Shown here: positions 1 through 64,000 of the stretch, one piece after another | How the letters are laid out: each line of letters begins with the position of its first letter | How positions within the stretch are numbered: the stretch's first letter is position 1 | From: an uncultured Candidatus Saccharibacteria bacterium | GTDB lineage: Bacteria > Patescibacteriota > Minisyncoccia > Phycocordibacterales > UBA5272 | Length of the DNA stretch: 64,000 bases | NCBI GenBank assembly: GCA_964635125.1 | Contig: CAZWMQ010000002.1 | Location: 47,591-111,590, forward strand | Direction of reading: 5' to 3' | The notes under the pieces: generated by a model | Database searches by the model: none | What the model was told of the DNA's origin: nothing | The model's input: only the letters and a program-made list of their open reading frames with translations | Program-made: the position numbers and the translations under genes

Positions 1-39
1 CCTTACTATTTTGAATATAAAATTATTTTAACTAAAAAA

Positions 40-960
40 TTTAAAAGCCCCATGTAAAAACATGGGGCGTGAAGCTAACAGGCATCGGACTGATTAAAAA
101 TTATCAAGTTACCCCCACCTTGAGAACAAGGAGGGTTAGTTACTCTAAACTGCCTATGCGAAAATACTTGCTTTATTAAGCATAACATATTTATAGAAAA
201 ATCCAATCTTATAAATCTAAAATAAAAAAACCTAATGTAGAAACATTAGGTTTTTCCTTTAAAATTGCCTTGTCTTCTAACAACTAAAATAGAATATACA
301 ATAAATTAAATTAAATAGCAAATAAAAAATAAACCGCTTGTAGAAACAAGCGGTAGACGAATCGAGATAACAACTGCTGCTGATTAAGACATAGTTAGTA
401 TAACATATTATAAACAACTAATATAAAACCCCTCCTTTAGACAAAGGTGTGGTTGTTTTCCAAACTTTAACTTTAACTGAACTTGTGAAATCAAATCTAA
501 ATATAACATAGTATAAACAAAAAATAAACCTCCCCTAGACAAGGGAGGTTTCACAAACCAAAAACTCTTTGATATGAAAAGTAAAACTATATTAATAATA
601 ACAAATCTTTAAAAATTAATCAATAGAAAAACCCTCCTGGAAAGGAGGGTAATCTTTACACATTAAAATTCGTACCTATGAAAAACTAATTTCAGTATAT
701 CACATATCAAAATAAAAAGAAACATAATCCTCTCATAGAAACCAAGGGATTTTAATAAATCTAATATAAATAACTAAATATATTGCAACATAATAAAAAA
801 CCACCTGTGGAAACAGGCGGTATTCGAAATCAATTCACTTAATAAACCCATAATTAATTATAACATGATATATAAAATAAAAAAGCCCTGTGGAAACAGG
901 GCTCGCTTATTAATCCAATATCCTTTGAAAAACCAGTAATAAATCTAGCAAATATTTATA
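40..960 (-). repeat. tandem array of ~9 mini transcription units, period ~75-110 bp; each has an extended -10 box, a 35-50 nt variable segment and a GC hairpin with covarying stem and conserved YUUUCYA-type loop followed by a U-tract
   Basis: Hairpins at ~47-68, 111-137, 229-252, 334-353, 427-454, 527-550, 631-650, 725-752 (weak), 801-820 and 885-902. Stem sequences all differ but stay complementary. 801-820 pairs perfectly only as minus-strand RNA (G.U). Every hairpin is preceded on the + strand by an A-run, which is a U-tract after the hairpin on the - strand. Minus-strand TGTTATA(A/C/T)T-like boxes lie at ~180-191, 291-300, 399-409, 500-511, 596-605, 696-706, 782-791 and 860-869. The same extended -10 is found upstream of rplJ and rpsA. 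Confidence 0.6.
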
Positions 961-977
961 AAATAGTCAAGTAAGGA

Positions 978-2246
978 TTATTTATAAATTTCTTTAATAT
1001 TTTCAAGCATATTTTTTATATTGAAATTATTTTCAATATTTTCTTTTGCCTTTTCTCCCAACTTTCTTCGTAAACTTTTATCTTTAATTAATTTTAATAA
1101 AGCCTCCTTCATCTCATAAATATTTTTATTTTCCACCAATAACCCAGTCTGATTATTTTTAATAATTTCTTTAACTCCACCAGTGTCTGTAACTACAGCT
1201 GGCAAACTTAGAAGCCCAGCTTCAAGTAAGACATACGGCAAACCTTCTTTAATTGATGGTAAAAAATAAATCTGAGCTTCCTTAAGATAATTCTGATGAT
1301 TTTCATCACAAATCAATAAATCTACATAATAATCTAGATCGAGATCTAAGATTAATTTTAATAAATTATTTCTCTCTTCTCCGCCAAATGAGACTATTGT
1401 ATATTTAAAATCCTGAAATTCATCTTTTAATAAGCTGATCGCTCTTAATCCATAATCAAAGCCTTTATTCTTAGTCAATTCTCCAATCGAAACAATTTTG
1501 ACAATTTCATTCTGCCCAGTATCTTGATTTGTATTTCGTATTCCTTCTTGAGCCATCTGACTTGTAGCTTGTAATCTGAAACTTGTTTCTTGAAGCTTAT
1601 AGCTTGAATCTTGTGTCTTAAGTCTTAAAGCTTTTGTCTTGTCTCCGTCTTGCATCTTAAGACTAGTTTCCTGTGACTTGCTACTTGAAGCTTGCAACTT
1701 GTCACTTGCAACTTGAACCCCATTATGTATCATTATTAATTTAGCTTTATTGACTAACCACCAATTCTTAACATCATTATAATCTTTCTCTGAAACACAG
1801 ATAACTTTATCTGATAATAATATCGTAAGCCAAGAAAAAAACTTTATTAAAATAATACTTAGATAATTTCTATCTTCTCGAAATGGCCAACCGTGAGCAG
1901 TAAAGATTATCTTTTTAACTCTAGCTAATCTTCCAACCATCGCTCCAATTATCCCCATTTTTGAACTATTTAAATGAATAATATCTGGCTTAATTTCTTT
2001 TAATAATTTATAAAGTCTAATCAATACTCTTAATTCTTTAAAAATATTTATGTCTCGCGTCAAATTAGATATATGATAAGTCTTAATATTTTCTCCTTTC
2101 AACTTTTGATATAATTCACCATAACCACCACAAGCTACTTCTATCTCAAAGTCACTTTTAACTTTAGCTAGATTTGTCGCTAAATCGTATACATATTTCT
2201 GAGCTCCGCCCCAATTACTTTTAGTGATGAGATATAAGATTTTCAT
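978..2246 (-). CDS. glycosyltransferase family 4 (GT-B) with a ~55-aa low-complexity inter-domain insert encoded by a heptanucleotide (CTTGNNN)n tract
   Basis: N-terminal 'MKILYLITKSNWGGAQKYVYDL' and C-terminal 'KEGLPYVLLEAGLLSLPAVVTDTGGVKEI' GT4 motifs. Insert 'KLQETSFRLQATS...' at nt ~1560-1730. Confidence 0.75.
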   Translation of the reverse strand: MKILYLITKSNWGGAQKYVYDLATNLAKVKSDFEIEVACGGYGELYQKLKGENIKTYHISNLTRDINIFKELRVLIRLYKLLKEIKPDIIHLNSSKMGIIGAMVGRLARVKKIIFTAHGWPFREDRNYLSIILIKFFSWLTILLSDKVICVSEKDYNDVKNWWLVNKAKLIMIHNGVQVASDKLQASSSKSQETSLKMQDGDKTKALRLKTQDSSYKLQETSFRLQATSQMAQEGIRNTNQDTGQNEIVKIVSIGELTKNKGFDYGLRAISLLKDEFQDFKYTIVSFGGEERNNLLKLILDLDLDYYVDLLICDENHQNYLKEAQIYFLPSIKEGLPYVLLEAGLLSLPAVVTDTGGVKEIIKNNQTGLLVENKNIYEMKEALLKLIKDKSLRRKLGEKAKENIENNFNIKNMLENIKEIYK

Positions 2247-2297
2247 ACTTTTATTTTTTAAAATAATCTGTATAATATATTTATTAAATTATAATAC

Positions 2298-3662
2298 ATG
2301 ATTTCAACCAAAATCACAAAAAGAGTATTCGTGGCTATTATTGACTTTCTGATCTTAGCTTTTTCTCTATATATATCCATCTCTTTAAGAGATTTAGAAT
2401 TCAAATCTAAAGCAGAATATCTTAGCATATTTTTACCATTTTTAATCATTATACTCTCAAATATCTTAGTATTTTATATTTATGGTCTTTATGACAAGAT
2501 GACCACTAAGATCTATCGAGAATTAAATCAGAGAATCCTTATTAGCCAAATTATTTCTTCGGTGATTGGAGCGATTATTTTCTATACTTCCTCCTACTTT
2601 ACAATTGCTCCAAAGACAATTTTAATAATATATATAATAATCTCTAGTGTTCTGATCTTTATTTGGAGAAGATACGCTCGACTATTTATTAAATCCCCTA
2701 AAACTATCAACTTACTATTAGTCGCCGAGGGAGCTGAGCTTCTAGAATTAAAAGAAGAGATAATGAATAATAAAATCCTAGCCATCAATAAAGTTGATTT
2801 TATAGATCTACTCGAAAATAAAGAGCTAGACTTATACACGAAGATAAAAGAGAAAGTCAATAAAGAGAAATTTAATATGCTAGCCATTAATATGCATCAC
2901 TCTCATATTAAAAACTCTGTCTCTTTATTTTACGAATTACTTTTAGATAAAGTTAATGTGCTTAATTTTGCCGATCTCTATGAAGAAGTTTTAGGAAAGA
3001 TACCACTTAATAATATAGACGCTAGCTGGTTCTTCAATAATCTAAACCAAAGTAAAAACAATTTCTACTCAAATATAAAAAGATTTATGGATTTATTAAT
3101 TTCTGCCCCCGCTTTATTTATTTCTTTAATCTTTTATCCTTTCGTCTATCTTGGACTTAAGATTCAAGATGGTGGCAATTTATTTTATATCTCGGAAAGA
3201 ATCGGTAAGAATAATAAGCTAATCAAAATATATAAATTTAGAAGTATGAATCAATTAAGAAGTATAGAGGTTGATTATATTAATCCCAAAGAGAAAGATA
3301 GAGTTACAAAATTTGGCAGATTTTTAAGAAAGACTAGGATAGACGAATTACCACAATTAATAAATATAATTAATGGAGATATCTCTTTAATTGGTCCAAG
3401 ACCAGAGGCTCCAACTCTCGTCAAAGAATATTCAAATCAAATACCCTTTTATAGTATTCGCCACACTATAGTTCCAGGATTATCTGGCTATGCCCAGATC
3501 TATCAAGAACAAAAGTTAGTCCCAAAGTTTGGCTTATCCACAAATGCCACCAAAGACAAATTATCTTTTGATATTTATTATTTAAAACACAAATCTCCGA
3601 TAATGGATTTATCTTTAATCTTAAAGACGATTAAGAATTTATTAGGTAAAAGTGGGGTATAA
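2298..3662 (+). CDS. polyprenyl-phosphate hexose-1-phosphate transferase (WbaP/CpsE-like bacterial sugar transferase), priming enzyme
   Basis: N-terminal TM helices plus C-terminal Bac_transf-like region 'IKIYKFRSM...RIDELPQLINIINGDISLIGPRPE'. Confidence 0.8.
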   Translation: MISTKITKRVFVAIIDFLILAFSLYISISLRDLEFKSKAEYLSIFLPFLIIILSNILVFYIYGLYDKMTTKIYRELNQRILISQIISSVIGAIIFYTSSYFTIAPKTILIIYIIISSVLIFIWRRYARLFIKSPKTINLLLVAEGAELLELKEEIMNNKILAINKVDFIDLLENKELDLYTKIKEKVNKEKFNMLAINMHHSHIKNSVSLFYELLLDKVNVLNFADLYEEVLGKIPLNNIDASWFFNNLNQSKNNFYSNIKRFMDLLISAPALFISLIFYPFVYLGLKIQDGGNLFYISERIGKNNKLIKIYKFRSMNQLRSIEVDYINPKEKDRVTKFGRFLRKTRIDELPQLINIINGDISLIGPRPEAPTLVKEYSNQIPFYSIRHTIVPGLSGYAQIYQEQKLVPKFGLSTNATKDKLSFDIYYLKHKSPIMDLSLILKTIKNLLGKSGV

Positions 3663-3681
3663 ATTTAAATTATAAAAATAT

Positions 3682-4812
3682 ATGCACGAAAAAAATTTAT
3701 TTCTAATATATCTAGGTAGAACAGGCTCTGGTCCTAGAACAACTCTAGATTTATCAAAAGAAATATTATCAAGAAAAGAAATAAAAAATTTTGATCTATT
3801 AATATCAAAAAATAATTCTTTGATAAATGAAACTCTCTCTATTAAAAAAGATTCTTTTATATTAGATACTCCTATCTCTAATAGAGATTCTATTCTAAAA
3901 TTACCAAAATTTATCTTTAAATTTATAAAAATTTTAAGAGTTGCTAAAAGAAAAAAAGAAAATAATTTTTTCTTTGTTATGACCCATATTTGGAACCCTA
4001 TTTGTATGATATTAATAAAAATTATTATACCAAAATCTAATATTTTTTTTATTGTACATGATGTAGAAATTCATCCTGGAGATAAAAATTCTAAATTGCA
4101 ATATTTCATAATGCAGGTTGAAATATTTTTATCAAATATAATAACAGCCCCTTCTCAGAACACTAGGCAGAAATTATTAACGAAATGGAAAAAGAATATA
4201 TTTATAACTCCTTTGCCGGTATTCGATTTTGGAGAAATCAAAGAAATAAGAAAAATATCAAAAATAACAACATTCCTATTTTTTGGTAGAATTGTAAAAT
4301 ATAAAGGACTAAATTTATTCTTACAAGCTTTAGAAATATTTGATAAAGAGGTGCAAAATAAAAATTATAGAGTAATAATTGCTGGTGAAGGAAAAATCGA
4401 ATATAATGAATTTAAAATTATTGAAAAATTAAATCATGAGGAACAAAAAATAATAATAATTAATAGATATTTAGAAGAAAAAGAAATAGGAGATATCTGG
4501 GATGAATCTGATATTGCGATAATATCCTATATTGAAGCTAGCCAATCTGGTATTGTGGCATTATCTATAAACAAAGCTATGCCGTCAATCATAACACCTA
4601 TAAAAGAATTAATAGATCAATGTGAAGCTAATGATATAAATAATACTTTTGCATTAATAGCAAAAGATCTTAGCCCAAAATCTTTTTCTGAAAAAATGAT
4701 AGAAATATTAGATGAAAAAATCTATGAAAAATTATCTAAAAATGCAATAAATATGCAAAAAGGTACTGGATTTAATGAGTGGGTTAATATAATTATAGAA
4801 AATTCTATATAG
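3682..4812 (+). CDS. glycosyltransferase (GT4-like C-terminal domain)
   Basis: 'FFGRIVKYKGLNLFLQALEIF...YRVIIAGEG' Glycos_transf_1-like. Confidence 0.6.
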   Translation: MHEKNLFLIYLGRTGSGPRTTLDLSKEILSRKEIKNFDLLISKNNSLINETLSIKKDSFILDTPISNRDSILKLPKFIFKFIKILRVAKRKKENNFFFVMTHIWNPICMILIKIIIPKSNIFFIVHDVEIHPGDKNSKLQYFIMQVEIFLSNIITAPSQNTRQKLLTKWKKNIFITPLPVFDFGEIKEIRKISKITTFLFFGRIVKYKGLNLFLQALEIFDKEVQNKNYRVIIAGEGKIEYNEFKIIEKLNHEEQKIIIINRYLEEKEIGDIWDESDIAIISYIEASQSGIVALSINKAMPSIITPIKELIDQCEANDINNTFALIAKDLSPKSFSEKMIEILDEKIYEKLSKNAINMQKGTGFNEWVNIIIENSI

Positions 4813-4814
4813 AT

Positions 4815-5720
4815 TTATATTTTTAAACCTATTTTTTCTCCAGTCTTAATTACGTCTTCTAACAATATAGAATCTACGGCTTCTTTAACAAAACTTGTCT
4901 TATAAAAAGCTTTTTTAAGTTTTTTAGAAATAACTTTTTCTAAAATATTATACCCATATATTTCTTGAGGGCTAGTACAAGTAAATATACTAACTGTGGG
5001 AATATTTAAACCTAACCCTATATGCATAGCTAAAGTGTCTCCACAAAAGAGAAAAGAGACTTTGCTTATATCTTCAATATATTTTTTCATTGTATTTCTA
5101 TCTTTAAAGTAAATGACTTTATATCCTTTATACTTTAAGAAAAACTCCAACTCTTTATACCTTGTCCAGACTTTTGTCGGCCATCGAATACCAGCCCTAT
5201 TTTCAATGCCTATTATTTTTTTATTTATATTCTTCTTTTTTCTTATCTTGGGTAATAGATATTTTTCTCCCTTAAACTTATATCCTAAGATGTTAAAAAG
5301 AATTTCTTGATATGATTTTTTATTTTTCCATTTTAATTTATCGGCTTTTTCTTTTCCAAATCTAGAAGATAAACCCATATCAAACCATTCATTACTATCT
5401 ATTGTATATACAATCTTATCTTTATCTAAAAAAATACCAACCAATTTTTCAGATTTTAATTTAGTAGCTAATTCCGCACATTTATAATCATCATCAAGTG
5501 ATATAACAAGATTAAATTTTACTTTCAAAAAATAATTTAAATCTATATCTTCTATAGAGAATATTTTCAGATTTCTTAACTGCCCTGGCAATATTTCTTT
5601 ATTCTTTTTTGCAGTGATCCAATATATCTCTATTTTCTTATTCTTATATAAATGTAAAATAGGAGTCGTTCTCACAACATCCCCAGTAGCTCCTATTTTT
5701 ATAATGCAAATCCTTTTCAT
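4815..5720 (-). CDS. glycosyltransferase family 9 (heptosyltransferase-like)
   Basis: 'MKRICIIKIGATGDVVRTTPIL' N-terminus and 'FCGDTLAMHIGLGLNIPTVSIF' C-terminal motif typical of GT9. Confidence 0.6.
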   Translation of the reverse strand: MKRICIIKIGATGDVVRTTPILHLYKNKKIEIYWITAKKNKEILPGQLRNLKIFSIEDIDLNYFLKVKFNLVISLDDDYKCAELATKLKSEKLVGIFLDKDKIVYTIDSNEWFDMGLSSRFGKEKADKLKWKNKKSYQEILFNILGYKFKGEKYLLPKIRKKKNINKKIIGIENRAGIRWPTKVWTRYKELEFFLKYKGYKVIYFKDRNTMKKYIEDISKVSFLFCGDTLAMHIGLGLNIPTVSIFTCTSPQEIYGYNILEKVISKKLKKAFYKTSFVKEAVDSILLEDVIKTGEKIGLKI

Positions 5721-5835
5721 ATTAATATTTTAACAGAAAATAAAGATTAAAAAATACTTGACAAAATATTCTTATAGTTAAAATCGAACTCTTAATAATC
5801 TCAATAAATATGCAAATATATGTTAAGATAGGTAA

Positions 5836-6927
5836 ATGAAAAAAGAGAAAATACAAATAATATCTCTCTCGGCTTCCCCAAAGTTTTTAGATTACAATTC
5901 TACTCAAATTAAAAACCTTCAAGATCAAGCTAAAAAAATAGAAAATCATATTTTAATAAATTTTCAAAAAGTTAAATACGAAGTCGAAAAAAAAGAAAAT
6001 ATTATTTTTATAAAAGTACCTAGAATAAAAACTTTATTTTATATATATAAAATAAAAAAAGAGATCAAAAATCATATAAACTCAAAAATAAAAACTATAA
6101 TCACTGCTGGTAATCCTTTTGATCTTGGTATCTTAGGGATCATATTTAAATTTATATTAAAATATCCACTTAATATCCAAATACATACGGATCTATATGC
6201 AAAAAATTTTATTAAAGCTAAAAAAAGACATTATTTATATTTTTTAATATCAAAAATGACATTACCGTTTGCCAACTCTATAAGAACTGTCTCAGAAAAT
6301 ACAAAAAATATATTAAAGAAAAAATATCCAAATAAATTGATTAAAAACATAATAGAAATAGCTGATTTCTCTAATATAAAAATAAATACAGAAAAAAATA
6401 AAGATGGACTTCTTTATTTATGCCCTTCTAGATATGATAATGGGAAAAATCTTGAAAATTTAATTTTAGCATTTATAGATTTCCATAAAAAATTTCCAGA
6501 CACTAAACTAAAAATTATAGGTGGAGGTATTTTAGAGAAAAAATTAAAAAAACTAATCTCAGAAAACTCTGCTAATAAATACATAGATTTACCCGGCTGG
6601 TCTATTGATATGCCAAATGAATACACAAGAGCAAACTATACTATTTTAACATCTCTTTTTGAAGGATATAATATGTCTGTCGTACAATCAATGTATTATG
6701 GTACTCCATTTTTAGCTACTCCATTCGGAGGTAGTACAAATCTAATTGACCATGATACGGGATTATTAGCTTATGGGTTTTCAAAAGAAAATATATATAA
6801 ACTATTAGTTAATTCTCATAAAAAAATCAATACTTTTAACACTAAAAAAATAAGAGAGAAAGTTGAAAATTTAACGAAAGAAAATATGGATATAGAATTA
6901 ATAAATATATGGAAAAATACAAATTAG
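5836..6927 (+). CDS. glycosyltransferase family 4
   Basis: 'KLKIIGGGILEKKLKKL...TSLFEGYNMSVVQSMYYGTPFLATPFGGSTNLIDHDTGLL'. Confidence 0.65.
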   Translation: MKKEKIQIISLSASPKFLDYNSTQIKNLQDQAKKIENHILINFQKVKYEVEKKENIIFIKVPRIKTLFYIYKIKKEIKNHINSKIKTIITAGNPFDLGILGIIFKFILKYPLNIQIHTDLYAKNFIKAKKRHYLYFLISKMTLPFANSIRTVSENTKNILKKKYPNKLIKNIIEIADFSNIKINTEKNKDGLLYLCPSRYDNGKNLENLILAFIDFHKKFPDTKLKIIGGGILEKKLKKLISENSANKYIDLPGWSIDMPNEYTRANYTILTSLFEGYNMSVVQSMYYGTPFLATPFGGSTNLIDHDTGLLAYGFSKENIYKLLVNSHKKINTFNTKKIREKVENLTKENMDIELINIWKNTN

Positions 6928-7955
6928 ATTTCTTTTTCTTTAACTCTTAACTCTTTATTATTTTTCTTATTTAAAATAAAATTAGCTATAATTCGAATAA
7001 TTCCGTAAAATCTATAACTCTTACTATTTATAAAATGTCTCAGATTGTAAACAATATAATATATAAAAGATTCTAATATATTTGGAAAAATAAATAATTT
7101 ATTTGGAGTATATTTATTTAACATTCTTTTATAATTTGTCCATGTATATATACCGTTGTCACTAAGACAAGGAATCTGAGAATAGACAGCATTAGGATAT
7201 TTAATACTATTTATACCAGCCATCTTAGCTGTAATTAAAATAGTATTATTAGCAAAATATCTTTCTGATTCTTCAATATTGTCATTAGAAATATCTCGCA
7301 AATGTTTAAAATTTATTTTTTTATATTTAGATAAAAAAGTAACCCAGATATATTGTTCTCCTGAATATGGAGAAATACATTTTTTTTCTTTATTATCATC
7401 ATGTTCATGTTTCTGTATATATTCTCCATAAACTAAAGGTATATCAAATATATTTAATACGTCTTCTCTTAATCCAAAATAAAACCAGTCTACGGCATTA
7501 TATGGAAATTTAAGTCTTCTTCTTGGATTACATGGTAAAAGCATTAAAACTCTTTCTTTTAAAATTTTATATTTATCATCAAAAGCTAAATTATTATACT
7601 TTTCAAAATATTTTATAAAATTTTGACTTTTAAATATTAAATCACTTCTAACTTTTACGGAGTATTTTGTTTTTACTTTTTTAAGCCCTTCGACACTTGA
7701 GACTATTTGCCGAAAACAATTCTGAGTAAAATCTCCTAACACACTCACGCCGGGATCATCATTTTCTATAAGTAAATCAAAATCTAAATTTCTTATATCT
7801 TCTCCTTTCCAGGTAGATAAAATTATAGTAGAATCAGGAAAATATTTACGAATGCTTTTTAAACATAAATATGTATATCGTTCTTTTTCTTTGTCTGAAG
7901 ACTTTCCGGAGACAATACCCTGTACAACAAAAGTAATATCTTTTGAATCTACCAT
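6924..7955 (-). CDS. WavE-like polysaccharide biosynthesis protein (putative glycosyltransferase), paralogue of 11307-12368
   Basis: 'ITFVVQGIV...TYLCLKSIRKYFPDSTIILSTWKGEDI' resembles the WavE family. Clear paralogy to the 11307-12368 product. Confidence 0.45.
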   Translation of the reverse strand: MVDSKDITFVVQGIVSGKSSDKEKERYTYLCLKSIRKYFPDSTIILSTWKGEDIRNLDFDLLIENDDPGVSVLGDFTQNCFRQIVSSVEGLKKVKTKYSVKVRSDLIFKSQNFIKYFEKYNNLAFDDKYKILKERVLMLLPCNPRRRLKFPYNAVDWFYFGLREDVLNIFDIPLVYGEYIQKHEHDDNKEKKCISPYSGEQYIWVTFLSKYKKINFKHLRDISNDNIEESERYFANNTILITAKMAGINSIKYPNAVYSQIPCLSDNGIYTWTNYKRMLNKYTPNKLFIFPNILESFIYYIVYNLRHFINSKSYRFYGIIRIIANFILNKKNNKELRVKEKEI

Positions 7956-7957
7956 AC

Positions 7958-8713
7958 CTATATCTTGACTTTATTGCTATTTAATTTATCAAGAAAATTA
8001 TTTAAGTCTTCTGGAGTTCCTAGCCCATGCATTTTGTCTATGGTAATATCATTTATAAAAATATTAGCTCCGTCAATAATCAATTCATTATAGACTGGGC
8101 AAACATAAAATTCACCATTATATCTACAATCTTTCTTTATCATAGCTTCTGCTCCTTTAACAAAATCAGATCCGTGCTTAAAATAGTATAATCCTGTGGT
8201 AGCTTTATTAGATATTAATTTCTTTTCGGCAACTTCTAATACTTTATCATCTTTATCAACTCTAGCATAACTCCATTTCGGATGTGAAGATTCAAAGGTC
8301 TGAATTAATCCATCTTTATCTAAAGATCTTCCTTTCTCTATAAAATCATCAATATCAAATTCTATATATTGATCTGAATTAGCTATAAGCATATCATCTT
8401 CATTACTTATAAAAACTTTAGCTGTTAATACGGTGCAAGCGGCTCCGGCGGTTATGCCATTTAATTTTACAACTTCGAAATTATCGCTACCTACCGCATT
8501 ACGAAATACATTATGCATATCATACTTTTCATAATGTTCTTTTTGACAAATAAAAATAAATCTAAAATCTGAGATCCTTTTTGGTAAAAGATTTTTGATA
8601 ACTACCTCTATCATTGTCCTACCGTTCACATCTATAAGAGGCTTTGGGAAAGCATAACCCTTCTCGGCAAATCTTGATCCGCGACCAGCCATTGGTATAA
8701 CTATATTTAGCAT
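7958..8713 (-). CDS. sugar-phosphate nucleotidyltransferase (NTP_transferase fold)
   Basis: 'LNIVIPMAGRGSRFAEKGYAFPKPLIDVNGRTMIE' signature. Confidence 0.6.
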   Translation of the reverse strand: MLNIVIPMAGRGSRFAEKGYAFPKPLIDVNGRTMIEVVIKNLLPKRISDFRFIFICQKEHYEKYDMHNVFRNAVGSDNFEVVKLNGITAGAACTVLTAKVFISNEDDMLIANSDQYIEFDIDDFIEKGRSLDKDGLIQTFESSHPKWSYARVDKDDKVLEVAEKKLISNKATTGLYYFKHGSDFVKGAEAMIKKDCRYNGEFYVCPVYNELIIDGANIFINDITIDKMHGLGTPEDLNNFLDKLNSNKVKI

Positions 8714-8721
8714 ATGCTATA

Positions 8722-9603
8722 TTGTATCACATGAATAGTGATATAACAATAATAACCCACCGAGGACTTGACCCTGAGAAGAATCCATATTTTAAAGAAA
8801 GTTCTTTAGAAGCTTTTAGAGATCAGTTAAATCGTGGTTATGGTATAGAGTTTGATATTCAATTAACTAAAGATAATAAATTTATCATTAGCCACGATAA
8901 AGACTTATCTAGATTAACTGAAAATAAAGACATTAGAAATATTAGAGATTTAAAATTAAAAGAGTTATTAGAAATGAATATAGAAAATTCACATCTTACA
9001 AGTCTTTCTAATTTATTAGACTTAATTGAGACTATTTCTCAGCCAAATACATTATCGACTTTACATTTAAAATCCTCTCTACAAGATAAAAATATTTTAG
9101 ATTTATTAATAAAAGAGCTAAAAAATAAAGACCTCTCTAAAATTATAATTTTTGACATATTAAAAGATACCGCTATATATTTAAAAGAAAATCTAAAAGA
9201 TCTCAAACTTGCTCCTTCTGTTGCTCATATATATGACCTTGAAAGATATAATAAAGCGGTCGGCTATACTTTATGGAATATAAAAGATGTGATTAGTAAT
9301 AAAGATTTATTTTATGGGGTTTGGCTTGATGAATGGGACACTCTAAACAAAAATAATTCAAATAAAATATTTTATAGTAAAGAGTTGTTTAAGATTTGTA
9401 GAGAAAAGAATTTAAAAATATTTATAGTTAGCCCAGAGCTTCACTCTCATTCTCCGGGATTATATGCTAACGAATCTCATAAAGATGCCGAAAATAATGA
9501 GGTCTTAATGGCTAGAATAAAAGAGATAATATCTTTAAATCCTGACGCAATATGTACTGATTATCCAGATAAAGTAAAAAACTTGACTTTTACAGATAAA
9601 TAG
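8722..9603 (+). CDS. glycerophosphodiester phosphodiesterase family protein
   Basis: 'HRGLDPE...NSLEAFRDQLNRGYGIEFDIQLTKDNKFIISHD' GDPD motifs. Confidence 0.65.
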   Translation: MYHMNSDITIITHRGLDPEKNPYFKESSLEAFRDQLNRGYGIEFDIQLTKDNKFIISHDKDLSRLTENKDIRNIRDLKLKELLEMNIENSHLTSLSNLLDLIETISQPNTLSTLHLKSSLQDKNILDLLIKELKNKDLSKIIIFDILKDTAIYLKENLKDLKLAPSVAHIYDLERYNKAVGYTLWNIKDVISNKDLFYGVWLDEWDTLNKNNSNKIFYSKELFKICREKNLKIFIVSPELHSHSPGLYANESHKDAENNEVLMARIKEIISLNPDAICTDYPDKVKNLTFTDK

Positions 9604-9658
9604 TTTATACTAATATAAGTTTATTTTTTAATTTTATTGTTCATAAAAATTATAAATC

Positions 9659-10294
9659 ATGGATTATCAAGAATTCCTCATAAATCAAAGAAAAATTTAT
9701 GAAAAATTTGAAAAAGGAAGTATTGAAGCTATAAGTAAAGGATTCGCTCCTGACCCAGTTCTTGTAGAAGAAAGAGCTGGATTTTTTATAGCTTTAAAAC
9801 CTAACCCAAGTTTTGCTGAAACTATAAGCAAAATTGGTAAGAATGTTGCCAATATCATGCCTGTTATAACATATACTAAAAATATGCTTCATACGGCTAT
9901 TTCAGATATGTTAACAGAAAATGGGAAATTGCCTGAGATAAAAGAAGGTCTAATCTTAAAAGAAATAGTTGAAGAAGTTAAGCTTCAACACGGCCCAATA
10001 TTTTGTAGATATACAAATTTGGCCTATAATCGTAACACCTTTATTATAAAAGGTATCCCAAATGAAGAGTTTATAAGGACAGCATTATTAATTAAAGAAG
10101 CCGGAGAGAAGAGAGGCGTAAATTTACGCTTACCTTGGGGGGGGCACATGACCTTTGCGAGAGTAAATGCGTCTTTTTTCCCAACACACTCTCTAATTTT
10201 CAAAAATTTTACCCCATGTATTTCTCAATTAAGCGATTTGCAACTAGTAAGATTTCATGCTACCATGTCTAATTTTACTACAGAAATTATATAG
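9659..10294 (+). CDS. hypothetical protein, possibly 2H-phosphoesterase-like
   Basis: ORF only. A 'GGHMTFARV' H-x-T motif is present, but no second clear motif. Confidence 0.3.
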   Translation: MDYQEFLINQRKIYEKFEKGSIEAISKGFAPDPVLVEERAGFFIALKPNPSFAETISKIGKNVANIMPVITYTKNMLHTAISDMLTENGKLPEIKEGLILKEIVEEVKLQHGPIFCRYTNLAYNRNTFIIKGIPNEEFIRTALLIKEAGEKRGVNLRLPWGGHMTFARVNASFFPTHSLIFKNFTPCISQLSDLQLVRFHATMSNFTTEII

Positions 10295-10334
10295 AGTATT
10301 TAAAGTACTAACACATAATGTTGGTACTTTTTAT

Positions 10335-10655
10335 TTAAACTATATACTTATCACCTTTTACGGATGGGGTTTTAACTACAGCTGTAGCTCCATCTTCTAA
10401 ACATTCAAAATCAACAGCAGTATTTGGTATTAAATGTATAACATCTCCTTTTAATAATATTTCTCCATTCATTTTAAATTCACCTGATACTATCACTGTT
10501 ATCTCATCAGCTAATTTGTGTAAGTGTTTTGCTTCTTTTTCTCCTTTTTTATAATAATGAACCATAAACTCAAAATCTTTAGTCTTTAAAATACTTGGCT
10601 CAAAATCACCAACTATCCAACCTCTCACATAATCTTTTAAATTATATTTTTTCAT
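10335..10655 (-). CDS. cupin-domain protein
   Basis: Small beta-barrel-like sequence with an 'HLHKLADEITVIVSGEF' cupin motif. Overlaps the next gene by 4 nt (operon). Confidence 0.5.
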   Translation of the reverse strand: MKKYNLKDYVRGWIVGDFEPSILKTKDFEFMVHYYKKGEKEAKHLHKLADEITVIVSGEFKMNGEILLKGDVIHLIPNTAVDFECLEDGATAVVKTPSVKGDKYIV

Positions 10656-11263
10656 ATTTCAAGAATATCAGCAAATAAACCAAGATGTACATCTTCTATA
10701 CCTTTTACAATACGGACTTCAGCTCCACTTTTTTTAGCAGCTTCTACACCGTGTGGTGAATCTTCTACTATTATAGTCTCTTCTGGTTTCACTCCTAATC
10801 TCTCCATAGCTACTATATATATTTCAGGATCTGGTTTTGGATTTTTTATTTCATCATTACCTAAAATTAAATCCATATAATCAAATAATCCAGCTGAGCG
10901 AAGCATGGGGTGTAAAGTTTCTTTTACAGAGTTAGAGCAACAAGCGAGTTTAATATTCTTATTTTTCAAATGCTTCATTAGAATTATCTTAGAATGATCT
11001 GGTGGGCAATATTTTGATATTAATTCATGAGTGTATTTTTGCTTGATTTCATTTATAAATTCTAATAAACCGTTTGGTATTCTTTCCTGCTTCTCTAATT
11101 CTGCTACTTTTTTACGAGTCGGTAACCCATTAAAATATTGATAATGCTCTTCTTCTTCTATTTTTGCTCCAAAAAGCTCTAAAGCTTTATTTAAGGCTAA
11201 ATAATGCGCCTCCGGCATATTTACTAGTACTCCATCAAGATCAAATAATATCGCTTTAATCAT
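10652..11263 (-). CDS. HAD-superfamily hydrolase (phosphatase/phosphomutase-like)
   Basis: 'MIKAILFDLDGVLV' motif I and 'IVEDSPHGVEAAKKSGA' motif IV-like. Confidence 0.75.
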   Translation of the reverse strand: MIKAILFDLDGVLVNMPEAHYLALNKALELFGAKIEEEEHYQYFNGLPTRKKVAELEKQERIPNGLLEFINEIKQKYTHELISKYCPPDHSKIILMKHLKNKNIKLACCSNSVKETLHPMLRSAGLFDYMDLILGNDEIKNPKPDPEIYIVAMERLGVKPEETIIVEDSPHGVEAAKKSGAEVRIVKGIEDVHLGLFADILEI

Positions 11264-11306
11264 ATTTAATAATATTTAATATAACATATTATATTTTTAA
11301 AATAAA

Positions 11307-12368
11307 TTATTTTAAAAGATCTCTATTCCCATTAAATCTTCTTATTATATTTATAATAAACTTATAAACTCTACCTCCGTACTTTCTCATAAAAAAACGT
11401 AAGTATAATTGAAGGAAATAAAATATATCTTCAAAATAATTGCTAATATAAAAAATTTTATATTGATTATATTTATTGTGTATTTCATTATAATCTGACA
11501 TTGTATAAAATCCCCTACTTAACCAAGGCCTTGCCCCATAAGCTGAAGCTGGATATTTAAAAGATTTTACATTAAACTTATTAGCTGATATCATTATTGT
11601 ATCTTTAGCATAAGATTCTTCTGATTTATTATCTCTTTCTTCTGAAAAATAAGTAATGTGCGAAGTATCTATCTCTTCATATTTCTTTAAGAAATTAACC
11701 CAGACATATTGCTCAGGACTTAGGTTTTCCTCAACTAAAGAATAACCGTCTAAAATTTGTCCTAATAAATTATCTTTATTTACAAGTGGTATCGAAAATA
11801 TATTTTCGAGATCTTTTGTTAAACCGAAATAAACCCAATCACAAATATCAAAATAATACTTATCAAAAACTATCCAATCAAATCTATTAAAAAAATTCTT
11901 ATATTTTAAAATCCTTTTTATATTATATGTTGGTAAAACTACAATCTTATTTTCTAAATAACCTTCGGATTTATTTTTATTATATTTCTCAAAATACTTT
12001 ATAAATCTATTGCCAGTTAAAAGCATATCGCCTCTGATTATCAAAGTATACTTTGTATTCACTTTTTCTAGTCCTTTCTGTGAAGTTATAATTTGATTAT
12101 TGATTGAAATATGGGAGACTTTTTTCTTATCATATGACCACATTTCTAATTTCCCAGGATCTTTATTTAAAATAGTTTCATCAACATTCAAACCTGAGAT
12201 ATCCGATCCCTCCCAAGTAGATAAGATTATCTTAGACTTTGGTAAACATTTCCTAATACTCTCTATACTACGATATGTCCATCTATATTTATATTTATCT
12301 GATGGCTTTCCTAAGATTAGACCTTTAATAATAACTGTTATTTCTTGCGAATCTATCATATTTTTCAC
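11307..12368 (-). CDS. WavE-like polysaccharide biosynthesis protein (paralogue of 6924-7955)
   Basis: 'ITVIIKGLI...TYRSIESIRKCLPKSKIILSTWEGSDI'. Confidence 0.45.
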   Translation of the reverse strand: MKNMIDSQEITVIIKGLILGKPSDKYKYRWTYRSIESIRKCLPKSKIILSTWEGSDISGLNVDETILNKDPGKLEMWSYDKKKVSHISINNQIITSQKGLEKVNTKYTLIIRGDMLLTGNRFIKYFEKYNKNKSEGYLENKIVVLPTYNIKRILKYKNFFNRFDWIVFDKYYFDICDWVYFGLTKDLENIFSIPLVNKDNLLGQILDGYSLVEENLSPEQYVWVNFLKKYEEIDTSHITYFSEERDNKSEESYAKDTIMISANKFNVKSFKYPASAYGARPWLSRGFYTMSDYNEIHNKYNQYKIFYISNYFEDIFYFLQLYLRFFMRKYGGRVYKFIINIIRRFNGNRDLLK

Positions 12369-12460
12369 CTTTATTTTCTAAAAATTATACCACATTAATT
12401 GAAATTTAATAACCTTTAAAAAATATTTTTGGACTTTATTTTATCTTTAATTATTTTCAG

Positions 12461-13765
12461 TTATTTAGCACTTCTATACATTTCTTTAGTATAAACTAAA
12501 TTATTTATAAATCTCATAATTATGGCTACAATTATTGCTCCGTAAACTCCATAATACATCGCGGCAAAGAATAATAAACTTAAATTAACTATTAAAGTTA
12601 TCATTTGAATAATATTAATCGACTTAAATAATCTCTTCTCAGCTAAATATTGATAAGCTGGAGTTAAAGCTACCGCCAGTATTGAAATACAATAAATCAC
12701 GGCATAATGATAAGAGAAATAATATTTAGGGAATAAGAATTTATAAACTAATGGTAAGAGTAAAGCACAAAGTATGGCTGACAATAATGAGAATCAGAAA
12801 TATTTCTTAAACATTCCTCGAATAATCTTGATCTTCTCCTGATTACTCTCTCTCGTATAACCAAGCTGCTTACTAATCCTAGATAAGACTAATTGAATCT
12901 TAGACATTGTTGCTCCAATCATTCCGGAAACAAAGTCAGCAAAAGTTAAAGCAATACTATATATGGCAACTTCCGATGGTCCAAGTCGGTTAAAGACAAT
13001 CGCTGAGCTCGCATTCACTTGAGCTGATGCTAGAGCCCCAGTAAAAGAGATAGCTAAAGACTCTTTACGAAACTCTTTAATATCACTCTTGGCTAAATTA
13101 TGAGCATCCAGATTCTTCATGTTAATATTTAATTTCTTCTTGACTGTGTGATATGCGATAAATCTAAATATGGCTTGGGAAATAAATAAAATTGCAAAGA
13201 TAATATAAAGATTATCAGTAAAAATTGTCAAAATTGCTGCTGGAAATGTTGAGCAGAGATAATAAGTCGTCGCATAAATCATATTTCTCCTGTAATCCCC
13301 TCGCCCTTGTAAAGCTACCATATATCAATCATATGTATCGACAATCAAATATGAGAAAATATTAATCAAGAAAAATGTGGCTAAGAAATTATTCCCCATA
13401 TAAAAATAATAACCGGCTACACTAAGTGAAATAATTGCTGGAATCCATCTTAATATTTTCTTATACTTAAATCCTAATTTAAAAAAAGAATCTTGCCCTC
13501 GTTGCATATTTAATGTGGCTATACTATATATTCCTGAAAATGAAAATATAGCCACGATACCATAAATAGATAAAATATATTTATAATATCCGTAATTTTC
13601 AATAGAAAGAAAATGGGTCATTATGACTGTTGTCAAAATACTCATTGGAGCAATTAATATTTGCTGTAATAATAACCAACCTGATCCTTCACGATCAAAT
13701 TTACTCTTTATAAACATCCTCCCTTCTGCCCTGTACTTATTAATAATCTCCATCATATTAAACAA
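12461..13765 (-). CDS. Wzx-like polysaccharide flippase (MOP superfamily). Merges three track ORFs through 2 in-frame TGA
   Basis: Three contiguous same-frame ORFs (13765-13325, 13321-12794, 12790-12461) joined by TGA. Multi-TM protein with 'AISFTGALASAQVNASSAIVFNRLGPSEVAIYS'. Confidence 0.6.
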
Positions 13766-13983
13766 TATTAACTAAGTTTAACATAAAAAATCGCCTTATG
13801 GTTAGATTTAACTTTAAATTAATTCTCCTTGTAAATTCTATAATATTTAAATAATGTTAATAAAATACTTGACCGACAAATTAAAATTATGGTAGTATAT
13901 ATATACCGACAGGAGGGATGGAAAAGTAATCTTTGATTACCTGCTCGCAAGAAATACTGAACTCGTACTGGCAAAATACTTCT

Positions 13984-14553
13984 TTATAGGAGTATTTTGT
14001 TTTTATTCAAAACTCTTTTATTTTTTCTATTTTCATTTAATAAAGACCTTCTATTCTCACCAGCAAAAAGATCAGCATATTGTATTAAAATTGAAGAGCG
14101 AGAGTTCTCATACTTTGAAATATGTTTAAAACTTTTAAAACCTATATTTAAAAGTTTTATAAACTCTTTATTGGTTTTCTCTCCTCCAAATCTATCTAAT
14201 TTAATACTTAAAGATAAATTAATATTTTTATATTTTATATTCAAATATTTAATAAAATTATTTATACCTCTTTTATAATATATTGGAATATCTTTATGTG
14301 ATAATATCTTTTCTATATACAAATAATACTCATAATTTATATTATTTAATTTACGAAAATATTTTTCTTTTAATATTTCTGAAGACTGGGAATTTTTAAT
14401 TTCATTAATATTCCTATTGTTTAAAATCTTTTCTATTGTGTTAGCTAACATTGTATAATCCTTTTCATTTTTTATTATGAAAAAAGATAATATAAAATTA
14501 CCATCTTTCTCCATATCGTAACTTTCATCGACTCCAATAAAATATTTCTCCAT
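13984..14553 (-). CDS. hypothetical protein (DUF3800-like?)
   Basis: 'IGVDESYD...' N-terminus and 'IQYADLFAGE' near the C-terminus. Confidence 0.3.
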   Translation of the reverse strand: MEKYFIGVDESYDMEKDGNFILSFFIIKNEKDYTMLANTIEKILNNRNINEIKNSQSSEILKEKYFRKLNNINYEYYLYIEKILSHKDIPIYYKRGINNFIKYLNIKYKNINLSLSIKLDRFGGEKTNKEFIKLLNIGFKSFKHISKYENSRSSILIQYADLFAGENRRSLLNENRKNKRVLNKNKILL

Positions 14554-14576
14554 TTTAAGATTATAACATTACCTTA

Positions 14577-15731
14577 CTATTCAAGCCCAATAAACTCTTG
14601 CTTATATCGTGATTGATGAGCCACTCGTCCATACCGAGACATACCGACACACATTCCAAGAGCAATACATTCAGTCAAAAGATGTGATCCGCCATGACTC
14701 ATTAATGGTAATGGTATCCCAGTCACTGGAAATACTCCTATATTCATACCAATATTAAAAGTAGTCTGAGTCACAAGCCAAATAATAACTCCTAATATTG
14801 TTAGAGTTTCAAAATTAGTCTCGCCTCTGACAGCTTTCTTAGTTAATGAAAAAATGATTATTCCATATAAAATAAACACCACAATTCCACCAATAATTCC
14901 CCATTCTTCAAGGAATGAAGCAAAGATAAAATCTGTCTCATGCTCTGGTAAATAACCAAATCTGGATTGAGTCCCATATCCTACACCTTTCCCAGTTAAA
15001 CCTCCGCTTCCGACCGCGATTATAGACTGGTAAGCATTCCAGCCGGTACCTTTTAAATCATGAGTTGGATTAATAAAATTAACAATACGACTCTTTTGAT
15101 ATGGTTTAAAATAAAAACTCCATAAAATTAATCCAAGAGATAAGGCGACACCGATAAACCATAAAAAATGCTTGCGAGTTAATCCTGAAACTATCAACAT
15201 TCCAAACCAGATCATCACAAGTACTATAGCCGTTGATAAATCTGGTTGAAGCATTATTAAAATCGCTGGAATAGAAACATAAATTAATGAATAAACAATA
15301 TTTTTCAAATTAGCAATAGCGATATGTCTTTTGGCAAAAAATTTAGCTAAAATTAAGATCAAGATTAATTTCATTGGCTCAGATGGACCGATGAAAAAAC
15401 TTCCTAAATTAAACCAACGATTACCACCTTTCGAAATATGTCCAAAAATAAAAATTAAAATTAGAGCAAATAATAATATTCCATACATTGTTAATAAGAT
15501 CTTAGAATTTTTCAAGGCCCGATAGTCTAAAGTTGAGAAAATTAAAAAGCAACTTAAAGCAATAATAATCAAAATGACTTGCCTACTAAAAATAACATCA
15601 TTAGATCCCAAAGTAGACATGGTCAATAACCCAAAAATCATCAGAATAACGATTGGAATAAATATATAATAATCAATACTTTTTAAAAAAGCTATTAATT
15701 TACTAACTATTTTAGTAATAGGAATAATCAT
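14577..15731 (-). CDS. ftsW: SEDS-family peptidoglycan polymerase (FtsW/RodA)
   Basis: Ten TM helices with 'AVGSGGLTGKGVGYGTQSRFGYLPEHETDFIFA...PLPLMSHGGS' FtsW/RodA motifs. Confidence 0.8.
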   Translation of the reverse strand: MIIPITKIVSKLIAFLKSIDYYIFIPIVILMIFGLLTMSTLGSNDVIFSRQVILIIIALSCFLIFSTLDYRALKNSKILLTMYGILLFALILIFIFGHISKGGNRWFNLGSFFIGPSEPMKLILILILAKFFAKRHIAIANLKNIVYSLIYVSIPAILIMLQPDLSTAIVLVMIWFGMLIVSGLTRKHFLWFIGVALSLGLILWSFYFKPYQKSRIVNFINPTHDLKGTGWNAYQSIIAVGSGGLTGKGVGYGTQSRFGYLPEHETDFIFASFLEEWGIIGGIVVFILYGIIIFSLTKKAVRGETNFETLTILGVIIWLVTQTTFNIGMNIGVFPVTGIPLPLMSHGGSHLLTECIALGMCVGMSRYGRVAHQSRYKQEFIGLE

Positions 15732-15737
15732 AGCGGT

Positions 15738-16544
15738 CTATCTAAAATCACTAAACGGAGTAATCATCGTATAAACTGAAATATTAGGATTGGCCTCTTT
15801 AAGTGGGACTCTCCAAGTATAGACCGCATCGGCATCTCCTTCGCCATCAATATTCTTTAAAATTGTCTCGTTAACTGCAATAATATTACCTAATTTATCT
15901 TTCAAAGTTACTCTGACTGGTATATTTCTAAAGTTAGCTTGGGTTATATTTTCTAAAGTTATAGTTAATTGAGTAATATTATTAACATCTTGCTCATAAT
16001 TGATATTTTTAACTTGTAAAAAATTCTTAGTATAAACTTGATCAACTTTTAACCAATTATTGTTGTTAGGTAGAATATCAACTGTGACTTTAGAAATGGA
16101 ATTACCAGCATCAGCTAAAGTTAAAGGTATATTTTGAATTATAACTGGGAAAGACTGTCCGACCAATAAAGGAGAGTTAGTGTCGATACTTTTAATAAGA
16201 GTCCCACTCTTATCATAAATTGAGAAATGATAACTCATAAATCCGTCGCTAGGCTCTTTATCTATATTCCGATTCTTAATAATTGCCACAATATCGTATA
16301 AGTCTTTCTCGGTTTCTACAGCTCGGGTTGATTCAACTTCTAGAGGTAAAATTGCGGTGGTACAGATTAATTGACAACCTCCGCCACAATCAACTCCATC
16401 TTCTAAATTATTCTGCTTACCGTCAAAACAAGTTGGTTTTGGAAATAGGCGAGGATATGATTTATAAAAAACGAAAGCTAAAACTAATAAGATTAGTATA
16501 GCTACAATAGTTTTTTTTCTTCTAACTCTCCAAGAATTATCCAT
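15738..16544 (-). CDS. secreted/membrane-anchored hypothetical protein
   Basis: N-terminal TM helix and a Cys-rich segment 'CFDGKQNNLEDGVDCGGGCQLIC'. Confidence 0.35.
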   Translation of the reverse strand: MDNSWRVRRKKTIVAILILLVLAFVFYKSYPRLFPKPTCFDGKQNNLEDGVDCGGGCQLICTTAILPLEVESTRAVETEKDLYDIVAIIKNRNIDKEPSDGFMSYHFSIYDKSGTLIKSIDTNSPLLVGQSFPVIIQNIPLTLADAGNSISKVTVDILPNNNNWLKVDQVYTKNFLQVKNINYEQDVNNITQLTITLENITQANFRNIPVRVTLKDKLGNIIAVNETILKNIDGEGDADAVYTWRVPLKEANPNISVYTMITPFSDFR

Positions 16545-16647
16545 AATAGATTAATTTTATCATAAATCTTAACTAAACAAAAACAATAATCTAGGGATAA
16601 TCCTAGATTATTGTTAGCACTAATTAATTTAATAGAAATGATTAAAA

Positions 16648-17331
16648 TTATTTTTCTTTACGAGTAAAATCCTTTTCTAATTTATTAATAGCTCGTGAAG
16701 CAGCTTCCTTTCCACCTAATCCAAAAGCTAACCCGAAAGCAAGAGCTAAAGCTGCGATTACTCCGATAAATAATGCATTAGTAAATATTGTCAAAATATT
16801 TAATTGATTTAAAGCTGCTAAAATTGCTGTGAACATAATAGCGTATTTAGCTAAAGCTCCAGCGAAAGTAACTCTAAGACCTGATGCTCTAACAGATCCA
16901 TCAATAACTTTCTCAGCTAAATTAGCCAAAACATTACCAATTACAATAATAAACCCAGCAATAAATACTGATGGTAAATAATTCAAGATATTAACCAAAA
17001 AGTCAGATATGTAATTCAATCCAAAAATATCAGCGGCGGCTAAAGAAAAAGCAATCAAAATAGTCCAACGAACTAACCCGCCAAAAAATGTCCCAACATT
17101 GAAATGGTGTCCTGTCTTTTTTGATAATCTACCAACTCCAAATCTATCAAAGAGATTATTTATTCTTAAAATCTCAAAAACATGTATTGTTGCCCTACCT
17201 AAAATAACTCCAAATAACCAACCAACTAATAACACTATAATACCAATGATTAAATGCGGTAAAAAAGCAATTACATTAACTGAAACATTAATGATCTCTT
17301 GCCCTAATACATTTACATATTGTCCTAACAT
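16648..17331 (-). CDS. membrane protein with conserved-TM-helix repeats (MscS-associated-like)
   Basis: Repeated hydrophobic segments and a C-terminal 'GKEAASRAINKLEKDF'. Confidence 0.35.
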   Translation of the reverse strand: MLGQYVNVLGQEIINVSVNVIAFLPHLIIGIIVLLVGWLFGVILGRATIHVFEILRINNLFDRFGVGRLSKKTGHHFNVGTFFGGLVRWTILIAFSLAAADIFGLNYISDFLVNILNYLPSVFIAGFIIVIGNVLANLAEKVIDGSVRASGLRVTFAGALAKYAIMFTAILAALNQLNILTIFTNALFIGVIAALALAFGLAFGLGGKEAASRAINKLEKDFTRKEK

Positions 17332-17462
17332 ATTTTTATTTATAATTTAAATTAATTAGTAATCACTTACTATTAAAGTATAACATCTTAAAAATTTAGC
17401 AAGTATATTTATCCACAATATATAAAAATACCGACTTTTAAAGCTATATAAATCTATAATAT

Positions 17463-18053
17463 TTAAATTACCCTATCTGATACTTTATCAATTAAAGTAA
17501 TTCTGTGACTATCTAAAACATTGTGTAAAAATCTATCAAACATTTTCTTTCGATAATCAAATTCTTCAATATCTATGATATTAATACGAAGTTTCGAGGC
17601 GAATAAAGCATCCATCTCTTGTAATACTTTAGTTACTTCTTTAGTCTTTAAATTATCTCCAACCACTAAAATATCTAAATCAACATCTTGATCATTAATG
17701 AAAACTCCCGTGAATGAAAATAGTTTAATTCTTCCTATCTTTTTAAATCTATTTACAATAGCGTTCTTATCTAGACTCTGAAAATCAAATACTAAATTAT
17801 ATAAAGATTGATTATAAGAAAAACTAGAATTAAGTTTATAAGATGGGATAGTTTTATTTTCAATATATTTATCTAAAAATCCAACCGTATTTAATAAATT
17901 TAAATCTTTTTTAAGATTAGTCTTTTTAATTTTAGTGTTAAATTCTATATCGTTTAATTTAAAATCGTGCTGTTGATTAGCTAAGAAAAATCTTAATAAT
18001 CTTAATCTTACATCTCCGTTCCCTGCCTGAAAAATCTTTATTAATGGGTCCAT
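17463..18053 (-). CDS. hypothetical protein
   Basis: ORF only. Confidence 0.3.
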   Translation of the reverse strand: MDPLIKIFQAGNGDVRLRLLRFFLANQQHDFKLNDIEFNTKIKKTNLKKDLNLLNTVGFLDKYIENKTIPSYKLNSSFSYNQSLYNLVFDFQSLDKNAIVNRFKKIGRIKLFSFTGVFINDQDVDLDILVVGDNLKTKEVTKVLQEMDALFASKLRINIIDIEEFDYRKKMFDRFLHNVLDSHRITLIDKVSDRVI

Positions 18054-18206
18054 AAAATTTTCTTATTTAATAAGTTAAGAGTAGCATAAATAATTATAAA
18101 AATAAACTTGATAAATACAAAAAATGTTATCTTTTTAACTTTCTAAAACAAAAACACCCTATATTTTAAGGGTATTTTTGAGTTCTAAATTAATTAGATA
18201 ATAAGA

Positions 18207-18575
18207 TTAATTTAAACTTACTGTCGCTCCTGCTTCTTCTAATGACTTCTTTAGGGCTTCAGCTTCGTCTTTCTTAACATCTTTCTTAAGATCAACTGGG
18301 GCACCATCGACTAAATCTTTAGCTTCTTTCAAACCTAATCCTAGGGCTTCTTTAACTACTTTCATTACTGCAATCTTACCCTCACCAGCGCTTTCTAATT
18401 TTACATTGTAAGTTGATTTCTCTTCAGCTCCGGCATCACTAGCACCTCCAGCTGGAGCAGCCGCTACAGCTTGAGCAGAGACTCCAAATTTCTCCTCAAT
18501 TGCCTTTACTAATTCATTTAATTCCAAAACTGACATTCCGTCAATCTTATCTAATAGATCTTTGTGTTTTTCCAT
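18207..18575 (-). CDS. rplL: 50S ribosomal protein L7/L12
   Basis: '[21 protein letters not shown]...[44 protein letters not shown]' matches the L7/L12 family. Confidence 0.95.
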
Positions 18576-18635
18576 AATTTTTATTTTTATTTTCTAATTT
18601 TAATAATTTTGTATAAATATTTATAATAAAATATT

Positions 18636-19124
18636 TTAATTTTTAATTTTCGCTACTTCATTAAGACCAATTGCTAATCTTTGAATTGGTGATTTTAATA
18701 AAAAGGCGATCTGAGAAATAAGCACCTCTCTCGATGGGATAGTAGCAATACTCTTCATCTCAACTTCTGATTGAAAAACTCCATCAAATACTCCTCCAAC
18801 AATAGAGAAAATATTCTTATGTAATTTAGAAAAGTCATTGGCTAATCTGGCTGGAGTTAACATATCTTCTCCTGAAATAACCGCCATCTCTTCATTAATT
18901 ACAGGTTTCTCCCCAGAGTATTTCCTTGTATCAACTGCTCGATTCCAAAGAGTTTTCTTAACTACATTATACTTAATCCCTTCTTTATATAATTGCTTAC
19001 GAATTGATTCAGTATCTTTGACATTCAGTCCTTTAAACTTAACATAAACGAAAGTCTTAGCATTGTCTAAGATTTTGCCATATTCATCAATTAATTCTTT
19101 CTTTTTATTTTTGGTTAAAGCCAT
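18636..19124 (-). CDS. rplJ: 50S ribosomal protein L10
   Basis: Position upstream of rplL plus L10-like sequence. Confidence 0.85.
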   Translation of the reverse strand: MALTKNKKKELIDEYGKILDNAKTFVYVKFKGLNVKDTESIRKQLYKEGIKYNVVKKTLWNRAVDTRKYSGEKPVINEEMAVISGEDMLTPARLANDFSKLHKNIFSIVGGVFDGVFQSEVEMKSIATIPSREVLISQIAFLLKSPIQRLAIGLNEVAKIKN

Positions 19125-19380
19125 AAATAATTATTTTTATTTCGCTAAGATTAAAATCTTAGCGACTAATTTCTAATAAACAAAAATCTCTCGTTAAACG
19201 AAAGATTTGAGGTAAACTTTACAAGACTTAAGACCTAAGCTTCAAGACTAAAGATAAATTCTTATGTCTTAAGTCTTACTTCTTTTGACTTGTTACGACC
19301 TCCGTGAGCTTATGTTTTGAGGGCTTTCGCCCACTCACTTCTTTGGTTTACTTATATAGTATAACATATCTCAGCTATTT
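19125..19380 (-). promoter_or_regulatory. rplJ leader with promoter (extended -10 'TATGTTATACT' at ~19368-19377 on the - strand) and structured leader
   Basis: The -10 matches the consensus seen in the 1-960 array. Leader hairpin 'GTGAGTGGGCGAAAGCCCTCAAAACATAAGCTCAC'. Long imperfect palindrome of AAGAC/GTCTT heptamers at 19200-19290. Confidence 0.5.
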
Positions 19381-19655
19381 AAGCAAAAATAAAAGACCAT
19401 TAATTGTAATATAATAATAGTCTTATTTATAAGCTCTTTTATGAGTAAGATGCCAGGTGTTACAAAGATCACAATAATAATCTCTAAGCATCACACCTTT
19501 TTCTTTTTTTAAAAAATTTTTCTTGGTTTTCGCTTCTTTTTTTGTATAATGTATTTTATCAATACATCTCTTTTCTAAATTTTCTATAAAATTTTCCTCT
19601 TTTTCAATTTCTTTTTTTTGAAACTTTTTAAAAAGAGGGAGAAAAGAAGTATAAG

Positions 19656-19713
19656 TTCCTGGTTTAACCAGGAATCTTTTTTTATCTCTACATTATGCTG
19701 TAGAGATTTTTTA
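19656..19713 (+). terminator. twin rho-independent terminators on the + strand
   Basis: 'TTCCTGGTTTAACCAGGAA' followed by T9. 'ATCTCTACATTATGCTGTAGAGAT' followed by T6. Confidence 0.5.
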
Positions 19714-19878
19714 TACTCTACATTCATAAAAAAATATTTTTTATTAATGAATTATTCTATTATAGATTTTATCACTTAAATTAAAAATTGTCAAATAAAT
19801 ATAAAAAATCAAAAAACACTGAATAAACCCAGTGTTTTTTGAATAGAGAACTTAAAATTATAAATAATCTTTGAGTCC

Positions 19879-19995
19879 TCTGTTCTCCCGAATAGCTACT
19901 CTTGCTAATTAAAGCTACCATCGCTCTATGAAGTCTTCACGATCCAGTTCGGAATGAGATGGTGTGTTACCCTTCATCCAAATCAGGAGAACAGA
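19879..19995 (-). rRNA. rrf: 5S rRNA
   Basis: Reverse complement aligns with bacterial 5S ('CCGAACTGGATCGTGAAGAC', 'GATGGTAGC...GAGTAGC'). Helix I 'GTTCTCCTGA'/'TCGGGAGAAC'. Confidence 0.8.
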
Positions 19996-21695
19996 AAACT
20001 CAAAAGAGATTGGAGAGAGAAGCGGAGTCGAACCACTACCTTCTCATAAATTATTATTTCGTAGTTACTTTTCAGATGGTAACTCGGATAGAATTAATAA
20101 ACTTATGTGATGTCCTAACCGTTAGACGAGCTCTCTTCAATCTTTTGAGTATAAAATCCTATAATGATGTGAGAAGTTTTACTTCTCAATTCGAAAAACT
20201 AAATAAAAATCAAAATAAATTTCAATCAATAACTAGTCTTCCGAATTGAAAAGTAAAATATATAAAAATAATTAATGATAAACATATTTCCTAATAGGAT
20301 ATGGGTATTAGTAATCCTCAGCTGAATGCATTACTGCACTTACACTTAGACCCTATCAACGTAATCATCTCTTACGACCCTTATAGAATACTTATCTTGA
20401 AGTTGGCTTCGTTCTTAGATGCTTTCAGAACTTATCCATTCCCGACTTGGCTACTGGGCGATCCAGCTAGCGCTAGAGCCCACACACCAGAGGTCAGTTC
20501 ATCTCGGTCCTCTCGTACTAGAGATAAATCTTCTCAATATTCCAAACGCCTGCAGTAGATAGGAGACCAACCTGTCTCACGACGGTTTGAACCCAGCTCG
20601 CGTATCTTTTTAAATGGCGAACAGCCATACCCTTGGGAGCTTCTTCACCCCCAGGATAAGATGAGCCGACATCGAGGTGCCGAACTCCACCGTCGCTATG
20701 GACGCTTAGGTGGAACTAGCCTGTTATCCCCGTGGTAGCTTCTATCCGTTAATCTTCAACTGCATCTAATGCAAATTGTCGGTTCACTATGTTCTACTTT
20801 CGTATCTGCTCGACATGCCCGTCTTACAGTTAAGCCAGTTTATGCCATTACACTATCGGCACGGTTTCCATTCGCGCCTAACTGACCTTAATAAACCCCT
20901 CCGTTACTCTTTAGGAGGGTACCGCCCCAGTAAAACTCCCCACCAGATACTGTCTCTCAACGTTTTTTCCGTTGAGGTTAGTGTTTGCCAAGTTACAGAT
21001 GGCTATTTCACTGTCGACTCCATGACAACCGAAATCGTCACTTCAAAGTCTCACCACTATACTACGCAATAAATTAACAAACACAATACCAAGCTAGAGT
21101 AAAGCTCACGGGGTCTTTTCGTCTAACTGCAGGTAGGCGGCATCTTCACCGCCACTGTATTTTCACCGAGCTACTCCCTGAGACAGTTCCCCAGTCATTA
21201 CACCATTCGTGCACGTCTGAACTTACCAGACAAGGAACTTCGCTCAACTGTTCCTTTAAAAGTTGGACTCTATCTTCATCTTTCTTTTACAAGTTAAGAT
21301 GCGTACCGCTGGTCTCTAGTTAGGTACATTGACGCATAATATATTTCTATAAGTGCGGGTAGCTTTATAAATGGTTAATGAATTTAAAACTATTTCCTAA
21401 AACAATCACGACACTAATCTTATCGTCCCAATCATTTCAGATACAAATAATATTTATATCTGAAACCTTAGGACGATTATAGTTATCGCCGACATTGACG
21501 GGGGCTTATATCAGTCAGCCACATGGCAAATTCAAAGTTAGTCCAAAATAAATTTTAAACGCTTTAAATCCACCATGTGACCACCGATATTTGACCTTCC
21601 CGCATTGGTCAGGTGTCACCCCATATACATACTCTTACGAGTTCGCATGGAGCTGTGTTTTAGATAAACAGTTGCCAGAGAAACTTTCGCTGCGG

Positions 21696-22087
21696 CCCAC
21701 ACTATAAAGCTCTCTTTAAATCTTCAAAATCTAAAGAGAGAAAATAGGGTGCCGGTAAATTGGTACTACTCAATAATGGATCATACTGAACGTTACTCGT
21801 ATGATTAGGCTTTTTTTCTTCCGAACCCCAACTTCAAAGATTTCTTTTACAAGAAATAAATCCATTGTTTGTCGAACAAAAATGCTATTACTTTCAACAT
21901 GACTGTGATTGCATATTGAAAAACATTTCTGACGGAGGTGTTTCGCTTTCCTATCAACACCTCGTAGCGTTTACTAAAACTCTGCAGTTCTAGCTGATCA
22001 TTTAAGACCATTTCTCATTATTAACTAATCTCATACCAATTCCCGAGCAATACTTTCAAGCTCATAAAAAGAGCTTTATAGTGTGGG
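21696..22087 (-). repeat. 392-bp insertion in 23S flanked by perfect 18/19-bp inverted repeats
   Basis: 'CCCACACTATAAAGCTCTC' at 21696-21714 and 'AGAGCTTTATAGTGTGGG' at 22070-22087. Confidence 0.55.
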
Positions 22088-22691
22088 CAAGCCTTATTGC
22101 TAACTTACGGCTGCTTTTTTGCCTAGTTCCTTGGGGAGAAATCACTCGTTCGCCTTGGTCTACTCGACCTGAATACCTGTGTCGGTTTGCGGTACGGACT
22201 TATATAAATTTAAAGTATTGCGGATTTTGTGAATAATGTATCCTAGATGACTAGCTACATTATTCACAAAGCAATATCTACTATTCAGTAGATGTAGAAA
22301 CTTTTCTCGGCACAGTGCTCCTTTATCTTCACCGGTATTGCTACAAGCTTCACTTCATAACTCTCGGTATTCAAGAACTGATTTACATGCTCTTGCCAAT
22401 CATTACAAAGACCACAATCTGATAAGTGGCATAAAATACAACCATGCGTCATTCCATCACATTTATACAAGGTAAAGGAATATTAACCTTTTGTCCATCG
22501 CCTACGGCTCATCGCCATCGGCTTAGGCCCGACTAACTCTTCGCTGACAACCATTGCGAAGAAAACCTTATTCTTTCGGCGTGGGGGGATCTCACCCCCA
22601 TTGCGGTTACTTGTGCCAACATTCGTACTTCTACACGCTCCACGGCGGGTCACCCCTTCCGCTTCATCGCAGAGTAGAACACTCGTCTACC

Positions 22692-22836
22692 GATTGTAAT
22701 TTTCACAAGAAAGAGAAATAACTATTTACTAATTAGGGCGAAGGTCTGACTAATAAATTTATTAAAAAATAAATTTATTAATTCTGCTTCCAAACTATTA
22801 GTCATAATACTTATCTCCCTTGTGAAAATTACAATC
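22692..22836 (-). repeat. 145-bp intervening sequence in 23S flanked by perfect 18-bp inverted repeats (helix-45-type IVS)
   Basis: 'GATTGTAATTTTCACAAG' at 22692-22709 and 'CTTGTGAAAATTACAATC' at 22819-22836. AT-rich interior with a duplicated 12-bp palindrome 'AATAAATTTATT'. Lies ~1.2 kb from the 23S 5' end. Confidence 0.6.
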
Positions 22837-22911
22837 CCTAAACTTCGGTGATATGTTTGAGTCCCGATCATCTGTGGCGCAGAATCTCTCGATGGGTGAG
22901 CTGTTACGCTA

Positions 22912-22946
<35 letters not shown>

Positions 22947-23520
22947 CATTGTCAATGAAATTCCACCTCCTCACTTACACTTAACATATACTTAGGGACC
23001 TTAATTTTAGATCTGGGCTGTTTCCCTTTTGACCACCGGAGCTTCGCCCCCGGAGTCTTACTGCTAGACTATTAAACTTTGGTATTCGGAGTTTGATAGG
23101 TATTGCCGTATTTCTACTAGTCAAGACCTTCCAGTGCTCTACCCCCAAAGCGAACATCTAACGCTATTCCTATAAATATTTCGACGAGAACCAGCTATTA
23201 CCAAGTTCGATTAGCTTTTCACTCCAACCCACAAGTCATCCAAAAGAGTCGCACGACTTACTAGTTCGGGCCTCCACTTATCTTTCGACAAGCTTCGCCC
23301 TGCTCATGGGTAGCTCACCTGGCTTCGGGTCTTTATTATTCAACTATTATTTCGCGCTATTCACACTCGCTTTCGCTTATGACTCCATCACTTTATACGA
23401 CTTAGTCAGCTGAATAATAAAACTCGTTGGCTCATTCTTCAATAGGCACGCAGTCGAGGTGCAAGCACCTCTCCTACTCTTTGTAAACATATGGTTTCAG
23501 TTCTATTTCACTCCCCTCCC

Positions 23521-23564
<44 letters not shown>

Positions 23565-24454
23565 ACTCAAGGAATATTTAGCCTTACCGGTTAGTTCCGG
23601 CAGATTCACCCGAGCTATTCGTGTCTCGAGTTACTCAGGATAAGAGATAAAAAAGAGTTAAATATTTCGAATACGGGACTATCACCCTCTTTGGTGCTAC
23701 TTTCCAATAGCTTATACTATAAATAACTTTTGTAACTTTCCTAGATAATTCTACATCTCTTCCCTACAACCAACTTAGTATTACTACTAAGAATTTGGGC
23801 TTCTCTGTTTTCGCTCGCCGCTACTTGCAGAATAACATTGTTTTCTTTTCCTGTGGGTACTGAAATGTTTTACTTCCCCACGTACGCTTCTAAAGATATG
23901 CTCCCTAGATTCCAAGACTTTACTCTTGGAGAGTTTCCTCATTCAGATATCTTCGGATCGAAGGTTAAAAGGCACCTCCCCGAAGCTTATCGCAGCCTAA
24001 TCACGTCTTTCATCGCTTCCTTGAACCAAGGCATCCACCTTATGCTCTTATTTCCTATTAGGAAATATATTTACCATCTTTATTTTTAACACCGCTGTCA
24101 AAAATAAATATTATTTTTATACAGTGTCTATATTATTCTCATAATATAGACTTACCTTTATTTTCACATCTATATACATTGCCTGAAAAGACCCCAAGAT
24201 ATTTGGGATATCAAATTGTGCAATGCTATAGGATTCTATTGACAAATAACTTGTCTAAATTTTTGAAAATAAAAACCGCTTTTTAAGCGGCGACTAAAAA
24301 CACTTTTTAGAAGCTGCTTAATTTTTCTGTTTTAAATTCAACATATTTAGGTCTTTCAATATTAACATAATGGAAATAAAAATGCAAACCAATCTGATAT
24401 CTAATTGCTAGTATCTAGTTTCTAGTTAAAATAACCTTTCTAGATAACTATAGG

Positions 24455-25771
24455 TTATTTCGGAAGGTAATTTAGAGGATTAAGGTAAGCATTTAATGGA
24501 GCATATGGCATGACCATATAAGTTCCGCAAGTTCGGCTCTTATATTCCTTTGGACCAAATATTTTTACTGCATCGGAAGCAATTACCGTAAAGTGTAAAT
24601 GTGGCCCGGTCACATAGCCAGTTTCTCCGGATAAGCCAATCTGCTCTCCAGTTGATACTGTTTGTCCTTCTTTAACATCTATTACTGATAAATGCCCATA
24701 TAAAGTAGATAGTCCATTATTGTGTTTAATTAATACCCATTTACCATAGCTCGCTTTTTTACAAGCAAGATCAGTATTACCTGTTCCCATTACTATCCCA
24801 TCGCTAGCAGCCGTAACTTTAGTTCCAACTGAAGCTCCCAAGTCAATCCCATTATGACCATGACCATTATAAGCACCGGTCGCGGCAAAATCTGTGTCTC
24901 CAAAATATTGAGTGATAATATGTTTCTCCATTGGTCAAACTAATCCATTCCCTGTTGATGGTAATTTACTTTTATCTAAAATGTATTTTATTTTAGATTC
25001 ATAATCATTAATCTCATCTTGTAGATCTTCTACTTTGTTTTTATTTGCTTTAATTATAGCTTGATATTCTGCTTCTTCATTTTTAGTTTCTCTTAATAGA
25101 GAATTCTGCTCATCTTGATTATCTTTTATTAAACTTTGACGACTATTTAGATCTCGTGAGAGATTATTTAATTTATTTTTCTGATCGAGATAAATATTCT
25201 TATTATCCTCTAAATCCGAGATAGCTCCGTTAATTAAAGCAATCTTTTCAGTTAAAATTCCATTAAATGAGGTTAATTTATAAGTAGTGTTTAAAAAATC
25301 ACTCAAATTTCCGTCCCCTGCTTTAATTATATTTAAAAGAAAGTTATCTTTATCACCATATTCTCTTATTTCTTGTAAAGTATTAACTATTGCTTCTCGA
25401 TTTTCAGAAATTATATCGTTATTATCACTAATCTTATTAACCGTAGTTAAAATATTATTTTCAGCATTTTTAATTTTGAGATTGTTGAGTGAGATTTGAT
25501 TTTGTAAATCTTTCTTTTGAGATTCTAATTTTTGTATGGCCTTTTTTAAAGTATCTGCTTCGGCTTGAGTAGTGGCGACCTTATTACTATATTTATCAAT
25601 CTCAGCTTGGAGATCTGCAATCTGTTGATTACGATTATCTATTTCTTTTTGAAATTGAGTTATGTCTTGGGCAGAAGCTAACTTAATAGATATTTTAAAT
25701 AAAAATATTGAAAAAAAGAAAATTAATAACACCAAAAATACATTAATTGTTAATATCTTCTTACCCACCAT
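24455..25771 (-). CDS. EnvC-like M23 metallopeptidase: N-terminal TM, long coiled coil, C-terminal M23 domain. Merges 2 track ORFs through TGA
   Basis: The coiled-coil ORF (25771-24935) and the M23 ORF (24931-24455) share one frame across TGA at 24932-24934. That gives '...GNGLV-W-PMEKHIITQYFGDTDF', the conserved M23 'WP..G.I.S.FG' motif. Catalytic 'HNGIDLG' and 'GPHLHF' are present. Confidence 0.75.
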
Positions 25772-25834
25772 ATTAATATTATTATAACAAAATATTTATA
25801 CTTTTATAATAAATTATTAATATTTATACAAAAC

Positions 25835-25866
25835 AAAAACACCCGATAATTTATCGGGTGTTTTGC
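25835..25866 (-). terminator. rho-independent terminator (bidirectional hairpin)
   Basis: 'AAAAACACCCGATAATTTATCGGGTGTTTT'. Confidence 0.7.
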
Positions 25867-26037
25867 TATTCACTTTCGCCTTCGGTTCGCTGTAATTATG
25901 TAAGCGACTTTAAGCTTTCATGAATATATTTTATCCACCGTCGCCGAAGCTATGGCGGGACAAAGCAGAACTAATTGTTCTTAAACTTGATCTAAGAATA
26001 TATTGCTATATTTTTAGATTTTAGAATTAGATACAGA

Positions 26038-29000
26038 TTAGTATACATTGTAAGTAGTTAACAAAGTACCAAGTTTAGCTGTTGAAGAAGCATAATTGGT
26101 TACTCCGTCAATCACATCAGACCATTTGAAATTGGCTGCTGCACCGACTGTTACATCGTATGTCTGTGAATTTGATGATCCGTTGACAATGTCTCCATAG
26201 ATATCAAAGTTTACAGATTGTCCAGCTCCAATTCTGTATCCAGAAGCGAAGGTTGTGCTAGTTGCAGAAGCTACTCCAGAAATTGTAGTAACATCTGTAC
26301 CATTAGCTTTAACTACTACATTGCTTGCTGATACTGAGAAAGGAAGAACGAACATTGTTACATCTCCATGAGAATCTGCGGCAACATTAATTGTTCCGAT
26401 CTTAACTCCAGTAGTTGTTCCAGAATTTACTGAAACTCCACTTGTAGTCTTCTTTACAGTAGGTAGAGAAGCTACTAAAGTCATAGTATTAGCGGCAACT
26501 GAAGGGGTAATTGTAGTCTGAGTTCCACCAGCAGTATATTTAACTGAAGTTAAAGTAATTGTGCTAGTTGATCCTGAATCTACACCTCCTTGATTAGTTT
26601 GAGTAACAGCTGAGTAAGTAATAGCTACTGGAATATTTAATCCTGAAGCACCTGAAGTAACTCCTAGATTAATTCCGTAGAAATTAGCTACACCGCTAAT
26701 TACATTAGCTGTAACACCATTGATAGTTAGAGATTGAACTCCGGTACCACCAACTGTAAATCCTAAGTCATTTAGAGTTGCATTACCATTAGTTGATACT
26801 ACGTTGTAAGTAGCTACAGCATTAACTGTAGATCCTCCAATTAAATATCGATTTCCAAGAGTAGAAGCAGTTACTAAAGTAGGAGTTCCAACTGAGACAG
26901 AAGCTGCTGTCATAGTAGGAGCAGTTGCTGATTGAGTATTAGTTACAGAAGAAACAGTTCCTCTGTAGCTTACAGTTGAAGAAGCAATAATAGTATATCC
27001 ATTAGTAATCTCAAGAGTATCTACCCAGACTTCAATAGTCTTAGTAGTTCCAGCAGGAACAGTGTAATTTACTGAGAAATTATTAGTTCCAGTTACTGGG
27101 ACAATAGTTTGTGAACCATCAGTAATTCTTAAGTTAGTATAATCTACTCCAGCTGAAGCAGTTCCACCTAAGATTACATTAATGTTAGTAACATTAATAG
27201 CCTCAGATGAACCAGCTTGTAGAGCAAATGATCCAATCTTAACTCCTGTTTGATTCTTAGAAATATTAGCTGCAGTAAATCCAGCAGTTGCTCCGTAAGC
27301 AACATTACCAGAATTAATAGACAAAGATTGTCCAGTAGCTGTAGGAACGGATATTGTGTTGTATGAATATTGTCCTTGAGCTAAGTTAGAGCTTGATGAA
27401 GCTACATCAACTCTAAGAGTACCTGAAGTAATATTTGCATTACCACTATTTACTAAGTCACCTTTAACTTCAACGACTGCTGAAGATCCAGCAGGAATAA
27501 TTAAGTTAGAACCTAAGTTGAAAGTAGTGTTAGATCCAAGAGTTAATTGAACTCCGGAAGAAACAGCTGCTCCATTGACATAGACAGTAACATTATTAAT
27601 CGCTGTAGTTGTAGGACTTAGAGCTACAGTAGCTGTAGCATTAAGGGTAAGATTTTGAACTTTCACATCTTCTCCATAAGCATAGAACTTATAAGAAGCT
27701 AAAGTTTGATTAACTGAGCCACCAACTACTGTTGAAGCAGCGAAGGCTGAGTTTTGTGAAATAGTTAAAGATCCACCACTAATAGTAATTGTTCCAGCTT
27801 GTCCAGATGAACCTGTGAAGGCAGCTGAAGACTTAGTAACAGTTACATTAGCTCCATATAATTGTGAATCTTGTAATGCTACATCTCCAGCATTCTCAAG
27901 AGTTACATAGAAATTTCTACTTGATCCCTTAACAATATCAGCTCTAACATCAAAAGTGTGAGAACCAGTATTAAGTGATAAAGGACTCATTGAGTAGAAA
28001 GTTACATAACCATTAGCTGAGAAAGCTGAGGCATTAGCAAATTGAACTCCATCTACATATAATTTAACATTAGCTAATGAATCTACCGGAGCAGATCCAA
28101 TCATTCGGAAAGTCATAGAACCTAGATTAACAGCTCTAGTTCCAACATTAAGTGCTGAAGACCAGACTGTCGCTCCAGTTACACCTGCATTCATAGAAGT
28201 AGAAGCAGGAGTGATTGTTCCGAAATCAGCTGTAGCTAAAGTAGCTGAAGCAATTGGAAGAGCAGGACCGTTTAATCCTGAAACCATTGCCATAGAGCTA
28301 CCCATAACTGTATAACCAGTTAAAGATACTCCAACTGATTGTCCTGATGAAGATCCAGCAATATCAGCTAGAACAGAGACTGTTCTTGAGCCAGATACTG
28401 CAAATATTCCAGAAGCATTGTTAAATGTGATTGTGCCGTCAGTTAAAACTGAAGCAGCATCAGTTAATCTAGCACCAGTCATAGCATCATATAAATATAC
28501 ATTAGATAATGTACTATTATTAGATACACCTAATCTAGATAACTTAACACTAACTACAGAACCATTACCTGTGAAGACAAAGTCAGCTAATTTAGCTCTA
28601 GCTGAACCTTGTACTAATACATTACTTGGTTGTACTGAAGAAAGTGAAACACTAACCGCTCCTGAAGTAGGATTAGTTGGGTTAGTAGGATTAGTTGGAT
28701 TGGTTGGACCAGAACAACTATTCATAGCTCCTCTTGATGAAGAACCAAAGAATCCTGTTCCTTGAGCTAATCCCCAAGGTGCTAATACTGTTGCAGCATT
28801 AGCATTTTGCCAAGCAATAACGGCAGCCTTAGTTAAGCCACCGAAATATGAAGTCTCCATTCCTGGAGATCCAGCACCACTTGCAGCAATTTGAAATCCT
28901 TTAGAGTTAAGAGCTTGTTGTAAAGCTTTAACATCTGCTCCAGAAGCTCCTAGAGAAAGATTTCTTGTGAATTGATAGCAAGCTGGAGCTGATTGAGCTG

Positions 29001-29073
29001 AAGCAAGCATTGCTCCAGCTAAAGCACCCGCTGAGATAGCAGCTAAAGCTGCTGTCTTTAATTTGAAATTCAT
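26038..29073 (-). CDS. S-layer-like large surface protein: signal peptide, peptidoglycan-binding domain, (PTN)4 linker and a long A/S/T/G/V/N-rich beta-repeat region
   Basis: Signal peptide 'MNFKLKTAALAAISAGALAGAMLASA'. PG_binding_1-like 'LSLGASGADVKALQQALNSKGFQIAASGAGSPGMETSYFGGLTKAAVIAWQ'. Codon usage differs from its neighbours (GC-richer third positions), consistent with very high expression. A leader hairpin and promoter lie upstream. Confidence 0.7.
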   Translation of the reverse strand: MNFKLKTAALAAISAGALAGAMLASAQSAPACYQFTRNLSLGASGADVKALQQALNSKGFQIAASGAGSPGMETSYFGGLTKAAVIAWQNANAATVLAPWGLAQGTGFFGSSSRGAMNSCSGPTNPTNPTNPTNPTSGAVSVSLSSVQPSNVLVQGSARAKLADFVFTGNGSVVSVKLSRLGVSNNSTLSNVYLYDAMTGARLTDAASVLTDGTITFNNASGIFAVSGSRTVSVLADIAGSSSGQSVGVSLTGYTVMGSSMAMVSGLNGPALPIASATLATADFGTITPASTSMNAGVTGATVWSSALNVGTRAVNLGSMTFRMIGSAPVDSLANVKLYVDGVQFANASAFSANGYVTFYSMSPLSLNTGSHTFDVRADIVKGSSRNFYVTLENAGDVALQDSQLYGANVTVTKSSAAFTGSSGQAGTITISGGSLTISQNSAFAASTVVGGSVNQTLASYKFYAYGEDVKVQNLTLNATATVALSPTTTAINNVTVYVNGAAVSSGVQLTLGSNTTFNLGSNLIIPAGSSAVVEVKGDLVNSGNANITSGTLRVDVASSSSNLAQGQYSYNTISVPTATGQSLSINSGNVAYGATAGFTAANISKNQTGVKIGSFALQAGSSEAINVTNINVILGGTASAGVDYTNLRITDGSQTIVPVTGTNNFSVNYTVPAGTTKTIEVWVDTLEITNGYTIIASSTVSYRGTVSSVTNTQSATAPTMTAASVSVGTPTLVTASTLGNRYLIGGSTVNAVATYNVVSTNGNATLNDLGFTVGGTGVQSLTINGVTANVISGVANFYGINLGVTSGASGLNIPVAITYSAVTQTNQGGVDSGSTSTITLTSVKYTAGGTQTTITPSVAANTMTLVASLPTVKKTTSGVSVNSGTTTGVKIGTINVAADSHGDVTMFVLPFSVSASNVVVKANGTDVTTISGVASATSTTFASGYRIGAGQSVNFDIYGDIVNGSSNSQTYDVTVGAAANFKWSDVIDGVTNYASSTAKLGTLLTTYNVY

Positions 29074-29490
29074 AAAATTTTTATAAAATTTATAATTTGT
29101 TTTGATCTTTTTATAGTGATCGAAGGATAAATATTTTCTTAAATGCTTTCGACAAGCAAAAATATTTAGTCCTCATGACTAAATCAATCGTCGTCGATTA
29201 ACTTATAAAAATTTCCGTAAAAAACTTTTACTTATTAATCTGCGATTGAATATATTACATTAATTAGGGTTAATTTAATTAATAATAAACTAATAATATT
29301 TTCTAATCTGTATCTATATTCTATTGCCAACGATCAATCTAGTTTTTTGGATACCTATAATAACTTATAAATGTATCTCAAATACCAGAGGACGCCCTAA
29401 CCAGAGACAGGTCGTCTAATAGATAATATAGCATAAAAATAAAGGAAATAAAATAATAGAAGTCTATATTGTGTATAAGTTAAGAAAGTT

Positions 29491-29530
29491 AAGACCGGGC
29501 GACCGCGAATGCGGTCGCCCGGTCTTATTC
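29491..29530 (-). terminator. rho-independent terminator (perfect 16-bp stem)
   Basis: 'AAGACCGGGCGACCGC-GAAT-GCGGTCGCCCGGTCTT'. Confidence 0.8.
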
Positions 29531-29547
29531 TTAAAACTTACAACTTA

Positions 29548-30372
29548 TTAGCTTATTAACTTGTAACGACTCCATCTTTTCTCCCCTATTTTCTCAATTT
29601 TTCCATCTTCTAAAAGATTATTTATCTCTCTTTGTAGAGTTTTTAAAGAACATCCGATAATTTTTTTAGAAATATCTTTAATAGAAACCTCTACTCCTCT
29701 ACTAAATACTCCTAAGATTTGCTCTTTACGATTTTGTCTATATCCTATATTTCTTTTATTTTTAGATTCACTTTTAGAATTGATTACTTTCTTAGTTGCC
29801 ACCTTAAAATTTGTCTTAATGTCTTTTACAAAACTAATGTCGTTTAGATTTTCTAAATGTCGTTTATCTGTTGAATCATTACTATGATATTGTTTATTAT
29901 TTTTACTATTCAAATTACGATTAGTTAAAACATCAAAAGATGTATTTGGGTTAGGAAAATTATTTTTAAAAGATTCTCTTTCTAAATTAAAAAAGAAATC
30001 TTCTTCAACTATACTTATATCTTGTTTATCAAATCTAAATTGCTCTTCTATTAAAACATGCTCTACAGATCTTAATGCTTGTATAACAATCTCGCAATTC
30101 ATAGTAGAAATTAAATTAGAGTTCTTAGCTAAATTTATATATAAAATTAATAATGAAACATAATCTAAAGAATCTTTATAAAGTGAAAATAAATCTTTTG
30201 AGTTATTATAGGCGATTAAATTAATCTCCTTCAAAAGCAAGTTGCCTGTACTTCTTAATTCTAGTTTAAGGTCCTCTGTGTCGTTAAGAAATTGAGATAT
30301 TAAATAAACGGCGGTAACTACCTTTTCTGTTTTCTTAGCTAATAATAAATTGAGCTCCGAATTATTTTTCAT
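29548..30372 (-). CDS. hypothetical protein with a C-terminal winged-helix DNA-binding-like domain
   Basis: C-terminal 'GYRQNRKEQILGVFSRGVEVSIKDISKKIIGCSLKTLQREINNLLEDGKIEKIGEKRWSRY'. Confidence 0.35.
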   Translation of the reverse strand: MKNNSELNLLLAKKTEKVVTAVYLISQFLNDTEDLKLELRSTGNLLLKEINLIAYNNSKDLFSLYKDSLDYVSLLILYINLAKNSNLISTMNCEIVIQALRSVEHVLIEEQFRFDKQDISIVEEDFFFNLERESFKNNFPNPNTSFDVLTNRNLNSKNNKQYHSNDSTDKRHLENLNDISFVKDIKTNFKVATKKVINSKSESKNKRNIGYRQNRKEQILGVFSRGVEVSIKDISKKIIGCSLKTLQREINNLLEDGKIEKIGEKRWSRYKLIS

Positions 30373-30454
30373 ATTTACTCAATAAAATACTATACTTTTA
30401 TTTAAAATAATGCAAGTTATCTAAGGATTCCAAAAATTACCTTTATACTATAAA

Positions 30455-30640
30455 AAGTAAGATGTCTTTTATAATTAATTTATTTACGTCTTTTATAAGT
30501 TACCAAGTTTATTGTGTCCTTTATTTTTTAAGATGCCTTATTCTTGTCGTTTATAATAATAAAATATGTCCTTTATTTTCTAAAAGACAACAGCGACTTG
30601 TCTTTTATAATTATATTTTGTTTATCTTCAACTTTGAATA
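30455..30640. promoter_or_regulatory. six iteron-like direct repeats TGTC(T/C)TTTATAA at ~25-33 bp spacing, in a divergent intergenic region
   Basis: Copies begin at ~30459, 30486, 30515, 30545, 30567 and 30600. Confidence 0.5.
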
Positions 30641-30732
30641 AAGTATTGCTATTCAAAAATAAGTATTTTATTCAAAGAATACTTAAGTGTAATTTAATTA
30701 TGTTATAATTTTTATAACTTAATTATTTAAGT

Positions 30733-33192
30733 GTGATTTTTATGGCTAAAACTAAAAGTATAGATACAAATGACTACGAAGCTCCATCTCTACCTTTTTC
30801 TAAAAAACCTAGAAATAGAGCGGTTAATGATGGGATTATATCTATAGTACTATTTCTAATTGGTATATTCATCTTACTAGCTGCTTTTGATGCTGCTGGC
30901 AATGCTGGAAAAATATTCTTTGGGCTTTTAGCGAAAATATTTGGGTTCATTGCTTACTTTGTATGGATAGTATTTTTTATATTAGGGTATAGATACTGAG
31001 TAAAAGATAAATATAAATATAATTTTGGTACATTATCTATCTTAAATGTAATCCTAATGATTTTTTCTCTAACTACTTTTACGGCCTCTCTAAATATTAA
31101 TTTTTCAGGAATAATTGGTAAAATAATAAATCATTTTCTTAAAAATGCTTTTGGAAATATTTTACCTAGTATTATTTCTTTAGCAGTGTTTTTGATTTCT
31201 TTTATCATTCTTTATGAAGACAAACCAAAGCTAAAAATTAAAACTGAAAAAGTAGATAAATTTAATAACTATGTATCAAACACTGCGACAATAGCTAGTA
31301 AAACTTCTAAAAATACTTTCATTAGAATTTGGAAATTTATACTTTCTTTATTTACTTTTAAGAAAATAAATAATCGAGTTGATTTGGAAGAGGATATAGT
31401 TGATGGAGACTTTAAAAACAATCACAGTCTACATTCTGAATTAATGTCAAATATTTATCAGGAAAAAGATTCTTCAACCACTTCAATATCTAATGCGGAT
31501 TATCAAATCCAAAATGTAAATTCTACTTCAGCAGATATTAATAAAGTCAATCTTAAAAAAGAATCTCCACAAGAGTTAGCTAAATTTGAAGAAAAAGTTG
31601 CGAAAAGTATTGAAGCTGAAACCAAGCCTGTAACAATAGAGGAAAAATTTACTCCGCCTGATCTTATTCTTTTAAATGAAGATACCGGAAAGTCTTCAGC
31701 TGGAGATTCTAAATTCAAAATGAATGTCATCCAAAAAGTCTTAAATCAATTTAATATTCCGGTAGAAATGGGAGAAGTAACTGTTGGACCATCTGTAACT
31801 CAATTTACTCTTAAACCAGCTCAGGGAGTTAATGTTAGAAAAATTCTGACCTTAAAAGATAACTTACAAATGGCTTTATCAGCAACCAATATGCACATTG
31901 AAGCTCCAATTCCTGGGAAACCTTTTATTGGAGTAGAAATACCAAATGAAAAGAAAACTCGCCTTGGATTAAGAAGTTTGCTTGGGATAGAAGAATTCCA
32001 AAATGGTCCAGCCCTATCCTTAGCAATTGGAAAAGATATAATTGGAAAACCAATCATCTCCAATCTAGCTAAGATGCCGCATCTCCTAGTCGCTGGAGCG
32101 ACTGGTACTGGAAAGTCAGTGACTTTACACAATCTAATCCTGTCTCTTTTATATAAAAATTCTCCATATGATCTCAAATTGATTATTCTAGATCCAAAAA
32201 GAGTCGAGTTTAATGCTTACAACTCTCTACCGCATCTTTATACTCCTATAATTAAAGATGCTAAAACTGCTATTAAAACTCTAAATTGGGCTATACAAGA
32301 AATGGATAGAAGATACGATGTACTTGGTGAATATGGTATGCCTAATTTAATAGATTACAATCAAAAAGTATTTAACCCTGCCTATGAAAAAGCCAAAAAG
32401 AAATCAGATGATGGTGACATAGTCACTAATCTTCCTCCTAAAATGCCTTATGTAGTGATTGTCTTTGATGAGTTTAATGACTTTATGCTTTCTTATCCTA
32501 AAGAAATAACTCCGATTATTACTTCTTTAACTCAAAAAGCTAGAGCAGCTGGAATTCACTTGATATTAACTACTCAAAGACCAGATGTTAAAGTTATTAC
32601 CGGAACAATTAAGGCTAATATTCCTTCTCGTATTGCTTTAAAAACTACTTCTCAAATAGATTCTCGAACTATTTTAGATCAAGCTGGAGCGGAAGATTTA
32701 CTAGGTAATGGAGATATGCTTTATATGAATGGTTCAAAAATTACCAGAGTCCAAGCTCCATTTGTTTCTTCTGAAGAAATAACTTCAGTAATTAAAGACA
32801 TTAAGAAAAAATATGATGATTTCTTACCTGATAATATAGATTTAAAAAGTATTAAAACTAATTCTTTAACTAATGGCTATAAAGAATTAGATAATCAAAG
32901 AGATAGTGAGGAGGAGCCGACTGAAGATGAAGATTATATGTCAGCTAGAGATTATGTTATCTCAACTGGTAAAGCTTCCACTAGTGCCTTACAAACCGCT
33001 TTCCGTTGAGGATATAATAAAGCCGCTCGGATTATGAATGATTTAGAGAAATATGGAGTTATAAGTTCTAACACTAATGGTAGATATAGAGAAGTATTGT
33101 TTGGTAAAAATTCTGAAAGTGAAGTCGAAAAATTAGAAGAAGAATTAGCTAATATGGAAAATACTAATAATAATGAGAGCGGTGACAGTAAT
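30733..33192 (+). CDS. ftsK: DNA translocase FtsK (N-terminal 4-TM domain + motor + gamma domain). Merges ORFs through 2 in-frame TGA
   Basis: TGA at 30997-30999 links the 88-aa membrane ORF to the 650-aa ATPase ORF. TGA at 33007-33009 links on to the 'GYNKAARIMNDLEKYGVIS' gamma-domain tail. Walker A 'VAGATGTGKSV'. Confidence 0.8.
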
Positions 33193-33203
33193 TAAAAATA
33201 AAA

Positions 33204-33608
33204 ATGAGAAATAATATTAATAAATTTGATAAAAAAGATTATATTAAAATCAAAAATAATTTTAGATTAAAACTTAAAAAGTTATTTTTTTTTGGATTTT
33301 TATCATTAATAATTATTTATTTAATTTTTAGTCTCTATAATTATATAATTGGTCCATTAATAATCATAAATTCTCCAAAACCCTATCAAATAATAAATAC
33401 TAAGACTTTTGAATTGATAGGACAAGTAAAGAATTCTAAAAGTATTTACATTAACGGTCGAGAAATACAAATAACTGAAAATGGAAATTTTGAAGAAACT
33501 CAAATTACTAAATCTCCTTACACTATTATTACAATCAAAGCTGTAGATAGATATGGAAAAGCTACTCAAAAAATCTTAACTTATGGAGTTAGTCAAGATA
33601 TTAATTAA
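33204..33608 (+). CDS. hypothetical membrane-anchored protein
   Basis: ORF with an N-terminal TM helix. Confidence 0.3.
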   Translation: MRNNINKFDKKDYIKIKNNFRLKLKKLFFFGFLSLIIIYLIFSLYNYIIGPLIIINSPKPYQIINTKTFELIGQVKNSKSIYINGREIQITENGNFEETQITKSPYTIITIKAVDRYGKATQKILTYGVSQDIN

Positions 33609-33659
33609 AAAATACAATGTTCAGAATATGCTATAATTTAATTATAAAAAAATAAAATT

Positions 33660-34754
33660 ATGGCAGTAAAAAAGAAAGTAGCAAAAGCTAAGAAAACAAT
33701 CGGAGAGAAAATTGAAGGTAAAAAAGTTAATGCAGATGAGTTATTAAAAGAAATACAACAAAAATTCGGTGAAGGAGCTATTATGAAGCTTGGAGAAACC
33801 CCAAAAGTTGATATTGGAGTAATCGGAACTGGATCAATTGGATTAGATTATGCCTTAGGTGTTGGTGGACTTCCTCGAGGAAGAATTGTTGAAATCTACG
33901 GACCAGAGTCCTCTGGAAAAACTACTTTGACACTTCATGTAATTGCTGAGGCACAGAAAATGGGAGGAACTTGTGCTTTTATTGATGCTGAACATGCTAT
34001 GGATCCAGAATATGCTAAGAAGCTTGGCATCAATATTAATGAATTATTAATTTCTCAACCAGATAATGGTGAGCAAGCTCTCGATATTGCAGAAACTTTA
34101 GTTAGATCTGGAAAAATTGATGTCTTAATTATTGATTCAGTTGCTGCCTTAACTCCACAAGCAGAAATCGAAGGAGATATGTCCCAAGCTCATGTTGGTA
34201 GACAAGCAAGACTCATGTCCCAAGCTTTAAGAAAATTAACTTCTATTGCCCACAAGTCAAAGACAGTAATTATATTTATCAATCAGATAAGAATGCAAAT
34301 TGGAATAATGTTCGGTAATCCTGAAACAACTCCAGGAGGAAAGGCATTAAAGTTTTATGCTTCGGTCCGCTTAGACATTCGTAAGATCGCTCAGATTAAG
34401 AAAGGAGACGAGGTGCTTGGGGCTAGAACTCGAGTAAAAGTAGTTAAAAATAAAGTGGCTGCTCCATTTAAACAAACTGAGTTCGATATTATGTATGGAG
34501 AAGGTATTTCTCATGAAGGAGAGTTACTAGCTCTTGGAGAGAAATTTAAGATAATAAATAAAAGCGGATCTAGTTATACTTTTGGAGAGGAAAAGTTAGG
34601 ACGAGGTTATGATGCTGCTAGAAGCTATCTAAAAGAAAATCCTAAAGTAACTAAAGAAATTGAAAAACAAATCAGAAAAGCACTGGTTAGTGGTGGCTTA
34701 GAATTCACTCCCGAAAAACACGAAACTGAAGAAGACGAAGCTCCGGAAGAATAA
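33660..34754 (+). CDS. recA: recombinase RecA
   Basis: '[13 protein letters not shown]', 'IIDSVAAL' and '[36 protein letters not shown]'. Confidence 0.95.
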
Positions 34755-34877
34755 TTTTTATCTTTAATTTACTCTATTTTAATAATTTCTATTTTTTATT
34801 CTCTTTTAAAATACTCTTGTAAAATAAGAGTATTTTTTGTTTTCTAAGAAGAATTTGCTATTTTTAATTAAAATTAC

Positions 34878-35045
34878 TTGACAAATAAGTTTGGTTATGT
34901 TAAGATATTAATAGTTCAGAGTTAGGGCCCGCATCATGATGCTTGGCCTTTCGAACAATGATTAACCGGTTAACCGGTAAGTCGGTACCTCAGAAAGATT
35001 CAATCTTTTTGTGAGCCAGTGCCGACAAATATTAGATTTTTTTTA
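34878..35045 (+). ncRNA. candidate orphan structured small RNA (~130 nt) with its own promoter and U-tract, unassigned family
   Basis: TTGACA (34878-83), 17-bp spacer, TG-n-TAAGAT (34898-906). Perfect 12-bp palindromes 'GCATCATGATGC' and 'TTAACCGGTTAA'/'CCGGTTAACCGG'. 8-bp closing stem 'GTCGGTAC'...'GTGCCGAC'. T9 at ~35036-35044. Confidence 0.35.
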
Positions 35046-35052
35046 ACTTAAC

Positions 35053-35084
35053 CCCCCAAGTAATACTTGGGGGTTCGTATTTGT
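35053..35084 (+). terminator. hairpin terminator followed by the rpsA promoter (extended -10 'TGTTATATT' at ~35101-35109)
   Basis: 'CCCCCAAG-TAATA-CTTGGGGG' followed by 'TTCGTATTTG'. Confidence 0.5.
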
Positions 35085-35192
35085 ATAATTCCCCTATCTG
35101 TGTTATATTTTCTTAATCTAATTAACCCAAAGATCAATAATGTTTATTTACTTAACGAATATTTAGATTTTTGCAATTAGAAAAATAAAAAA

Positions 35193-36326
35193 ATGACTAA
35201 TAATAAAGATATAGTATTAAATAAAAATACTGAATTAATATTGAATAATATTAAAAATATTAAAGATGGAGACACTATAGAAGGTCCAGTCTTAGCAATT
35301 ACTAAGAATGCTGTTTATGTTGATCTTGGTAATAATGGTACTGGAAGAATATATGGAATTGAGTATATTCATGCTAAAGACTTAATTAAAAGAATTAATA
35401 TTGGAGACTTGATCTCAGCTAAAGTACTTATGGCTTTAGATAAAGACGGATATATTGATTTATCACTACAAGAAGCAAGATTCGCTTTGATCTGGACTGA
35501 AGCTGAACAAGCTTTGAAAGAAAAAAGAAATATGAGTCTAGTTGTCAAAGATGCTAATAAAGGAGGATTAATCTTAGAGTGAAATAATTTAAATGGATTT
35601 TTACCTTCGTCTCAATTGAAAGGAGAAAATTATCCTAAAGTTACCGATGGAAACAAAGATCAAATCTTATCTGAACTTAAAAAATTAATTGGAGAAAGAG
35701 TTTCTGTGAATATTATTGCGGTAATTCCAAAAGAAGGTAAATTAATCTTCTCTGAAGCTAGTGATGACTTAGCTAAAGCTGCAAAAGGAGAAAAAAATGA
35801 AAAAGTAAAAGAAGCTACTAAGAATAATAAGACTCTGGCAAAAATTATCTCTAACTACAATCTAGGAGATAAGTTAGATGGAGTTGTAACTGGTATAGTT
35901 GACTTTGGAATCTTTGTAAAAATTGATAATGAGGTAGAAGGATTAATCCATAAAAGTGAAATTGATTGGGGCTTAGTTGAGAATACTAAAGACTATGCTA
36001 AGATTGGTGATAATGTTAAAGTTGAAGTAATTGAGATTAAAGATGGTAAGATTTCTCTATCAATGAAGAAATTAAAACCTAATCCATGATTAAATGCTTC
36101 TAAGAAGTACAAGAAAGGTGATGCTGTCGATGGAGTGGTAATCAGATTTAATAAGCATGGGGCTCTAGTCTCGGTTGAAGAAGGGGTTGCTGGGTTAATT
36201 CATATCTCTGATTTTGAAAATGAAGCTAAGATGAAAGAAGCTCTATCCCTCGGTAAAGTTTATAAATTTGAGATTAATTTATTCGATGGTAAAGATGAGA
36301 AAATGACTTTAACTTTAAAGAAGTAA
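35193..36326 (+). CDS. rpsA: 30S ribosomal protein S1 (4 S1 domains). Merges 3 track ORFs through 2 in-frame TGA
   Basis: TGA at 35580-82 gives 'GLILE-W-NNLNGFLPSSQL'. TGA at 36087-89 gives 'KLKPNP-W-LNASKKYKKGDAVDGVV'. Both TGA sit on the conserved S1 Trp positions. Confidence 0.8.
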
Positions 36327-36374
36327 TTTTAATTAATATATTTTAAAATAAAAACTACTAATTGCTAGTAGTTT

Positions 36375-36905
36375 TTATTTTAAAATTATATCTTTCAAAT
36401 AGAAAAGTATCTTTTCTTTCATCTCTTTACTCTCTAAAATTTTTAACTCCCCTTTAGTAAAATTCTTTAAAACATAATCTCGCACCACTTTACCATGTGG
36501 TGGAATTACTCCACCCACTCCAGTCCCCTCCTTAGCAATTCCAATTCGAAGTCGGTAGAAATCTTTGCTACCGAAACTATCAATAATATCTTTCAAACCA
36601 TTGTGTCCTCCAGCACTTTTATTATTTGAAAGTCTAACTTTCCCAATTGGAAAATCTTTATCATCGTACATAACGATTAAATTCTCTAAATCAAAATTCT
36701 TATTTTTAATAAACTTTTTTAAAGTTTTCCCCGAATCATTCATAAATTCATTCTTAGATATAAAAACTTCTATTTGATTATCTTTTAAAAATTTTGAAAA
36801 AGCATTGTCTTCTAGAAGATAATTAATTAAGATCCTACCAGCATTATGGCGAGTTAGACTGTACTTTTCTCCCGGATTGCCAAGAGCATAAATCAAATAT
36901 TTCAT
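36375..36905 (-). CDS. pth: peptidyl-tRNA hydrolase
   Basis: 'MKYLIYALGNPGEKYSLTRHNAGRILINYL' and 'GGHNGLKDII'. Confidence 0.9.
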   Translation of the reverse strand: MKYLIYALGNPGEKYSLTRHNAGRILINYLLEDNAFSKFLKDNQIEVFISKNEFMNDSGKTLKKFIKNKNFDLENLIVMYDDKDFPIGKVRLSNNKSAGGHNGLKDIIDSFGSKDFYRLRIGIAKEGTGVGGVIPPHGKVVRDYVLKNFTKGELKILESKEMKEKILFYLKDIILK

Positions 36906-36987
36906 AAATATATTATAACAAAATATTTTTCAAAATATAAAATTTGGTAAAGTCTAAATCTCTATGCTATAATCAAATTACTTTATT

Positions 36988-37716
36988 ATGGATAGTTTAT
37001 TAAATTCTATAAATAATCTATTTCAAGATACTACTAGTAGTATCTATAGTCTCCTATTAACTGCAGTTGTCTTTTTCTTCTTATTAATTTTATTTATATC
37101 TATATTCTCTAAAAAAACTAAAAAAACTTTAATCAGATATAAAATCTTAGAAGATAAAGAATCTCCGGCTAAATTATTTCTTCTAATAATCTCAATTATA
37201 GTTATAGTTAAATTAATTCAATCTTATATCATTCAACCATTCTTAGTAGATGGTGGGTCTATGTTACCAACCTTACAGACTGGAGAATTATTAATTATAG
37301 ATAAATTAGGATTTGATATAAATAATTTACATCGTGGAGATGTAATTGTCTTCCGTCATGTTAAGCCAGATAAATATAATGGAAAATTTTTTATTAAGAG
37401 ACTGATTGGATTGCCAGGAGATACTGTCGTAGTTCAAAATGGCATAACCACTATTTATAATAAAGATAACCCTAATGGTATGATCTTGGATGAAAGCTTT
37501 GTAAAATACAAAGATAATGTTAATGATTTTCGAATAACTTTAGGAGAAGATGAATATGTGGCTTTTGGAGATAACCGAGCTGAGAGTTATGACTCTCGTA
37601 GTTGAGGGGTAATTTATAAAAAAGACATTGCTGGAAAAGCAGTCTTCCGATTATATCCATTTAATTTAATTGGCAGTAATCCAGGTGAAGTGCCAATTAA
37701 ATTTATAAGTAAATAG
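36988..37716 (+). CDS. lepB: signal peptidase I (1 in-frame TGA)
   Basis: 'GGSMLPTL' with catalytic Ser, 'IKRLIGLPGDTV' and 'GDNRAESYDSRS-W-GVIYKKDIAGKAVF'. Confidence 0.8.
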
Positions 37717-37726
37717 TTTTAAATTT

Positions 37727-39064
37727 ATGATTAAAAAAGAAAAAGTCAAAATTAAATTAAAAGAACCAATAACTTCTTTAAAAGGTATGCATGATATTCT
37801 AGAGGAAGAATACTATCAATTCCAAGGCATGTATGAAAAAGCTCAAGAAGTAGCTGTCTATTATGGATTTAAACCAATTGAAACTCCGGCTTTAGAAAAA
37901 GAAGAAGTTTTTATTCGTGGAGTTGGAGCTAATTCTGACATAATAGAAAAAGAAATGTATAATTTTAGAACTAAAGGAGGAGAGAGAGTTATTTTAAGAC
38001 CAGAATACACTTCATCTATTATGCGAAGTTATATAGAGCACGGCATGAATAATCTTCCTCAACCGATATCTTTTTATAGTTATGGGAAGCTTTGGCGACA
38101 TGATAATCCACAAAAAGGAAGATTAAGAGAGTTTAGACAATTTAATTTAGAAATATTAGGAACTGATAAATCAATTGCTGATGCTTTAATTATCAGGACA
38201 GCTTACACCATATTAAAAGAATACGGATTTAAAGAATTAATTATTGATATTAATAGTATGGGTGATAAGAATGATAGAGCTACTTTTATTAGAGAATTAA
38301 CTAATTATTATAAAAAACATCTCAGTAAGCTCTGTTCAACTTGTCAAAATAGATTTTCTAATAACCCGCTCAAACTTTTGGATTGTAAAGAAGAAAATTG
38401 TCAAAAATATAAAGAATTAGCTCCAGCCCCAGTAAATTTTCTAGGGACTGATTCTAAGAAACATTTTAGAGAAGTTCTCCAATATTTAGAAGAGATGGGT
38501 ATTGAATATAGAATTAATAATACTTTAGTCCGAGGGCTTGATTATTACACTCATACAGTTTTTGAGATTATAAAAGTAGAAAAAGAACTTGATGAAAATG
38601 GTAAAGAGATAACTGATGGTAAAGAAAGAAATATAACCATTACTGGTGGTGGTAGATACAATTATCTTTCTCAAGAACTAGGATCTAAAAAAGATATTCC
38701 TGGAGTTGGAGTAGCGATTGGTTTAGATAGATTATTATTATTCAAAGATTGTAAAGATTTACATCCTAAAATAATTAAAAAACCTAAAATATATTTCTTA
38801 CAACTAGGGTTTGAGGCAAAGCTTAAATCTTTAACTATTCTAGAAATATTAAGAGAAAATAAAATATCAGTTTATCAAACTTTATCCAAAGAATCCTTAT
38901 CTACACAACTATCTAACGCTGCTAAAACCGAAGTCCCCTATTGTATTATTTTTGGACAAAAAGAAGCTTTAGAAAATATCGTTATAGTTCGAGATATGCA
39001 AACTCATTCTCAAAAAATAATAAAGATCGAAGATCTCTCTGATTATCTTAAAAAGTTGAAGTAA
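37727..39064 (+). CDS. hisS: histidine--tRNA ligase
   Basis: Class II aaRS motifs 'FRTKGGERVILRPEYT', 'RLREFRQFNLEILG' and 'GGGRYNYL...GVGVAIGLDRL'. Confidence 0.9.
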   Translation: MIKKEKVKIKLKEPITSLKGMHDILEEEYYQFQGMYEKAQEVAVYYGFKPIETPALEKEEVFIRGVGANSDIIEKEMYNFRTKGGERVILRPEYTSSIMRSYIEHGMNNLPQPISFYSYGKLWRHDNPQKGRLREFRQFNLEILGTDKSIADALIIRTAYTILKEYGFKELIIDINSMGDKNDRATFIRELTNYYKKHLSKLCSTCQNRFSNNPLKLLDCKEENCQKYKELAPAPVNFLGTDSKKHFREVLQYLEEMGIEYRINNTLVRGLDYYTHTVFEIIKVEKELDENGKEITDGKERNITITGGGRYNYLSQELGSKKDIPGVGVAIGLDRLLLFKDCKDLHPKIIKKPKIYFLQLGFEAKLKSLTILEILRENKISVYQTLSKESLSTQLSNAAKTEVPYCIIFGQKEALENIVIVRDMQTHSQKIIKIEDLSDYLKKLK

Positions 39065-39151
39065 ATATTAACTTGACACACTTATAATAATTTATTATAG
39101 TAATATCAATAGGATGTTCTTTTATATTTATTAATCATAAAAAAAATACAA

Positions 39152-39898
39152 ATGCAAAATCTCAAAAGAGACTTCTTGAAAAGACTCAATTCTCTTAAAG
39201 AAGAGAAGGCTAATACTTATCTTTCTGTAAAAGGTCTTTCTAAAAATGATCTAAAGTTAATCTCTAAAGATGAGGAGAAGTTAATGAATTTGTGGAGGGA
39301 GACTCCTGAGGAATTATGTTCTCCCATAATTAAAAGAATGAGGATCAACAACAAAGAAAAATTAATTAAATATGCCAAAAATGAGAAGAAGTTGATGAAT
39401 TTGTTGAGGAATACTACTGAAGAACTCCGCCCTCCTATAATTAAAACCATTCTTAAATTGATCTCTAAAGATGAGGAAAAGTTGATGAATTTGTGGAGGA
39501 AGACTCCTAACGAACTCCGTCCTCCTATAATTAAGACCGTTCTTAAATTGATCTCTAAAGATGAGGAGAAGTTAATGAATTTGTGGAGGGAGACTCCTAA
39601 CGAACTCTGCCCTCCTATAATTAAAACCATTCTTAAATTGATCTCTAAAGATGAGGAGAAGTTGATGAATTTGTGGAGGAATACCTCTGACGAACTCTGC
39701 CCTCCTATAATTAAGGCCATTCTTAAATTGATCTCTAAAGATGAGGAGAAGTTAATGAATTTGTGGGGGGAGACTCCTAACGAACTCTGCCCTCCTATCA
39801 CTGAGAAGATTGTGGAATTATTAATGAGCTATGATGATAATAAATTCAAAATGGCCGTTGAAAAAATTGATGCGAATATTTTAAAAGCTATTGTCTAA
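39152..39898 (+). CDS. tandem-repeat protein with six ~30-aa repeats 'LKLISKDEEKLMNLWRETPNELCPPIIKTI' (90-bp DNA repeats); unknown function
   Basis: Near-identical 90-bp repeats at 39230-39790. Own promoter-like TTGACA at ~39083 and a terminator at 39913-39944. Confidence 0.6.
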   Translation: MQNLKRDFLKRLNSLKEEKANTYLSVKGLSKNDLKLISKDEEKLMNLWRETPEELCSPIIKRMRINNKEKLIKYAKNEKKLMNLLRNTTEELRPPIIKTILKLISKDEEKLMNLWRKTPNELRPPIIKTVLKLISKDEEKLMNLWRETPNELCPPIIKTILKLISKDEEKLMNLWRNTSDELCPPIIKAILKLISKDEEKLMNLWGETPNELCPPITEKIVELLMSYDDNKFKMAVEKIDANILKAIV

Positions 39899-39912
39899 AT
39901 TATAAAATCTGT

Positions 39913-39944
39913 AAGTGGTCTTGAAAGACCACTTTTATTTTTAC
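39913..39944 (+). terminator. rho-independent terminator
   Basis: 'AAGTGGTCTT-GAAAG-ACCACTT' followed by 'TTATTTTT'. Confidence 0.7.
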
Positions 39945-40023
39945 TTAAATCGAAGATCTCTCTGATTATCTTAAAAAGTTGAAGTAAATTTAATTTTGTG
40001 TTAATATATTTAAATTAATTTAT

Positions 40024-40263
40024 ATGGTCAATACAAATATTAAAGTTCATAAAAAGGAAAAAGACAATGCGATGTCACTATTACATAAATTTTCTAAAAA
40101 AGTTCAAGAAAGTGGTGTTTTACCTAAGGTAAGAAGCAAAAGATATAATGAAAGAGATATGTCTAAAGCTAAAATTAAAAAAGGTAAATTAAAAAAATTA
40201 GTCTCAGCTAATCGATATTCTGAATTAAGGAGACTTGGAAAATTAGTAAAAAAGTCTAAATAA
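40024..40263 (+). CDS. rpsU: 30S ribosomal protein S21
   Basis: 'LHKFSKKVQESGVLPKVRSKRYNER...KAKIKKGKLKK' is S21-like. Confidence 0.7.
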   Translation: MVNTNIKVHKKEKDNAMSLLHKFSKKVQESGVLPKVRSKRYNERDMSKAKIKKGKLKKLVSANRYSELRRLGKLVKKSK

Positions 40264-40665
40264 ATGCGAGCAGAAAAAAAGAATCTTGTTATTTCTAAAA
40301 CTGGTAAGCCAATTGATAAAAAAATACAGATATCTATTTCAAAAATTAAAAATGAAATTTTAAAAGATGAATATATTTTAGAAATTAATTTTATCACTCC
40401 AAAAGTTTCTCAAAAGTTAAACATTAAATACAGAAACAAACATTATATTCCAAATATTTTGTCTTTCCCTCTTTCTAAAACAGAGGGGCAAATATTTCTT
40501 TGTCCATCAGTTATTAAAAAAGAAGCTAAGGGCTTTAATTTATCCTGTGATAATTTTCTTATATTATTAATTACTCACGGTTGCTTACATTTAAAAGGAA
40601 TGGAACACGGCAAAAAAATGGAAACTCTTGAAAATGAAATCTCTAAAAAATATATGTTAAAATAA
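40264..40665 (+). CDS. ybeY: rRNA maturation RNase YbeY
   Basis: 'LLITHGCLHLKGMEHG' H-x-x-x-H...H zinc motif. Confidence 0.75.
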   Translation: MRAEKKNLVISKTGKPIDKKIQISISKIKNEILKDEYILEINFITPKVSQKLNIKYRNKHYIPNILSFPLSKTEGQIFLCPSVIKKEAKGFNLSCDNFLILLITHGCLHLKGMEHGKKMETLENEISKKYMLK

Positions 40666-40669
40666 TCAA

Positions 40670-41845
40670 ATGAGTAAAGATAAATCTCATTTAATAATTG
40701 GAGTAGATCTTGGAAGCAATACTATAAAAATGTGTGCTGTTCTACATTCAGAATATGAAGAAGAGACACCTAGAGTCTTAGGTATTGTCGAAGCTGAAAC
40801 TGAATCTATCTATAAAGGAGACATTATTGATGAAAATAATTTAATAAAAGATATAGAAAAAGTCTTCAATAAATTTCCAGATAAAATATTTAATAAAAAA
40901 TCACCTCTTTTTATAATAGGATTAAATGCTGATGGTATTTCAAGTATTTCTAATAGTAGTCATATCTTAAATAGTAATATAAATAAAGAAGTTACTATCA
41001 ATGACTTAAATCGGCTGGAAAAAGAAGCCTCGATACCCGTGGCTATGATTAAAAATAAAAAAATAATCTCAACTATACCCTTGAGATACAAATTAGATCA
41101 GAACGAAATCCAAGGTAATCCTTTAGGTTTAATCAGTAAAAAAATCGAAGGTAAATTTTTATTTATCTATTCCCCTTCAAATTACATTGATAAGATTGAA
41201 AATATCTTTAATACTCTTAAATTAAAAATCGAAAACTTAGAGATCGGTATTATTGCTGAGAGCATTCCACTTTTAAATAGACGGCAAAAAAATGCTGGGA
41301 CAGCCTTAATTAATTTAGGTTATTCTACTACTAGTATTTTAGTCTTTGAAAATGGAAAGCTAATTTTTGCCTCAGTATTGGGCTTTGGTAGTGATGACAT
41401 AACCAAAGATATTGCTTTAGGGCTACAAATATCTTTAGAGGAAGCTGAAAATATTAAATTAGATCAAACTTTATATTCTTATTCTAAAAGAAAGCTTGAA
41501 GATATAATTGAAGCTAGAATTGAGTATATCTGTGAAAAAATAAATCAAGAGTTAGAAAAAATAAATCGTAAAGAATTATTACCCGGTGGAATAGTTTTGT
41601 CTGGAGGTGGGAGTAAATTAAACGATATAGATTCTCTTTTTAAAAAGTATCTTAAATTACCGATTAAACTATCAGAAAAAGAAATTGCAGAATTTTCTAA
41701 TCAGCAAATTCAAGATCCAACTTATGCTAGAGTATATGGTCTTACTTTTCTAACTCATACTATGAACCATAATTATCATCTAGATAAATATGTTAAAAAC
41801 TTTTTTAGAAAAATTTTAAATTTCTTTAAAAAATTATCTCCTTAA
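40670..41845 (+). CDS. ftsA: cell division protein FtsA (actin-like ATPase)
   Basis: 'LIIGVDLGSNTIKMCAV', 'LINLGYSTTSILVFENGKLI' and 'GIVLSGGGSKL'. Lies immediately upstream of ftsZ. Confidence 0.8.
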   Translation: MSKDKSHLIIGVDLGSNTIKMCAVLHSEYEEETPRVLGIVEAETESIYKGDIIDENNLIKDIEKVFNKFPDKIFNKKSPLFIIGLNADGISSISNSSHILNSNINKEVTINDLNRLEKEASIPVAMIKNKKIISTIPLRYKLDQNEIQGNPLGLISKKIEGKFLFIYSPSNYIDKIENIFNTLKLKIENLEIGIIAESIPLLNRRQKNAGTALINLGYSTTSILVFENGKLIFASVLGFGSDDITKDIALGLQISLEEAENIKLDQTLYSYSKRKLEDIIEARIEYICEKINQELEKINRKELLPGGIVLSGGGSKLNDIDSLFKKYLKLPIKLSEKEIAEFSNQQIQDPTYARVYGLTFLTHTMNHNYHLDKYVKNFFRKILNFFKKLSP

Positions 41846-41939
41846 AATAATATTAGAACATAAAAGATAATTTTCGCAATACTTTGCATTTTTAAATCTC
41901 CTTTGTTATACTTTTTTTACTAATAAAGAATATAAAGAT

Positions 41940-43280
41940 ATGGCTAAAGTATTACCAGAAATTCAAAGTTTTGCACGAATAAAAGTGATTGGGGTTGGTG
42001 GCTCTGGAAAAGGAGCAATTAATCATATGATTACTTCCAATCTAAAAGGGATTGATTTTATAGCTATGAATACTGATACTCAAGATCTTCATAATTGTTT
42101 AGCTACTAAAAAAATTCATCTTGGAAAGAATTTAACTAAAGGCCTCGGAGCTGGTATGGATCCTGAGATCGGTAGAAGAAGTGCTGAAGAAACTAAAGAA
42201 GAAATCCAAGATGCCGTGAAAGGTGCTGACATTGTTTTTATCGCTTGTGGAATGGGTGGTGGAACAGCAACGGGTGCTGCTCCAATTATTGCTAAAGCGG
42301 CAAAAGAAGAAGGAATCTTAACTGTAGCGATTGTTACTAAACCATTTTTCTTTGAGGGGCAAAAAAGATCTTCTATAGCTGAAGCTGGTCTTGCTGAACT
42401 TGAGAAAGAGGTTGATGCTTTAATTGTAATTCCTAACGATAGATTGCTCTCAATTATTGATAGAAATATGTCTGTAAAAGATTCTTTTAAAATGGTAGAT
42501 GAGGTTCTGAAACAAGCCGTAGATGGTATTGCTGATATTATTAAGACTCCAGGAACAGTTAATTTGGATTTCGCAGATATAAAAAGAGTATTGAAAGATT
42601 CTGGAACTGCCTTGATTGGTATTGGAACTGCCAGTGGTGAAAATAGAGCCGTTGAAGCAGCTAAAAATGCTATTTCTTCTCCTCTTTTAGATGTTTCAAT
42701 TATTGGTGCGAAAGGACTTTTGTATGCGATATATGGTGGAGAAAATCTCCCAATGCTTGAAGTAACTGAAGCCGCTAAGATTATTACTGAGTCTGTCGAT
42801 AAAGATGCGACTATTATATTCGGAATTATTAATGATAATGATACTTTAAGAAAAGACGAGATTAAAGTAGTAGTGATTGCTACTAAATTTCCAGCCAATT
42901 ATCGACCTTCTAAAAATATACAACCGATTCTTGCTGGTATTGAAAAAGATATAAGTGAAAAACAACAAAAATTAAAAGTTAAAGAAGAGTTAATTGAAGA
43001 CGATGAGGAACGTGACTTAAATTCAAAAGAAAATAAAAAAAATATAAATTCTAATTCTCATCTATATAAAAACAAAAAAAATGAATTGGCTATTTCTGAT
43101 GAAGAAGAAAAAATTTCCTTCAATAATTCAAAAGATCTAGATGAGGACGATCTATTAGATATAAAAAGAAACTTAAAATCTAATAGAGAGGGCTTAAATA
43201 ATGTTTTGTTAGAAAGACAAGAAGAGGACGAAGAAGATTGGAATATGTTTCCGCCATTTCTAAGAAGGAAAAAGAAGTAA
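41940..43280 (+). CDS. ftsZ: cell division GTPase FtsZ with a long acidic/K-rich C-terminal tail
   Basis: 'IKVIGVGGSGKGAINHM', 'GGGTATGAAPIIAKAAKEEGILTVAIVTKPFFFEG' and 'NLDFADIKRVL'. Confidence 0.95.
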   Translation: MAKVLPEIQSFARIKVIGVGGSGKGAINHMITSNLKGIDFIAMNTDTQDLHNCLATKKIHLGKNLTKGLGAGMDPEIGRRSAEETKEEIQDAVKGADIVFIACGMGGGTATGAAPIIAKAAKEEGILTVAIVTKPFFFEGQKRSSIAEAGLAELEKEVDALIVIPNDRLLSIIDRNMSVKDSFKMVDEVLKQAVDGIADIIKTPGTVNLDFADIKRVLKDSGTALIGIGTASGENRAVEAAKNAISSPLLDVSIIGAKGLLYAIYGGENLPMLEVTEAAKIITESVDKDATIIFGIINDNDTLRKDEIKVVVIATKFPANYRPSKNIQPILAGIEKDISEKQQKLKVKEELIEDDEERDLNSKENKKNINSNSHLYKNKKNELAISDEEEKISFNNSKDLDEDDLLDIKRNLKSNREGLNNVLLERQEEDEEDWNMFPPFLRRKKK

Positions 43281-43296
43281 ATTAGATACGATAAAA

Positions 43297-43325
43297 ACCT
43301 CTTAAAATAAGAGGTTTTTATTTTA
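43297..43325 (+). terminator. rho-independent terminator
   Basis: 'AAAACCTCTT-AAAAT-AAGAGGTTTTTATTTT'. Confidence 0.8.
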
Positions 43326-43351
43326 TTTATTATAAGGTATAATAAGTTGAT

Positions 43352-44317
43352 ATGGAAAATAATACTAAAAATATTTATGATTTAATTATTGTCGGCGGTG
43401 GACCAGCTGGGGCGGCGGCGGCGGTTTATGCAGCTCGTAAAAGACTTAAGAGTCTTTTAATCTTAAAAGAGTGAGGTGGGCAATCTGTGACTAGTAGCGA
43501 AATACAGAATTGGCTTGGGACTATACAGATTACTGGGGAAGAATTAGCGAAAACTTTTAAATCTCATGTTGAAGCTTATGCTAATCCATCTTTAGAGATT
43601 AAGGTTGGAAATCTAGTTAATTCTATAGAAATTATTAATGAAAATTATGAAAATCTAAAAGAATTAATTAAAGTTAATTTAGAAAATGGTGAAAATTATT
43701 TAGCAAAATCAATCTTAATTGCTACTGGTAGTAATCGTAAAGAGTTAAATATCCCATCAGCGAAACAATTTGAAAATAAAGGCCTAACTTATTGTGCCTC
43801 TTGTGATGGGCCAATGTTTTCTGATATGGATGTGGTAGTAATTGGTGGAGGTAATGCTGGCTATGAATCAGCTTCACAATTACTAGCTTATTGTAAAAGT
43901 GTAACTTTACTGGCTCGTAGCGAGCCGAAAGCTGAGGAGATTATGCAAGAAACTTTATCTAAAAATCCTAAATTTAAACTTATTCCTAATACGATCATTA
44001 AAGAGATAAGGGGTGATAATTTTGTCTCTGGTATCGTTTATGAAGATAAAAATACTGAAGAGAGTAAAGAATTAGCAATTAATGGAATATTTGTAGAAAT
44101 CGGTCAAACTCCTAATACTGATTTTGTAAAAAATATTGTTGAATTAGACGAACATAAGAAAATTAAAATTGATCCTTGGACTAATCGAGCGAGTTCTAAA
44201 CATCTGATCTGGGCAGCTGGAGATGCGACTAATATCCTTTATCAACAAAATAACATTGCAGCTGGTGAGGCAGTTAAGGCTCTCGAAGATATTTATAAAA
44301 CCCTCCATACTCTATAA
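43352..44317 (+). CDS. trxB: thioredoxin-disulfide reductase (1 in-frame TGA)
   Basis: '[21 protein letters not shown]...[20 protein letters not shown]', 'CASCDGPMF' redox CxxC and '[14 protein letters not shown]'. Confidence 0.8.
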
Positions 44318-44325
44318 AAATAAAC

Positions 44326-44628
44326 ATGGCCTCAACTTTAGATTTCTTGGATTATATCTTAGATCAGATTACAGATATAGATATAATAAGAACTCGGAAA
44401 ATGTTTGGAGAATATTCTCTATATTATGATAATAGAGTTGTAGCTTTGATATGTGACAATCAATTTTATTTGAAAAACACTAAAAAAGGACAAGAGTTAA
44501 TTGGTAAAGATAATCTCAGACTCGCCTCACCTTTTCCAAAAGCTAAAGATTGGATATTATTAGATGAAGAAATTGAAAATAGAGAATTATTCAATGAATT
44601 GCTATTAATAACTAGAGGTGAATTATAG
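44326..44628 (+). CDS. TfoX N-terminal-domain-like protein (competence regulator family)
   Basis: 'MFGEYSLYYDNRVVALICDNQFYLK'. Confidence 0.5.
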   Translation: MASTLDFLDYILDQITDIDIIRTRKMFGEYSLYYDNRVVALICDNQFYLKNTKKGQELIGKDNLRLASPFPKAKDWILLDEEIENRELFNELLLITRGEL

Positions 44629-44690
44629 CTTTTTTAGAAGTGGTATAATTATAATGTTATATTAATAACAATATAATAGTAATAAAAAAT

Positions 44691-44942
44691 ATGAATATAT
44701 TATTAAATTTAGTTTTTGGGGCGGTTGGTGGAAATATTTTAGGTAAAGTTATCAAATCACAAAACCTTGGCTTTGTCTGGAATACAATCCTAGGTTTAAT
44801 TGGAGGATTTATTTTAAAAGGAGTTAGTGAAAATCTAATGGGTGGAACTCTAGGTAGTATTTTAGGAGCAGCTATCGCTGGTGCTTTAATGCTTTTTGTG
44901 ATAAATCTTCTCAAAAAATTATTCTCTTCCAAAAAAGAATAA
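44691..44942 (+). CDS. GlsB/YeaQ/YmgE-family small membrane protein
   Basis: 'NLVFGAVGGNILGKVI...ILGLIGGFILKG...GSILGAAIAGALMLFV'. Confidence 0.7.
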   Translation: MNILLNLVFGAVGGNILGKVIKSQNLGFVWNTILGLIGGFILKGVSENLMGGTLGSILGAAIAGALMLFVINLLKKLFSSKKE

Positions 44943-44965
44943 TCTTTTACAAATGGGTAAAAAAT

Positions 44966-44999
44966 AAAAAACCTTTAAATATTATTTGAAGGTTTTTAT
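44966..44999 (+). terminator. rho-independent terminator
   Basis: 'AACCTTTAAATATTATTTGAAGGTT' followed by 'TTTATTTT'. Confidence 0.6.
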
Positions 45000-45171
45000 T
45001 TTGCGAAAATGCTTAAAATGTGTTAAAATCATAAAAGCTTAAAATCTATCGAGATTGAGCTATTGATTTGTTTTTTATATAAAAGATCTTTGGTCTATAA
45101 TCTAAAATATTAGAATTATAAAATAAATTTAAACCTCTTGTAGCTTGAAACTTGCTACTTGAGTCTTGAAC

Positions 45172-45243
45172 GGCCTTATCGTCTAATGGTTAGGACAGCA
45201 GGTTTTCATCCTGCAAATCGGAGTTCGATTCTCCGTAAGGTCA
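45172..45243 (+). tRNA. tRNA-Glu (anticodon UUC)
   Basis: Cloverleaf: acceptor GGCCTTA/TAAGGTC, D-arm GTC-TAATGGTTAG-GAC, anticodon stem GCAGG/CCTGC with loop TTTTCAT, T-arm CGGAG-TTCGATT-CTCCG. CCA not encoded. Preceded by five CTTGNNN heptamers. Confidence 0.85.
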
Positions 45244-45252
45244 CCTTATATT

Positions 45253-47190
45253 TTATTCCTCCCCCACCAAATCCCTCAACACTTCCTCTGGGACTTCTTT
45301 TAATTTGTTTCGTAAATTGTTTCTTTTTTCTTCCTCTATCTTAATCTTATCTTGCTTAATATCTTCAACACTCTCTTTAATATTTTCAGTCTCTTGTCTC
45401 ATCTCTACTTGATTATCTTTAATCTTTTTCTCCAATTCCTGATTATCTTCTTTTAAACTTTTAACCTTTCCATCTTCAATCTTAATAGCTTTAGCTAAAG
45501 CATCTTTTAAAGATTGATGATTAGCTTCGGACTCAACTCTTTGTTTCTCAACCCCTTTTCTTAATTTAGATAATTCAACTTCGACAATGTCGTTTTTCTT
45601 ATCATTATAATCCCTCTTAGAACGAGCCCGTTTATTCCTAAAATCATTATAACTTACTTCTTTACTCTCATTTAACTCTTGATTATTATTTTCATTTCGA
45701 CTATATTCGTAATTTTTATTTAGAGAATTATGGATATTATTATTTTGAATTATAGTCTTAGAATTATTTTGATAATTCTGATTAGTTTTATTGAAATTAT
45801 TCTTCTCAAATTGATAGTTAATCTTAGCGGGAGCATTTTGTTTTTCTAATTCTTCAATCTCTTCAATATGTTTAGTCTTTGGAACTGGTAAGAACCATTC
45901 TCTGATCTCTTCTTCCACGGCTTCCTTAGTCTTACTATAGTGATCTCTAGTATACTGAATAATATCATTAGCATATGTAATATCGCCTTTCTCAATTGGT
46001 GGGAGAGCTTTAGCTGAGAATGGTTTAGAGCCAACATTATCAATCATTAATCTCAGATAAATCTGATAAGCAGATAAATTCACAATATCATCAGCAGTAA
46101 AAACTGGAGCGAACTCTTTCTCAAATACCTCAGCATCATGAGCTCCAATTCTAAAAGTGATCATTGTTCCAACATTACCAAATACTGCCGACTTAACTTC
46201 CTCAGTCATCTGATCAATATATTGATGAGCAACGGTTAGAGCTAAATTATATTTTCTAGCTTCAGACAAAATATCGGCAAAGCTTTCGTTAGCGAAATTC
46301 TGAAACTCATCTACATAGAAAAAGAATGGTGGTAAAGTAGATAAATTATCATTCCCGGCATCGGCTCTAGACATAGCTGCTAAATATATTTTCGTAATTA
46401 ATAATGATCCTAAAAGATTAGCATTACCTTCCCCGACTTTCCCCTTTGATAAATTCACTATTAGTATTTTCCGATTATCCATTATCTCTCGTATATCAAA
46501 ACTAGTTTTCTTCTGCCCGATAATATTACGAATTAATGGATTAGATGTATATTGGCCGATCTTATTCTGTATCGCAGGGGCGGCTTCTTGTTGATATTTC
46601 TCACCGGCTTTAGCAAATTCTTCTAGCCAAAATGACTTTACTGATGGATCTTTTAAATTAGAAATCATCTTACGACGATAATCTTTATCACTTAACATAC
46701 GATTAATTCCCATTAAAGTTTCGTCATCGTTTTCAAGTAAAGTTAAAATAATATTATTTAAAATATATTGCATTCTATCGGAAAACTTATCCTCACCGAA
46801 TACTTTCTTAAAGGCCGCCATTAATCCATTAGCTACCAAATGTCGCTTATTAATATCGACTTTCTCTAAGACATTCAAAGCTAAGGGATGCTCCGTATCA
46901 AATGGAGCAAAGTAAATCACATCTTTAATCCTATGTTCTGGGACAAAGTCTAATAATTTCTCAGCAGTTCCACCATGCGGATCTAAAAAAGCTAAACCTT
47001 CGCCATTCTGTATGTCTTGAATAGCCATATTCTCAAGTAAAGTTGATTTACCCATACCGCTTTTACCAATAATATAAGTGTGTCGTGTTCTATCTTTAGA
47101 CTTAATACCAAATTTCACCATCTTATTGCGATAGTCAATATTTCCAAGATAAGTTATGCGATTAGGATCGTTCAAATCTATATCATCCAT
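45253..47190 (-). CDS. VirD4/TraD-like type-IV coupling-protein ATPase with a K/E/N-rich coiled-coil C-terminal extension
   Basis: Walker A 'IIGKSGMGKST'. Walker B 'FFFYVDEFQNF'. 'TVAHQYIDQ' motif. Confidence 0.55.
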   Translation of the reverse strand: MDDIDLNDPNRITYLGNIDYRNKMVKFGIKSKDRTRHTYIIGKSGMGKSTLLENMAIQDIQNGEGLAFLDPHGGTAEKLLDFVPEHRIKDVIYFAPFDTEHPLALNVLEKVDINKRHLVANGLMAAFKKVFGEDKFSDRMQYILNNIILTLLENDDETLMGINRMLSDKDYRRKMISNLKDPSVKSFWLEEFAKAGEKYQQEAAPAIQNKIGQYTSNPLIRNIIGQKKTSFDIREIMDNRKILIVNLSKGKVGEGNANLLGSLLITKIYLAAMSRADAGNDNLSTLPPFFFYVDEFQNFANESFADILSEARKYNLALTVAHQYIDQMTEEVKSAVFGNVGTMITFRIGAHDAEVFEKEFAPVFTADDIVNLSAYQIYLRLMIDNVGSKPFSAKALPPIEKGDITYANDIIQYTRDHYSKTKEAVEEEIREWFLPVPKTKHIEEIEELEKQNAPAKINYQFEKNNFNKTNQNYQNNSKTIIQNNNIHNSLNKNYEYSRNENNNQELNESKEVSYNDFRNKRARSKRDYNDKKNDIVEVELSKLRKGVEKQRVESEANHQSLKDALAKAIKIEDGKVKSLKEDNQELEKKIKDNQVEMRQETENIKESVEDIKQDKIKIEEEKRNNLRNKLKEVPEEVLRDLVGEE

Positions 47191-47223
47191 GACTACATTA
47201 TATCATTAATTATTTCTATAAAT

Positions 47224-47682
47224 TTAGACCAGAATTGATACTCCTTTTAATTTATTAAAATTATCTTTATTAAAATTAGACCCTCTTATATATTCAACTA
47301 CTTCTTTCACTCCAAATCTATAAGCTAAAATTACATAATCTGCTCCCTCTCTATATAACAATCTTGCTTGTTTCTCTTGATAAGCAATGCTTATAAATAT
47401 TTTATTTTTAACTTCTTCATTAATCTGTCTTTTATAAAAATGTAAAAGATTTAAATTGACTTCAAAATATGGAATGGTGGAAATAATAATCTTACTTCTT
47501 AAAATATGGTTATCTTCTAAGAAAGCAATGTTCTCAGCATCACCAACTATAGCTACCCCTCCATCTTGATTAGCTTTTTCAACTGCCTTATTATCAATAT
47601 CGATTATTAAAGTGTGGTAATTATTTTCTAATGATAATTTTAGAAAATCCGAGCTGACTTTATCGTAACCAAATATCACCAT
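47224..47682 (-). CDS. TrkA-N (RCK) NAD-binding regulatory domain protein
   Basis: 'MVIFGYDKVSSDFLKLS...VAIVGDAENIAFLE' Rossmann-like. Adjacent to the antiporter gene. Confidence 0.5.
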   Translation of the reverse strand: MVIFGYDKVSSDFLKLSLENNYHTLIIDIDNKAVEKANQDGGVAIVGDAENIAFLEDNHILRSKIIISTIPYFEVNLNLLHFYKRQINEEVKNKIFISIAYQEKQARLLYREGADYVILAYRFGVKEVVEYIRGSNFNKDNFNKLKGVSILV

Positions 47683-47685
47683 ATC

Positions 47686-48909
47686 TCACTCCACGCCCTC
47701 TTCATTGAAGAATTCTTTTTTAATTTTTCTAATTTCTAATAATTTAAGAAATGGCTTAATAAATTTATAAATCCTCTCACTATATAACAATAAATAAGAT
47801 GAAAAGCAAATTGAAACCAACATTATAATTAAGACTACTGCAAAAACTTGATTGTTAATAAAATTATAATTTTTAGCAATCACTAAAACCACTAATGAAA
47901 ATTCTGAGACTTGTCCCATCGATAACCCTGTATAGAAACTAGTCCTAGTTCGATAACCTAATAAATTCATAATCATAAAAAGAATAATTGGATGAAAAAT
48001 AATCACAAATATACTTAGAACTATAATTAAATTCCCTGAACCACTTAAACTGAAAAACTGGGCTTGGAACCCTAACAATATAAAAAATATTATAATGAAG
48101 AAATCTCGAATTGGTTTAAATCTTGAAGCAATATCTTTAGCGAAATTTAAATTCGACAAAATTATTCCAGCCAGTAAGGCCCCAATCTCAAGTGAAAATC
48201 CAAACACTTCAAATAGATAGGCATATAGAAATGAAAATGACAAAGAAAATAACAAAAGCAATTCTTGAGATCGTGAAAATAATTTCGACATCCTTGGTAA
48301 TATCCATTTACTTAATACTATATAAATTACGATTAAAACAATTATCTTAATTCCAAAACTTTTTAGTAGAGACAAGGTTCCGTCTCCACCAATAGCGGAA
48401 ATATGCTTAATTGATAAAATAATCAATAAGATTGCCGCAAAAAAGTCCTGAACTAATAAGACACCAAGCGACATCTTAGCATATAACCTCTCAATATCTC
48501 CTTTATCAGTGATGATTTTTAAAACAATAATAGTCGAAGATAAAGTTATGGCTGAGGACACTAACAAAGAAGTAGTCAAATTAAAATTAAATCCAAAATA
48601 TATAATAATAAATCCAATCACTGTAGTAATAATAATCTGAGACAATCCTAATAATAAACTCTTACCACCTTCTTCTTTAATCGTCTTTGGATTTAAATTT
48701 AAACCAATAATAAATAATAAAGCCACAATTCCAATCTTAGAAAATAATTCTAAGTTCGTAGTGTCAGTCATTAAATTAAGAAAATACGGCCCAATTAATA
48801 TTCCAACTAAGATATAACCCAATACTAATGGTAATCTAAAATAATTCACAATTAAAGCGATAATACAAGTAAAAGTTAGTAAAAAAGCTAAATTAGCAAA
48901 AATATCCAT
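47686..48909 (-). CDS. CPA2-family monovalent cation:proton antiporter (KefB-like)
   Basis: About 12 TM helices with 'LGYILVGILIGPYFLNL' and 'EIGALLAGIILS'. Confidence 0.6.
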   Translation of the reverse strand: MDIFANLAFLLTFTCIIALIVNYFRLPLVLGYILVGILIGPYFLNLMTDTTNLELFSKIGIVALLFIIGLNLNPKTIKEEGGKSLLLGLSQIIITTVIGFIIIYFGFNFNLTTSLLVSSAITLSSTIIVLKIITDKGDIERLYAKMSLGVLLVQDFFAAILLIILSIKHISAIGGDGTLSLLKSFGIKIIVLIVIYIVLSKWILPRMSKLFSRSQELLLLFSLSFSFLYAYLFEVFGFSLEIGALLAGIILSNLNFAKDIASRFKPIRDFFIIIFFILLGFQAQFFSLSGSGNLIIVLSIFVIIFHPIILFMIMNLLGYRTRTSFYTGLSMGQVSEFSLVVLVIAKNYNFINNQVFAVVLIIMLVSICFSSYLLLYSERIYKFIKPFLKLLEIRKIKKEFFNEEGVE

Positions 48910-49089
48910 AAATACAGTATTTTATATATATTATATTTTAACATGCTTTTAGGGCTATTTTGAAAGAATTAGAATATCTATATGCCCTTTTAAATTAAAC
49001 CTCTTAAAATAAGAAAGAATTTGACTTAACTTATTATATTTGTTATAATATAATAAGTAAATAAAATTCTTAATATAAAAATTTCAAAA

Positions 49090-49485
49090 ATGAAAAAATT
49101 TAAAATTGAAAGGTTTGTTAAAGACCTTTCAAATCATTTTCAGAATATTTCTGAAAATGAAGTTCATTTCGTAGATTTATTTTTCGAAAAAATCTATAAA
49201 ATGAATACTAAAGAAAAAGACCTGAGAATTGGGGTGATGGTTCCTTATAATCTTTTTAAGAATCTTGATAACTTTAGAGAAAGTTATGAAGAATTATTCG
49301 CACATGGAGAAAGAGTTGGGTTTGAATATAAAAATATATTCTTCCTACCTGTCCCTAAACCCGAAAGTTTGGAAAATAAGAAGTGGAAACCACTTCTTAA
49401 ATTTCAAAAAGGAAAATTATTTGATATCCCAAATGATGTCAAATTAAACATAATTCCACTTGACGAAGTTTATCAAGTGGAATAA
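49090..49485 (+). CDS. hypothetical protein
   Basis: ORF only. Confidence 0.3.
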   Translation: MKKFKIERFVKDLSNHFQNISENEVHFVDLFFEKIYKMNTKEKDLRIGVMVPYNLFKNLDNFRESYEELFAHGERVGFEYKNIFFLPVPKPESLENKKWKPLLKFQKGKLFDIPNDVKLNIIPLDEVYQVE

Positions 49486-49494
49486 AATTCTAAT

Positions 49495-49526
49495 AACCGC
49501 GACATATAAGTCGCGGTTATTTTTAT
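49495..49526. terminator. bidirectional rho-independent terminator
   Basis: 'ACCGCGAC-ATATAA-GTCGCGGT' followed by 'TATTTTTAT'. Confidence 0.7.
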
Positions 49527-49532
49527 AAAAAT

Positions 49533-50945
49533 TTATTTCTCTAACTTAATTCCTAACTCTTTTAAATGTTTCTGACTGGTCTTCGCTGGAGTTTGAATTA
49601 ATAAATCCTTTCCTTCCCCAGTCTTAGGAAAAGCAATTACTTCGCGAATATTAGGTTCGTTCAATAATATCATCATTAATCTATCAAATCCTCAAGCAAT
49701 ACCCCCGTGAGGTGGAGTCCCCGATTCAAAAGCTCTTAACATATGACCGAAATTATTCTCAATACTTTCCTCATTATAACCAAGTATTTCTAAAACATTT
49801 CGCAAGTCATTAGCTTTATGATTACGAATTGATCCTCCTCCGATCTCATATCCATTTAAGATCAAATCATATTGTTGAGTGTAAATATCAGCAATATTTT
49901 TCTTATTATTAACATCTTTTAATTGATTCTCTTTAGGACGAGAAAATGGGTTGTGAGTAAAAGTCCATTCTCCTTCAGCCTCTGGATCATCACTCTCAGC
50001 AGTTTTCTTAAAAAATGGGAAATCTACCACTCAAGCTAAAGCTAATAAATCTTTATCATTTTTATCTTTTCTTAGATCTGGTCTATCATTACCATATTTC
50101 TCCATGGCTTCAACATAAGTTAAGATTGGGAATGGTTTATCTTGAATCTTTTTCTCGGGAAATACATTTTCAATTAACTTTATAATTAATTCTTCGTTTA
50201 ACTTGCGAATTTCTGCTTCACTCATAAAACTAACCTCCATATCTAGCTGAGTGAATTCTGGTTGTCTATCTCCACGAGTATCTTCGTCTCGCATACATTT
50301 AGCAAATTGAAAATATCTCTCTAACCCTCCAGCCATTAATAATTGTTTATATTGTTGCGGTGATTGTGGTAGGGCATAAAATGTCCCTGGTGAGAGACGT
50401 GCTGGTACAATATAAGATCTTGCTCCTTCTGGAGTTGGATTAGTAAGAACTGGAGTTTCTACTTCTACAAAGTCCATTTTTAACAATTCACTTCTTAAGA
50501 AATTTTGAGCTTTAGATCTCATTCTTAGATTATGTTGAATTCTAGCTCGTCGCATATCTAAATACTTCTTCTCCAACCTAACTTCTTCATTAATCTCTTT
50601 ACCATCAGTAGATATATCAAAGGCGGGGGTCTCGGCTTCATTTAAAACCTTAATCTCTAAAATTTCTAATTCTAATTCACCATTAATGATGCCAACTTTA
50701 ATATTCTTCTCCGGGCGAGAATTAACTTTAGCTTTTATTTCTACTACTCATTCTGGTCTTAATTTCTCAGCTATAACTTTAGCTTCAGTCTGATTAGGTA
50801 AGACTACTCCTTGAACTTTACCACTATAGTCTCGTATATCTAAAAATATCAATTTGCCCTGATCTCTTCTTACATCTATTCAGCCTTTGACTAATACTTC
50901 TTCATTCAAATGTTTATTTAAATCTTTAATTAAAGTCCTTTCCAT
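49533..50945 (-). CDS. aspS: aspartate--tRNA ligase (4 in-frame TGA, all at conserved Trp/aromatic positions)
   Basis: TGA at 50880-82 gives 'VLVKG-W-IDVRRDQGKLIFLDIRD' (E. coli 'CGWVNRRRD'). TGA at 50748-50 gives 'LRPE-W-VVEI'. TGA at 50031-33 gives 'LLALA-W-VVDFPFF' (E. coli 'FLWVIDFPMF'). TGA at 49692-94 gives 'PPHGGIA-W-GFDRLMMILL'. Motif 2 'FQFAKCMRDEDTRGDRQPEFTQLD' is present. Confidence 0.85.
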
Positions 50946-51007
50946 ATATTTATGGATTTATTATAGCAAAAATTTTACAAGTTTAGAAATCTGCTATAAT
51001 ATAGTAT

Positions 51008-51376
51008 ATGTTTAATATATTTAATAAACCTAATAAAATTAACCCTGAACCCTATTTAAAAAATATAAATGCTTCTTCTCAATTCTTAAATTTATTAAAA
51101 AATGGAGATTTTAATCAAGCTAAAATTACCCTAGGAGAAGATAAAGATATTGAAAAAGATAAGATAATTGGAGTTTTCTTAGAAAATTTATTAAAAAATC
51201 CTGAAAAAGATGATTTTGAAAAATTATATAAATTTATTGAATCAGGTATAATTAATATAGATGAAATTAAAAATAACCGATTTATTTCTATCGTCTTAAC
51301 TAATGCTATTCAAAATCTAAAAAAAGAGAAAAATATAAATGCTGTAAGTAGGTTAAAAAACATGGGGTTAATTTAG
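51008..51376 (+). CDS. hypothetical protein
   Basis: ORF only. Confidence 0.3.
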   Translation: MFNIFNKPNKINPEPYLKNINASSQFLNLLKNGDFNQAKITLGEDKDIEKDKIIGVFLENLLKNPEKDDFEKLYKFIESGIINIDEIKNNRFISIVLTNAIQNLKKEKNINAVSRLKNMGLI

Positions 51377-51426
51377 AATTACTTAATAAAAAAGAAAATT
51401 AAAATCAAAATAAATGAAGTTAAATG

Positions 51427-51801
51427 TCATAAACTATGGCTAAAATTATAAAAAATAATATTCTTTTCTTTGTGGGCCACGATAGAAGTTATAAAACTAA
51501 CTACAGCTAGTAATAGTAGTAAAAATAAAAATATAGATAAAAATGAAAAATAATCTAAATTAGGCAACACTAATCTACTCAAATAAAAAATTAAAGTTAA
51601 CGAAGCGATCCAGTCAGCAATTCGAAAATAAATATTTTGAGAATAAGCATGATAAAAAATACTAGTCAGAAATACTAATAATAGAAATGCCGTTAGTAAT
51701 TCATCATGACGACTAATAATCATAGCTAAAACTAAATATAAAAAAGATGAATATAGGGTTACATCATAATATTTTTCCCGATTTTTAAATAAATTTTTCA
51801 T
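51427..51801 (-). CDS. hypothetical small membrane protein
   Basis: ORF with 3-4 TM helices. Confidence 0.3.
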   Translation of the reverse strand: MKNLFKNREKYYDVTLYSSFLYLVLAMIISRHDELLTAFLLLVFLTSIFYHAYSQNIYFRIADWIASLTLIFYLSRLVLPNLDYFSFLSIFLFLLLLLAVVSFITSIVAHKEKNIIFYNFSHSL

Positions 51802-51805
51802 AATT

Positions 51806-52051
51806 CTACCTGTGTGGGCAACCAGCGAAACAACATGGTCTACGCATACCAGCTAATAATTTTGACTTGGCTTTTTTAAGACGAATAATCTTAGTCTCTT
51901 CCTTTTTGGGAGAAGAGAGGTAACAAAGCCATTCATTACGAGCAAGTGGAGTTAAAGATTCTCAAATAAATAATAATTTATCATTATGACTAAGTATATC
52001 TTTAAAAGCTTGAGTTAATTTATGAACGGTTCCGCTTGAGATTTTAGACAT
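51806..52051 (-). CDS. YdeI/OmdA-like small protein (1 in-frame TGA); not in the ORF track
   Basis: Manual translation: 'MSKISSGTVHKLTQAFKDILSHNDKLLFI-W-ESLTPLARNEWLCYLSSPKKEETKIIRLKKAKSKLLAGMRRPCCFAGCPHR'. Confidence 0.4.
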
Positions 52052-52054
52052 ATT

Positions 52055-53230
52055 TTACCAAAGAGCTTGGTTAAAGTACAGTAAAGTAAGCACGAGAAGT
52101 ATGATCACTATCCCATAAATAAAGTGGAATCAATGATGTTTCTTAAACTCGGTAACTAATAGAGAAGCTATAGACAAAGTAATTATAAGAACGATAATTC
52201 TATAAAAAATATTTAACTCACCTCAAAAATTATAGATTAATTTCTGCCAGAAATTAGAATATTGTATAATCTTGATATTTTGATTACTAGCTGAATTCTG
52301 CCAATCAAAAATTGAATCTGTATTAGTAGAATCAGATAAAACTTGCTTATCGGCGACAACTATCATATTATCTTTATCTAATAAAGTTACGTATTGTCCT
52401 TTATTGATAATAGTATTCGCGGTTTGTCCAGCCGTTCCACTACTAACCTGATTCTTAGTGTAAGAATTAGAATTATCAAAAGCTTCCGTTTCCGCACCAG
52501 CGACTTCTCCATCTGTAGAATTCTTTACTGAATTATTAGCTTGTGATCCGGAGCCACTTATTACAGAAGTATTTTTAGTTAATTCTGACTCGCTTTTTGG
52601 AGTTCCAAACATTTGGACCACATAGATAGTATTATGACCATTAATCATTCCTTCTTTAGTAGTTATACCAATCTCTTTAAATTTATTATTTAAAATATTA
52701 GCTCTATGAGTCGGAGATTTAAGCCAGGCATCTTCAACATCTTGAGACTGAGTAAAGTCTATGGCTAAATTTTCTCCAGCATATTTAAAATCATATCCGG
52801 CTTGCTTAATCCAATACCAAGGAGTAACTCCGGCTGGAGAATTATGAGCAAAATACTGATGTAAAGACATGTCGTTTGCTTTTAAAGAAGAAGCTTCTTC
52901 TAATTTTGGATTTTTAATTAATGGAGATTCTCCATATTTAACTCTAGTTTCATTAGTTAGATCAATTAATACTGAAGAGACTATTTCTTGTCCTAAAACT
53001 GTTCCGTGTAAAAAATAATATCTTGTTAAAGATATGCCAATAAAAAATATAGAAACTACAGCAATCACTGATAAAGTTAATCCCCTAAGCAGAAATGGTC
53101 TGTGATTATTACTTTCAGTTGATAATAAAAAATAGCTCAATAGATTTGACTTAGATTTTTTAATTTTAGTATCTGGAATGGCTATAGAATAAATCCTATT
53201 GATTCTTTTAGTTCTTATCTTCTTTGACAT
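52055..53230 (-). CDS. CAP/SCP-domain secreted protein with an N-terminal TM and a C-terminal double-TM anchor (2 in-frame TGA)
   Basis: CAP domain 'TNETRVKYGESPLIKNPKLEEASSLKANDMSLHQYFAHNSPAGVTPWYWIKQAGYDFKYAGENLAIDF...WLKSPTHRANIL'. The track ORF continues through TGA at 52223-25 and 52105-07 to TAA at 52055-57. Confidence 0.55.
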
Positions 53231-53313
53231 AGACCTATTTTAACACAAAAAACCATCTTTTTTATTTAAAGATGGTTTCTATTATATTTATTTAATTTTA
53301 TATTAAATAAATC

Positions 53314-56300
53314 TTAATTCTGAGATAATGCTTCGGATGTAGTGTTATCGTTTAATAGAATATTATTAACAAATCCCCTAGTTGACCAGAAAAAGTTTCC
53401 AGTTCCAACTCCATTTGTAATTCCTACATTAGTTAAGATTGATGGATTAGCTTCTTGATAAGTTTTCAAAGCATTCCAAGTCATATATCCGAAATAATTA
53501 GTCTCTTGCCCTAATGAACCAGGACCAGTTTCAGCTAATTTAAATCCTTTTAGATTTAAGAACTTTTGAAGAGCTTTGACTTCGTCTCCTATTGAACCTA
53601 ATTTTAGATTTTGGGTAAATTGATAAGCTGTCGCTCCTAATACTGACCCATTTCCTCCATTTGTAGTTGTTTGAGGTGGAATAAATATTGAGCCTCCACT
53701 AAAAGTCTGAGGAGTTGAAGTTGGATTACCGCCGCCGCCGCCGCCATTTTCCTCTACTCCTGTAATTGATATGTTTGTGCTAGTAGAGCTAGTTGCTCCA
53801 TCATTATCAGCTACAGTAAGTACTACATTATAATTCCCATTACTAGTATAAGTATGGCTTGGATTTAATCCTAAAGCACTATTACCATCTCCGAAATCCC
53901 AATTTAAATCAGAAATTGTTCCGTCTGTATCAGTTGAAGTATTTGTGAATAGTATAGTTGGATCATTAGAATTATCTACAATGAAACTCGCAATAGGGCT
54001 ATTGTTCTCATCGCCTTCGCCTTCTCCATCTCCACCATGATTACTGGTAACATTTACATCATAAGTTGATTCGTTACTCTTGTTGTTAGCTTTATCGACA
54101 GCAATTAGATGTATAGTATAATCGCCACTTTCTAAATCAGAAACATCAAATCCTCCTAACTCAACCGAACTAGTTGAGCTTCCAAAATTTGTCGCTCCAT
54201 TTGCCCAAGTAGTTACACAATTACTATTTCTAGTTCCTCCGATTTCTGTACTATCATTTTTCTTAGTCAACCAACAATAATAATAATTTAAATTAATGTC
54301 AGTTATATACCCAGAAAAAGCTTCTACATCGTCTGTTTGAGTAGCTGAGGTAATTTGAGCAACTGGTTTAATATTATCAACAGTTATCTTCCATAGATCG
54401 CTCCAAACACTTTGATTATTAGAACTATCAACGGCTTTGACTCTCCACCAATAATTAGTATCACTAACATTGGTAGCAGTCTTACTGGTGGTGCTATATT
54501 CTCCATGGAATCTTAAACTAGAAGCTGTGGAATTGTTATAACTTTCATAAATATAATGATCAACATCATCTGAACTATCACTCCAAACTTGAGTTATGCT
54601 TGCTCCATTAACTACGGAATTATTAGCTGGGCTCACTAAAAGTGGTTTAGCTGGGGGATTAGTATCAGGCATAGTCAACACAAAACTACTAGTCCAACCA
54701 GGGTTATAAGTATTTCCAGCCATATCAACTACATTAGCATTAGCACTATAAGTTCCTGATCCACATAGAGAACTAGTTGCATTTACATTATATATAGAAG
54801 AAATATCGTATTGTTTAGATCAAGATGAGCTTGTGCTAAATGGAGAAGTTATAAGATTAAACAAAAACCCTCCGCAACGAGCATTTATATTACTATTAAG
54901 TAATTGAAGATATACTCTATTCAAAGCTAAATTATCAGTTGAAGTTCCACTAACTGTAAATTTACCATTAACTACCGGACTAACACTAATAGTTGTAAAA
55001 GGAATAGTGTGATCGTAATAATAATGAACTGATGGACTCCAACCTCCGATGTTACCGGCCTTATCAATTCCTCTTACCCAGATAGTAACCCCTCCTTCTT
55101 CATTTGGGCCTGGTTGATGTCCTCTTGAAGTTCCGTTAACATCTCGACATCCTACCCATTTACCATTGATAGTAGTGGTTGCTGAACAAGTTGAGTCTCC
55201 AAAAGTATGTCCGTCATCATATTGGTAAGCGACTTGATAATGATCAATCTGTTCAGGATTTCCATTTATATCTTTGGTGATTGGATTCCAAGAATCATTA
55301 ATTGGGGTAATCCTAAACCATTGTCTTTCTCCTGGAGTTAAGATAGTGGTTATAGCTGGAGCAGCTGTATCAGAATTAAGTACTAAATTGTCTCGTACAG
55401 TTGACCCATTTCCTGCTTGATCAAATGGTACAGCAGTTACAGTAAATTGTCCCCCATTAACTACACCAAGTTCTTGTAATTTCTGAGCTGGGAATGTATA
55501 GTTAAATGTTCCGCTAGCATTACCTTTAACTATACCGAGAGCATAATGATAACCATAATCTGGATGAGTATTATGATAATAATAATTATAATTATAACTA
55601 TACCCATTACCAGGAGAAAGATACAACATAATATGATCGATACCGCTCAAATTATCAGAATATGTCCCCGTAACGGTTAAGTCATTATTGGTACTAACAT
55701 GACTCCCGGCATTTGGTCAAGTAAAAGTAACAATTGGGTCAGTGATATCATAATTAATTATAGAAGAAGTAGACCAGTCTGAAGTTTTATCATTATCTCC
55801 AACCGATCTAACTCTAAATACTCAAGGAGCTTCAATTCCTTTTGGAGTTGTTCCAAAAGCTTGATTTGGAATGCTGGTTATATTACCTAAATTTTCTGGG
55901 CTAGATCAAGTCAATCCACCATCTTTCGAATAAGAGTAATCGTAACTAGCGATTGGTTCTGGAGTAGTAGTTGGATTAGATCAGCTTGGGGTGATTAGAT
56001 CAACATTAGTTGAAGTAATAGAATGATTGGTACTATTTAGTCAAACTAAGTTGATTGGGGCAGATGGTGCTGGTGTTTCAAATGTATATTCTTTACACCC
56101 GGCTACTATTTTAGTAATTGTGTAATCGCCTAAGACCCCGCTACCAAGACTATATCCAATCGCTAAAACTTTAGCATTTGGAAATCTATTTAACCATTCT
56201 TCTGCTGTTCCAAACCAATTACTTCCATTTCCTCCTCCGGTATTTGGAGCATTATCTTTTACAAATTGCTGAGCACTATTTGATAGCCACCAATTATTTC

Positions 56301-58323
56301 CATAAATAGTTTCTCCGACTAAGATTCCGTCGGGGGTTCCGTCATTATTAAAATCTACAACTAATTGAGAGCTCGGAGCAATACTTCCAGAATTAGTTAT
56401 ATAATTAATAGTATCTGAAATATTATTAGTTCCTAGATCTTTTAGATCAAAATTAGTAACGAAATACCCTGCAGCCTTATCTGTAGAGGTGTTTCCTTCA
56501 GTCCAAATATGTAACCCGTTAGAAACAATCTGATTATGCCCTGTGGCTCTAGTCTCTGATAAATCCCATGTTGATAAATCAGTTGTTACAACTTGAGTAG
56601 GATTAGTACAGACATTTATTAATATTGGTTCGAAGTCATACTCATCATTAACGGTTGTAGTAATAACATGAAAATCATCAACATTCCCTGTAAAATTTGT
56701 CCAACCACTCCCTGCCTTAAATCCAACGGCTTGAAGTGTTCCGAGATTAATTCCTATATTTGGATAAAGAGCTATTAATTGAGAAAATGTACATGGATTA
56801 GATTGAGAACAATTATTATTGAATAAAGTTGATGCTTTGGATAGCCATCACTTACCATTTACAGCATTCCAAGTCTGCCATTGATTATCAGTAACTGTAC
56901 CATTTAAATATGGTTCATATACTAATCGACCTTGCCATCCTAAATTACTATCAGTAACATCTTTTGTTATATTTAACTGAATAGATGGAGCAATCGTATT
57001 ATTACCACTTTGGACATAAGTTGAATAATCTATTGTAGAAATGTCTGATAACTTTGTTCCACCATATTGTGGAAGTGCAACTAAATATCCCTCTCCTGAA
57101 GTAGCGACGGATATTTCTAAACTCCCAGATCCTAATGGTGCAGTAGCTGGTCCATTAACATAGTCTGCACTTCCGCCATTTCCATTATCATCGATTGGAG
57201 TTCATCCATGTAAATCTCCAGGTTTAACTATAATCATATTTAGACTTGGGGTAGTCGTCCCGCTTCCAGATCCTCCACCACCACCGCTAGAAATTGGGTC
57301 TGTAGTCTCAGTAAGTGTCGAACTAGTGGCAAAGTTAGTCCCGTCAGTCGCTACTACAAACATGGCATAGCTAGTAGAAGCTGTTAAACCAGTAATAGCT
57401 GAGCTTGTAGAAGTAGTAGAACCATAAGAAGCTCCATCCTTAAATACTTCGTAAGAAGTAGCTCCAGATACATCATTCCAATGAAGTACAAAAGAAGTCG
57501 AAGTTAAATTAGACACATATAAGTTCGGAGCAAATAAAGTCGAACTTGAAGTAGTAGCTGCCGCTAAAGTAGTCTCTTCTAAAGAAGCAATTCCTGATAC
57601 ATTTCCAGCATTATCAAATGCCGCCACAGTTAAAATATAAGTAGAAAAAGCAGTTAATCCAGAAATTGTAAAGTTAGTGTTGGTTGTAGTTGCAATAGTT
57701 GTGCTAGCCGAGCTTTGTAATTTATAACCTACAGAATAATAAGCTATACCGCTTCCAGTATCTATTGAAGGATCTCAAGTTAATCCGATAGAATTACTAG
57801 TAACAGAAGTCGTAGCGAAATTAGCTGGTGTAGATGGGGCAGTATTGTCTACAGTAGAAGTAGAAATTAAATCTCCAGTTAAAACAACATTAGAAATTAT
57901 TGCATTATCAAGATTAGAAGGATTCCCTAACAATCTAAAAACTAAACTGAAATTACTATTAGAAGAAGTAGCATTATATGGTATAGATATACTTATATGC
58001 CCGACTTCACTAGAAGAAGTAGTTCCGGTCTCACCTTCGATACTACCAAGAGATTGAACCTTAGCCGCACCAGTATCAATATTATATCCATAATCTAAAA
58101 AATCTCCTGGTTCTAAACTACGAATATCATAATCGAAAGATAAATTTAAATTATTATAAAGACTAGTATCGGTAGCAATCTTTTTAAAACCGGCTGGGCC
58201 AGTTATAGTTGATGATGCTGTTTGATTAATTAAAGTTGTTCCACCTGTTGCTAAAGCATAATATAAAGATATACCGGCAACAGCAGTAAGAACAATTCCA
58301 AAAATTGATAATATTTTTTTCAT
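53314..58323 (-). CDS. giant (~1669 aa) secreted surface protein with signal peptide, FN3, PKD and a C-terminal peptidoglycan-binding domain; at least 10 in-frame TGA
   Basis: Track ORFs 57775-58323, 57202-57627, 54820-55650 and 53314-54723 share one frame across TGA. The 57775-77 and 54820-22 junctions were checked codon by codon. Between 55651 and 57201 the - strand carries many TGA codons. FN3 'FAPNLYVSNLTSTSFVLHWNDVSGATSYEVF'. PKD 'DLNWDFGDGNS'. PG-binding 'LKLGSIGDEVKALQKFLNLKGFKLAETGPGSLGQETNYFGYMTWNALKTYQ'. TAA stop at 53314-16. Confidence 0.55.
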
Positions 58324-58593
58324 ATTTTTATTTTTAAATTTTTATGAAGTTTTTAAAACGAAATAATTCGCTAATAAATTAATAATAAAGAAAGAACAAC
58401 ACAACACTTAATTTATTAAAGATAAATAAGCATTTACCAACTTATACATAGACAATCTACATATTATTTTAAGTATATAACCATCAAAATCTAATGTCAA
58501 TATAGAAATAGTTTTACTTTTACTAAAAATATGTTAAAATAAATCTAAATTCTTAAGTCTTGGTTCTTGCAACTTGAAACTTGACTCTTGAAT

Positions 58594-58660
58594 GCAGTGG
58601 TAGCTCAGCTCAAGTAAGAGATTCTGCGAGCACCGCCCGTAATGGACGGAAAGTGGAAAT
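58594..58660 (+). pseudogene. partial duplicate of the tRNA-Asp 5' half with a divergent continuation
   Basis: 'GCAGTGGTAGCTCAGCT' is identical to the tRNA-Asp 5' end and is followed by non-tRNA sequence. Preceded by five CTTGNNN heptamers. Confidence 0.5.
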
Positions 58661-58697
58661 CAAAAACTGAATTGATATATTTCTGTAATAAAAATAT

Positions 58698-58771
58698 GCA
58701 GTGGTAGCTCAGCTGGTTAGAGCACCGCCCTGTCACGGCGGGGGTCGTGGGTTCGAGTCCCATTCACTGCG
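58698..58771 (+). tRNA. tRNA-Asp (anticodon GUC)
   Basis: Acceptor GCAGTGG/TCACTGC, D-arm GCTC-AGCTGGTTAG-AGCA, anticodon stem CCGCC/GGCGG with loop CTGTCAC, T-arm GTGGG-TTCGAGT-CCCAT. Confidence 0.85.
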
Positions 58772-58940
58772 CAAAAAATAATGAGAAACTCTAAAAGAGT
58801 TTAGAATATATTTTTGGCTAAGGAGCGAGGCTCGAACTAAATTGTCTGCAAAGCCAGTTTTTAATTTTGAAGAAATGAAAAACTGAGACAATTTATGCAG
58901 GGTCGAGAAATGATGAGTGAAGCGAATATATTTGGTGACC

Positions 58941-58963
58941 GAGTCCCATTCACTGCGCAAAAA
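58941..58963 (+). repeat. 23-bp direct repeat of the tRNA-Asp 3' end (58755-58777), att-like
   Basis: 'GAGTCCCATTCACTGCGCAAAAA' occurs twice, 186 bp apart. Confidence 0.6.
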
Positions 58964-59034
58964 TAAAAAGTTAATAATTAATTTGTATATATAAACTAAT
59001 TATGATATTATAAATCTACTATTTTTATAGTATA

Positions 59035-59105
59035 TAGCGGAATGGAGTAAAGGTAACTCGCAAGGCTCATAACCTTGAAACCCAGGTTCGAATCCTAGTT
59101 CCGCA
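59035..59105 (+). tRNA. tRNA-Met (CAU), initiator-like (A11:U24, unpaired 1.72)
   Basis: D-arm GAGT-AAAGGTA-ACTC, anticodon stem CAAGG/CCTTG with loop CTCATAA, T-loop TTCGAAT. One C.A mismatch in the T-stem. Confidence 0.6.
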
Positions 59106-59143
59106 ACAATTTTGATTTTCTTTACTCCATTCTATTTTAGCGG

Positions 59144-59214
59144 AATGAATTAAAGTTAAACTCAGCAAGCTCTAACCTTGAAACCCAGGTTCGAATCCTA
59201 GTTCCGCAACAAAT
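59144..59214 (+). pseudogene. degenerate copy of the initiator-like tRNA; D-stem disrupted, anticodon loop CTCTAAC (would read as CUA)
   Basis: The acceptor, T-arm and 3' half are identical to 59035-59105. The D-arm and anticodon stem are mutated. Confidence 0.45.
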
Positions 59215-59251
59215 AATACAAGAACTCTGAAAATAAATATTTGTAGAGTTT

Positions 59252-59782
59252 TTAACTATCCTTTTTAAATCTTCTCTCATTCTCTACATTATAAGCCAAC
59301 CAAAAAGAAGACATGTAAATAGCCCACCACAATATCTGAATAAGAGAAGAATTCATTCCATGATATATCATATAAAATTTTTCTATGGTCCATAAAATCA
59401 TACCTAGTATCATAGCCCATCTTTTTCCTTTATAAATAAACAAGCCAATAAATAACATCAAAAATACATCCACTAAAGAACCGATCTCTAGATAATTTAC
59501 TATGATAAATATTAATGTTACCAATGAAGAAAATAACATCAATAAAAAACTAATTCCTCTAGCAGATTGAGTTATTTTTAGAGAATTATAGTTCTCTATT
59601 TGATAGTTTATCTCTTCTTTGTTTAATTTCCACCAAAAAATCCAATGCTGTTTTCTTTTTTTCTTACTATTAATACCTCCGGTAGATTCTTTCTTTATTA
59701 TAATTTCTTTTCCACAATTACTACAAAATCTATTACCATCTTCTAATTCTTTTTTACAATTTGTACAAAAATTTTTATTCAT
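59252..59782 (-). CDS. zinc-ribbon plus membrane protein (hypothetical)
   Basis: N-terminal 'CTNCKKELEDGNRFCSNCGKE' followed by 4 TM helices. Confidence 0.45.
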   Translation of the reverse strand: MNKNFCTNCKKELEDGNRFCSNCGKEIIIKKESTGGINSKKKRKQHWIFWWKLNKEEINYQIENYNSLKITQSARGISFLLMLFSSLVTLIFIIVNYLEIGSLVDVFLMLFIGLFIYKGKRWAMILGMILWTIEKFYMIYHGMNSSLIQILWWAIYMSSFWLAYNVENERRFKKDS

Positions 59783-60079
59783 ATATTAAATTTAATACTT
59801 TAAATCAAAAATACCCGCAAATATAATTATAACCCAAAAAGAAATAAAAGATAAAGATGCGAAACACAAAAAGATAATAATAATCTTTAAAAGAAAATCT
59901 GCATTTTTTAAAAAATTACTTTTTTCATAAATATAATAAGTGAAAAAACTAGACATTAAAATAGGAAGGATTAATAATATATATATTATTCATAAATTTT
60001 AATTATTGTTATATACAATATAACATAAATTAAGATTATTTATACATAGTAACCAACTACTAAAAACTAGCTAATATAT

Positions 60080-60156
60080 TGGTGTCAGTAGGTGGAATTG
60101 AACCACCGACCTTGGCTTTATGAGTGCCACGCTCTAACCAACTGAGCTATACTGAC
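60080..60156 (-). tRNA. tRNA with CAU anticodon (elongator Met or Ile2-lysidine type); CCA encoded
   Basis: Reverse complement: acceptor GTCAGTA/TACTGAC, D-arm GCTC-AGTTGGTTAG-AGCG, anticodon loop CTCATAA, T-arm GGTGG-TTCAATT-CCACC, 3' ACCA. Confidence 0.75.
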
Positions 60157-60201
60157 TTATCTTGAAAATATAACATATTTAAAGAGATTTTTCTAACTAT
60201 T

Positions 60202-63200
60202 TTATTGAGTAGGAGTTGAGGTAGCTTCTGATGTGGGTGTTGATTCTGGGGTTATTTGTGGTTCAGTTGTTGGAGTTGAGTCAGGTGTTGAAGTTGATTC
60301 TGATGTAGTTTCAGTAGAGTTCGAAAAATTGTCATCTATAGTATTTGAGGTAGTTGAGCTATTGTCTGAATTAGTCTCAGTAGTTGAAGATCCATTACTA
60401 ATATCAGGAGTAGTCGTTCCGTTATCTGTATTTGTTTCTAAAGTGGTTGAGCCATTATTATCTGAGCTTGAAGAAAACTCGCTTCCTCCACTAGTATTGG
60501 TATTGCTATTCGAAGAAGAATTTTGAGTATTTAATAATTCTTGTAATTGATTAGCATTAGTACAAACTTGCTGCCCATTTTCATTAATCAAACAAAGTTT
60601 CTTCGTCTCAATAAGATCAGAATATAATTTTACAAAATATCCTCTGATAGCAGAAATTCTTAATACTACCAGGTTAGTTAGTAATTCATACCCGGATGAT
60701 AATCTATTATGAATTGTTTGTAAAACATCTATATTATTTTCATTGGTTATAAGATCTATGGTGTTAGTAGCATCACTATTAATTGTTAAAAGAGAATCGC
60801 TACCATTTAAAGTATTGAAAGTTGATTTTAAAGAAGCTACAATATATGGAGTGAATCCTCCATAATTGACTCCTTTCAATCCTCCTGGGTCAGTAGAAAC
60901 CAAATCCGAAAATAATTGTTCTACTTCTTGGGCTATAAATCCAGTATGCTTTGAGCTTGAGCTAGACTCTATTTTCCAATTATAACTAACAGGGTTTAAA
61001 ATTAAAAGTTTATCTAAGACCGATAAGGAGCTAGTAGCTATATTATTATTTAAAACAAACTGAACTTCACTGTTATTTAAAATTGCCGAAGTATTAACTA
61101 AATCTATATTCTTCTTTAAATTAATATCGGAAGAACAAGTCAAAGAAGTTGTATTTGGACTAATCGTACAATTCCCACTACTATTAGTAAATCTAGCGAC
61201 TACACCTGAAATACTACTATTACCAACATCTAAAGTGTATTGTGGAGTAGATGTAGCAATACCTATATAATCACTACTCAAATCCCCATAAATAGTATTC
61301 CCAATATTCAATTGATTATTAGAGGTAGAAGCAGTAACATCTACATTATAACCAATTAAGATATTGTCATGACCGGTAGTGATAGAGTCTCCAGCTTGAT
61401 AACCAATAGCTGTGTTATTGTATCCAGTGCTATTATTATATAAAGCACTCAATCCAATACCAGAGTTACTTCCTCCAGTAGTATTATTTCTAAGAGTTCC
61501 TCGACCAACTGCCACATTAGATTGTCCAGAAGTAGTATTTTGAAGAGCATAAGATCCAAGTCCAACATTGTCACTAGAACTTGTGGCGCTATTAATAGCT
61601 TGATAACCGATAGCCACATTATCTAATCCAGTTAAGTTATTCTGTAAAGCATAAGTACCTAAAGCCAGGTTTCCACTTCCACTAGTGTTAGCAGCTAAAG
61701 AGTTAACTCCAAGTCCAACATTATCATTTCCATCAATATTAAATCCTAAAGCATCATTACCTATAGCTATATTATTAGTACCTATAGTATTAAAATCTAG
61801 AGCATATGGTCCGATGGCGACATTATTTTGAGAACTAGTAGAGTGATTAAGAGCTAGGTGACCAATGGCTATGTTGTAGCTTCCAGTAGTCATACTCTGC
61901 ATAGCATCAAATCCTATGGCTGTATTTCTATTACCACTAGTTATATTTTGTAAAGATTCAGATCCTACTCCTGTATTATATTGTCCGGAGGCTGATGAAT
62001 TACCTGAGTTACCAAAGAAATAGCTGTTTAAGGTTGTGGAGGCAAAGACGAGAGAAGTTCCATTTAAAGTAACTTGACTTGTAGTACTAACTATCACTCC
62101 TGTTTCATTTAACCAAGAAGCTGTGGTGCCATTAGTATATAAGAATTTACCAGCATTGCCAGATTGAGATGGAAGACCTCCACCTGAAACTGTCGCCCAA
62201 GCTACCACTCCACTTCCATTAGTTTGTAAGACTTGTCCGTTAGTTCCATCAGTATTAGGTAAAGTGTAGGCTCCGATCTTTAAGGTTCCAGTGAAGCTAC
62301 CGGTTCCGGCAACAGTTAGGGTTTCATTTAGAGTAGAAGTTCCAATCCCAATCTTTCCACCAGAAATAGCTGTGGTGGTTGGATTACCAGAAGTAGTTGA
62401 ATATAATCCTGTTCCAAATAATATTCCACCAATGTTAAGAGAGTTAGTGGTTGCATTAGGTAAAGAAACATTGGTTCCAATAATAATATTGTTATTACCT
62501 ATGTTATTAGAAGTAAAAGACATACCAGCTTGATAACCAATCAGATTAGAGTATTGAGCATTATCTGCTCCATATCCAGCAGATGTCCCAATGAAGTTTG
62601 AATTATCTGCATCAGTTGCACTATATCCAGCATTATAACCAAGGAAGTTAGCATAAGAAGTTCCATTTGCACTATATCCAGCAGAATCACCAATGAAGTT
62701 AGATTCATCTGAACTGCTAGCATTATGTCCAGCATCTGTCCCGATAAAGTTAGAATATGGCGAACTAGTAGCATTCTGCCCAGCACTTGTCCCAATGAAG
62801 TTAGAATCATTCGAATTGCCAGCATTCATACCAGTATTTAAACCAAAGAAGTTAGAGTCTCCGGAATTAGCTGAATAATTACCGGCTTGATGACCGAAGA
62901 AGTTAGAATAACTTGAATCATGAGCATTTTGTCCAGACCAACCAATATAGTTAGAGATAGAGTTATAAGCTTGATAACCAGCATAATAACCAATACCTAC
63001 TGCTCCAGCTGAATTATAAGCACCATATCCAGCACTTAGACCAAAGAAGTTAGTGGCTCAAGAACCATTAGCTCCATAACCAGCATTTTCTCCTAAGAAA
63101 TTAGATTCGTGAGTACCAGTAGCATTTTGTCCAGCTCCATCTCCTAAGAATACTGATTGATAAGCATCTGATCCGTTTCCAGCATTATTACCTAAGAATA

Positions 63201-64000
63201 TATTTCTACCAGTATAAGTAGTTGATCCTACTCCAGCATTAAGTCCTGGAGTATATATAGTATTTAAAGTACTAGAAGCAATTGGAGAAGAAATAGTAAT
63301 TACTCCAGAACCATTGTCAGAGATTGTTGTTCCATATTGTCCGGTTAGATTAAGTAAGGTAGATGAGCCATTGGTTACTCCATTTGTTTTTAGAGTGATT
63401 GAGCCCCCTCCCACTGTCTGCCAAGATCCATCATCTCTTAAGAACTTAGTACCGTCTGGAGTTCCAGTAATAGATAATTTAGAGATAGCAATAGAGCCGG
63501 CTAACATTGAATTAGTTACTTTACTTGCTCCAATAGTAGTGACAATAGATGTAGTTCCTGAACCACTAACATCACCTGAGAGAGTAATAGTTTGATTACC
63601 AGTTAAATAATCAGTTCCGGGAGTGGCTATTGCTAAAGTGTTTGCTCCAGTTCTCTTAATTAGTCCGTTAGAAGATAATCCTGTAATAGTATCTTGAGTA
63701 ATAGAGCCACCTAATGGAATAGCTACTCCAGCAATGGTAATTGTGGCATTAGCTAAGTTAGCATTAGTAATACCAGCAGTTCCTGATAGATTAGCATTAG
63801 TTAGTCCTGAGATAGAACCACCTAAGGTTAGGTTTCCTGAAGTAGCAACTGTTCCGGTTAAAGTAAGACCGGAGACAGTTCCAGTTCCTCCTACTGAAGT
63901 AACTGTTCCTACTGAGACATTACCTGATCCTAAGAGAGAGTTACTATTAACTGTCTTAATATTAGTTCCTGAGACTAAGGTGTCTTGTTTTCCATTAATC
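60202..64000 (-). CDS. giant fibre-like surface protein, 5'-truncated by the window edge, with YadA-head-like 14-residue repeats, a beta-rich shaft, a peptidase-S74 intramolecular-chaperone (auto-cleaving) domain and an S/T/P/E-rich tail; multiple in-frame TGA
   Basis: The frame continues upstream of the track M at 62829 through TGA codons, e.g. 63058-60, into track ORF 63058-63507 and beyond 64000. 14-mer repeats 'xSNFIGxxAGxxAx'. S74 motifs 'SSDINLKKNIDLV', 'PVSYNWK', 'GFIAQEVEQLFSDLV' and 'LKGVNYGGFTPYIVASLK'. Confidence 0.6.

What the first reader, a model, noticed from the sequence alone, without database searches (positions are those of the whole stretch)
34878..35045. Orphan ~130-nt structured RNA with its own promoter between recA and rpsA, built from perfect 12-bp palindromes
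The locus has three parts:
- a consensus promoter TTGACA, 17 bp spacer, TG-TAAGAT;
- a highly self-complementary transcript with 'GCATCATGATGC', 'TTAACCGGTTAACCGG' and an 8-bp closing stem;
- a U9 tract.

A separate terminator and promoter follow before rpsA. It does not match SRP-RNA domain IV, the tmRNA ends or the RNase P signatures that I can recognise. It could be 6S-like, a novel sRNA, or a protein-operator cluster, since the perfect palindromes also resemble DNA binding sites.
Basis: seen in the sequence. Interest (0 to 1): 0.5.

Follow-up and report, generated by a model that had tools for sequence, protein, structure and literature searches.

The report
Orphan small RNA gene beside recA
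Between recA and the ribosomal protein S1 gene of an uncultivated, tiny-genome (CPR/Paceibacteria) bacterium sits what looks like a self-contained gene for a ~170-nt structured non-coding RNA that matches no known RNA family. Relatives keep its promoter but carry unrelated RNA sequences there or have deleted the gene, so it is most likely a fast-evolving, dispensable regulatory RNA rather than a core cellular RNA.

Summary
The T-run is U8 (35037-35044), not U9, and it is not the 3' end. The real terminator is the CCCCC hairpin at 35053-35073, so the RNA is about 165-175 nt, not about 130.

- **Evidence for an RNA gene:**
  - The promoter (TTGACA-17-TGtTAAGAT) is the only site of its kind in the 64 kb window.
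  - An orthologous promoter is kept in seven relatives that share the recA-rpsA gene order.
  - The + strand folds into three hairpins (z = -4.6 to -5.0), with four G-U pairs that the minus strand cannot form.
  - The unit lies between recA's own terminator and rpsA's own promoter and leader.
- **No known family:** No Rfam family matches (6S, SRP, tmRNA and RNase P RNA included).
- **Not coding:** This genome uses leaderless mRNAs without Shine-Dalgarno sites, and there is no start codon at the transcription start.
- **No homologue:** Relatives' transcripts from the same promoter are 138-431 nt and show no significant similarity to this one. One near relative has cleanly deleted its whole 432-nt gene.

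Verdict: a plausible orphan, dispensable small RNA at a rapidly turning-over locus. Its function is unknown and it has no covariation or expression support. Interest is modest.

Side findings: a conserved, covarying rpsA leader; UGA read as Trp; widespread leaderless genes.

The parts
34808..34838 (+). recA intrinsic terminator (AAATACTCTT-loop-AAGAGTATTT followed by a T-run). It closes the recA transcript upstream of the RNA gene.
   Evidence: Read from the sequence. The same hairpin type is conserved after recA in relatives (AAAATACCCTT..AAGGGTATTTT).
34878..34906 (+). Promoter of the RNA: -35 TTGACA (34878-34883), 17-nt spacer, extended -10 TGtTAAGAT (34898-34906).
   Evidence: 10 of 12 consensus matches plus the TG. 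It is the only CTTGACA-N14-16-TGnTAnnnT site in the window. An orthologous AAATACTTGACAAA..TGnTAAGATAT is kept in L085, L086, L089, L097, L099, L102 and L107.
34914..34956 (+). Hairpin 1. Basal stem GUUC-AGAG / CUUU-C-GAAC. Apical extension GGGCC/GGCCU that carries the palindrome GCAU-CAUG-AUGC (34931-34942).
   Evidence: The basal stem and the following AACAAUG resemble L085's 5' hairpin at the same offset from the promoter, with a C-G to G-C swap.
34965..34978 (+). Hairpin 2: ACCGG-UUAA-CCGGU, a perfect 14-nt palindrome.
34981..35026 (+). Hairpin 3: a 19-bp interrupted stem, GUCGGUAC..CUCA..GAAAGAU-UCA-AUCUUUU..UGAG..GUGCCGAC.
35027..35052 (+). Single-stranded A/U-rich segment that includes U8 (35037-35044).
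   Evidence: It starts 11 nt after hairpin 3, so it is not a terminator tail.
35053..35083 (+). Intrinsic terminator of the RNA: CCCCCAAGU-AAU-ACUUGGGGG, then UUCGUAUUUG (a weak U-tail).
   Evidence: 9 pairs, 6 of them G-C. RNAs at the orthologous locus end in equivalent AACC...GGUU(U)n hairpins.
35081..35109 (+). rpsA's own promoter: TTGTAT (35081-35086), 17-nt spacer holding the conserved TCCCCTAT, and extended -10 TGtTATATT (35101-35109). This is not part of the RNA gene; it bounds it.
   Evidence: Read from the sequence; the promoter scan did not list it. Conserved across 16 relatives.
35117..35192 (+). Conserved structured rpsA 5' leader. P1 is UCUAAUU (35117-35123) with AAUUAGA (35175-35181). 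P2 is CAAAGAUC (35128-35135) with GAUUUUUG (35166-35173). This is a neighbouring element, not part of the RNA gene.
   Evidence: P2 is paired in 100% of cells across 16 sequences. P1 is present in all 16: the automated search recovers it at the expected position in 11 with 9 different sequences, and in L081, L089, L090, L097 and L102 it was placed by eye.

Best explanation
This is a self-contained gene for a non-coding small RNA of about 165-175 nt in a Paceibacteria (CPR/Patescibacteria) genome.

How it is built (shown or read from sequence):
- A near-consensus sigma-70 promoter with -35 TTGACA and an extended -10 starts transcription near 34912.
- The RNA folds into three stem-loops (34914-34956, 34965-34978, 34981-35026).
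- These are followed by a 26-nt single-stranded A/U-rich segment.
- The RNA ends at its own intrinsic terminator (35053-35073).
- It is insulated from recA by recA's terminator, and from rpsA by rpsA's own promoter and leader.

Evolution (shown): it occupies a locus whose promoter is under purifying selection, while the transcribed sequence turns over rapidly and can be lost.

Function (inferred, not shown): a dispensable, lineage-specific regulatory RNA that acts in trans. The exposed A/U-rich segment and the hairpin loops would contact a partner RNA or an RNA-binding protein. It is not a housekeeping RNA.
For: - **Promoter:**
  - One search identifies it, and it is unique in the 64 kb window.
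  - It is retained at the orthologous position in seven relatives whose S1 proteins are only 69-78% identical, while the surrounding intergenic DNA has diverged.
  - TGnTAnnnT elements are clearly functional promoters in this genome: 11 of 41 long ORFs have one ending 4-9 nt before the ATG, against 0.8% of random ATGs.
- **Structure:** z = -4.58 and -5.04, with 0 of 200 shuffles as stable. The model has 40 pairs, 4 of them G-U, and the minus strand is 8 kcal/mol weaker. The region has the highest intergenic GC peak.
- **Boundaries:** the recA terminator, the RNA's terminator, and the rpsA promoter and leader are all present and conserved.
- **Non-coding:**
  - There is no ATG/GTG/TTG at the predicted start, although this genome relies on leaderless starts. 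No Shine-Dalgarno motif is found upstream of any of 41 ORFs.
  - The only + strand sORF (25-30 codons) lies inside hairpins 2 and 3, and I saw no similar small ORF in the relatives' transcripts when reading them.
- **Not housekeeping:** L103 and L104 are L085 minus a clean 432-nt deletion of the entire orthologous RNA gene, at 96% S1 nucleotide identity.
- **No known family:**, and ARAGORN.
Against: - There is no expression data.
- No homologue of this particular RNA was found:
  - nhmmer found nothing in 80 recA-based loci.
  - The covariance model R1 found nothing in the window plus 32 loci (the syntenic relatives fetched by then and L001-L020).
  - Local alignments against the transcripts at the orthologous locus in relatives are not significant.
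  So the structure has no covariation support and rests on thermodynamics alone.
- Rapid turnover and loss of the transcribed sequence also fit a transcript with little or no sequence-specific function.
- In a genome of leaderless mRNAs, the classical sRNA mechanism (masking a ribosome-binding site) has few obvious targets. No convincing complementary target was found in the window.
- The terminator's U-tail is weak (UUCGUAUUUG), so some read-through into rpsA is possible.
Confidence: 0.6

Rival explanations
1. The strong upstream promoter exists for rpsA (a distal P1) or to modulate rpsA's proximal promoter. The structured segment would then be a variable, partly terminated upstream leader or spacer whose sequence matters little. 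Its hairpins would only stabilise the 5' end and attenuate read-through.
For: - The promoter is conserved while the transcribed sequence is not.
- The window's terminator has a poor U-tail that overlaps rpsA's -35.
- In L087 the same promoter type sits upstream of rpsA without recA, and there it drives a 110-aa ORF.
Against: - Relatives have strong terminators (GGGGGUUUUAUUUU and similar) between this promoter and rpsA. Several have two or three further terminated units, or a whole ORF, in between.
- rpsA has its own conserved promoter and covarying leader directly upstream.
- L103 and L104 lost the unit but kept rpsA's promoter and leader.
Confidence: 0.15
2. A largely non-functional transcript: a decaying or drifting remnant, for example a deletion derivative of a longer ancestral RNA like the 415-nt one in L085. 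It would be kept only because the promoter and terminators are retained.
For: - Only the base of the 5' hairpin resembles L085.
- Lengths vary from 138 to 431 nt.
- The gene is cleanly lost in L103 and L104.
- No conserved motif is shared by the RNAs at the orthologous locus in relatives.
Against: - In a 27-28% GC intergenic background, a 42-49% GC segment with a z = -5 fold and four strand-specific G-U pairs is not what neutral decay gives in an AT-biased genome.
- Promoter conservation across relatives at 69-78% S1 identity implies selection for transcription.
Confidence: 0.15
3. A DNA-level element: the perfect palindromes GCATCATGATGC and ACCGGTTAACCGGT are operators for dimeric DNA-binding proteins (or restriction-modification-related sites) placed downstream of a promoter.
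For: - Both are perfect dyads of 12 and 14 bp.
- The 100-nt stretch ties for the highest density of G/C-containing 6-bp palindromes in the window, 7 against about 0.6 expected.
Against: - The two dyads are unrelated to each other.
- Neither occurs elsewhere in the window nor at the orthologous position in any relative.
- Each is simply a 4-5-bp stem with a self-complementary tetraloop, nested in a larger RNA fold.
- The + strand gains 8 kcal/mol from G-U pairs.
- No regulator gene is adjacent: the neighbours are ftsK, a small Glucodextran_B-like protein, recA, rpsA and pth.
Confidence: 0.05
4. An mRNA for a small protein: the 25-codon ORF from ATG 34958, MINRLTGKSVPQKDSIFLWASADKY, with UGA read as Trp.
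For: - The ORF exists under code 4.
- 'AACAATG' after the 5' hairpin is shared with L085, where a 24-codon ORF also starts (read by eye).
Against: - The two peptides are unrelated.
- The start is 45 nt inside the transcript, behind a stable hairpin, in a genome with leaderless starts and no Shine-Dalgarno use.
- The ORF runs through hairpins 2 and 3.
- I saw no similar small ORF in the other relatives' transcripts when reading them.
Confidence: 0.03

Closest known systems
Stand-alone bacterial trans-acting small RNAs with their own sigma-70 promoter and intrinsic terminator (for example the RsaE/RoxS- or Spot 42-type architecture; from general knowledge)
   Same: - An independent transcription unit in an intergenic region.
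- 100-200 nt long.
- Several stem-loops.
- A single-stranded A/U-rich stretch just before a terminator hairpin.
- Poor conservation beyond close relatives.
   Different: - No homologues, target or chaperone are known.
- The host genome uses leaderless mRNAs without Shine-Dalgarno sites, so the usual ribosome-binding-site masking mechanism is unlikely.
- The sequence is not kept even among relatives that keep the promoter.
6S RNA (Rfam RF00013)
   Same: Similar size. A strongly promoted, non-coding, non-essential RNA.
   Different: - No covariance-model match at E <= 10.
- The predicted fold is three independent hairpins, with no closing stem or central bubble.
- RNAs at the orthologous locus vary from 138 to 431 nt.
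Bacterial small SRP RNA (4.5S, RF00169), tmRNA, RNase P RNA
   Same: Small, GC-enriched structured RNA genes with their own promoter and terminator in AT-rich reduced genomes.
   Different: - No Rfam or ARAGORN match.
- Hairpin 3 has a UCA loop, with no GNRA tetraloop or domain IV loops.
- The orthologous gene is deleted in a close relative, which an essential RNA would not tolerate.
Autoregulatory 5' leader of rpsA (S1) in E. coli and other ribosomal-protein leaders (from general knowledge)
   Same: Lies directly upstream of rpsA and is made of several hairpins.
   Different: - A terminator and a separate promoter lie between this RNA and rpsA.
- The real conserved rpsA leader of this clade is a different element at 35117-35192, with its own covarying helix.

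Membership tests
6S RNA (RF00013) | Match to the family covariance model | tested here: not met
   No hit at the gathering score or at E <= 10 with permissive filters on 34700-35250.
6S RNA (RF00013) | Rod-like fold: 5' and 3' ends paired in a closing stem, a large central bubble, a terminal hairpin | tested here: not met
   The minimum-energy and centroid folds are three separate hairpins plus a terminator. The only end-closing helices are 4-6 weak pairs that are absent from or reduced in the centroid folds.
Bacterial small SRP RNA (RF00169) | Covariance-model match; a domain IV hairpin with a GNRA tetraloop and conserved internal loops | tested here: not met
   No Rfam hit. The hairpin loops are CAUG, UUAA and UCA.
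Bacterial small SRP RNA / RNase P RNA / tmRNA (essential housekeeping RNAs) | Gene retained in all close relatives | tested here: not met
   The RNA gene at the orthologous locus is cleanly deleted (432 nt) in L103 and L104 relative to L085, at 96% S1 nucleotide identity. ARAGORN finds no tmRNA or tRNA here.
Stand-alone bacterial small RNA gene (generic class) | Own promoter | tested here: met
   TTGACA-17-TGtTAAGAT. Unique in the window. Orthologous promoter conserved in 7 relatives.
Stand-alone bacterial small RNA gene (generic class) | Own intrinsic terminator, and insulation from the flanking genes | tested here: met
   Terminator at 35053-35073. recA terminator at 34808-34838. rpsA's own promoter and leader lie downstream.
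Stand-alone bacterial small RNA gene (generic class) | Strand-specific secondary structure beyond composition | tested here: met
   z = -4.58 and -5.04 on the + strand, against -2.28 on the - strand. Four G-U pairs.
Stand-alone bacterial small RNA gene (generic class) | Structure supported by covariation in homologues | tested here: inconclusive
   No homologue was retrievable. The only support is one C-G to G-C swap in the hairpin-1 base against L085.
Stand-alone bacterial small RNA gene (generic class) | Detectable discrete transcript | not testable with these tools
   No transcriptome data are available for this uncultivated organism.
Transcription-factor operator (DNA palindrome) | Dyad conserved at the orthologous position, repeated at other regulated promoters, or next to a regulator gene | tested here: not met
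   The dyads are absent from the relatives' orthologous regions and from elsewhere in the window. The neighbours are ftsK, recA, rpsA and pth.
rpsA (S1) cis-regulatory leader | Contiguous with the rpsA mRNA, with no terminator or promoter in between, and conserved with the gene | tested here: not met
   A terminator and a promoter (read) intervene. The conserved leader is a different element at 35117-35192.

The most novel reading that the evidence does not exclude
The recA-rpsA spacer of this Paceibacteria clade may be a dedicated 'RNA cassette' locus. A strongly conserved, near-consensus promoter would drive abundant structured RNAs whose sequence is under diversifying or rapid-turnover selection and which can be swapped or lost. 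That pattern is expected for molecules engaged in conflict or partner-specific interaction (phage, host cell or strain-specific targets), or for sponges of an abundant RNA-binding protein such as S1. All of this would occur in organisms that translate mostly leaderless mRNAs. The window's RNA, with its self-complementary CAUG and UUAA loops, would be one allele of this system.
Probability: 0.12. Interest if true: 0.6.

Novelty: new member of a known kind. Interest (0 to 1): 0.3.

Why it matters
Essentially nothing is known about regulatory RNAs in CPR/Patescibacteria. These are uncultivated episymbionts with genomes of about 0.6 Mb.

A promoter-conserved but sequence-variable RNA locus next to two core genes would be a tractable entry point for metatranscriptomic validation. 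It would also show that even these minimal genomes maintain fast-evolving non-coding genes.

As it stands, the element is a single-genome prediction with no homologues. Its value is as a candidate, not as a discovery.

The neighbouring rpsA leader is better supported. It has a covarying helix plus an invariant CCAAAAAU/AUUUUUGG helix in 16 sequences and is absent from Rfam 15. It may be the more useful lead, as a candidate S1 autoregulatory element in a leaderless-mRNA organism.

Tried and rejected
1. **Known RNA families.** Rfam at gathering score on the whole window, and at E <= 10 or E <= 1 on the region and on nine relatives' loci, gave only chance hits to miRNA and lncRNA families, an Enterococcus antisense sRNA, the DUF3800-VIII sRNA motif and a sub-threshold Trp-leader hit in L085.
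2. **Homologues by recA synteny.** In 80 genome loci there was no nhmmer hit, no rpsA nearby and no such promoter after recA.
3. **Homologues by S1 synteny.** Across 20 loci the promoter is conserved but the transcripts are unrelated. Local alignments against shuffles were not significant. A single-sequence covariance model found nothing.
4. **The identical-S1 contig L108.** It stops at 35029 and is 100% identical, so it adds no information.
5. **Pattern scans of viral contigs.** The four hits to the 5'-hairpin pattern are unrelated sequences, and the double-palindrome pattern gave none. There is no plasmid or phage similarity.
6. **S1-operator mimic idea.** The RNA's AAUAUUAGAUUUUU resembles the rpsA leader's AAUAUUUAGAUUUUUG (7 of 1000 shuffles reach the score). 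However, own-genome pairs score no better than cross-genome pairs, and leader motifs are not enriched in the RNAs at the orthologous locus in relatives. Rejected as unsupported.
7. **Base-pairing of the sRNA with the rpsA leader.** The own-leader duplex energy is no better than with shuffled sRNA or, in most cases, with other genomes' leaders.
8. **Targets in the window.** Only AT-only 11-14-mers were found, at roughly chance level.
9. **Remnant of the ORFs found in relatives' spacers.** tblastn gave no match.
10. **Small-ORF reading.** Rejected.
11. **Tandem guide-RNA arrays (TIGR-Tas).** A literature search surfaced a TIGR-Tas paper. Apart from the doubled TTAACCGG I saw no repeat units when reading the sequence, and the neighbouring genes are housekeeping, not Tas-like. 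No repeat-finder was run and the paper was not read.

Full report
**Observation**

The features are present at the stated coordinates.
- The -35 TTGACA lies at 34878-34883. A 17-nt spacer follows, then the extended -10 TGtTAAGAT at 34898-34906.
- The palindromes are GCATCATGATGC (34931-34942) and TTAACCGGTTAACCGG (34962-34977). The second contains the 14-bp dyad ACCGGTTAACCGGT.
- The T-run is eight T (35037-35044), not nine.
- The flanking genes are recA (33660-34754; Pfam RecA, E = 2.6e-137) and a three-S1-domain ribosomal protein S1 (35193-36326).

The signal exceeds chance.
- The + strand RNA 34908-35048 folds at -42.6 kcal/mol against -27.3 +/- 3.3 for dinucleotide shuffles (z = -4.58, 0 of 200).
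- Extended to the downstream hairpin, z = -5.04.
- The reverse complement reaches only z = -2.28. The + strand model contains four G-U pairs.
- The segment has the highest 80-nt GC content (0.49) of all intergenic stretches of at least 150 nt in this roughly 28% GC window.
- CTTGACA-N14-16-TGnTAnnnT occurs exactly once in the 64 kb.

The palindromes alone are weaker evidence. The window has 136 perfect palindromes of at least 10 bp, but only about 11 contain 6 or more G/C. The 100-nt stretch ties for the highest density of G/C-containing 6-bp palindromes.

**Organism and genomic setting**

- recA and S1 relatives are all Paceibacteria/Parcubacteria (CPR) metagenome-assembled genomes.
- The genome reads UGA as Trp. 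Two in-frame TGA codons in rpsA sit where 10 of 11 relatives have TGG and where 47 homologues have Trp.
- None of 41 long ORFs has a Shine-Dalgarno-like motif.
- 11 of the 41 have an extended -10 element ending 4-9 nt before the ATG, against 0.8% of random ATGs. Leaderless mRNAs are therefore common, and TGnTAnnnT elements are real promoters here.

**Anatomy**

- Upstream, recA ends with its own terminator (34808-34838).
- The RNA promoter follows, and the predicted start is near 34912.
- The RNA forms hairpin 1 (34914-34956; basal stem plus a GC-rich apical extension carrying GCAU-CAUG-AUGC).
- Next come hairpin 2 (34965-34978, ACCGG-UUAA-CCGGU) and hairpin 3 (34981-35026).
- A 26-nt A/U-rich single strand containing the U8 run follows.
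- The U8 begins 11 nt after hairpin 3, so it cannot be a terminator tail.
- The only terminator-like site is the 9-bp CCCCC...GGGGG hairpin at 35053-35073. In relatives, the RNAs at the orthologous locus end in equivalent AACC...GGUU hairpins.
- Immediately downstream lie rpsA's own promoter (TTGTAT-17-TGtTATATT, 35081-35109; read, not listed by the scan) and a conserved leader.

**Comparative evidence**

- The more distant Paceibacteria reached through recA (80 loci) lack both the recA-rpsA gene order and the element.
- Relatives reached through S1 (69-78% identity) mostly keep recA-spacer-rpsA.
- In seven of them the orthologous promoter AAATACTTGACAAA..TGnTAAGATAT is retained right after the recA terminator.
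- The transcripts it drives are 138-431 nt and are unrelated in sequence to the window's RNA. Local alignments against shuffles are not significant. A covariance model of the window RNA finds nothing in the window plus 32 loci. Multiple alignment gives 38% mean column identity.
- The only resemblance is the base of hairpin 1 plus the following AACAAUG. It recurs in L085 at the same offset from the promoter, with one C-G to G-C swap.
- Most of these RNAs (7 of 8) begin with a hairpin within the first few nucleotides.
- L103 and L104, whose S1 gene is 96% identical in nucleotides to L085's, carry a clean 432-nt deletion. It removes the whole RNA gene, from the -35 element to the terminator's 3' arm.
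- The locus is thus promoter-conserved, sequence-variable and dispensable.
- The one contig from the same strain (L108) stops at 35029 and is identical.

**What it is not**

- No Rfam 15 family matches at the gathering score or at E <= 10, in the window or in nine relatives' loci. ARAGORN finds nothing here.
- It is not 6S-like. The fold is three independent hairpins, not a rod with a central bubble, and the RNAs at the orthologous locus vary threefold in length.
- It is not SRP RNA, RNase P RNA or tmRNA. There is no model match and no domain IV features, and the gene can be lost.
- It is not the rpsA leader, because a terminator and a promoter intervene.
- It is unlikely to be coding. There is no start codon at the transcription start in a leaderless-mRNA genome. 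The only 25-30-codon ORF lies inside hairpins 2 and 3, and I saw no similar small ORF in the relatives' transcripts.
- It is not a remnant of ORFs seen in relatives' spacers.
- It is not plasmid-, phage- or vector-like.

**Mechanism**

- *Shown:* promoter conservation, strand-specific stable structure, a terminator, insulation from both neighbours, and dispensability of the orthologous gene.
- *Inferred:* it is transcribed as a discrete non-coding RNA that acts in trans. The exposed A/U-rich segment and the loops would be the contact surfaces.
- I tested two specific ideas and found no support for either:
  - Mimicry of the rpsA leader's invariant motifs, as an S1 decoy.
  - Base-pairing with the rpsA leader or with other transcripts in the window.
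- The rivals are a distal rpsA promoter with a meaningless structured spacer, a drifting remnant, DNA operators, and a small-protein mRNA. They are weighed in the rival section.
- The DNA-operator reading is the weakest. The dyads differ from each other, are not conserved, and are simply short stems with self-complementary tetraloops inside a larger RNA fold.

**Side findings**

1. **The rpsA 5' leader (35117-35192) is a well-supported structured element in 16 sequences.**
   - An invariant helix, CCAAAAAU/AUUUUUGG, is paired in 100% of cells.
   - An outer helix changes sequence while keeping its pairing: the automated search gives 9 different sequences in the 11 loci where it lands at the expected position (TCTAATT/AATTAGA, AATTTGT/ACAAATT, TCTATCTG/CAGATAGG, ATCTTGT/ACAAGAT, TATTCGT/ACGAATA, GCTTAT/ATAAGT and others), and in the other five the helix was placed by eye.
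   - The element is not in Rfam.
2. **UGA = Trp occurs here and, with all four Trp codons, in L089's organism**. A UGA-to-Trp reassignment in Patescibacteriota family JAKLIH01 was reported in 2026 (PMC13092985).
3. **Leaderless gene organisation**.

**Verdict**

This is a credible but unverified orphan small-RNA gene. It is a new, family-less member of a familiar kind, sitting at a fast-evolving locus. Interest is modest (0.3) until expression or covariation data exist.

Noticed in passing
window 35081-35192; also L081, L083, L085-L087, L089, L090, L096-L099, L102, L103, L105, L107 upstream of rpsA: A conserved rpsA (S1) promoter and a structured 5' leader, with no match in my Rfam 15 searches. 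The invariant helix CCAAAAAU/AUUUUUGG is paired in 100% of cells across 16 sequences. The outer helix changes sequence while keeping its pairing (9 different sequences in the 11 loci where the automated search places it correctly). The motifs UUARACC and AUAAUG are conserved and unpaired. It is a candidate S1 autoregulatory element in a genome that otherwise uses leaderless mRNAs.
   Followed up: partly
window 35193-36326 (codons 130 and 299); L089 2501-3640: UGA is read as Trp. The window's rpsA has TGA where 10 of 11 relatives have TGG, and Trp is invariant at the first of these positions in 47 aligned homologues. L089's organism uses TGA for all four Trp codons. UGA-to-Trp in Patescibacteriota (family JAKLIH01) was first reported in 2026 (PMC13092985). 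These two lineages are interleaved with TGG-using relatives, which could mean more than one origin.
   Followed up: partly
whole window (41 ORFs of at least 150 codons): No Shine-Dalgarno-like motif lies upstream of any of the 41 long ORFs. 11 of the 41 have an extended -10 (TGnTAnnnT) ending 4-9 nt before the ATG, against 0.8% of random ATGs. Leaderless mRNAs therefore appear to be the rule for first genes in operons. A literature search found no paper containing both 'Patescibacteria' and 'leaderless' or 'Shine-Dalgarno' among the listed results.
   Followed up: partly
L103 1241-1266 and L104 against L085 3163-3594: A clean 432-nt deletion of the whole RNA gene at the orthologous locus. It runs from the -35 element to the terminator's 3' arm, with a junction ACTTG|GGGGTT. 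The strains are 96% identical in rpsA nucleotides, and the deletion appears in two independent samples.
   Followed up: yes
L081 3370-3900; L085 3640-3890; L089 2270-2380; L105 340-700: The recA-rpsA spacer of relatives holds up to three further small promoter-hairpin-terminator units. In L081 there is a 14-codon Cys/Gly-rich ORF (MVKNPCGGGDGGCC). In L089 and L090 there is a roughly 170-aa protein that begins with a hydrophobic, signal-peptide-like segment. The spacer appears to be a hot spot for small genes.
   Followed up: no
window 20289-24061 (- strand): The 23S rRNA match spans 3773 nt for a 2925-nt model, which implies about 850 nt of insertion (an intron or expansion, as is common in CPR). 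No ORF of at least 90 aa on the rRNA strand was found under code 11.
   Followed up: partly
whole window: Strong avoidance of ACGT (14 observed, 71.5 expected) and GCGC (9 observed, 31.6 expected). TGCA, CATG and GGCC are also depleted. This suggests restriction-modification pressure.
   Followed up: no
L102 3190-3220; L107 2027-2057: A second conserved promoter, CTTGACAAATCAAGTG..TTTTTGTTATTT, lies just downstream of rpsA in two relatives. I did not look for its counterpart in the window.
   Followed up: no

What the first reader, a model, noticed from the sequence alone, without database searches (positions are those of the whole stretch)
39037..39988. Repeat-protein cassette inserted at the hisS 3' end with a perfect 40-bp target duplication
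An 870-bp segment carries its own promoter, a gene for six near-identical 30-aa repeats ('LKLISKDEEKLMNLWRETPNELCPPIIKTI') and a terminator. It is bracketed by two identical 40-bp copies of the last codons and stop of hisS. That is the footprint of a site-specific insertion, or of a duplication-mediated capture event. It is not an IS: there is no transposase and the direct repeat is too long. The 90-bp DNA repeats are almost identical, implying recent expansion. The protein has no obvious homologue class; it may be a HEAT/TPR-like solenoid or a variable surface or effector protein.
Basis: seen in the sequence. Interest (0 to 1): 0.6.

Follow-up and report, generated by a model that had tools for sequence, protein, structure and literature searches.

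The report
Foreign repeat-protein gene inserted after hisS
A small candidate-phyla (Paceibacterota-like) bacterium has recently gained one foreign gene for a helical repeat protein exactly between two essential genes, and a perfect 41-base duplication keeps both neighbours working; it is a clean but fairly ordinary case of single-gene gain whose insertion mechanism is unresolved.

Summary
An exact 41-nt direct repeat (39026-39066 and 39949-39989) consists of the last 12 hisS codons, the stop codon and 2 nt. It brackets an 882-nt unit: a near-consensus promoter, a 248-aa ORF with six 30-aa repeats, and a hairpin terminator.

Four related lineages (HisS 77-85% identical) have an empty site: hisS stop, 36 nt, rpsU ATG. 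The window has the same 36 nt after repeat copy 2, so this is a true insertion. The closest relative (89%) and two more distant ones carry an unrelated, older 267-273-aa gene at the same junction. The site is therefore a variable hot spot.

The last hisS codons (TTGAAG) appear to be the -35 of the rpsU promoter. The duplication thus preserves both the HisS C-terminus and rpsU transcription.

The ORF has the most atypical GC3 in the window (0.42 against a mean of 0.20). It has no close homologue among billions of proteins and is predicted to be a soluble alpha-solenoid.

I found no transposase, integrase, inverted repeats or attC. An independent k=31 assembly breaks exactly at the repeat, which argues against an artefact.

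The mechanism is inferred, not shown. My best guess is a single crossover at a 41-nt att-like identity.

The parts
37727..39064 (+). hisS (histidyl-tRNA synthetase, 445 aa), intact; its last 12 codons and stop lie in repeat copy 1
   Evidence: Pfam tRNA-synt_His 6.6e-30 plus HGTP_anticodon; orthologues 74-89% identical
39026..39066 (+). Repeat copy 1 (R1, 41 nt): hisS codons 434-445, TAA and AT; attL-like
   Evidence: Exact match to 39949-39989; 0 matches in 100 shuffles
39073..39101 (+). Cassette promoter-like site TTGACA-17-TATAGT (11 of 12)
   Evidence: Consensus scan, best site in the region; function inferred
39152..39898 (+). Cassette ORF: 248 aa, 29 kDa, pI 9.3, soluble, predicted alpha-solenoid, orphan
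   Evidence: ORF. AF2 pLDDT 77, pTM 0.60, two helices per 30 aa. No close homologue. GC3 0.423, the highest of 52 ORFs. Codon position 2 varies least among the units
39254..39814 (+). Six 90-nt (30-aa) repeat units starting at 39254, 39365, 39455, 39545, 39635 and 39725; consensus KLISKDEEKLMNLWRETPNELCPPIIKTIL
   Evidence: Amino-acid positions 1-14 are invariant in units 3-6; variation sits at positions 15, 16, 18, 19, 22 and 26-30
39913..39944 (+). Intrinsic-terminator-like hairpin (9-bp stem, 4-nt loop) plus T run
   Evidence: the only such site in 38800-40300
39949..39989 (+). Repeat copy 2 (R2, 41 nt), non-coding copy of the hisS end; attR-like; carries TTGAAG (39979-39984)
   Evidence: The independent contig L026 starts at 39960, which is the last 30 nt of R2
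39979..40007 (+). Inferred rpsU promoter: -35 TTGAAG (inside R2), 17-nt spacer, TG-extended -10 TAATAT (40002-40007)
   Evidence: Only 8 of 12 to consensus, so the scan did not list it. The layout TTGAA[G/A]-17-TAAnnT, about 16 nt before the rpsU ATG, recurs in most of the related junctions, both empty and filled. Function inferred
40024..40263 (+). rpsU-like gene (S21, 79 aa), followed by ybeY, ftsA and ftsZ
   Evidence: Weak Pfam S21 match, 7.4e-4, below the cut-off. Same gene order in all close relatives

Best explanation
What it is (shown). This is a lineage-specific, recently acquired foreign transcription unit: promoter, one ORF and a terminator. It sits exactly at the hisS|rpsU junction of a Paceibacterota/Nomurabacteria-like CPR genome. 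The ancestral state is hisS stop, 36 nt, rpsU. The 41-nt perfect direct repeat is the insertion footprint.

Why it has this form (inferred from conserved layout). The last hisS codons (AAG TTG AAG TAA) double as the -35 of the rpsU promoter. Only an insertion that duplicates this segment leaves HisS full-length (copy 1) and rpsU-ybeY-ftsA-ftsZ still promoted (copy 2). The cassette's own terminator insulates it from those genes.

How it got there (inferred; about 0.4 on its own). A single crossover, Campbell-type, took place between a small circular DNA carrying a copy of the hisS end (attP-like) and the chromosomal hisS end (attB-like). The crossover was catalysed in trans by a tyrosine-type integrase, or by RecA. 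This leaves attL/attR-like repeats around a non-autonomous, CIME-like mini-element. Recombination between the two copies would excise a 923-nt circle and restore the empty site seen in relatives.

What the product does (inferred). It is a cytoplasmic alpha-solenoid scaffold. Its variable positions cluster in the turn and second-helix segment of each repeat, which suggests a ligand- or protein-binding surface. The partner is unknown.
For: - Exact 41-nt repeat, with 0 chance matches.
- Empty sites with the same 36-nt spacer in L012, L013, L014/15 and L016-21, where HisS is 85, 81, 78 and 77% identical.
- Cassette A is absent from every relative. Its protein has no close homologue in the 5.8-billion cluster index or among 1.84 billion representatives; the best hit is E 1.8e-9, repeat region only.
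- GC3 is 0.423 against a window mean of 0.200 (sd 0.053), the top of 52 ORFs.
- The two R copies are 41/41 identical, while the orthologous 41 nt of the nearest relative (L006) differ at 9 positions. Flanking DNA is only 77-87% identical to relatives. The event is therefore much younger than the lineage split.
- A duplicated 3' end that restores the target gene is the classical integrase att footprint. Three more such footprints exist: tRNA-Asp (24 nt) and tRNA-Met (40 nt) in this window, and the rpsG end (20 nt) in relative L023.
- TTGAA[G/A]-17-TAAnnT recurs upstream of rpsU in most relatives.
- An independent assembly breaks exactly at R.
Against: - No integrase, recombinase or transposase lies in the cassette or among the 40 window ORFs scanned.
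- At 0.9 kb the unit is far smaller than any described integrative element.
- R and the cassette have no match in viral contigs, phage records or plasmid records.
- R has no obvious dyad symmetry for recombinase binding; it folds at only -3.1 kcal/mol.
- The other 3'-end duplications flank only 63-162 nt and could arise in other ways.
- The older cassette B at the same site has at most a degenerate 13-nt copy of the hisS end. A long duplication is therefore not a general property of occupants of this site.
- The promoter roles are consensus and conservation inferences, not measurements.
Confidence: 0.5

Rival explanations
1. Illegitimate, non-site-specific insertion. Foreign DNA entered at a break with a 41-nt stagger that was filled in, or by replicative template switching that returned 41 nt upstream of the departure point. 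Selection then kept this event because only a duplicating insertion preserves both the HisS C-terminus and the rpsU -35.
For: No recombinase and no att-bearing relative was found. R has no dyad symmetry. Selection alone explains why the duplication spans exactly the stop codon and the -35. A different cassette at the same junction fits 'the only permissive spot' as well as it fits site specificity.
Against: No known bacterial break-repair or transposition pathway routinely gives 41-nt target duplications. There is no microhomology at the right junction (TTAA|ATCG against AAAG|ATCG). The recurrence of 3'-end duplications at tRNA genes is more typical of integrases.
Confidence: 0.3
2. Cassette exchange at a recombination hot spot, like a minimal mobile element. 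The R-A-R structure arose in another strain. It entered this genome by transformation and homologous recombination in the conserved flanks (hisS on one side, rpsU-ftsZ on the other), possibly replacing the older cassette B found in the sister lineage. This explains the spread but not the origin of the duplication, so it is compatible with either model above.
For: Three states (A, B, empty) occur between the same conserved genes in close relatives, and the composition is atypical. Both fit the definition of minimal mobile elements given in PMC3787668. recA lies nearby in relatives, and a TfoX_N gene is in the window.
Against: There is no patch of unusual divergence next to the insertion in sliding-window identity to relatives, although those relatives are only about 80% identical, so power is low. 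No donor with cassette A was found anywhere.
Confidence: 0.13
3. An old, fixed arrangement. The cassette is ancestral in this lineage, and the two R copies are kept identical by gene conversion or selection.
For: Only one strain of this species is available. The repeat units inside the ORF are 8-17% diverged, so the gene itself is not brand new.
Against: It is absent from every sampled relative, and the sister lineage has a different gene there. GC3 has not been ameliorated. About 26 nt of copy 2 upstream of the -35 has no evident function yet carries no substitution.
Confidence: 0.05
4. Assembly artefact, for example a chimeric join or a collapsed or looped repeat.
For: The window comes from a metagenome-assembled contig. 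A 41-nt exact repeat is close to common k-mer sizes.
Against: An independent assembly of a public run is 100% identical downstream and ends exactly k-1 = 30 nt inside R. This shows that R has two right-hand continuations in the reads. In addition, the junctions give a complete hisS and the exact 36-nt rpsU spacer.
Confidence: 0.02

Closest known systems
[quoted passage not shown]
   Same: It is flanked by direct repeats made of the 3' end of the target gene, which stays intact. It has no integrase of its own. Recombination between the repeats should excise it precisely.
   Different: It is 0.9 kb with one intact gene and no gene debris. No cognate ICE, IME or integrase is known, and att function is untested. 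Described CIMEs are kilobases long and related to identifiable ICEs (own knowledge).
[quoted passage not shown]
   Same: The same junction (hisS|rpsU) holds cassette A, an unrelated cassette B, or nothing in close relatives. The composition is atypical, and the unit has no mobility genes.
   Different: Minimal mobile elements are not defined by flanking duplications. Here a perfect 41-nt duplication marks a primary insertion event. Exchange by flanking recombination is not shown.
Phage 'morons': a promoter-gene-terminator unit inserted between two genes that are adjacent in related phages (own knowledge; concept of Hendrix and colleagues)
   Same: It is a self-contained transcription unit of atypical base composition, placed between genes that are adjacent in relatives.
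   Different: It lies in a cellular chromosome between essential genes, not in a prophage. Morons are not characterised by long flanking direct repeats.
Integron gene cassettes
   Same: A single-ORF unit of about 0.9 kb without its own recombinase.
   Different: There is no attC (no RYYYAAC/GTTRRRY cores), and no intI or attI among the ORFs scanned. The unit carries its own promoter and terminator.
IS elements and MITEs with target-site duplications
   Same: An insert flanked by a direct duplication of target sequence.
   Different: There is no transposase and no terminal inverted repeats (10 of 40 matches). The duplication is 41 nt, against the 2-15 nt typical of transposases (own knowledge).
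Alpha-solenoid repeat proteins (HEAT, TPR, PPR, HAT, Puf and designed helical repeats)
   Different: The 30-aa unit with motif LMNLWxxTPxELxPPIIK matches no Pfam repeat family stretch by stretch. Sequence relatives are only seven uncharacterised repeat proteins at E 1e-9 to 1e-4.

Membership tests
Insertion sequence / MITE | Transposase gene (IS), or terminal inverted repeats (IS and MITE) | tested here: not met
   The only ORF is the repeat protein. Its Pfam hits are summed-repeat noise, with 0 or 1 stretches passing. The ends of the insert match in inverted orientation at 10 of 40 positions, and no relevant inverted repeat was reported.
Insertion sequence / MITE | Short target-site duplication (about 2-15 bp) | tested here: not met
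   The duplication is 41 nt.
Integron gene cassette | attC recombination site at the 3' end (RYYYAAC ... GTTRRRY cores, imperfect palindrome) | tested here: not met
   No core motif was found in 39001-40030 on the + strand, and no paired pattern on either strand.
Integron gene cassette | Adjacent intI integrase and attI platform | tested here: not met
   No integrase domain was found in the 40 window ORFs scanned. The rest of the genome was not available.
Integrase-mediated integrative element / CIME | Direct repeats (attL/attR) that reproduce the 3' end of the target gene and leave it intact | tested here: met
   R1 and R2 are 41/41 identical, and hisS is full-length with the same C-terminus as its orthologues.
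Integrase-mediated integrative element / CIME | Repeats are products of site-specific recombination by a cognate integrase; a related autonomous element with the same att exists | tested here: inconclusive
   No match to R or the cassette in viral contigs, phage records or plasmid records. No integrase in the window. The genome-wide and metagenome-wide searches could not be completed.
Integrase-mediated integrative element / CIME | Excision to a circle and restoration of attB | not testable with these tools
   This needs read-level data or PCR. Only the predicted product can be given: an empty site identical in layout to L012-L016.
Minimal mobile element / recombination hot spot | Different gene content between the same conserved flanking genes in close relatives | tested here: met
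   Cassette A in the window, cassette B in L006-11, L022 and L025, and an empty site in L012-L021.
Minimal mobile element / recombination hot spot | Transfer by homologous recombination in the flanks | tested here: inconclusive
   No divergence patch appears around the junction, but the nearest relatives are only about 80% identical in DNA.
Phage moron | Autonomous promoter-ORF-terminator unit between genes that are adjacent in relatives | tested here: met
   Consensus promoter and terminator; empty sites in relatives. Function of the signals is inferred.
Phage moron | Located in a phage or prophage genome | tested here: not met
   The neighbours are pth, lepB, hisS, rpsU, ybeY, ftsA and ftsZ.
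Named solenoid repeat families (HEAT, TPR, PPR, Sel1, ARM) | Significant per-repeat match to the family profile | tested here: not met
   No such Pfam family is listed. The listed hits have 0-1 stretches passing on their own. The PDB sequence search gave nothing below E 0.01.
Named solenoid repeat families (HEAT, TPR, PPR, Sel1, ARM) | Stacked helical-hairpin solenoid fold | tested here: met

The most novel reading that the evidence does not exclude
R-flanked single-gene units may be a previously unrecognised class of miniature, recombinase-less mobile cassettes in CPR bacteria. They would integrate by recombination at the 3' ends of essential genes and tRNAs, using a trans-acting integrase from a phage or a host Xer-like enzyme. 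Each cassette would carry the copy of the target end that rebuilds both the gene and the overlapping downstream promoter. The tRNA-Asp, tRNA-Met and rpsG 3'-end duplications would then be scars of the same process.
Probability: 0.12. Interest if true: 0.7.

Novelty: new variant of a known kind. Interest (0 to 1): 0.4.

Why it matters
CPR/Patescibacteria genomes are tiny and syntenic, and how they gain genes is poorly documented. This locus gives a base-pair-resolved example with the empty site, an alternative occupant and the filled site all in hand. It shows that a single foreign gene can be slotted between essential genes without harming them, because the duplication rebuilds a gene end and an overlapping promoter. 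It offers a directly testable substrate: does R recombine, and what acts on it? It also adds an orphan 30-aa helical-repeat family whose variable positions suggest a binding surface. If the mechanism turns out to be a trans-acting integrase or host recombinase working on 0.9-kb units, it would extend the known size range of integrative elements. If not, it remains a tidy but ordinary strain-specific islet.

Tried and rejected
1. Pfam, PHROG and PADLOC hits to the repeat protein (DUF3475, RAD51D_N, Cas11 and others) were rejected. Nearly all have 0 stretches passing on their own (one has 1), so they are weak scores summed over repeats.

2. The apparent similarity of the cassette A and B promoter regions (ATATTA..TTGAC..TATAATA) is not significant against shuffles (p 0.11-0.5). 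B regions match each other strongly. A therefore does not reuse B's promoter.

3. The genome contigs relatives (HisS 42-57% identical) have hisS-def-fmt, which is too distant for an empty-site test.

5. Exact-protein look-ups of the window's HisS and cassette protein returned 'not on record'.

6. Viral contig, phage and plasmid searches all found nothing. The queries were R, the repeat unit, the A protein, the B family and the duplicated tRNA 3' ends.

7. The attC, terminal-inverted-repeat and R-hairpin checks were negative.

8. The Pfam scan of 40 window ORFs for integrases or transposases was negative.

9. Sliding-window identity showed no imported tract around the site.

11. The minus-strand ORF 39217-39801 was rejected as a repeat-generated artefact. 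Variation among units is lowest at + frame codon position 2.
Full report
**Observation**

Window 38400-40600 was read directly.
- hisS (37727-39064, 445 aa; Pfam tRNA-synt_His 6.6e-30 plus the anticodon-binding domain) ends with ...ATC GAA GAT CTC TCT GAT TAT CTT AAA AAG TTG AAG TAA.
- The 41 nt ATCGAAGATCTCTCTGATTATCTTAAAAAGTTGAAGTAAAT occur twice, at 39026-39066 and 39949-39989. There are no mismatches and no chance matches in 100 dinucleotide shuffles.
- Between the copies lie 882 nt. They hold the best sigma-70-like site of the region (TTGACA-17-TATAGT, 39073-39101), a 248-aa ORF (39152-39898), and the only terminator-like hairpin (39913-39934 plus a T run).
- The ORF contains six 30-aa units. 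TRF reports period 90, 4.7 copies and 90% matches.

**Not an artefact**

A public-run contig assembled independently (Logan, SRR11845619; locus L026) carries the identical S21 gene. It is 100% identical to window 39960-43263 and begins exactly at the last 30 nt of repeat copy 2. Logan graphs use k=31 (my own knowledge). A contig end at k-1 nt inside R means that R has two different right-hand continuations in the reads. That is what the filled structure predicts.

**Organism and relatives**

- HisS relatives in species-representative genomes are Candidatus Nomurabacteria or Paceibacterota MAGs at 42-57% identity, and they have hisS-def-fmt. They are too distant to be useful.
- The protein index gave closer HisS relatives at 72-89% identity, and their contigs were fetched.
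- Four lineages have hisS stop, 36 nt, rpsU ATG: L012 (85%), L013 (81%), L014/15 (78%) and L016-21 (77%) (identities). The junctions are printed.
- In the window, the distance from the stop codon inside copy 2 (39985-39987) to the rpsU ATG (40024) is also 36 nt. Deleting one R plus the 882 nt therefore recreates the relatives' layout exactly.

**A hot spot, not a one-off**

- The closest lineage (HisS 89%; six samples, L006-L011) has the junction filled by a different unit: promoter-like TTGACT..., a 273-aa ORF (P0128, no Pfam domain) and a hairpin terminator.
- Homologues of that protein at 59% and 54% identity occupy the same junction in two more distant lineages, L025 and L022 (HisS 74-75%). 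Their 5' regions are homologous, and the right junction TATATTGAAATAT is conserved.
- A 41%-identical homologue sits between rpsG and fusA in another genome, L023.
- On a HisS tree the states are ((B,B),(empty,empty)),(empty,(empty,(B,A))). B is therefore an old, patchily distributed occupant, and A is unique to the window's lineage.
- The 5' region of cassette A is not significantly similar to B's (p 0.11-0.5). A is an independent arrival, into an empty site or replacing B.

**Why a duplication**

- In the empty sites the sequence is ...AAG TTG AA[G/A] TAA, then a 17-nt spacer counted from the TTGAA[G/A] hexamer, then TAAnnT, with a TG just upstream in most lineages. The rpsU ATG follows about 16 nt later.
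- The B-filled sites keep TTGAAA at the same spacing.
- I infer that the last hisS codons supply the -35 of the rpsU(-ybeY-ftsA-ftsZ) promoter. The match is only 8 of 12 to consensus, so the scan did not list it. The argument rests on conservation of the layout.
- An insertion at this junction would either truncate HisS or separate rpsU from its -35. It would also place rpsU behind the cassette's terminator.
- Duplicating R avoids both problems: copy 1 completes hisS, and copy 2 provides the -35.

**Foreign and recent**

- The ORF's GC3 is 0.423. The 52 window ORFs average 0.200 (sd 0.053), and the next highest is 0.320. The tandem repeats make this less than 248 independent codons.
- The two R copies are identical, whereas the orthologous 41 nt in L006 differ at 9 positions. 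Flanking DNA is 77-87% identical to relatives.
- The event is therefore far younger than the split from the nearest sampled lineage. With no conspecific genomes available it cannot be dated more finely.

**The protein**

- It is 248 aa, 29 kDa, pI 9.3, with no hydrophobic segment: the maximum Kyte-Doolittle score over 19 residues is 0.52. It is probably cytoplasmic, not a Sec-exported surface protein.
- Variation among repeat units is lowest at codon position 2 of the + frame: 2 of 20 variable sites in units 3-6. This supports that frame over the minus-strand ORF.
- In units 3-6, residues 1-14 (KLISKDEEKLMNLW) are invariant. Changes cluster at positions 15, 16, 18, 19, 22 and 26-30, which suggests a variable binding face.
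- AlphaFold2 without an alignment gives pLDDT 77 and pTM 0.60, all helical, two helices per unit.
- The word-index search found no homologue. Full HMMER against 1.84 billion representatives found seven weak repeat-region hits. The best is E 1.8e-9 to a 684-aa protein with units ...KYGWENTPDELKPIAIKGFEKDP..., which shares a W-x-x-T-P-x-E-L motif. None has a Pfam domain.
- Its function is unknown. I commit only to 'soluble alpha-solenoid binding scaffold'.

**Mechanism**

- Excluded by test: IS or MITE (no transposase, no inverted ends, 41-nt duplication) and integron cassette (no attC cores, own promoter).
- No integrase or recombinase domain was found in the 40 ORFs scanned.
- R, the cassette and its protein have no match in viral contigs, phage genomes or plasmids.
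- The footprint is a perfect duplication of a gene's 3' end that leaves the gene intact. That is the classical signature of integration by recombination at an att identity segment. An element that keeps attL/attR but has no integrase is what the literature calls a CIME (PMC5704250).
- The same kind of footprint recurs:
  - the last 24 nt of tRNA-Asp plus flank, repeated 186 nt downstream;
  - the last 40 nt of tRNA-Met plus flank, repeated 103 nt downstream;
  - the last 15 nt of rpsG plus 5 nt, repeated 123 nt downstream, at the edge of a three-gene insertion in L023.
- I therefore rank a Campbell-type single crossover at R first (about 0.4), catalysed by an integrase in trans or by RecA.
- An illegitimate duplicating insertion filtered by selection comes second (about 0.3).
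- Import of a pre-formed R-A-R by flanking homologous recombination, in the style of minimal mobile elements (PMC3787668), is a compatible route of spread (about 0.13).
- No step of any mechanism is shown here.

**Verdict**

This is a real, cleanly delimited, lineage-specific single-gene insertion at a variable junction between essential genes. There is a functional rationale for its long flanking duplication, and its product is an orphan solenoid protein. It is a small, integrase-less variant of known att-flanked or hot-spot islets rather than a new kind of system. Interest is moderate, at 0.4.

Noticed in passing
window 59036-59212: The last 40 nt of tRNA-Met(CAT) plus flank (59070-59109) are repeated exactly at 59173-59212. 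The second copy (about 59140-59212) looks like a degenerate whole tRNA: the acceptor and D arms are similar and the anticodon arm is scrambled. Neither ARAGORN nor Rfam calls it.
   Followed up: partly
window 58594-58963: tRNA-Asp (58698-58772) has its last 24 nt plus flank repeated exactly at 58940-58963. A 5' fragment (GCAGTGGTAGCTCAGCT..GAGCACCGCCC) lies about 100 nt upstream at 58594-58640. These tRNA fragments may be scars of integration or of duplication.
   Followed up: partly
L023 3130-3272 (JGI 3300056623 contig); same in L024: The last 15 nt of rpsG plus 5 nt (CATTTTGCTTGGTAGAAAAA) are repeated exactly 123 nt downstream, and each copy is followed by its own terminator hairpin. This lies at the start of a three-gene insertion (177 aa, a B-family protein of 267 aa, and DUF6915) between rpsG and fusA. 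It is the same footprint type as at hisS.
   Followed up: partly
window 45137-45171, 58552-58593, 1582-1718 (+) and 19219-19246 (-): Tandem heptamer arrays (CTT[G/A]NNN, 4-7 copies) occur at five places. One ends 1 nt before tRNA-Glu. One ends 1 nt before the tRNA-Asp-like 5' fragment. Two lie inside the linker of a minus-strand glycosyltransferase ORF. One lies downstream of the 5S rRNA. They are unexplained.
   Followed up: no
window 20289-24061 (-): The 23S rRNA match spans 3773 nt against a 2925-nt model, so the gene carries roughly 850 nt of insertion(s). Such insertions are common in CPR rRNA genes (own knowledge). The 5S rRNA is at 19883-19990.
   Followed up: no
window 45253-47190 (-) and 60202-62829 (-): A TrwB-like type IV coupling protein gene abuts tRNA-Glu. 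An 875-aa protein with a Peptidase_S74 (endosialidase/tail-fibre chaperone) domain abuts a second tRNA-Met (60080-60156). Both may be remnants of mobile elements near tRNA genes.
   Followed up: no
L006 5339-6365; L022 3906-4910; L025 3002-end: Cassette B is a conserved hypothetical protein family of 267-273 aa with no Pfam domain and no viral relatives. It has its own promoter, conserved 5'UTR and terminator. It occupies hisS|rpsU in three lineages and the rpsG|fusA interval in another genome.
   Followed up: partly
window 49692-50576 (-): A class II aminoacyl-tRNA synthetase core (tRNA-synt_2, profile positions 7-180 of 308) sits in a 181-aa ORF directly followed by a 112-aa ORF. The gene may be split or frameshifted.
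   Followed up: no
window 39152-39898: The exact 248-aa product is absent from the 15-billion-protein collection, although HisS from the same 113-kb NCBI contig is present. The ORF was probably not called, or was called with another start, in the deposited annotation.
   Followed up: no

What the first reader, a model, noticed from the sequence alone, without database searches (positions are those of the whole stretch)
45131..45171. The same CTTGNNN heptamer pentads sit immediately 5' of tRNA genes and in the rplJ leader
'CTTGTAG CTTGAAA CTTGCTA CTTGAGT CTTGAAC' abuts the tRNA-Glu 5' end. 'TCTTGGT TCTTGCA ACTTGAA ACTTGAC TCTTGAA' abuts the tRNA-Asp fragment at 58556-58593. An inverted pair of AAGAC/GTCTT heptamer runs forms a long palindrome in the rplJ leader (19200-19290). 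A CTTA-variant overlaps the stop of 29548-30372. A dispersed phased-heptamer element placed at the start of stable-RNA and ribosomal-protein transcripts suggests a protein-binding array, for example a transcription factor or processing signal, or a precursor-RNA structure. It may be a shared regulatory code for growth-rate-controlled genes.
Basis: seen in the sequence. Interest (0 to 1): 0.6.

Follow-up and report, generated by a model that had tools for sequence, protein, structure and literature searches.

The report
Clade-specific CTTG heptad repeat arrays
The phased CTTGNNN runs are real and far beyond chance, but they are a lineage-specific family of short dispersed heptad repeats sitting in tolerant transcribed spacers (two tRNA leaders, the L10 leader, a glycosyltransferase linker) of one small group of Parcubacteria, not a general regulatory code for growth-rate-controlled genes.

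Summary
Observation confirmed. The window (30.6% GC, Parcubacteria-like) has three perfect (CTTGNNN)5-6 arrays where none is expected by chance. Two end exactly at position -1 of tRNA-Glu and of a degenerate tRNA-Asp 5' half. An inverted pair forms a hairpin in the rplJ leader.

The two tRNA-Met genes have no array.

Two related metagenomic organisms carry the family at the same three loci (tRNA-Glu leader, rplJ leader, glycosyltransferase linker). More distant relatives and 54 further tRNA-Glu loci do not. Between orthologous arrays the CTT(G/A) core is 81-100% identical, while the three free bases sit near random (33-50% against 31%). Unit number in the glycosyltransferase varies (about 24, about 11, 0).

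The arrays start about 12 nt after -10 boxes, so they are probably transcribed leader. In the L10 leader the hairpin is a 57-nt insertion relative to Rfam's model.

Best reading (0.45): a dispersed heptanucleotide repeat family, like cyanobacterial, Beggiatoa and Geobacter heptamer repeats, turning over by 7-nt slippage anchored on the core. A phased protein-binding array on RNA or DNA remains a serious rival. It is a new variant of a known, still unexplained kind. Interest is moderate.

The parts
45137..45171 (+). Five perfect CTTGNNN units filling the tRNA-Glu 5' leader and ending at position -1 of the tRNA.
   Evidence: The array is identical in an independent assembly of the same organism.
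45119..45124 (+). -10-like TAAAAT, 12 nt upstream of the array (inferred promoter). A stronger TG-extended TTGCGA-17-TAAAAT lies at 45001-45029.
   Evidence: Inference only; there is no transcript data.
45172..45245 (+). tRNA-Glu(UUC). It is inverted relative to the neighbouring TraG-like gene when compared with most relatives.
58532..58540 (+). Extended -10 box TGTTAAAAT (TTTACT-16-TAAAAT), 11 nt upstream of the array. The same box precedes tRNA-Asp in the relative L148.
58552..58593 (+). Six heptads (CTTAAGT followed by five CTTGNNN), ending at position -1 of the tRNA-Asp 5' pseudo-half.
58594..58650 (+). Degenerate 5' half of tRNA-Asp (pseudo-fragment). The intact tRNA-Asp is at 58698-58772.
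19261..19292 (-). 5' arm of the rplJ-leader hairpin: five xAAGxxx units (the reverse-orientation heptads).
   Evidence: (I14)
19219..19253 (-). 3' arm of the rplJ-leader hairpin: CTTTAGT CTTGAAG CTTAGGT CTTAAGT CTTGTAA. It ends 10 nt before the attenuator terminator.
19172..19364 (-). L10 (rplJ) leader: an L10-binding stem, then the heptad hairpin as a 57-nt insertion relative to the Rfam model, then the terminator at 19208-19184.
   Evidence: RF00557, 35.6 bits, E 5.7e-4, below the gathering score of 44
1547..1718 (+). About 24 heptads (6 perfect CTTG units at 1677-1718; a partly decayed stretch at 1547-1670). They lie antisense to glycosyltransferase ORF 978-2246 and encode a roughly 56-aa low-complexity insertion in its inter-domain linker.
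29530..29550 (+). Weak member: CTTAAAA CTTACAA CTTATTA beside terminator palindrome 29490-29527, overlapping the stop codon of ORF 29548-30372.

Best explanation
The runs belong to one lineage-specific family of short dispersed repeats. Each array has about five 7-nt units in which only CTT(G/A) is kept and the other three bases are free. An array occurs either alone or as an inverted pair that folds into a hairpin.

The arrays occupy places that tolerate extra sequence:
- the transcribed leader between the -10 box and the 5' end of tRNA-Glu and tRNA-Asp;
- the variable linker of the L10 leader, just before its attenuator terminator;
- the inter-domain linker of a glycosyltransferase, where the array is antisense and in frame.

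Inferred mechanism. Arrays arise and turn over by 7-nt replication slippage or unit duplication anchored on the 4-nt core. Units with an intact core keep being copied, and units with a damaged core drop out. Arrays expand until they meet sequence under selection: the transcription start region on one side and tRNA position +1 on the other. That would explain the exact abutment on the tRNA.

At the RNA level the arrays would be carried as leader that RNase P removes, or as a self-contained hairpin that does not disturb the flanking L10-leader structures. Any regulatory use would be secondary. They are not a general code for growth-rate-controlled genes.
For: Shown:
- The arrays are far beyond chance and specific to CTTG.
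- The same family is present at three orthologous loci in Rel-A (L180, L185, L187) and at one of the two loci examined in Rel-B (present in L181, absent in L186).
- It is absent in the outgroups L184, L182/183 and L148, which share gene order, and in 54 other tRNA-Glu loci.
- Unit number varies between species in the glycosyltransferase: about 24 units in the window and about 11 in Rel-A. Rel-B has no array, and all other homologues are about 364 aa against 422 aa.
- Adjacent identical units (CTTGAAT x2, CTTGCTA x2) and 14-, 21- and 28-nt sub-periods are signs of unit duplication.
- Between orthologous arrays the core is 81-100% identical and NNN 33-50% (random 31%). The flanking rplJ leader is 76% identical, so units turn over faster than their surroundings.
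- In the L10 leader the hairpin is a discrete 57-nt insertion in the model's unstructured linker. Forcing its 3' arm open does not disturb the terminator.
- The arrays start 11-12 nt after -10 boxes of the organism's TGTTAWAWT type.

Precedent:
- Heptanucleotide repeats are the commonest long simple repeats in many bacteria and are attributed to slippage (Mrazek 2007, as summarised in PMC4679880).
- TAACTGA repeats sit just upstream of genes, including ribosomal-protein genes, and in reverse orientation at permissive ends of ORFs.
- Geobacter metallireducens has multicopy elements of four or five tandem heptanucleotides, both between and within genes.
Against: - Plain slippage copies whole units, so it does not obviously predict a perfect 4-nt core with near-random spacers. 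That pattern is what a binding site read once per 7 nt would give.
- Leader arrays are strikingly uniform at 4-5 units (35 nt) across three loci and three organisms, whereas the coding array is free to vary.
- All examined orthologous loci in Rel-A have kept an array despite about 70-83% protein identity.
- One core recurs at every locus rather than a different motif per locus.
- Single arrays next to tRNAs are both in the sense orientation.
- No length polymorphism was seen among three samples of the same population.
Confidence: 0.45

Rival explanations
1. Leader-RNA element. The transcribed (CUUGNNN)5 array is a phased landing pad for an oligomeric or cooperatively binding RNA-binding protein with a 7-nt footprint. 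Candidates are a cold-shock/OB-fold type or a ring protein read like HutP or TRAP sites. When paired with an upstream (NNNCAAG)n arm, it forms a hairpin that masks or presents those sites. Through this it would control processing, stability or attenuation of pre-tRNA-Glu, pre-tRNA-Asp and rplJL transcripts.
For: - The arrays begin at about +5 to +7 of the inferred transcripts and run to the RNase P site.
- In Rel-A and Rel-B the hairpin starts at the inferred 5' end of the transcript.
- In both rplJ leaders the 3' arm ends 10 nt before the attenuator terminator.
- Single arrays are in the sense orientation.
- The core is conserved and the spacer free.
- Leader arrays have 4-5 units.
- The hairpins are stable (-22 to -28 kcal/mol, z -2.9 to -6.4). 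The core's fourth base co-varies with its partner: UA, CG, UG and GC all occur.
- More distant relatives have other hairpins at the same place in the tRNA-Glu leader.
Against: - The longest and best-conserved array is antisense in a coding region, where the mRNA carries CAAG and not CUUG.
- In the hairpins the CUUG cores are base-paired, and therefore hidden from a single-strand binder.
- No alternative antiterminator pairing appears when the arm is held open.
- There is no Rfam family and no candidate protein.
- Only two independent compensatory pairs were found among four sequences.
Confidence: 0.25
2. Duplex-DNA operator arrays. A clade-specific small DNA-binding protein, for instance a ribbon-helix-helix dimer as with the omega repressor of pSM19035 or MetJ, binds one CTTG per 7 bp. 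It polymerises over about five units in direct or inverted orientation and acts as a repressor or roadblock just downstream of the promoter.
For: - The architecture matches: contiguous 7-bp units, a short conserved core, and either orientation.
- It would explain conservation of the core independently of strand, including the antisense glycosyltransferase arrays in two species.
- The tRNA arrays lie at about +5 to +41.
- A second heptad family with a CTAG core occurs in untranscribed-looking positions here and in another Parcubacteria contig. Each array has 4-5 units and is followed within 5-9 nt by TTGCAT.
Against: - The rplJ arrays lie about 85-160 nt downstream of the promoter, inside an RNA leader.
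- There is no reason for an operator to end exactly at tRNA position +1.
- The arms of the window rplJ hairpin and the Rel-A tRNA-Glu hairpin are complementary in the spacer bases too. A DNA reader of cores would not require that.
- No ribbon-helix-helix-like small ORF is evident in the window (by inspection only).
- The promoter-like sites next to the CTAG arrays do not pass the consensus scan.
Confidence: 0.15
3. One reading: a shared cis-regulatory code, such as an UP-element, FIS site or growth-rate-control element, common to stable-RNA and ribosomal-protein promoters.
For: Three of the four array loci in the window precede tRNA or ribosomal-protein genes.
Against: - The arrays lie downstream of the -10 box and are not A/T-rich upstream elements.
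- They are absent from both tRNA-Met genes and from the region upstream of 23S.
- They are present in a glycosyltransferase gene.
- They are absent in relatives with the same genes.
Confidence: 0.05
4. Scars or fragments of one mobile or integrative element that targets tRNA genes, with the inverted pair as terminal repeats of a miniature element and single arrays as solo ends.
For: - The tRNA cluster is rearranged and littered with tRNA fragments: an Asp 5' half, an Asp 3' end and a second degenerate Met.
- tRNA-Glu is inverted relative to the relatives.
- The window rplJ 3' arm resembles the Rel-B tRNA-Glu 3' arm (11/15 spacer bases, plus a shared AGCTTAGGTCTT) more than it resembles its own orthologue (5/15).
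- A serine recombinase pair lies next to tRNA-Glu in Rel-A.
Against: - No transposase or integrase lies next to any array in the window.
- No target-site duplications were seen.
- The TraG-like gene beside tRNA-Glu is a conserved syntenic core gene, not an island.
- Arrays sit at the same three loci in two species, which indicates persistence rather than recent movement.
- A 24-unit in-frame coding array does not fit a miniature element.
Confidence: 0.05

Closest known systems
Dispersed tandem heptanucleotide repeats of bacteria. These comprise long simple-sequence repeats of 5-11 nt (Mrazek et al. 2007), cyanobacterial STRR and heptamer repeats, TAACTGA repeats of Beggiatoaceae, cyanobacteria and Bacteroidetes (PMC4679880), and multicopy elements of four or five heptanucleotides in Geobacter metallireducens (PMC2700814).
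   Same: - 7-nt period with a few to about six copies per site. Geobacter has sites of exactly five.
- Many sites per genome and a sporadic, clade-restricted distribution.
- Sites lie close to the 5' ends of genes, including ribosomal-protein genes.
- Occasional copies lie inside ORFs at permissive positions in the orientation that avoids stop codons.
- Some occur as pairs on opposite strands.
- The binding factor and function are still unknown.
   Different: - Here only 4 of the 7 positions are kept; the known families repeat the whole heptamer.
- The arrays abut tRNA 5' ends and sit inside an L10 leader.
- Inverted pairs make leader hairpins.
- The host is a small-genome Parcubacteria, whereas repeats of this size class were reported mainly from large free-living genomes.
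Heptad operators of the omega repressor (plasmid pSM19035) and MetJ met-boxes: ribbon-helix-helix proteins polymerising on contiguous 7-8-bp units (from my own knowledge, not tested here).
   Same: Contiguous 7-bp units, a short conserved core, and units in direct or inverted orientation. Several units are needed, and the sites lie next to promoters.
   Different: - The core sequence differs (WATCACW for omega).
- No cognate protein was identified.
- The arrays lie downstream of the -10 box, inside an RNA leader and inside a gene.
- They end exactly at a tRNA.
Phased RNA sites of HutP (UAG-N4 repeated, 7-nt period) and TRAP ((G/U)AG repeated with 2-3-nt spacers), which wrap around ring proteins in leader attenuators (from my own knowledge).
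   Same: A short core with a free spacer, repeated in phase in a 5' leader next to a terminator. HutP's period is also 7.
   Different: - The core is 4 nt, CUUG.
- No hutP or mtrB-like gene is known here.
- In half of the cases the cores are paired in a hairpin.
- Forcing the arm open reveals no antiterminator.
L10 leader (Rfam RF00557), the autoregulatory attenuator of rplJL.
   Same: The window leader has the 5' stem, the GGAGG segment and the terminator in the model's order. The Rel-A leader aligns at 76% identity.
   Different: The score is below Rfam's gathering threshold (35.6 against 44). The heptad hairpin is an extra 57 nt that the model treats as an insertion.
REP/BIME and MITE-like palindromic intergenic repeats.
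   Same: Imperfect palindromes of about 70 nt lie in transcribed intergenic sequence. Copies at different loci resemble each other.
   Different: - The arms are internally periodic.
- Solo direct arrays and a long coding array exist.
- Copy number is low in the DNA available.
- No target duplications or RAYT/transposase genes were seen.

Membership tests
Dispersed tandem heptanucleotide repeats (LSSR / STRR / TAACTGA type) | Head-to-tail copies of a 7-nt unit, longer than chance allows | tested here: met
   Arrays of 5-6 perfect units, and about 24 in the glycosyltransferase. Expected 0.00.
Dispersed tandem heptanucleotide repeats (LSSR / STRR / TAACTGA type) | The same unit recurs at several dispersed loci of one genome | tested here: met
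   Four loci plus one weak locus in 64 kb. Three loci in 27 kb of Rel-A.
Dispersed tandem heptanucleotide repeats (LSSR / STRR / TAACTGA type) | The whole heptamer is (nearly) identical from copy to copy | tested here: not met
   Positions 1-3 are fixed, position 4 is G or A, and positions 5-7 carry 0.24-0.35 bits (70 units).
Dispersed tandem heptanucleotide repeats (LSSR / STRR / TAACTGA type) | Copy number changes by slippage between strains or species | tested here: met
   Between species, the glycosyltransferase linker has about 24, about 11 or 0 units, with adjacent identical units. Within the population, three samples are identical.
Dispersed tandem heptanucleotide repeats (LSSR / STRR / TAACTGA type) | Sporadic, clade-restricted distribution | tested here: met
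   Present in the window organism, Rel-A and Rel-B. Absent in L184, L182/183, L148 and 54 tRNA-Glu loci.
Omega / MetJ-type operator arrays | Contiguous 7-8-bp units in direct and inverted orientation | tested here: met
   Direct arrays at the tRNAs; inverted 5+5 arrays in the rplJ leader.
Omega / MetJ-type operator arrays | The array overlaps or adjoins the promoter it controls | tested here: inconclusive
   The tRNA arrays start 11-12 nt after -10 boxes. The rplJ arrays lie about 85-160 nt downstream, and the glycosyltransferase array is intragenic.
Omega / MetJ-type operator arrays | A cognate ribbon-helix-helix protein binds the units | not testable with these tools
   No obvious candidate among 25 small ORFs of the window (inspection only). 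Binding needs an experiment.
HutP / TRAP-type phased RNA sites | A short core repeated in phase in a leader, competing with a terminator or antiterminator | tested here: not met
   A phased core lies next to the rplJ terminator. However, holding the arm unpaired leaves the terminator intact in both species.
HutP / TRAP-type phased RNA sites | A ring-shaped RNA-binding protein encoded in the genome | not tested
   Only 64 kb of the genome was available.
L10 leader (RF00557) | The covariance model matches at the curated threshold, upstream of rplJ | tested here: inconclusive
   35.6 bits against a gathering score of 44, E 5.7e-4. The match covers the full model directly upstream of rplJ, with a 57-nt insertion.
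UP-element / FIS-type growth-rate control of stable-RNA promoters | A/T-rich or factor-binding sequence upstream of the -35 box of rRNA, tRNA and ribosomal-protein promoters generally | tested here: not met
   The arrays lie downstream of the -10 box. They are absent at both tRNA-Met genes and upstream of 23S.
REP / MITE-like palindromic elements | Defined ends with target-site duplication and an associated transposase or RAYT | tested here: not met
   No duplications flank the rplJ insertion in either species. No transposase lies near the arrays in the window. Genome-wide copy number could not be tested.

The most novel reading that the evidence does not exclude
Pentads of phased heptads with a 4-nt core (CTTG in this clade, CTAG in another Parcubacteria lineage and once here) are recognition arrays for lineage-specific oligomerising nucleic-acid-binding regulators. 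In this clade they would tie the output of tRNA-Glu, tRNA-Asp and the rplJL operon to one factor acting on the first about 40 nt of the transcript or on the L10 attenuator. That would be a previously undescribed regulon architecture in Patescibacteria. It would also give a handle on the long-unexplained heptamer repeats of cyanobacteria, Beggiatoa and Geobacter.
Probability: 0.3. Interest if true: 0.7.

Novelty: new variant of a known kind. Interest (0 to 1): 0.4.

Why it matters
Dispersed heptamer repeats near gene starts have been reported for decades in cyanobacteria, Beggiatoaceae, Bacteroidetes and Geobacter, and no reader protein or mechanism is agreed.

This case adds three things:
- It occurs in a tiny Patescibacteria genome.
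- It shows a clean split between a fixed 4-nt core and free spacers.
- It offers orthologous arrays in three organisms that can be compared unit by unit.

If the core is under selection, the small proteome makes the reader protein findable. If it is not, this is a tidy example of a repeat family that expands until it meets functional boundaries. It also shows how such repeats insert into tRNA leaders, a riboregulatory leader and a protein linker without harm.

Tried and rejected
1. Scan of 185,579 genomes for (CTTGNNN)5. It returned at least 120 hits in many phyla, almost all perfect heptamer microsatellites. None of the first 60 loci had a tRNA beside the array. This shows that heptamer repeats are widespread.

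2. Viral-contig scans for the array-tRNA junction and for the tRNA-Glu 25-mer found nothing.

3. Promoter inside the array. The units resemble -35 boxes (TTGACT, TTGAAA), but no -10 box lies at the right distance. The consensus scan places promoters upstream. Rejected.

4. Direct arrays folding on themselves as GNNNC helices with UU/UU loops. This was marginal for the window tRNA-Glu array (p 0.03 to 0.002, depending on flank). It was not significant for the tRNA-Asp array (p 0.13) or for the Rel-A arrays (p 0.27 and 1.0). Not general.

5. The heptad hairpin as the antiterminator of the L10 attenuator. With the 3' arm forced unpaired, the terminator still forms in both species. Rejected.

6. 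Genomic island at tRNA-Glu. The TraG-like gene is a conserved syntenic gene of this group. Rejected.

7. Rfam search of the tRNA-Glu leader found no family.

8. I first took L148 for the closest relative. Protein identities show it is an outgroup, which makes the distribution clade-like rather than patchy.

9. Exact-protein look-ups of two small neighbouring ORFs found nothing.

10. Promoter-like sites next to the CTAG arrays do not pass the consensus scan.
Full report
**What is in the sequence**

The window is AT-rich (30.6% GC). It carries a 23S gene about 850 nt longer than the bacterial model, a 5S gene and four tRNA genes. Its proteins are closest to Parcubacteria / Paceibacterota / Nomurabacteria MAG proteins.

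The cited run at 45137-45171 reads CTTGTAG CTTGAAA CTTGCTA CTTGAGT CTTGAAC, and tRNA-Glu starts at the next base.

A second run, CTTAAGT CTTGGTT CTTGCAA CTTGAAA CTTGACT CTTGAAT (58552-58593), ends at the base before a degenerate copy of the 5' half of tRNA-Asp. The intact tRNA-Asp lies 104 nt downstream.

On the minus strand, the rplJ leader has five xAAGxxx units, a 7-nt spacer and five CTTRxxx units. Together they fold into a hairpin of -22.7 kcal/mol, z -3.6.

All of this is far beyond chance:
- The three-unit CTTG pattern occurs 10 times against 0.00 in shuffles.
- Runs of at least four CTT[GA] units occur 5 times against 0.00 in simulations.
- Among all 256 tetramers, only CTTG shows a marked excess of pairs at distance 7 relative to its background (16 against 1).

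The largest array, about 24 units at 1547-1718, lies on the antisense strand of a family-4 glycosyltransferase gene (978-2246). Read in the gene's frame it gives a roughly 56-residue low-complexity insertion (…QASSSKSQETSLKMQ…) between the two Rossmann-like domains.

The two tRNA-Met genes have no array, and there is no CTTG array upstream of the 23S gene. The CTTA variant at 29530-29550 has only three units, next to a terminator palindrome.

**Position relative to transcription (inferred)**

A TG-extended -10 box of the form TGTTAWAWT occurs 22 times in the window against 11.7 expected. Most copies lie shortly upstream of gene starts.

One copy (58532-58540, with TTTACT 16 nt upstream) lies 11 nt before the tRNA-Asp array. 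The same box precedes tRNA-Asp in relative L148, where an unrelated 45-nt AT-rich leader follows it. A TAAAAT hexamer lies 12 nt before the tRNA-Glu array.

So both arrays probably begin a few nucleotides into the transcript and make up the whole 5' leader down to the RNase P site. No transcript data exist, so this is inference.

**Relatives**

A metagenome scan with the first 25 nt of this tRNA-Glu is unbiased with respect to upstream sequence. It returned 54 loci, and none has CTTG heptads before the tRNA.

I then fetched the contexts of homologues of the neighbouring TraG-like gene, the glycosyltransferase and L10. Ranked by identity of TraG / NhaP / AspRS to the window, the relatives are:

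| Locus | TraG | NhaP | AspRS |
|---|---|---|---|
| L179 | 76 | 80 | 84 |
| Rel-A (L180) | 69 | 76 | 83 |
| Rel-B (L181) | 66 | 65 | not comparable (48-residue alignment only) |
| L184 | 67 | 62 | 80 |
| L182 | 65 | 44 | 79 |
| L148 | 63 | 58 | 78 |

Rel-A and Rel-B both carry the family:
- Their tRNA-Glu leaders consist of a TGTGTTAAAAT promoter followed at once by a roughly 70-nt hairpin. Its 5' arm is (xAAGxxx)4-5 and its 3' arm is (CTTRxxx)4-5, ending 1-11 nt before the tRNA. Folding gives -26.1 kcal/mol (z -6.4) and -22.2 kcal/mol (z -2.9).
- Rel-A's rplJ leader has a hairpin at the same place as the window's. Its 3' arm is five perfect units, CTTGGAA CTTGTAG CTTGACT CTTGAAA CTTGAAT (-28.4 kcal/mol, z -4.0).
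- Rel-A's glycosyltransferase has a shorter insertion at the same linker. Its antisense DNA reads CTTGTGA CTTGAAT CTTGAAT CTTGCGA CTTGCTA CTTGCTA CTTGCAC, next to the same CCCCATTATG as in the window.

Rel-B's linker has about 13 extra residues but no heptads. All other homologues are about 364 aa.

The outgroups L184, L182/183 and L148 have the same genes in the same order but other leader sequences, often other hairpins. About 400 kb of other Parcubacteria loci contain no CTTR array. The family is therefore a feature of one small clade.

**How the arrays evolve**

Over 70 units, positions 1-3 are fixed, position 4 is G (46) or A (18), and positions 5-7 carry 0.24-0.35 bits. Because the units were collected by their core, orthologous comparisons are the fairer test:

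| Comparison | Core identical | Spacer (NNN) identical |
|---|---|---|
| rplJ 3' arm, window vs Rel-A | 17/20 | 5/15 |
| Glycosyltransferase array, window vs Rel-A | 24/24 | 9/18 |
| Random expectation for spacers | n/a | 0.31 |

The rplJ leader as a whole is 76% identical. The spacers therefore change faster than their surroundings while the core stays.

Adjacent identical units in Rel-A and the 14-, 21- and 28-nt sub-periods in the window indicate unit duplication.

The window's rplJ 3' arm resembles the Rel-B tRNA-Glu 3' arm (11/15 spacer bases, shared AGCTTAGGTCTT). It resembles its own orthologue less. This hints at exchange between loci, but the significance is modest after multiple testing.

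**The L10 leader**

Rfam's L10_leader model matches 19172-19364 on the minus strand across its full length (35.6 bits, E 5.7e-4, below the gathering score of 44). It treats the heptad hairpin as a 57-nt insertion in the unstructured linker between the 5' stem and the terminator. The terminator at 19208-19184 is also found by the consensus scan.

In both species the hairpin is closed by GGAGGU/ACCUC(U) and is self-contained. Forcing the 3' arm to stay unpaired leaves the terminator intact, so it is not an antiterminator.

An alignment of the four hairpins gives a consensus of three YAAG:CUUR helices separated by small internal loops. The variable end of the core co-varies, with UA, CG, UG and GC all present.

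**Interpretation**

The closest described things are the dispersed tandem heptanucleotide repeats of other bacteria:
- The long simple repeats of Mrazek et al. have heptamers as the commonest class, and slippage is the proposed cause (summarised in PMC4679880).
- The TAACTGA repeats of Beggiatoaceae, cyanobacteria and Bacteroidetes lie just upstream of genes, including ribosomal-protein genes, and in reverse orientation at permissive ends of ORFs.
- Nostoc heptamer repeats influence recF and recO expression through an unidentified partner.
- G. metallireducens has multicopy elements of four or five tandem heptanucleotides, some in pairs on opposite strands, between and within genes.

None of these has an established mechanism.

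My best reading (0.45) is that the CTTG arrays are such a repeat family. They turn over by 7-nt slippage anchored on the core, are tolerated only in permissive transcribed spacers, and expand until they meet the promoter/start region and tRNA position +1. This accounts for several observations:
- the exact abutment on the tRNAs;
- the variable coding array;
- the clade restriction;
- the discrete insertion in the L10 leader.

It does not easily account for the perfect core with random spacers, the constant 4-5 units in leaders, or retention at all three loci examined in Rel-A. Those points favour a phased binding array. Such an array could act on the leader RNA (0.25) or on duplex DNA in the manner of omega or MetJ operators (0.15).

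The growth-rate-code reading (0.05) and a mobile-element scar (0.05) fit poorly.

**Limits**
- Only 64 kb of this genome and 11-27 kb of each close relative could be examined.
- Promoters, transcription starts and processing sites are inferred from sequence.
- Empty rplJ-leader sites in outgroups were not seen.

Noticed in passing
window 24398-24432; L130 5835-5869, 5976-6010, 7209-7236: A second heptad family with a CTAG core. In the window, five units (CTGATAT CTAATTG CTAGTAT CTAGTTT CTAGTTA on the + strand) lie between the M23 peptidase gene and the 23S gene. An unrelated Parcubacteria contig has three CTAG arrays of 4-5 units, two of them flanking the region upstream of an ftsZ-like start. 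In both organisms an array is followed within 5-9 nt by TTGCAT, but the consensus promoter scan does not call these sites.
   Followed up: partly
window about 20005-20135 (- strand); L187 about 440-555: Between the 23S and 5S genes lies a tRNA-like sequence: an acceptor/D-arm start and a T-arm/acceptor end, separated by about 45-50 extra nt where the anticodon arm should be. It is present in the window and in Rel-A. ARAGORN and Rfam do not call it.
   Followed up: no
window 20289-24061 (- strand): The 23S rRNA match spans 3773 nt for a 2925-position model, so it carries about 850 nt of insertion(s) or intron(s), as is common in this radiation.
   Followed up: no
window 58594-59210: The tRNA cluster is littered with partial copies: a tRNA-Asp 5' half with a 17-nt D-loop replacement (58594-58650), a tRNA-Asp 3' end (about 58940-58962) and a degenerate second tRNA-Met (about 59131-59210). 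Gene order and orientation differ from relatives L148 and L182.
   Followed up: partly
window 45172-45252; L179 3' end: tRNA-Glu converges on the TraG-like gene here and in the closest relative L179. In Rel-A, Rel-B, L182-184 and L148 it follows that gene on the same strand. This implies a small inversion of promoter, leader and tRNA in the common ancestor of the window organism and L179.
   Followed up: partly
window 47224-48909 (- strand), codon 408: An in-frame TGA splits the Na+/H+ exchanger-TrkA_N gene into ORFs of 407 and 152 aa. The closest relatives have Trp at that position. TGA is an ordinary stop in 12 of 44 large ORFs, so this looks like a nonsense mutation or an error rather than recoding. 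The public gene call reads through it.
   Followed up: partly
L174 and L128, 7-35 nt upstream of tRNA-Glu: Another Parcubacteria lineage has three to four heptads of the form TTGANTT / TTTGATT just upstream of its tRNA-Glu. Three other loci with the same tRNA sequence lack them.
   Followed up: no
window 39377-39798 and 62572-62845: A 90-bp tandem repeat (4.7 copies, 90% matches) lies inside ORF 39152-39898. Tandem repeats of 51 and 102 bp lie inside the 875-aa protein that carries a Peptidase_S74 chaperone domain.
   Followed up: no
window, 22 sites (for example 5727, 11278, 14560, 25781, 30701, 36912, 48935, 49041, 53237, 58532, 60167): The extended -10 motif TGTTAWAWT occurs at about twice the chance level (22 against 11.7). 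It usually lies about 5-40 nt upstream of start codons or tRNA 5' ends. This suggests -35-independent promoters and very short leaders in this organism.
   Followed up: partly
L180 6117-7424: In Rel-A a serine recombinase, split into Resolvase and Recombinase/Zn-ribbon parts, lies immediately downstream of tRNA-Glu. This points to an integrated element there.
   Followed up: no

What the first reader, a model, noticed from the sequence alone, without database searches (positions are those of the whole stretch)
53314..58323. 1669-aa surface protein only recoverable by reading at least 10 UGA codons; FN3 + PKD + C-terminal PG-binding anchor
The track shows four fragments plus a 1.5-kb segment with no ORF at all (55651-57201). 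With UGA read as Trp, the region is one continuous gene from a signal peptide to a peptidoglycan-binding domain. The UGA density is much higher here than in housekeeping genes. That could reflect Trp-rich carbohydrate-binding modules or relaxed selection, and it would make this gene untranslatable after transfer to a standard-code host. Standard-code gene callers would miss the gene entirely.
Basis: partly seen in the sequence, partly recalled or inferred. Interest (0 to 1): 0.55.

Follow-up and report, generated by a model that had tools for sequence, protein, structure and literature searches.

The report
Surface adhesin gene with UGA-Trp codons
This is a real, intact gene for a very large cell-wall-anchored surface protein of an ultra-small (CPR/Paceibacteria) bacterium that reads the stop codon UGA as tryptophan; the nine UGAs are ordinary Trp codons, and UGA-as-tryptophan was first reported for this bacterial phylum only in 2026.

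Summary
Window 53314-58323 (minus strand) is one 1,669-codon gene ending in TAA. It has nine in-frame TGA codons (not ten or more) and no internal TAA/TAG (chance about 1e-45). UGA means Trp, not Gly. Standard-code homologs have W at the testable sites. TGA and TGG interchange at the same columns in three syntenic orthologs from other metagenomes (29 TGA/TGG pairs, 17 TGA/TGA). AspRS shows the same at four sites.

The host is a Paceibacteria (Patescibacteria) bacterium. Its sister clade (88% RecA identity) still uses TGA as a stop.

The protein reads: signal peptide, 2 FN3, two tandem CBM-like beta-sandwich domains of a family with no Pfam model, FN3/Ig-like repeats, PKD, C-terminal PG_binding_1. 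It is most likely a glycan-binding adhesin.

The high UGA count reflects length and Trp richness (2.28% vs 0.78%). UGA's share of Trp codons (24%) matches the other genes (17%, p=0.34), and AspRS has a higher UGA density.

UGA-to-Trp in Patescibacteria was published in April 2026 (family JAKLIH01, PMC13092985). Whether this lineage is that family could not be tested. A tRNA-Trp with a CCA anticodon lies 33 nt outside the window. No tRNA(UCA) or RF2 information is available.

The parts
53314..58323 (-). Complete CDS: 1,669 codons plus TAA stop (53314-53316); ATG at 58321-58323
   Evidence: translation; no TAA/TAG, P about 1e-45; syntenic orthologs
58472..58500 (-). Promoter-like site TTGACA-17-TATACT (11 of 12 matches), about 150 nt upstream of the ATG
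   Evidence: This is a consensus match only; function is inferred
58246..58323 (-). N-terminal signal-peptide-like or TM segment, aa 1-26 (MKKILSIFGIVLTAVAGISLYYALAT)
   Evidence: Read from the sequence. No signal-peptide predictor was available
57844..58236 (-). Small N-terminal domain (aa ~30-160) with no family match
   Evidence: no Pfam hit; orthologs align here at 37-38% identity
57331..57834 (-). Two FN3 domains (aa 164-241 and 265-331). UGA183 is the conserved strand-B Trp of the first
   Evidence: fn3 46.8 bits vs cutoff 25; W in 180 of 181 homologs at aa 183
56614..57255 (-). D1: CBM-like beta-sandwich domain (aa ~357-570) with no Pfam model. Contains UGA374 and UGA492
56074..56601 (-). 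D2: second CBM-like beta-sandwich domain (aa ~575-750), a distant homolog of D1
54034..56073 (-). Run of FN3-like and Ig-like (weak Big_13) domains, aa ~751-1430. Contains UGA761, 781, 806, 834, 869 and 1168
   Evidence: Big_13 weak hit; orthologs P0001-P0003 align continuously over aa 751-1425 at 47% identity; codon table
53776..54006 (-). PKD domain (aa 1440-1516)
   Evidence: PKD_4 65.1 bits, E=6e-18
53359..53616 (-). C-terminal PG_binding_1-type peptidoglycan-binding module (aa ~1570-1655), preceded by a Gly-rich linker
   Evidence: 20.7 bits, below cutoff; 48% identity, E=4e-24 to the N-terminal module of the 26038-29073 protein; that module scores 30.9 bits; the same module in P0126 scores 29.7 bits
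53250..53278 (-). 11-bp hairpin followed by TTTGTGTT on the gene's strand, 36 nt after the stop. Likely an intrinsic terminator
   Evidence: The scan flagged it on the + strand; the arms are symmetric and the T-run on the minus strand was read directly
57775..57777 (-). UGA codon, aa 183
   Evidence: TGG in L086 and L088, TGA in L087
57202..57204 (-). UGA codon, aa 374
   Evidence: W in 20 of 20 homologs
56848..56850 (-). UGA codon, aa 492
   Evidence: W in 12 of 13 homologs
56041..56043 (-). UGA codon, aa 761
   Evidence: TGG in all three orthologs
55981..55983 (-). UGA codon, aa 781
   Evidence: TGA conserved in all three orthologs
55906..55908 (-). UGA codon, aa 806
   Evidence: TGA conserved in all three orthologs
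55822..55824 (-). UGA codon, aa 834
   Evidence: TGA conserved in all three orthologs
55717..55719 (-). UGA codon, aa 869 (a variable position)
   Evidence: ACT (Thr) in the three orthologs
54820..54822 (-). UGA codon, aa 1168
   Evidence: TGA conserved in all three orthologs

Best explanation
The region is one functional gene of a Paceibacteria (Patescibacteria/CPR) bacterium whose genetic code assigns UGA to tryptophan (table 4). The nine UGAs are ordinary Trp codons, used at the same rate per Trp as elsewhere in the genome. The gene holds many of them because it is long and Trp-rich.

The product is a secreted, modular protein of about 175 kDa. It is held on the cell wall by a C-terminal PG_binding_1 module. 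It projects a stalk of FN3, Ig-like and PKD domains, and it carries two tandem CBM-like beta-sandwich domains.

Most likely it acts as a glycan-binding adhesin, attaching this small, probably episymbiotic cell to a host cell surface or a polysaccharide.

Shown: gene continuity, UGA=Trp, domain architecture, fold of D1 and D2, and synteny.
Inferred: secretion, wall anchoring, glycan binding, the adhesin role, and how UGA is decoded (tRNA and RF2 not seen).
For: Continuity: no TAA/TAG in 1,669 codons.

UGA=Trp:
- At the four AspRS UGA sites, 80 relatives have W in 79/79, 68/80, 80/80 and 64/80, and never G.
- In the target, aa 183, 374 and 492 align to W in 180/181, 20/20 and 12/13 homologs.
- W374 is invariant and W492 nearly invariant in the 12 homolog segments of the D1 alignment.
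- Codon-level alignment with three syntenic orthologs plus the neighbouring CAP, AspRS and Kef genes gives 29 TGA/TGG and 17 TGA/TGA pairs.
- 14 of 48 genes in the window carry in-frame TGA, and all 48 end in TAA or TAG.

Lineage:
- AspRS relatives are Paceibacteria/Nomurabacteria MAGs.
- The window and L087 form a clade sister to L001-L008.
- Sister genomes L091 and L213 have 0 in-frame TGA vs 20 and 22 TGG, and use TGA stops. One is ybeY, whose TGA overlaps the ftsA ATG. The window's ybeY ends in TAA.

Protein:
- Pfam fn3, PKD and PG_binding_1.
- D1 and D2 models have pLDDT 86 and 92 and match CBM folds. D1 and D2 are homologous.
- The D2 family co-occurs with PG_binding_1, CW_binding_2, DUF642, SpaA and Big_13 in other secreted proteins, with no catalytic domain in 7 of 8 sampled; P0122 has a cutinase-family match with no significant domain stretch.
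- The window encodes FtsW/RodA and an M23 peptidase, so peptidoglycan is present.

Published precedent for UGA-to-Trp in this phylum: PMC13092985.
Against: - No tRNA(UCA) and no information on RF2 in any sequence held. The only tRNA-Trp seen, 33 nt outside the window, has a CCA anticodon.
- No proteomic or transcript evidence.
- Four of the nine UGA sites (781, 806, 834, 1168) are supported only by conserved TGA in orthologs that use the same code. One site (869) is Thr in the orthologs.
- The signal peptide was judged by eye only.
Confidence: 0.9

Rival explanations
1. UGA encodes glycine (code 25), as in the other recoded Patescibacteria (Gracilibacteria/Absconditabacteria/JAEDAM01). The merged protein would then carry Gly at the nine sites.
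For: Code 25 is the long-known recoding in this phylum (PMC8629427; PMC13293708). The genome is low-GC CPR.
Against: There is no Gly at any UGA-aligned column. AspRS sites show W or aromatic residues in 291 of 319 aligned residues. Target sites 183, 374 and 492 show W in 212 of 215. TGA interchanges with TGG, not GGN, in orthologs. The organism belongs to Paceibacteria, not Gracilibacteria.
Confidence: 0.01
2. The region is a decaying pseudogene, or several separate genes. The TGAs are real stops accumulated under relaxed selection.
For: Table 11 gives four ORFs and a 1.5-kb gap. One UGA (aa 869) is at a non-conserved position.
Against: Only TGA interrupts the frame and never TAA/TAG (P about 1e-45). 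Essential genes (AspRS, LepB, FtsK, S1, TrxR) are 'interrupted' in the same way. Orthologs of 1,409-1,712 aa are intact and syntenic in three other metagenomes. The UGAs fall at invariant Trp residues of folded domains. UGA's share of Trp codons equals the background.
Confidence: 0.02
3. UGA is ambiguous. It is read as Trp by near-cognate tRNA-Trp(CCA) while RF2 is still present. Long UGA-rich genes such as this one would then be translated inefficiently, and expression would be tuned by readthrough.
For: - The only tRNA-Trp found has a CCA anticodon, with U11-A24 (the state created by the Hirsh G24A UGA-suppressor mutation) and a weak G27.U43 top pair in the anticodon stem (Hirsh and 4-bp-stem background in PMC13092985).
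- UGG is still about 80% of Trp codons.
- PMC13092985 found tRNA(UCA) in only 2 of 4 JAKLIH01 MAGs.
Against: - Essential single-copy genes carry up to four UGAs (AspRS), which is hard to sustain with competing termination.
- No gene in the window ends in TGA.
- The published Patescibacteria case lacks RF2.
- From my own knowledge, A24 also occurs in standard-code Bacillus tRNA-Trp, so it is not diagnostic.
- The rest of the genome, where a tRNA(UCA) could lie, was not available.
Confidence: 0.07

Closest known systems
UGA-to-Trp reassignment in Patescibacteriota family JAKLIH01 (order UBA6257, class Minisyncoccia); PMC13092985, NAR April 2026
   Same: Same phylum and class. UGA is read as Trp, no UGA stops, UAA dominates (82-88% there; 37 of 48 = 77% here), a tRNA-Trp(CCA) with a formally 5-bp anticodon stem is present, and UGA usage is modest.
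   Different: Membership is untested. None of the sister-clade genomes found here is among that paper's 27 listed relatives, and several are labelled Nomurabacteria. tRNA(UCA) and RF2 status are unknown here. That paper does not describe this gene.
Code 4 in Mycoplasmatales/Entomoplasmatales and insect endosymbionts (Hodgkinia, Nasuia, Zinderia, Stammera)
   Same: UGA is Trp in a small, low-GC, host-dependent genome, which fits the codon-capture setting (PMC8629427).
   Different: Here UGG remains the major Trp codon (about 80%). The organism has a peptidoglycan wall (FtsW, M23, PG_binding_1 proteins). The standard-code sister clade is very close (88% RecA identity).
Code 25 (UGA-to-Gly) in Gracilibacteria/Absconditabacteria
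   Same: Same phylum and the same codon reassigned.
   Different: A different amino acid. Gly is never found at the aligned columns.
Wall-anchored modular adhesins with FN3/Ig-like/PKD stalks and beta-sandwich carbohydrate-binding modules (CBM4/11/22-type folds)
   Same: Signal peptide, repeated Ig-superfamily stalk domains, a non-covalent wall anchor (PG_binding_1) and jelly-roll domains with conserved aromatic residues.
   Different: D1 and D2 belong to no Pfam or CAZy-recognisable family (at most 15% identity to solved CBMs). No catalytic domain is attached. The ligand is unknown.

Membership tests
Bacterial genetic code 4 (UGA = Trp) | In-frame UGA at positions where standard-code homologs have conserved Trp | tested here: met
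   AspRS: W at 79/79, 68/80, 80/80 and 64/80. Target aa 183, 374 and 492: W in 180/181, 20/20 and 12/13. Invariant W in the D1 alignment.
Bacterial genetic code 4 (UGA = Trp) | UGA and UGG interchange synonymously between orthologs | tested here: met
   29 TGA/TGG and 17 TGA/TGA pairs across five syntenic genes.
Bacterial genetic code 4 (UGA = Trp) | UGA not used as a stop codon | tested here: met
   All 48 gene models end in TAA (37) or TAG (11). ybeY ends in TAA here but in TGA in the sister genome. Caveat: the models were built with TAA/TAG as the only stops. One TGA lies 5 codons before the TAA of the HAD gene.
Bacterial genetic code 4 (UGA = Trp) | A tRNA-Trp able to read UGA (normally anticodon UCA) | tested here: inconclusive
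   No tRNA(UCA) in the window or any held locus of the clade. Only tRNA-Trp(CCA) was found, 33 nt outside the window. The rest of the genome is not available. The metagenome scan returned mostly tRNA-Sec.
Bacterial genetic code 4 (UGA = Trp) | [quoted passage not shown] | not testable with these tools
   No release-factor gene in the 64-kb window. The source contig could not be retrieved beyond the window.
GTDB family JAKLIH01 (published UGA-to-Trp Patescibacteria) | Phylogenomic placement inside the family, or identity with one of GCA_028702045.1, GCA_028691405.1, GCA_022709715.1 or GCA_022705625.1 | not testable with these tools
   RecA P0271 (100% identical) is on a 113,232-nt NCBI contig, but its accession was never shown. 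No JAKLIH01 sequence was obtainable. The supplement holds no tRNA sequences for the family.
GTDB family JAKLIH01 (published UGA-to-Trp Patescibacteria) | Genome traits reported for the family: 0% UGA stops, UAA 82-88%, 5-bp-stem tRNA-Trp(CCA) | tested here: met
   0 of 48 TGA stops and 77% TAA. The tRNA-Trp(CCA) anticodon stem has 5 pairs, counting G27.U43. These traits are consistent but not diagnostic.
Genetic code 25 (UGA = Gly) | UGA at conserved Gly columns | tested here: not met
   No Gly at any UGA-aligned column. UGA never pairs with GGN except at one poorly aligned column.
Pfam fn3 (PF00041) | Score above the gathering threshold | tested here: met
   46.8 bits vs 25, two stretches (aa 164-241 and 265-331).
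Pfam PKD (PF18911/PF00801) | Score above the gathering threshold | tested here: met
   65.1 bits vs 27 and 41.7 vs 23.5, aa 1440-1516.
Pfam PG_binding_1 (PF01471) | Score above the gathering threshold | tested here: inconclusive
   The direct score is 20.7 bits vs 23. The module is 48% identical (E=4e-24) to the N-terminal module of the 26038-29073 protein, which scores 30.9 bits. The near-identical module of P0126 scores 29.7 bits.
Carbohydrate-binding modules (beta-sandwich CBMs, e.g. CBM4/11/22) | Beta-jelly-roll fold similar to solved CBMs | tested here: met
Carbohydrate-binding modules (beta-sandwich CBMs, e.g. CBM4/11/22) | Sequence membership in a defined CBM family, and demonstrated glycan binding | tested here: not met
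   No Pfam hit over aa 350-750, and at most 15% identity to solved CBMs. Binding cannot be tested computationally.

The most novel reading that the evidence does not exclude
The window's lineage (with the Logan relatives L086-L088) is a second, independent UGA-to-Trp reassignment within Patescibacteria, distinct from JAKLIH01. It is caught very close to its standard-code sister clade (88% RecA, 80% AspRS identity). UGG is still about 80% of Trp codons. UGA is decoded without a cognate tRNA(UCA), by the tRNA-Trp(CCA) that carries the Hirsh-type U11-A24 pair and a weak G27.U43 stem top. That would be a natural early-stage, near-cognate route to codon capture in a walled bacterium.
Probability: 0.12. 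Interest if true: 0.7.

Novelty: new member of a known kind. Interest (0 to 1): 0.35.

Why it matters
In practice, table-11 annotation of this genome shatters this gene and 13 others in the window, including AspRS, FtsK, LepB and S1. That corrupts proteomes, completeness estimates and domain censuses for this lineage.

In biological terms, large wall-anchored proteins with glycan-binding-type modules are prime candidates for how ultra-small CPR cells attach to hosts. D1 and D2 define a widespread surface-protein domain family (more than 670 representatives) that has no Pfam model.

For code evolution, the locus offers a tight comparison. A recoded clade sits next to a standard-code sister clade. 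There are visible 'fossils': ybeY TGA changed to TAA, a TGA 5 codons before the TAA of a HAD gene, and a UGA-free glycosyltransferase island. UGA usage ranges from about 20% to 57% of Trp codons among close relatives. These are useful for studying how UGA is captured.

The reassignment itself is no longer new for the phylum (PMC13092985).

Tried and rejected
- Read the given coordinates on the + strand: 118 stops. The gene is on the minus strand.
- Code 25 (Gly): rejected.
- Pseudogene or relaxed selection: rejected.
- 'P0001-P0003 have W at the UGA sites' turned out to be partly circular, because those database proteins were themselves translated with code 4. I replaced it with the codon-level TGA/TGG test.
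- 'The closest GTDB relatives lack TGA stops, so the whole clade is recoded': not significant (0/37 vs 9/108, p=0.11). It was then contradicted by L091 and L213, which have TGA stops and no in-frame TGA.
- In-frame TGAs in L003 and L007: these were spurious shadow ORFs.
- BLASTP of D1 against D2: not significant (E=0.18). The profile-profile comparison was significant.
I modelled a 56%-identical homolog instead.
- Retrieving the source NCBI contig or its accession, to reach tRNA(UCA) and prfB and to test JAKLIH01 membership: only short Logan contigs were returned.
- The JAKLIH01 supplement holds no tRNA sequences.
- Metagenome scan for a tRNA with the same anticodon stem but UCA: 120+ hits, almost all tRNA-Sec from high-GC organisms, plus one phage-like tRNA array. 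Uninformative.
- The release factor next to RecA in L213 has a P-x-T motif, so it is RF1 and says nothing about RF2.
- No Rfam intron family explains the long 23S.


Full report
**1. The observation**

The finding's coordinates hold a gene on the minus strand. Read from 58323 down to 53314, the frame has 1,669 sense codons and a TAA stop. It has nine in-frame TGA codons (aa 183, 374, 492, 761, 781, 806, 834, 869, 1168) and no internal TAA or TAG.

From the window's base composition, the chance of 1,669 codons free of TAA/TAG is about 1e-45. The other five frames of the same stretch carry 53-175 TAA/TAG.

Under table 11 the tool lists four ORFs: 57775-58323, 57202-57627, 54820-55650 and 53314-54723. 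Region 55651-57201 appears ORF-less because it consists of six TGA-bounded in-frame pieces (117, 268, 19, 24, 27 and 34 codons) with no usable ATG/GTG/TTG.

So the description is right, with two corrections: there are nine UGAs, not 'at least 10', and the strand is minus.

**2. What UGA means here**

The window is bacterial chromosome at 30.6% GC. It carries 23S and 5S rRNA and tRNA-Glu, tRNA-Asp and two tRNA-Met. With TAA/TAG as the only stops, 48 gene models cover about 80% of the window. Fourteen of them carry in-frame TGA, 29 codons in all.

The usual recoding in this phylum is UGA=Gly, so I tested Trp against Gly directly.
- AspRS (49533-50945, four UGAs): 80 relatives from GTDB genomes have W at 79/79, 68/80, 80/80 and 64/80 at those columns. 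The rest are aromatic or small residues, and none is Gly.
- Target aa 183: the conserved FN3 Trp, W in 180 of 181 aligned homologs.
- Target aa 374 and 492: W in 20/20 and 12/13 homologs. In an alignment of 12 homolog segments drawn from JGI, NCBI and Logan proteins, whose codons I did not check individually, W374 is invariant and W492 is at least 90% conserved.

One check exposed a circularity. The closest full-length homologs, P0001-P0003, come from Logan assemblies and had themselves been translated with code 4. Their genes carry 14-16 in-frame TGAs, all rendered as W.

I therefore aligned codons rather than residues across five syntenic genes (the big protein, CAP, AspRS, Kef, TrwB). TGA in one genome pairs with TGG in another 29 times and with TGA 17 times.

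For the nine target sites:
- 183 and 761 are TGG in orthologs.
- 374 and 492 are W in outside homologs.
- 781, 806, 834 and 1168 are conserved TGA.
- 869 is a variable site (Thr in the orthologs).

UGA is therefore a Trp codon.

**3. Whose genome, and how far the recoding extends**

AspRS and RecA relatives are Paceibacteria/'Nomurabacteria'/Parcubacteria MAGs. In an AspRS neighbour-joining tree, the window groups with L087 (84.5% identity, also recoded). This pair is sister to a clade of GTDB species, L001-L008, at about 80% identity.

That sister clade uses the standard code.
- L091 (GCA_964538815.1, RecA 88%) has 0 in-frame TGA against 20 TGG in 17 genes, and two TGA stops. One is ybeY, whose TGA overlaps the ftsA ATG.
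- L213 (GCA_009612875.1, RecA 85%) has 0 in-frame TGA against 22 TGG, and one TGA stop.
- In the window, ybeY ends in TAA, 4 nt before ftsA.

Recoded relatives occur in at least three unrelated sequencing runs (SRR27197493, DRR438454, SRR10831808). There UGA makes up 52-57% of Trp codons, against 18-24% in the window. The window's own genome occurs in SRR11845633, SRR11845634 and SRR11845619, and on a 113-kb NCBI contig.

An earlier idea, that the closest GTDB relatives also avoid TGA stops, was not statistically supported (p=0.11). It was later contradicted by L091 and L213.

**4. Is the UGA density special?**

| | Target gene | Other genes |
|---|---|---|
| UGA per 1,000 codons | 5.4 | 1.3 (p=0.0013) |
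| Trp content | 2.28% | 0.78% (odds ratio 3.0, p=1e-7) |
| UGA share of Trp codons | 9 of 38 = 24% | 20 of 120 = 17% (p=0.34) |

The per-codon excess is explained by the higher Trp content, because UGA's share of Trp codons is not different. AspRS, a housekeeping gene, has a higher UGA density (8.5 per 1,000), and S1 and CAP are similar.

The count therefore reflects gene length and Trp-rich domains. It does not reflect relaxed selection or a gene-specific codon preference. Intact syntenic orthologs also argue against decay.

**5. The protein**

Pfam finds:
- two FN3 domains (aa 164-241 and 265-331; 46.8 bits),
- a PKD domain (aa 1440-1516; 65.1 bits),
- weak Big_13,
- a sub-threshold PG_binding_1 (aa 1579-1626; 20.7 vs 23 bits).

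The C-terminal module is 48% identical (E=4e-24) to the N-terminal module of another large secreted protein in the window (26038-29073). That module passes the Pfam cutoff at 30.9 bits. The same module in P0126 scores 29.7 bits. I therefore accept the peptidoglycan-binding assignment. The window also encodes FtsW/RodA and an M23 peptidase.

The unannotated aa 350-750 resolves into two domains.

The D1 and D2 profiles are homologous (hhalign 97.6%, E=2.7e-12).

In eight other D2 proteins, the module travels with PG_binding_1, CW_binding_2, DUF642, a GH2 sugar-binding domain, CHB_HEX_C, SpaA, Big_13 and FN3. Seven of the eight show no catalytic domain; the exception, P0122, has a cutinase-family match (37.3 bits against a cutoff of 25.9) with no significant domain stretch.

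P0126 combines D2 (73% identical) with the same C-terminal anchor but a different N-terminal part, which shows module shuffling.

The gene has a strong promoter-like site 150 nt upstream (TTGACA-17-TATACT). A hairpin with a T-run lies 36 nt past the stop. Synteny with the downstream CAP-domain gene, AspRS, Kef and the TrwB-like gene is conserved.

My reading is a secreted, wall-anchored protein with a long stalk that displays tandem glycan-binding-type modules, that is, an adhesin. Anchoring, binding and role are inferred.

**6. Decoding machinery**

Neither the window nor any held locus of the clade contains a tRNA(UCA) or a release-factor gene.

Logan contigs of the same organism show a tRNA-Trp just 33 nt beyond the window's left edge, and its anticodon is CCA. 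It has a U11-A24 D-stem pair and a 5-bp anticodon stem whose top pair is G27.U43.
- A24 is the state produced by the Hirsh G24A suppressor mutation.
- Weakened 27:43 pairs promote UGA reading by tRNA-Trp(CCA) (PMC13092985).
- From my own knowledge, A24 also occurs in standard-code Bacillus tRNA-Trp, so this is a lead and not a test.

A scan of JGI metagenomes for the same anticodon stem with UCA returned tRNA-Sec genes and a phage tRNA array.

**7. What is known**

- The 2021 Codetta survey lists no CPR UGA-to-Trp lineage (PMC8629427).
- A May 2026 review of the phylum mentions only UGA-to-Gly (PMC13293708).
- An August 2026 paper counts four phyla with UGA-to-Trp and omits Patescibacteria (PMC13462651).
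- PMC13092985 (NAR, April 2026) does report UGA-to-Trp in Patescibacteriota family JAKLIH01 (order UBA6257, class Minisyncoccia). It covers four MAGs with 0% UGA stops, tRNA(UCA) in two of four, no RF2, and a 5-bp-stem tRNA-Trp(CCA).

The window's traits fit that description. I could not obtain an accession or any JAKLIH01 sequence, so membership is untested. The sister-clade genomes found here are not among that paper's 27 listed relatives, and some are labelled Nomurabacteria. That hints at a separate lineage but does not test it.

**8. Verdict**

The extra claims are not supported: at least 10 UGAs, unusual UGA enrichment, relaxed selection, and invisibility to gene callers.

The gene is a new member of known kinds: a code-4 gene, and a modular wall-anchored adhesin. 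The code change behind it has published precedent in the phylum.

Remaining interest lies in three places:
- whether this is a second origin of the reassignment,
- how UGA is decoded,
- the uncharacterised D1/D2 surface-domain family.

Noticed in passing
L081:12279-12350 (33-104 nt beyond window position 1); also L082:4923-4996 and L083:3048-3121: A tRNA-Trp gene with a CCA anticodon lies just outside the window in contigs of the same organism. It has a U11-A24 D-stem pair (the Hirsh-suppressor state) and a G27.U43 top pair in the anticodon stem. No tRNA(UCA) was seen anywhere.
   Followed up: partly
window 978-12359: A twelve-gene glycosyltransferase/WavE/GDPD/NTP-transferase cluster has 35 TGG and no internal TGA (P=4.5e-4 given the rest of the window). 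Its GC3 is the same as elsewhere. It may be a recent import from a standard-code relative.
   Followed up: partly
window 10637-11263 (-): A HAD-hydrolase gene has a TGA five codons before its TAA. A public caller ended the protein at that TGA (203 aa). It looks like a former TGA stop that is now read through by 5 residues.
   Followed up: no
window 40264-40670; L091:12992-13393: ybeY ends in TAA, 4 nt before the ftsA ATG in the window. In the standard-code sister genome, the ybeY TGA overlaps the ftsA ATG (ATGA). This is a visible stop-codon replacement that accompanies the code change. The ORF at 40020-40424 (-) is a spurious shadow of ybeY.
   Followed up: yes
window 20289-24061 (-) and 19883-19990 (-): The 23S rRNA match spans 3,773 nt against a 2,925-nt model, so about 850 nt are inserted. 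No Rfam intron family was detected and no long ORF lies inside. 5S is adjacent, but no 16S lies upstream (the next gene is an M23 peptidase).
   Followed up: partly
window 39152-39898 (+): A 248-aa protein built from tandem repeats of about 33 aa (…KLISKDEEKLMNLWRETPNELCPPIIKTILKL…). Its GC3 is 0.42, against about 0.19 in every other gene.
   Followed up: no
window 26038-29073 (-): A 1,011-aa Ala/Ser/Thr/Gly-rich secreted protein with an N-terminal PG_binding_1 domain (30.9 bits), paralogous to the target's C-terminal anchor. It has no UGA among its 5 Trp codons.
   Followed up: partly
window 60202-63507 (-): A 1,101-aa repeat-rich protein with a Peptidase_S74 (endosialidase intramolecular chaperone) domain, resembling a phage tail fibre. 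It has one UGA and is flanked by tRNA-Met, tRNA-Asp and tRNA-Met genes.
   Followed up: no
L005:2998-4401 (CAZZNF010000009.1, 24% GC): This AspRS nests inside the standard-code sister clade, yet has one in-frame TGA at a W/F column. A neighbouring gene appears to stop at TGA. It could be an error, ambiguous decoding, or another recoded lineage.
   Followed up: partly
L086:696-2267, L087:658-2229, L088:3230-4801: In the recoded relatives, the gene upstream of the ortholog encodes a 523-aa BNR/sortilin-like protein with PG_binding_1 and 13 UGA against 4 UGG. It is absent from this position in the window, where tRNA genes and a zinc-ribbon membrane protein sit instead.
   Followed up: no
L187 (JGI metagenome contig, 34% GC): A phage-like array of 11 tRNA genes plus a tmRNA, including a tRNA with a UCA anticodon that was called tRNA-SeC. 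It is unrelated to the window.
   Followed up: no
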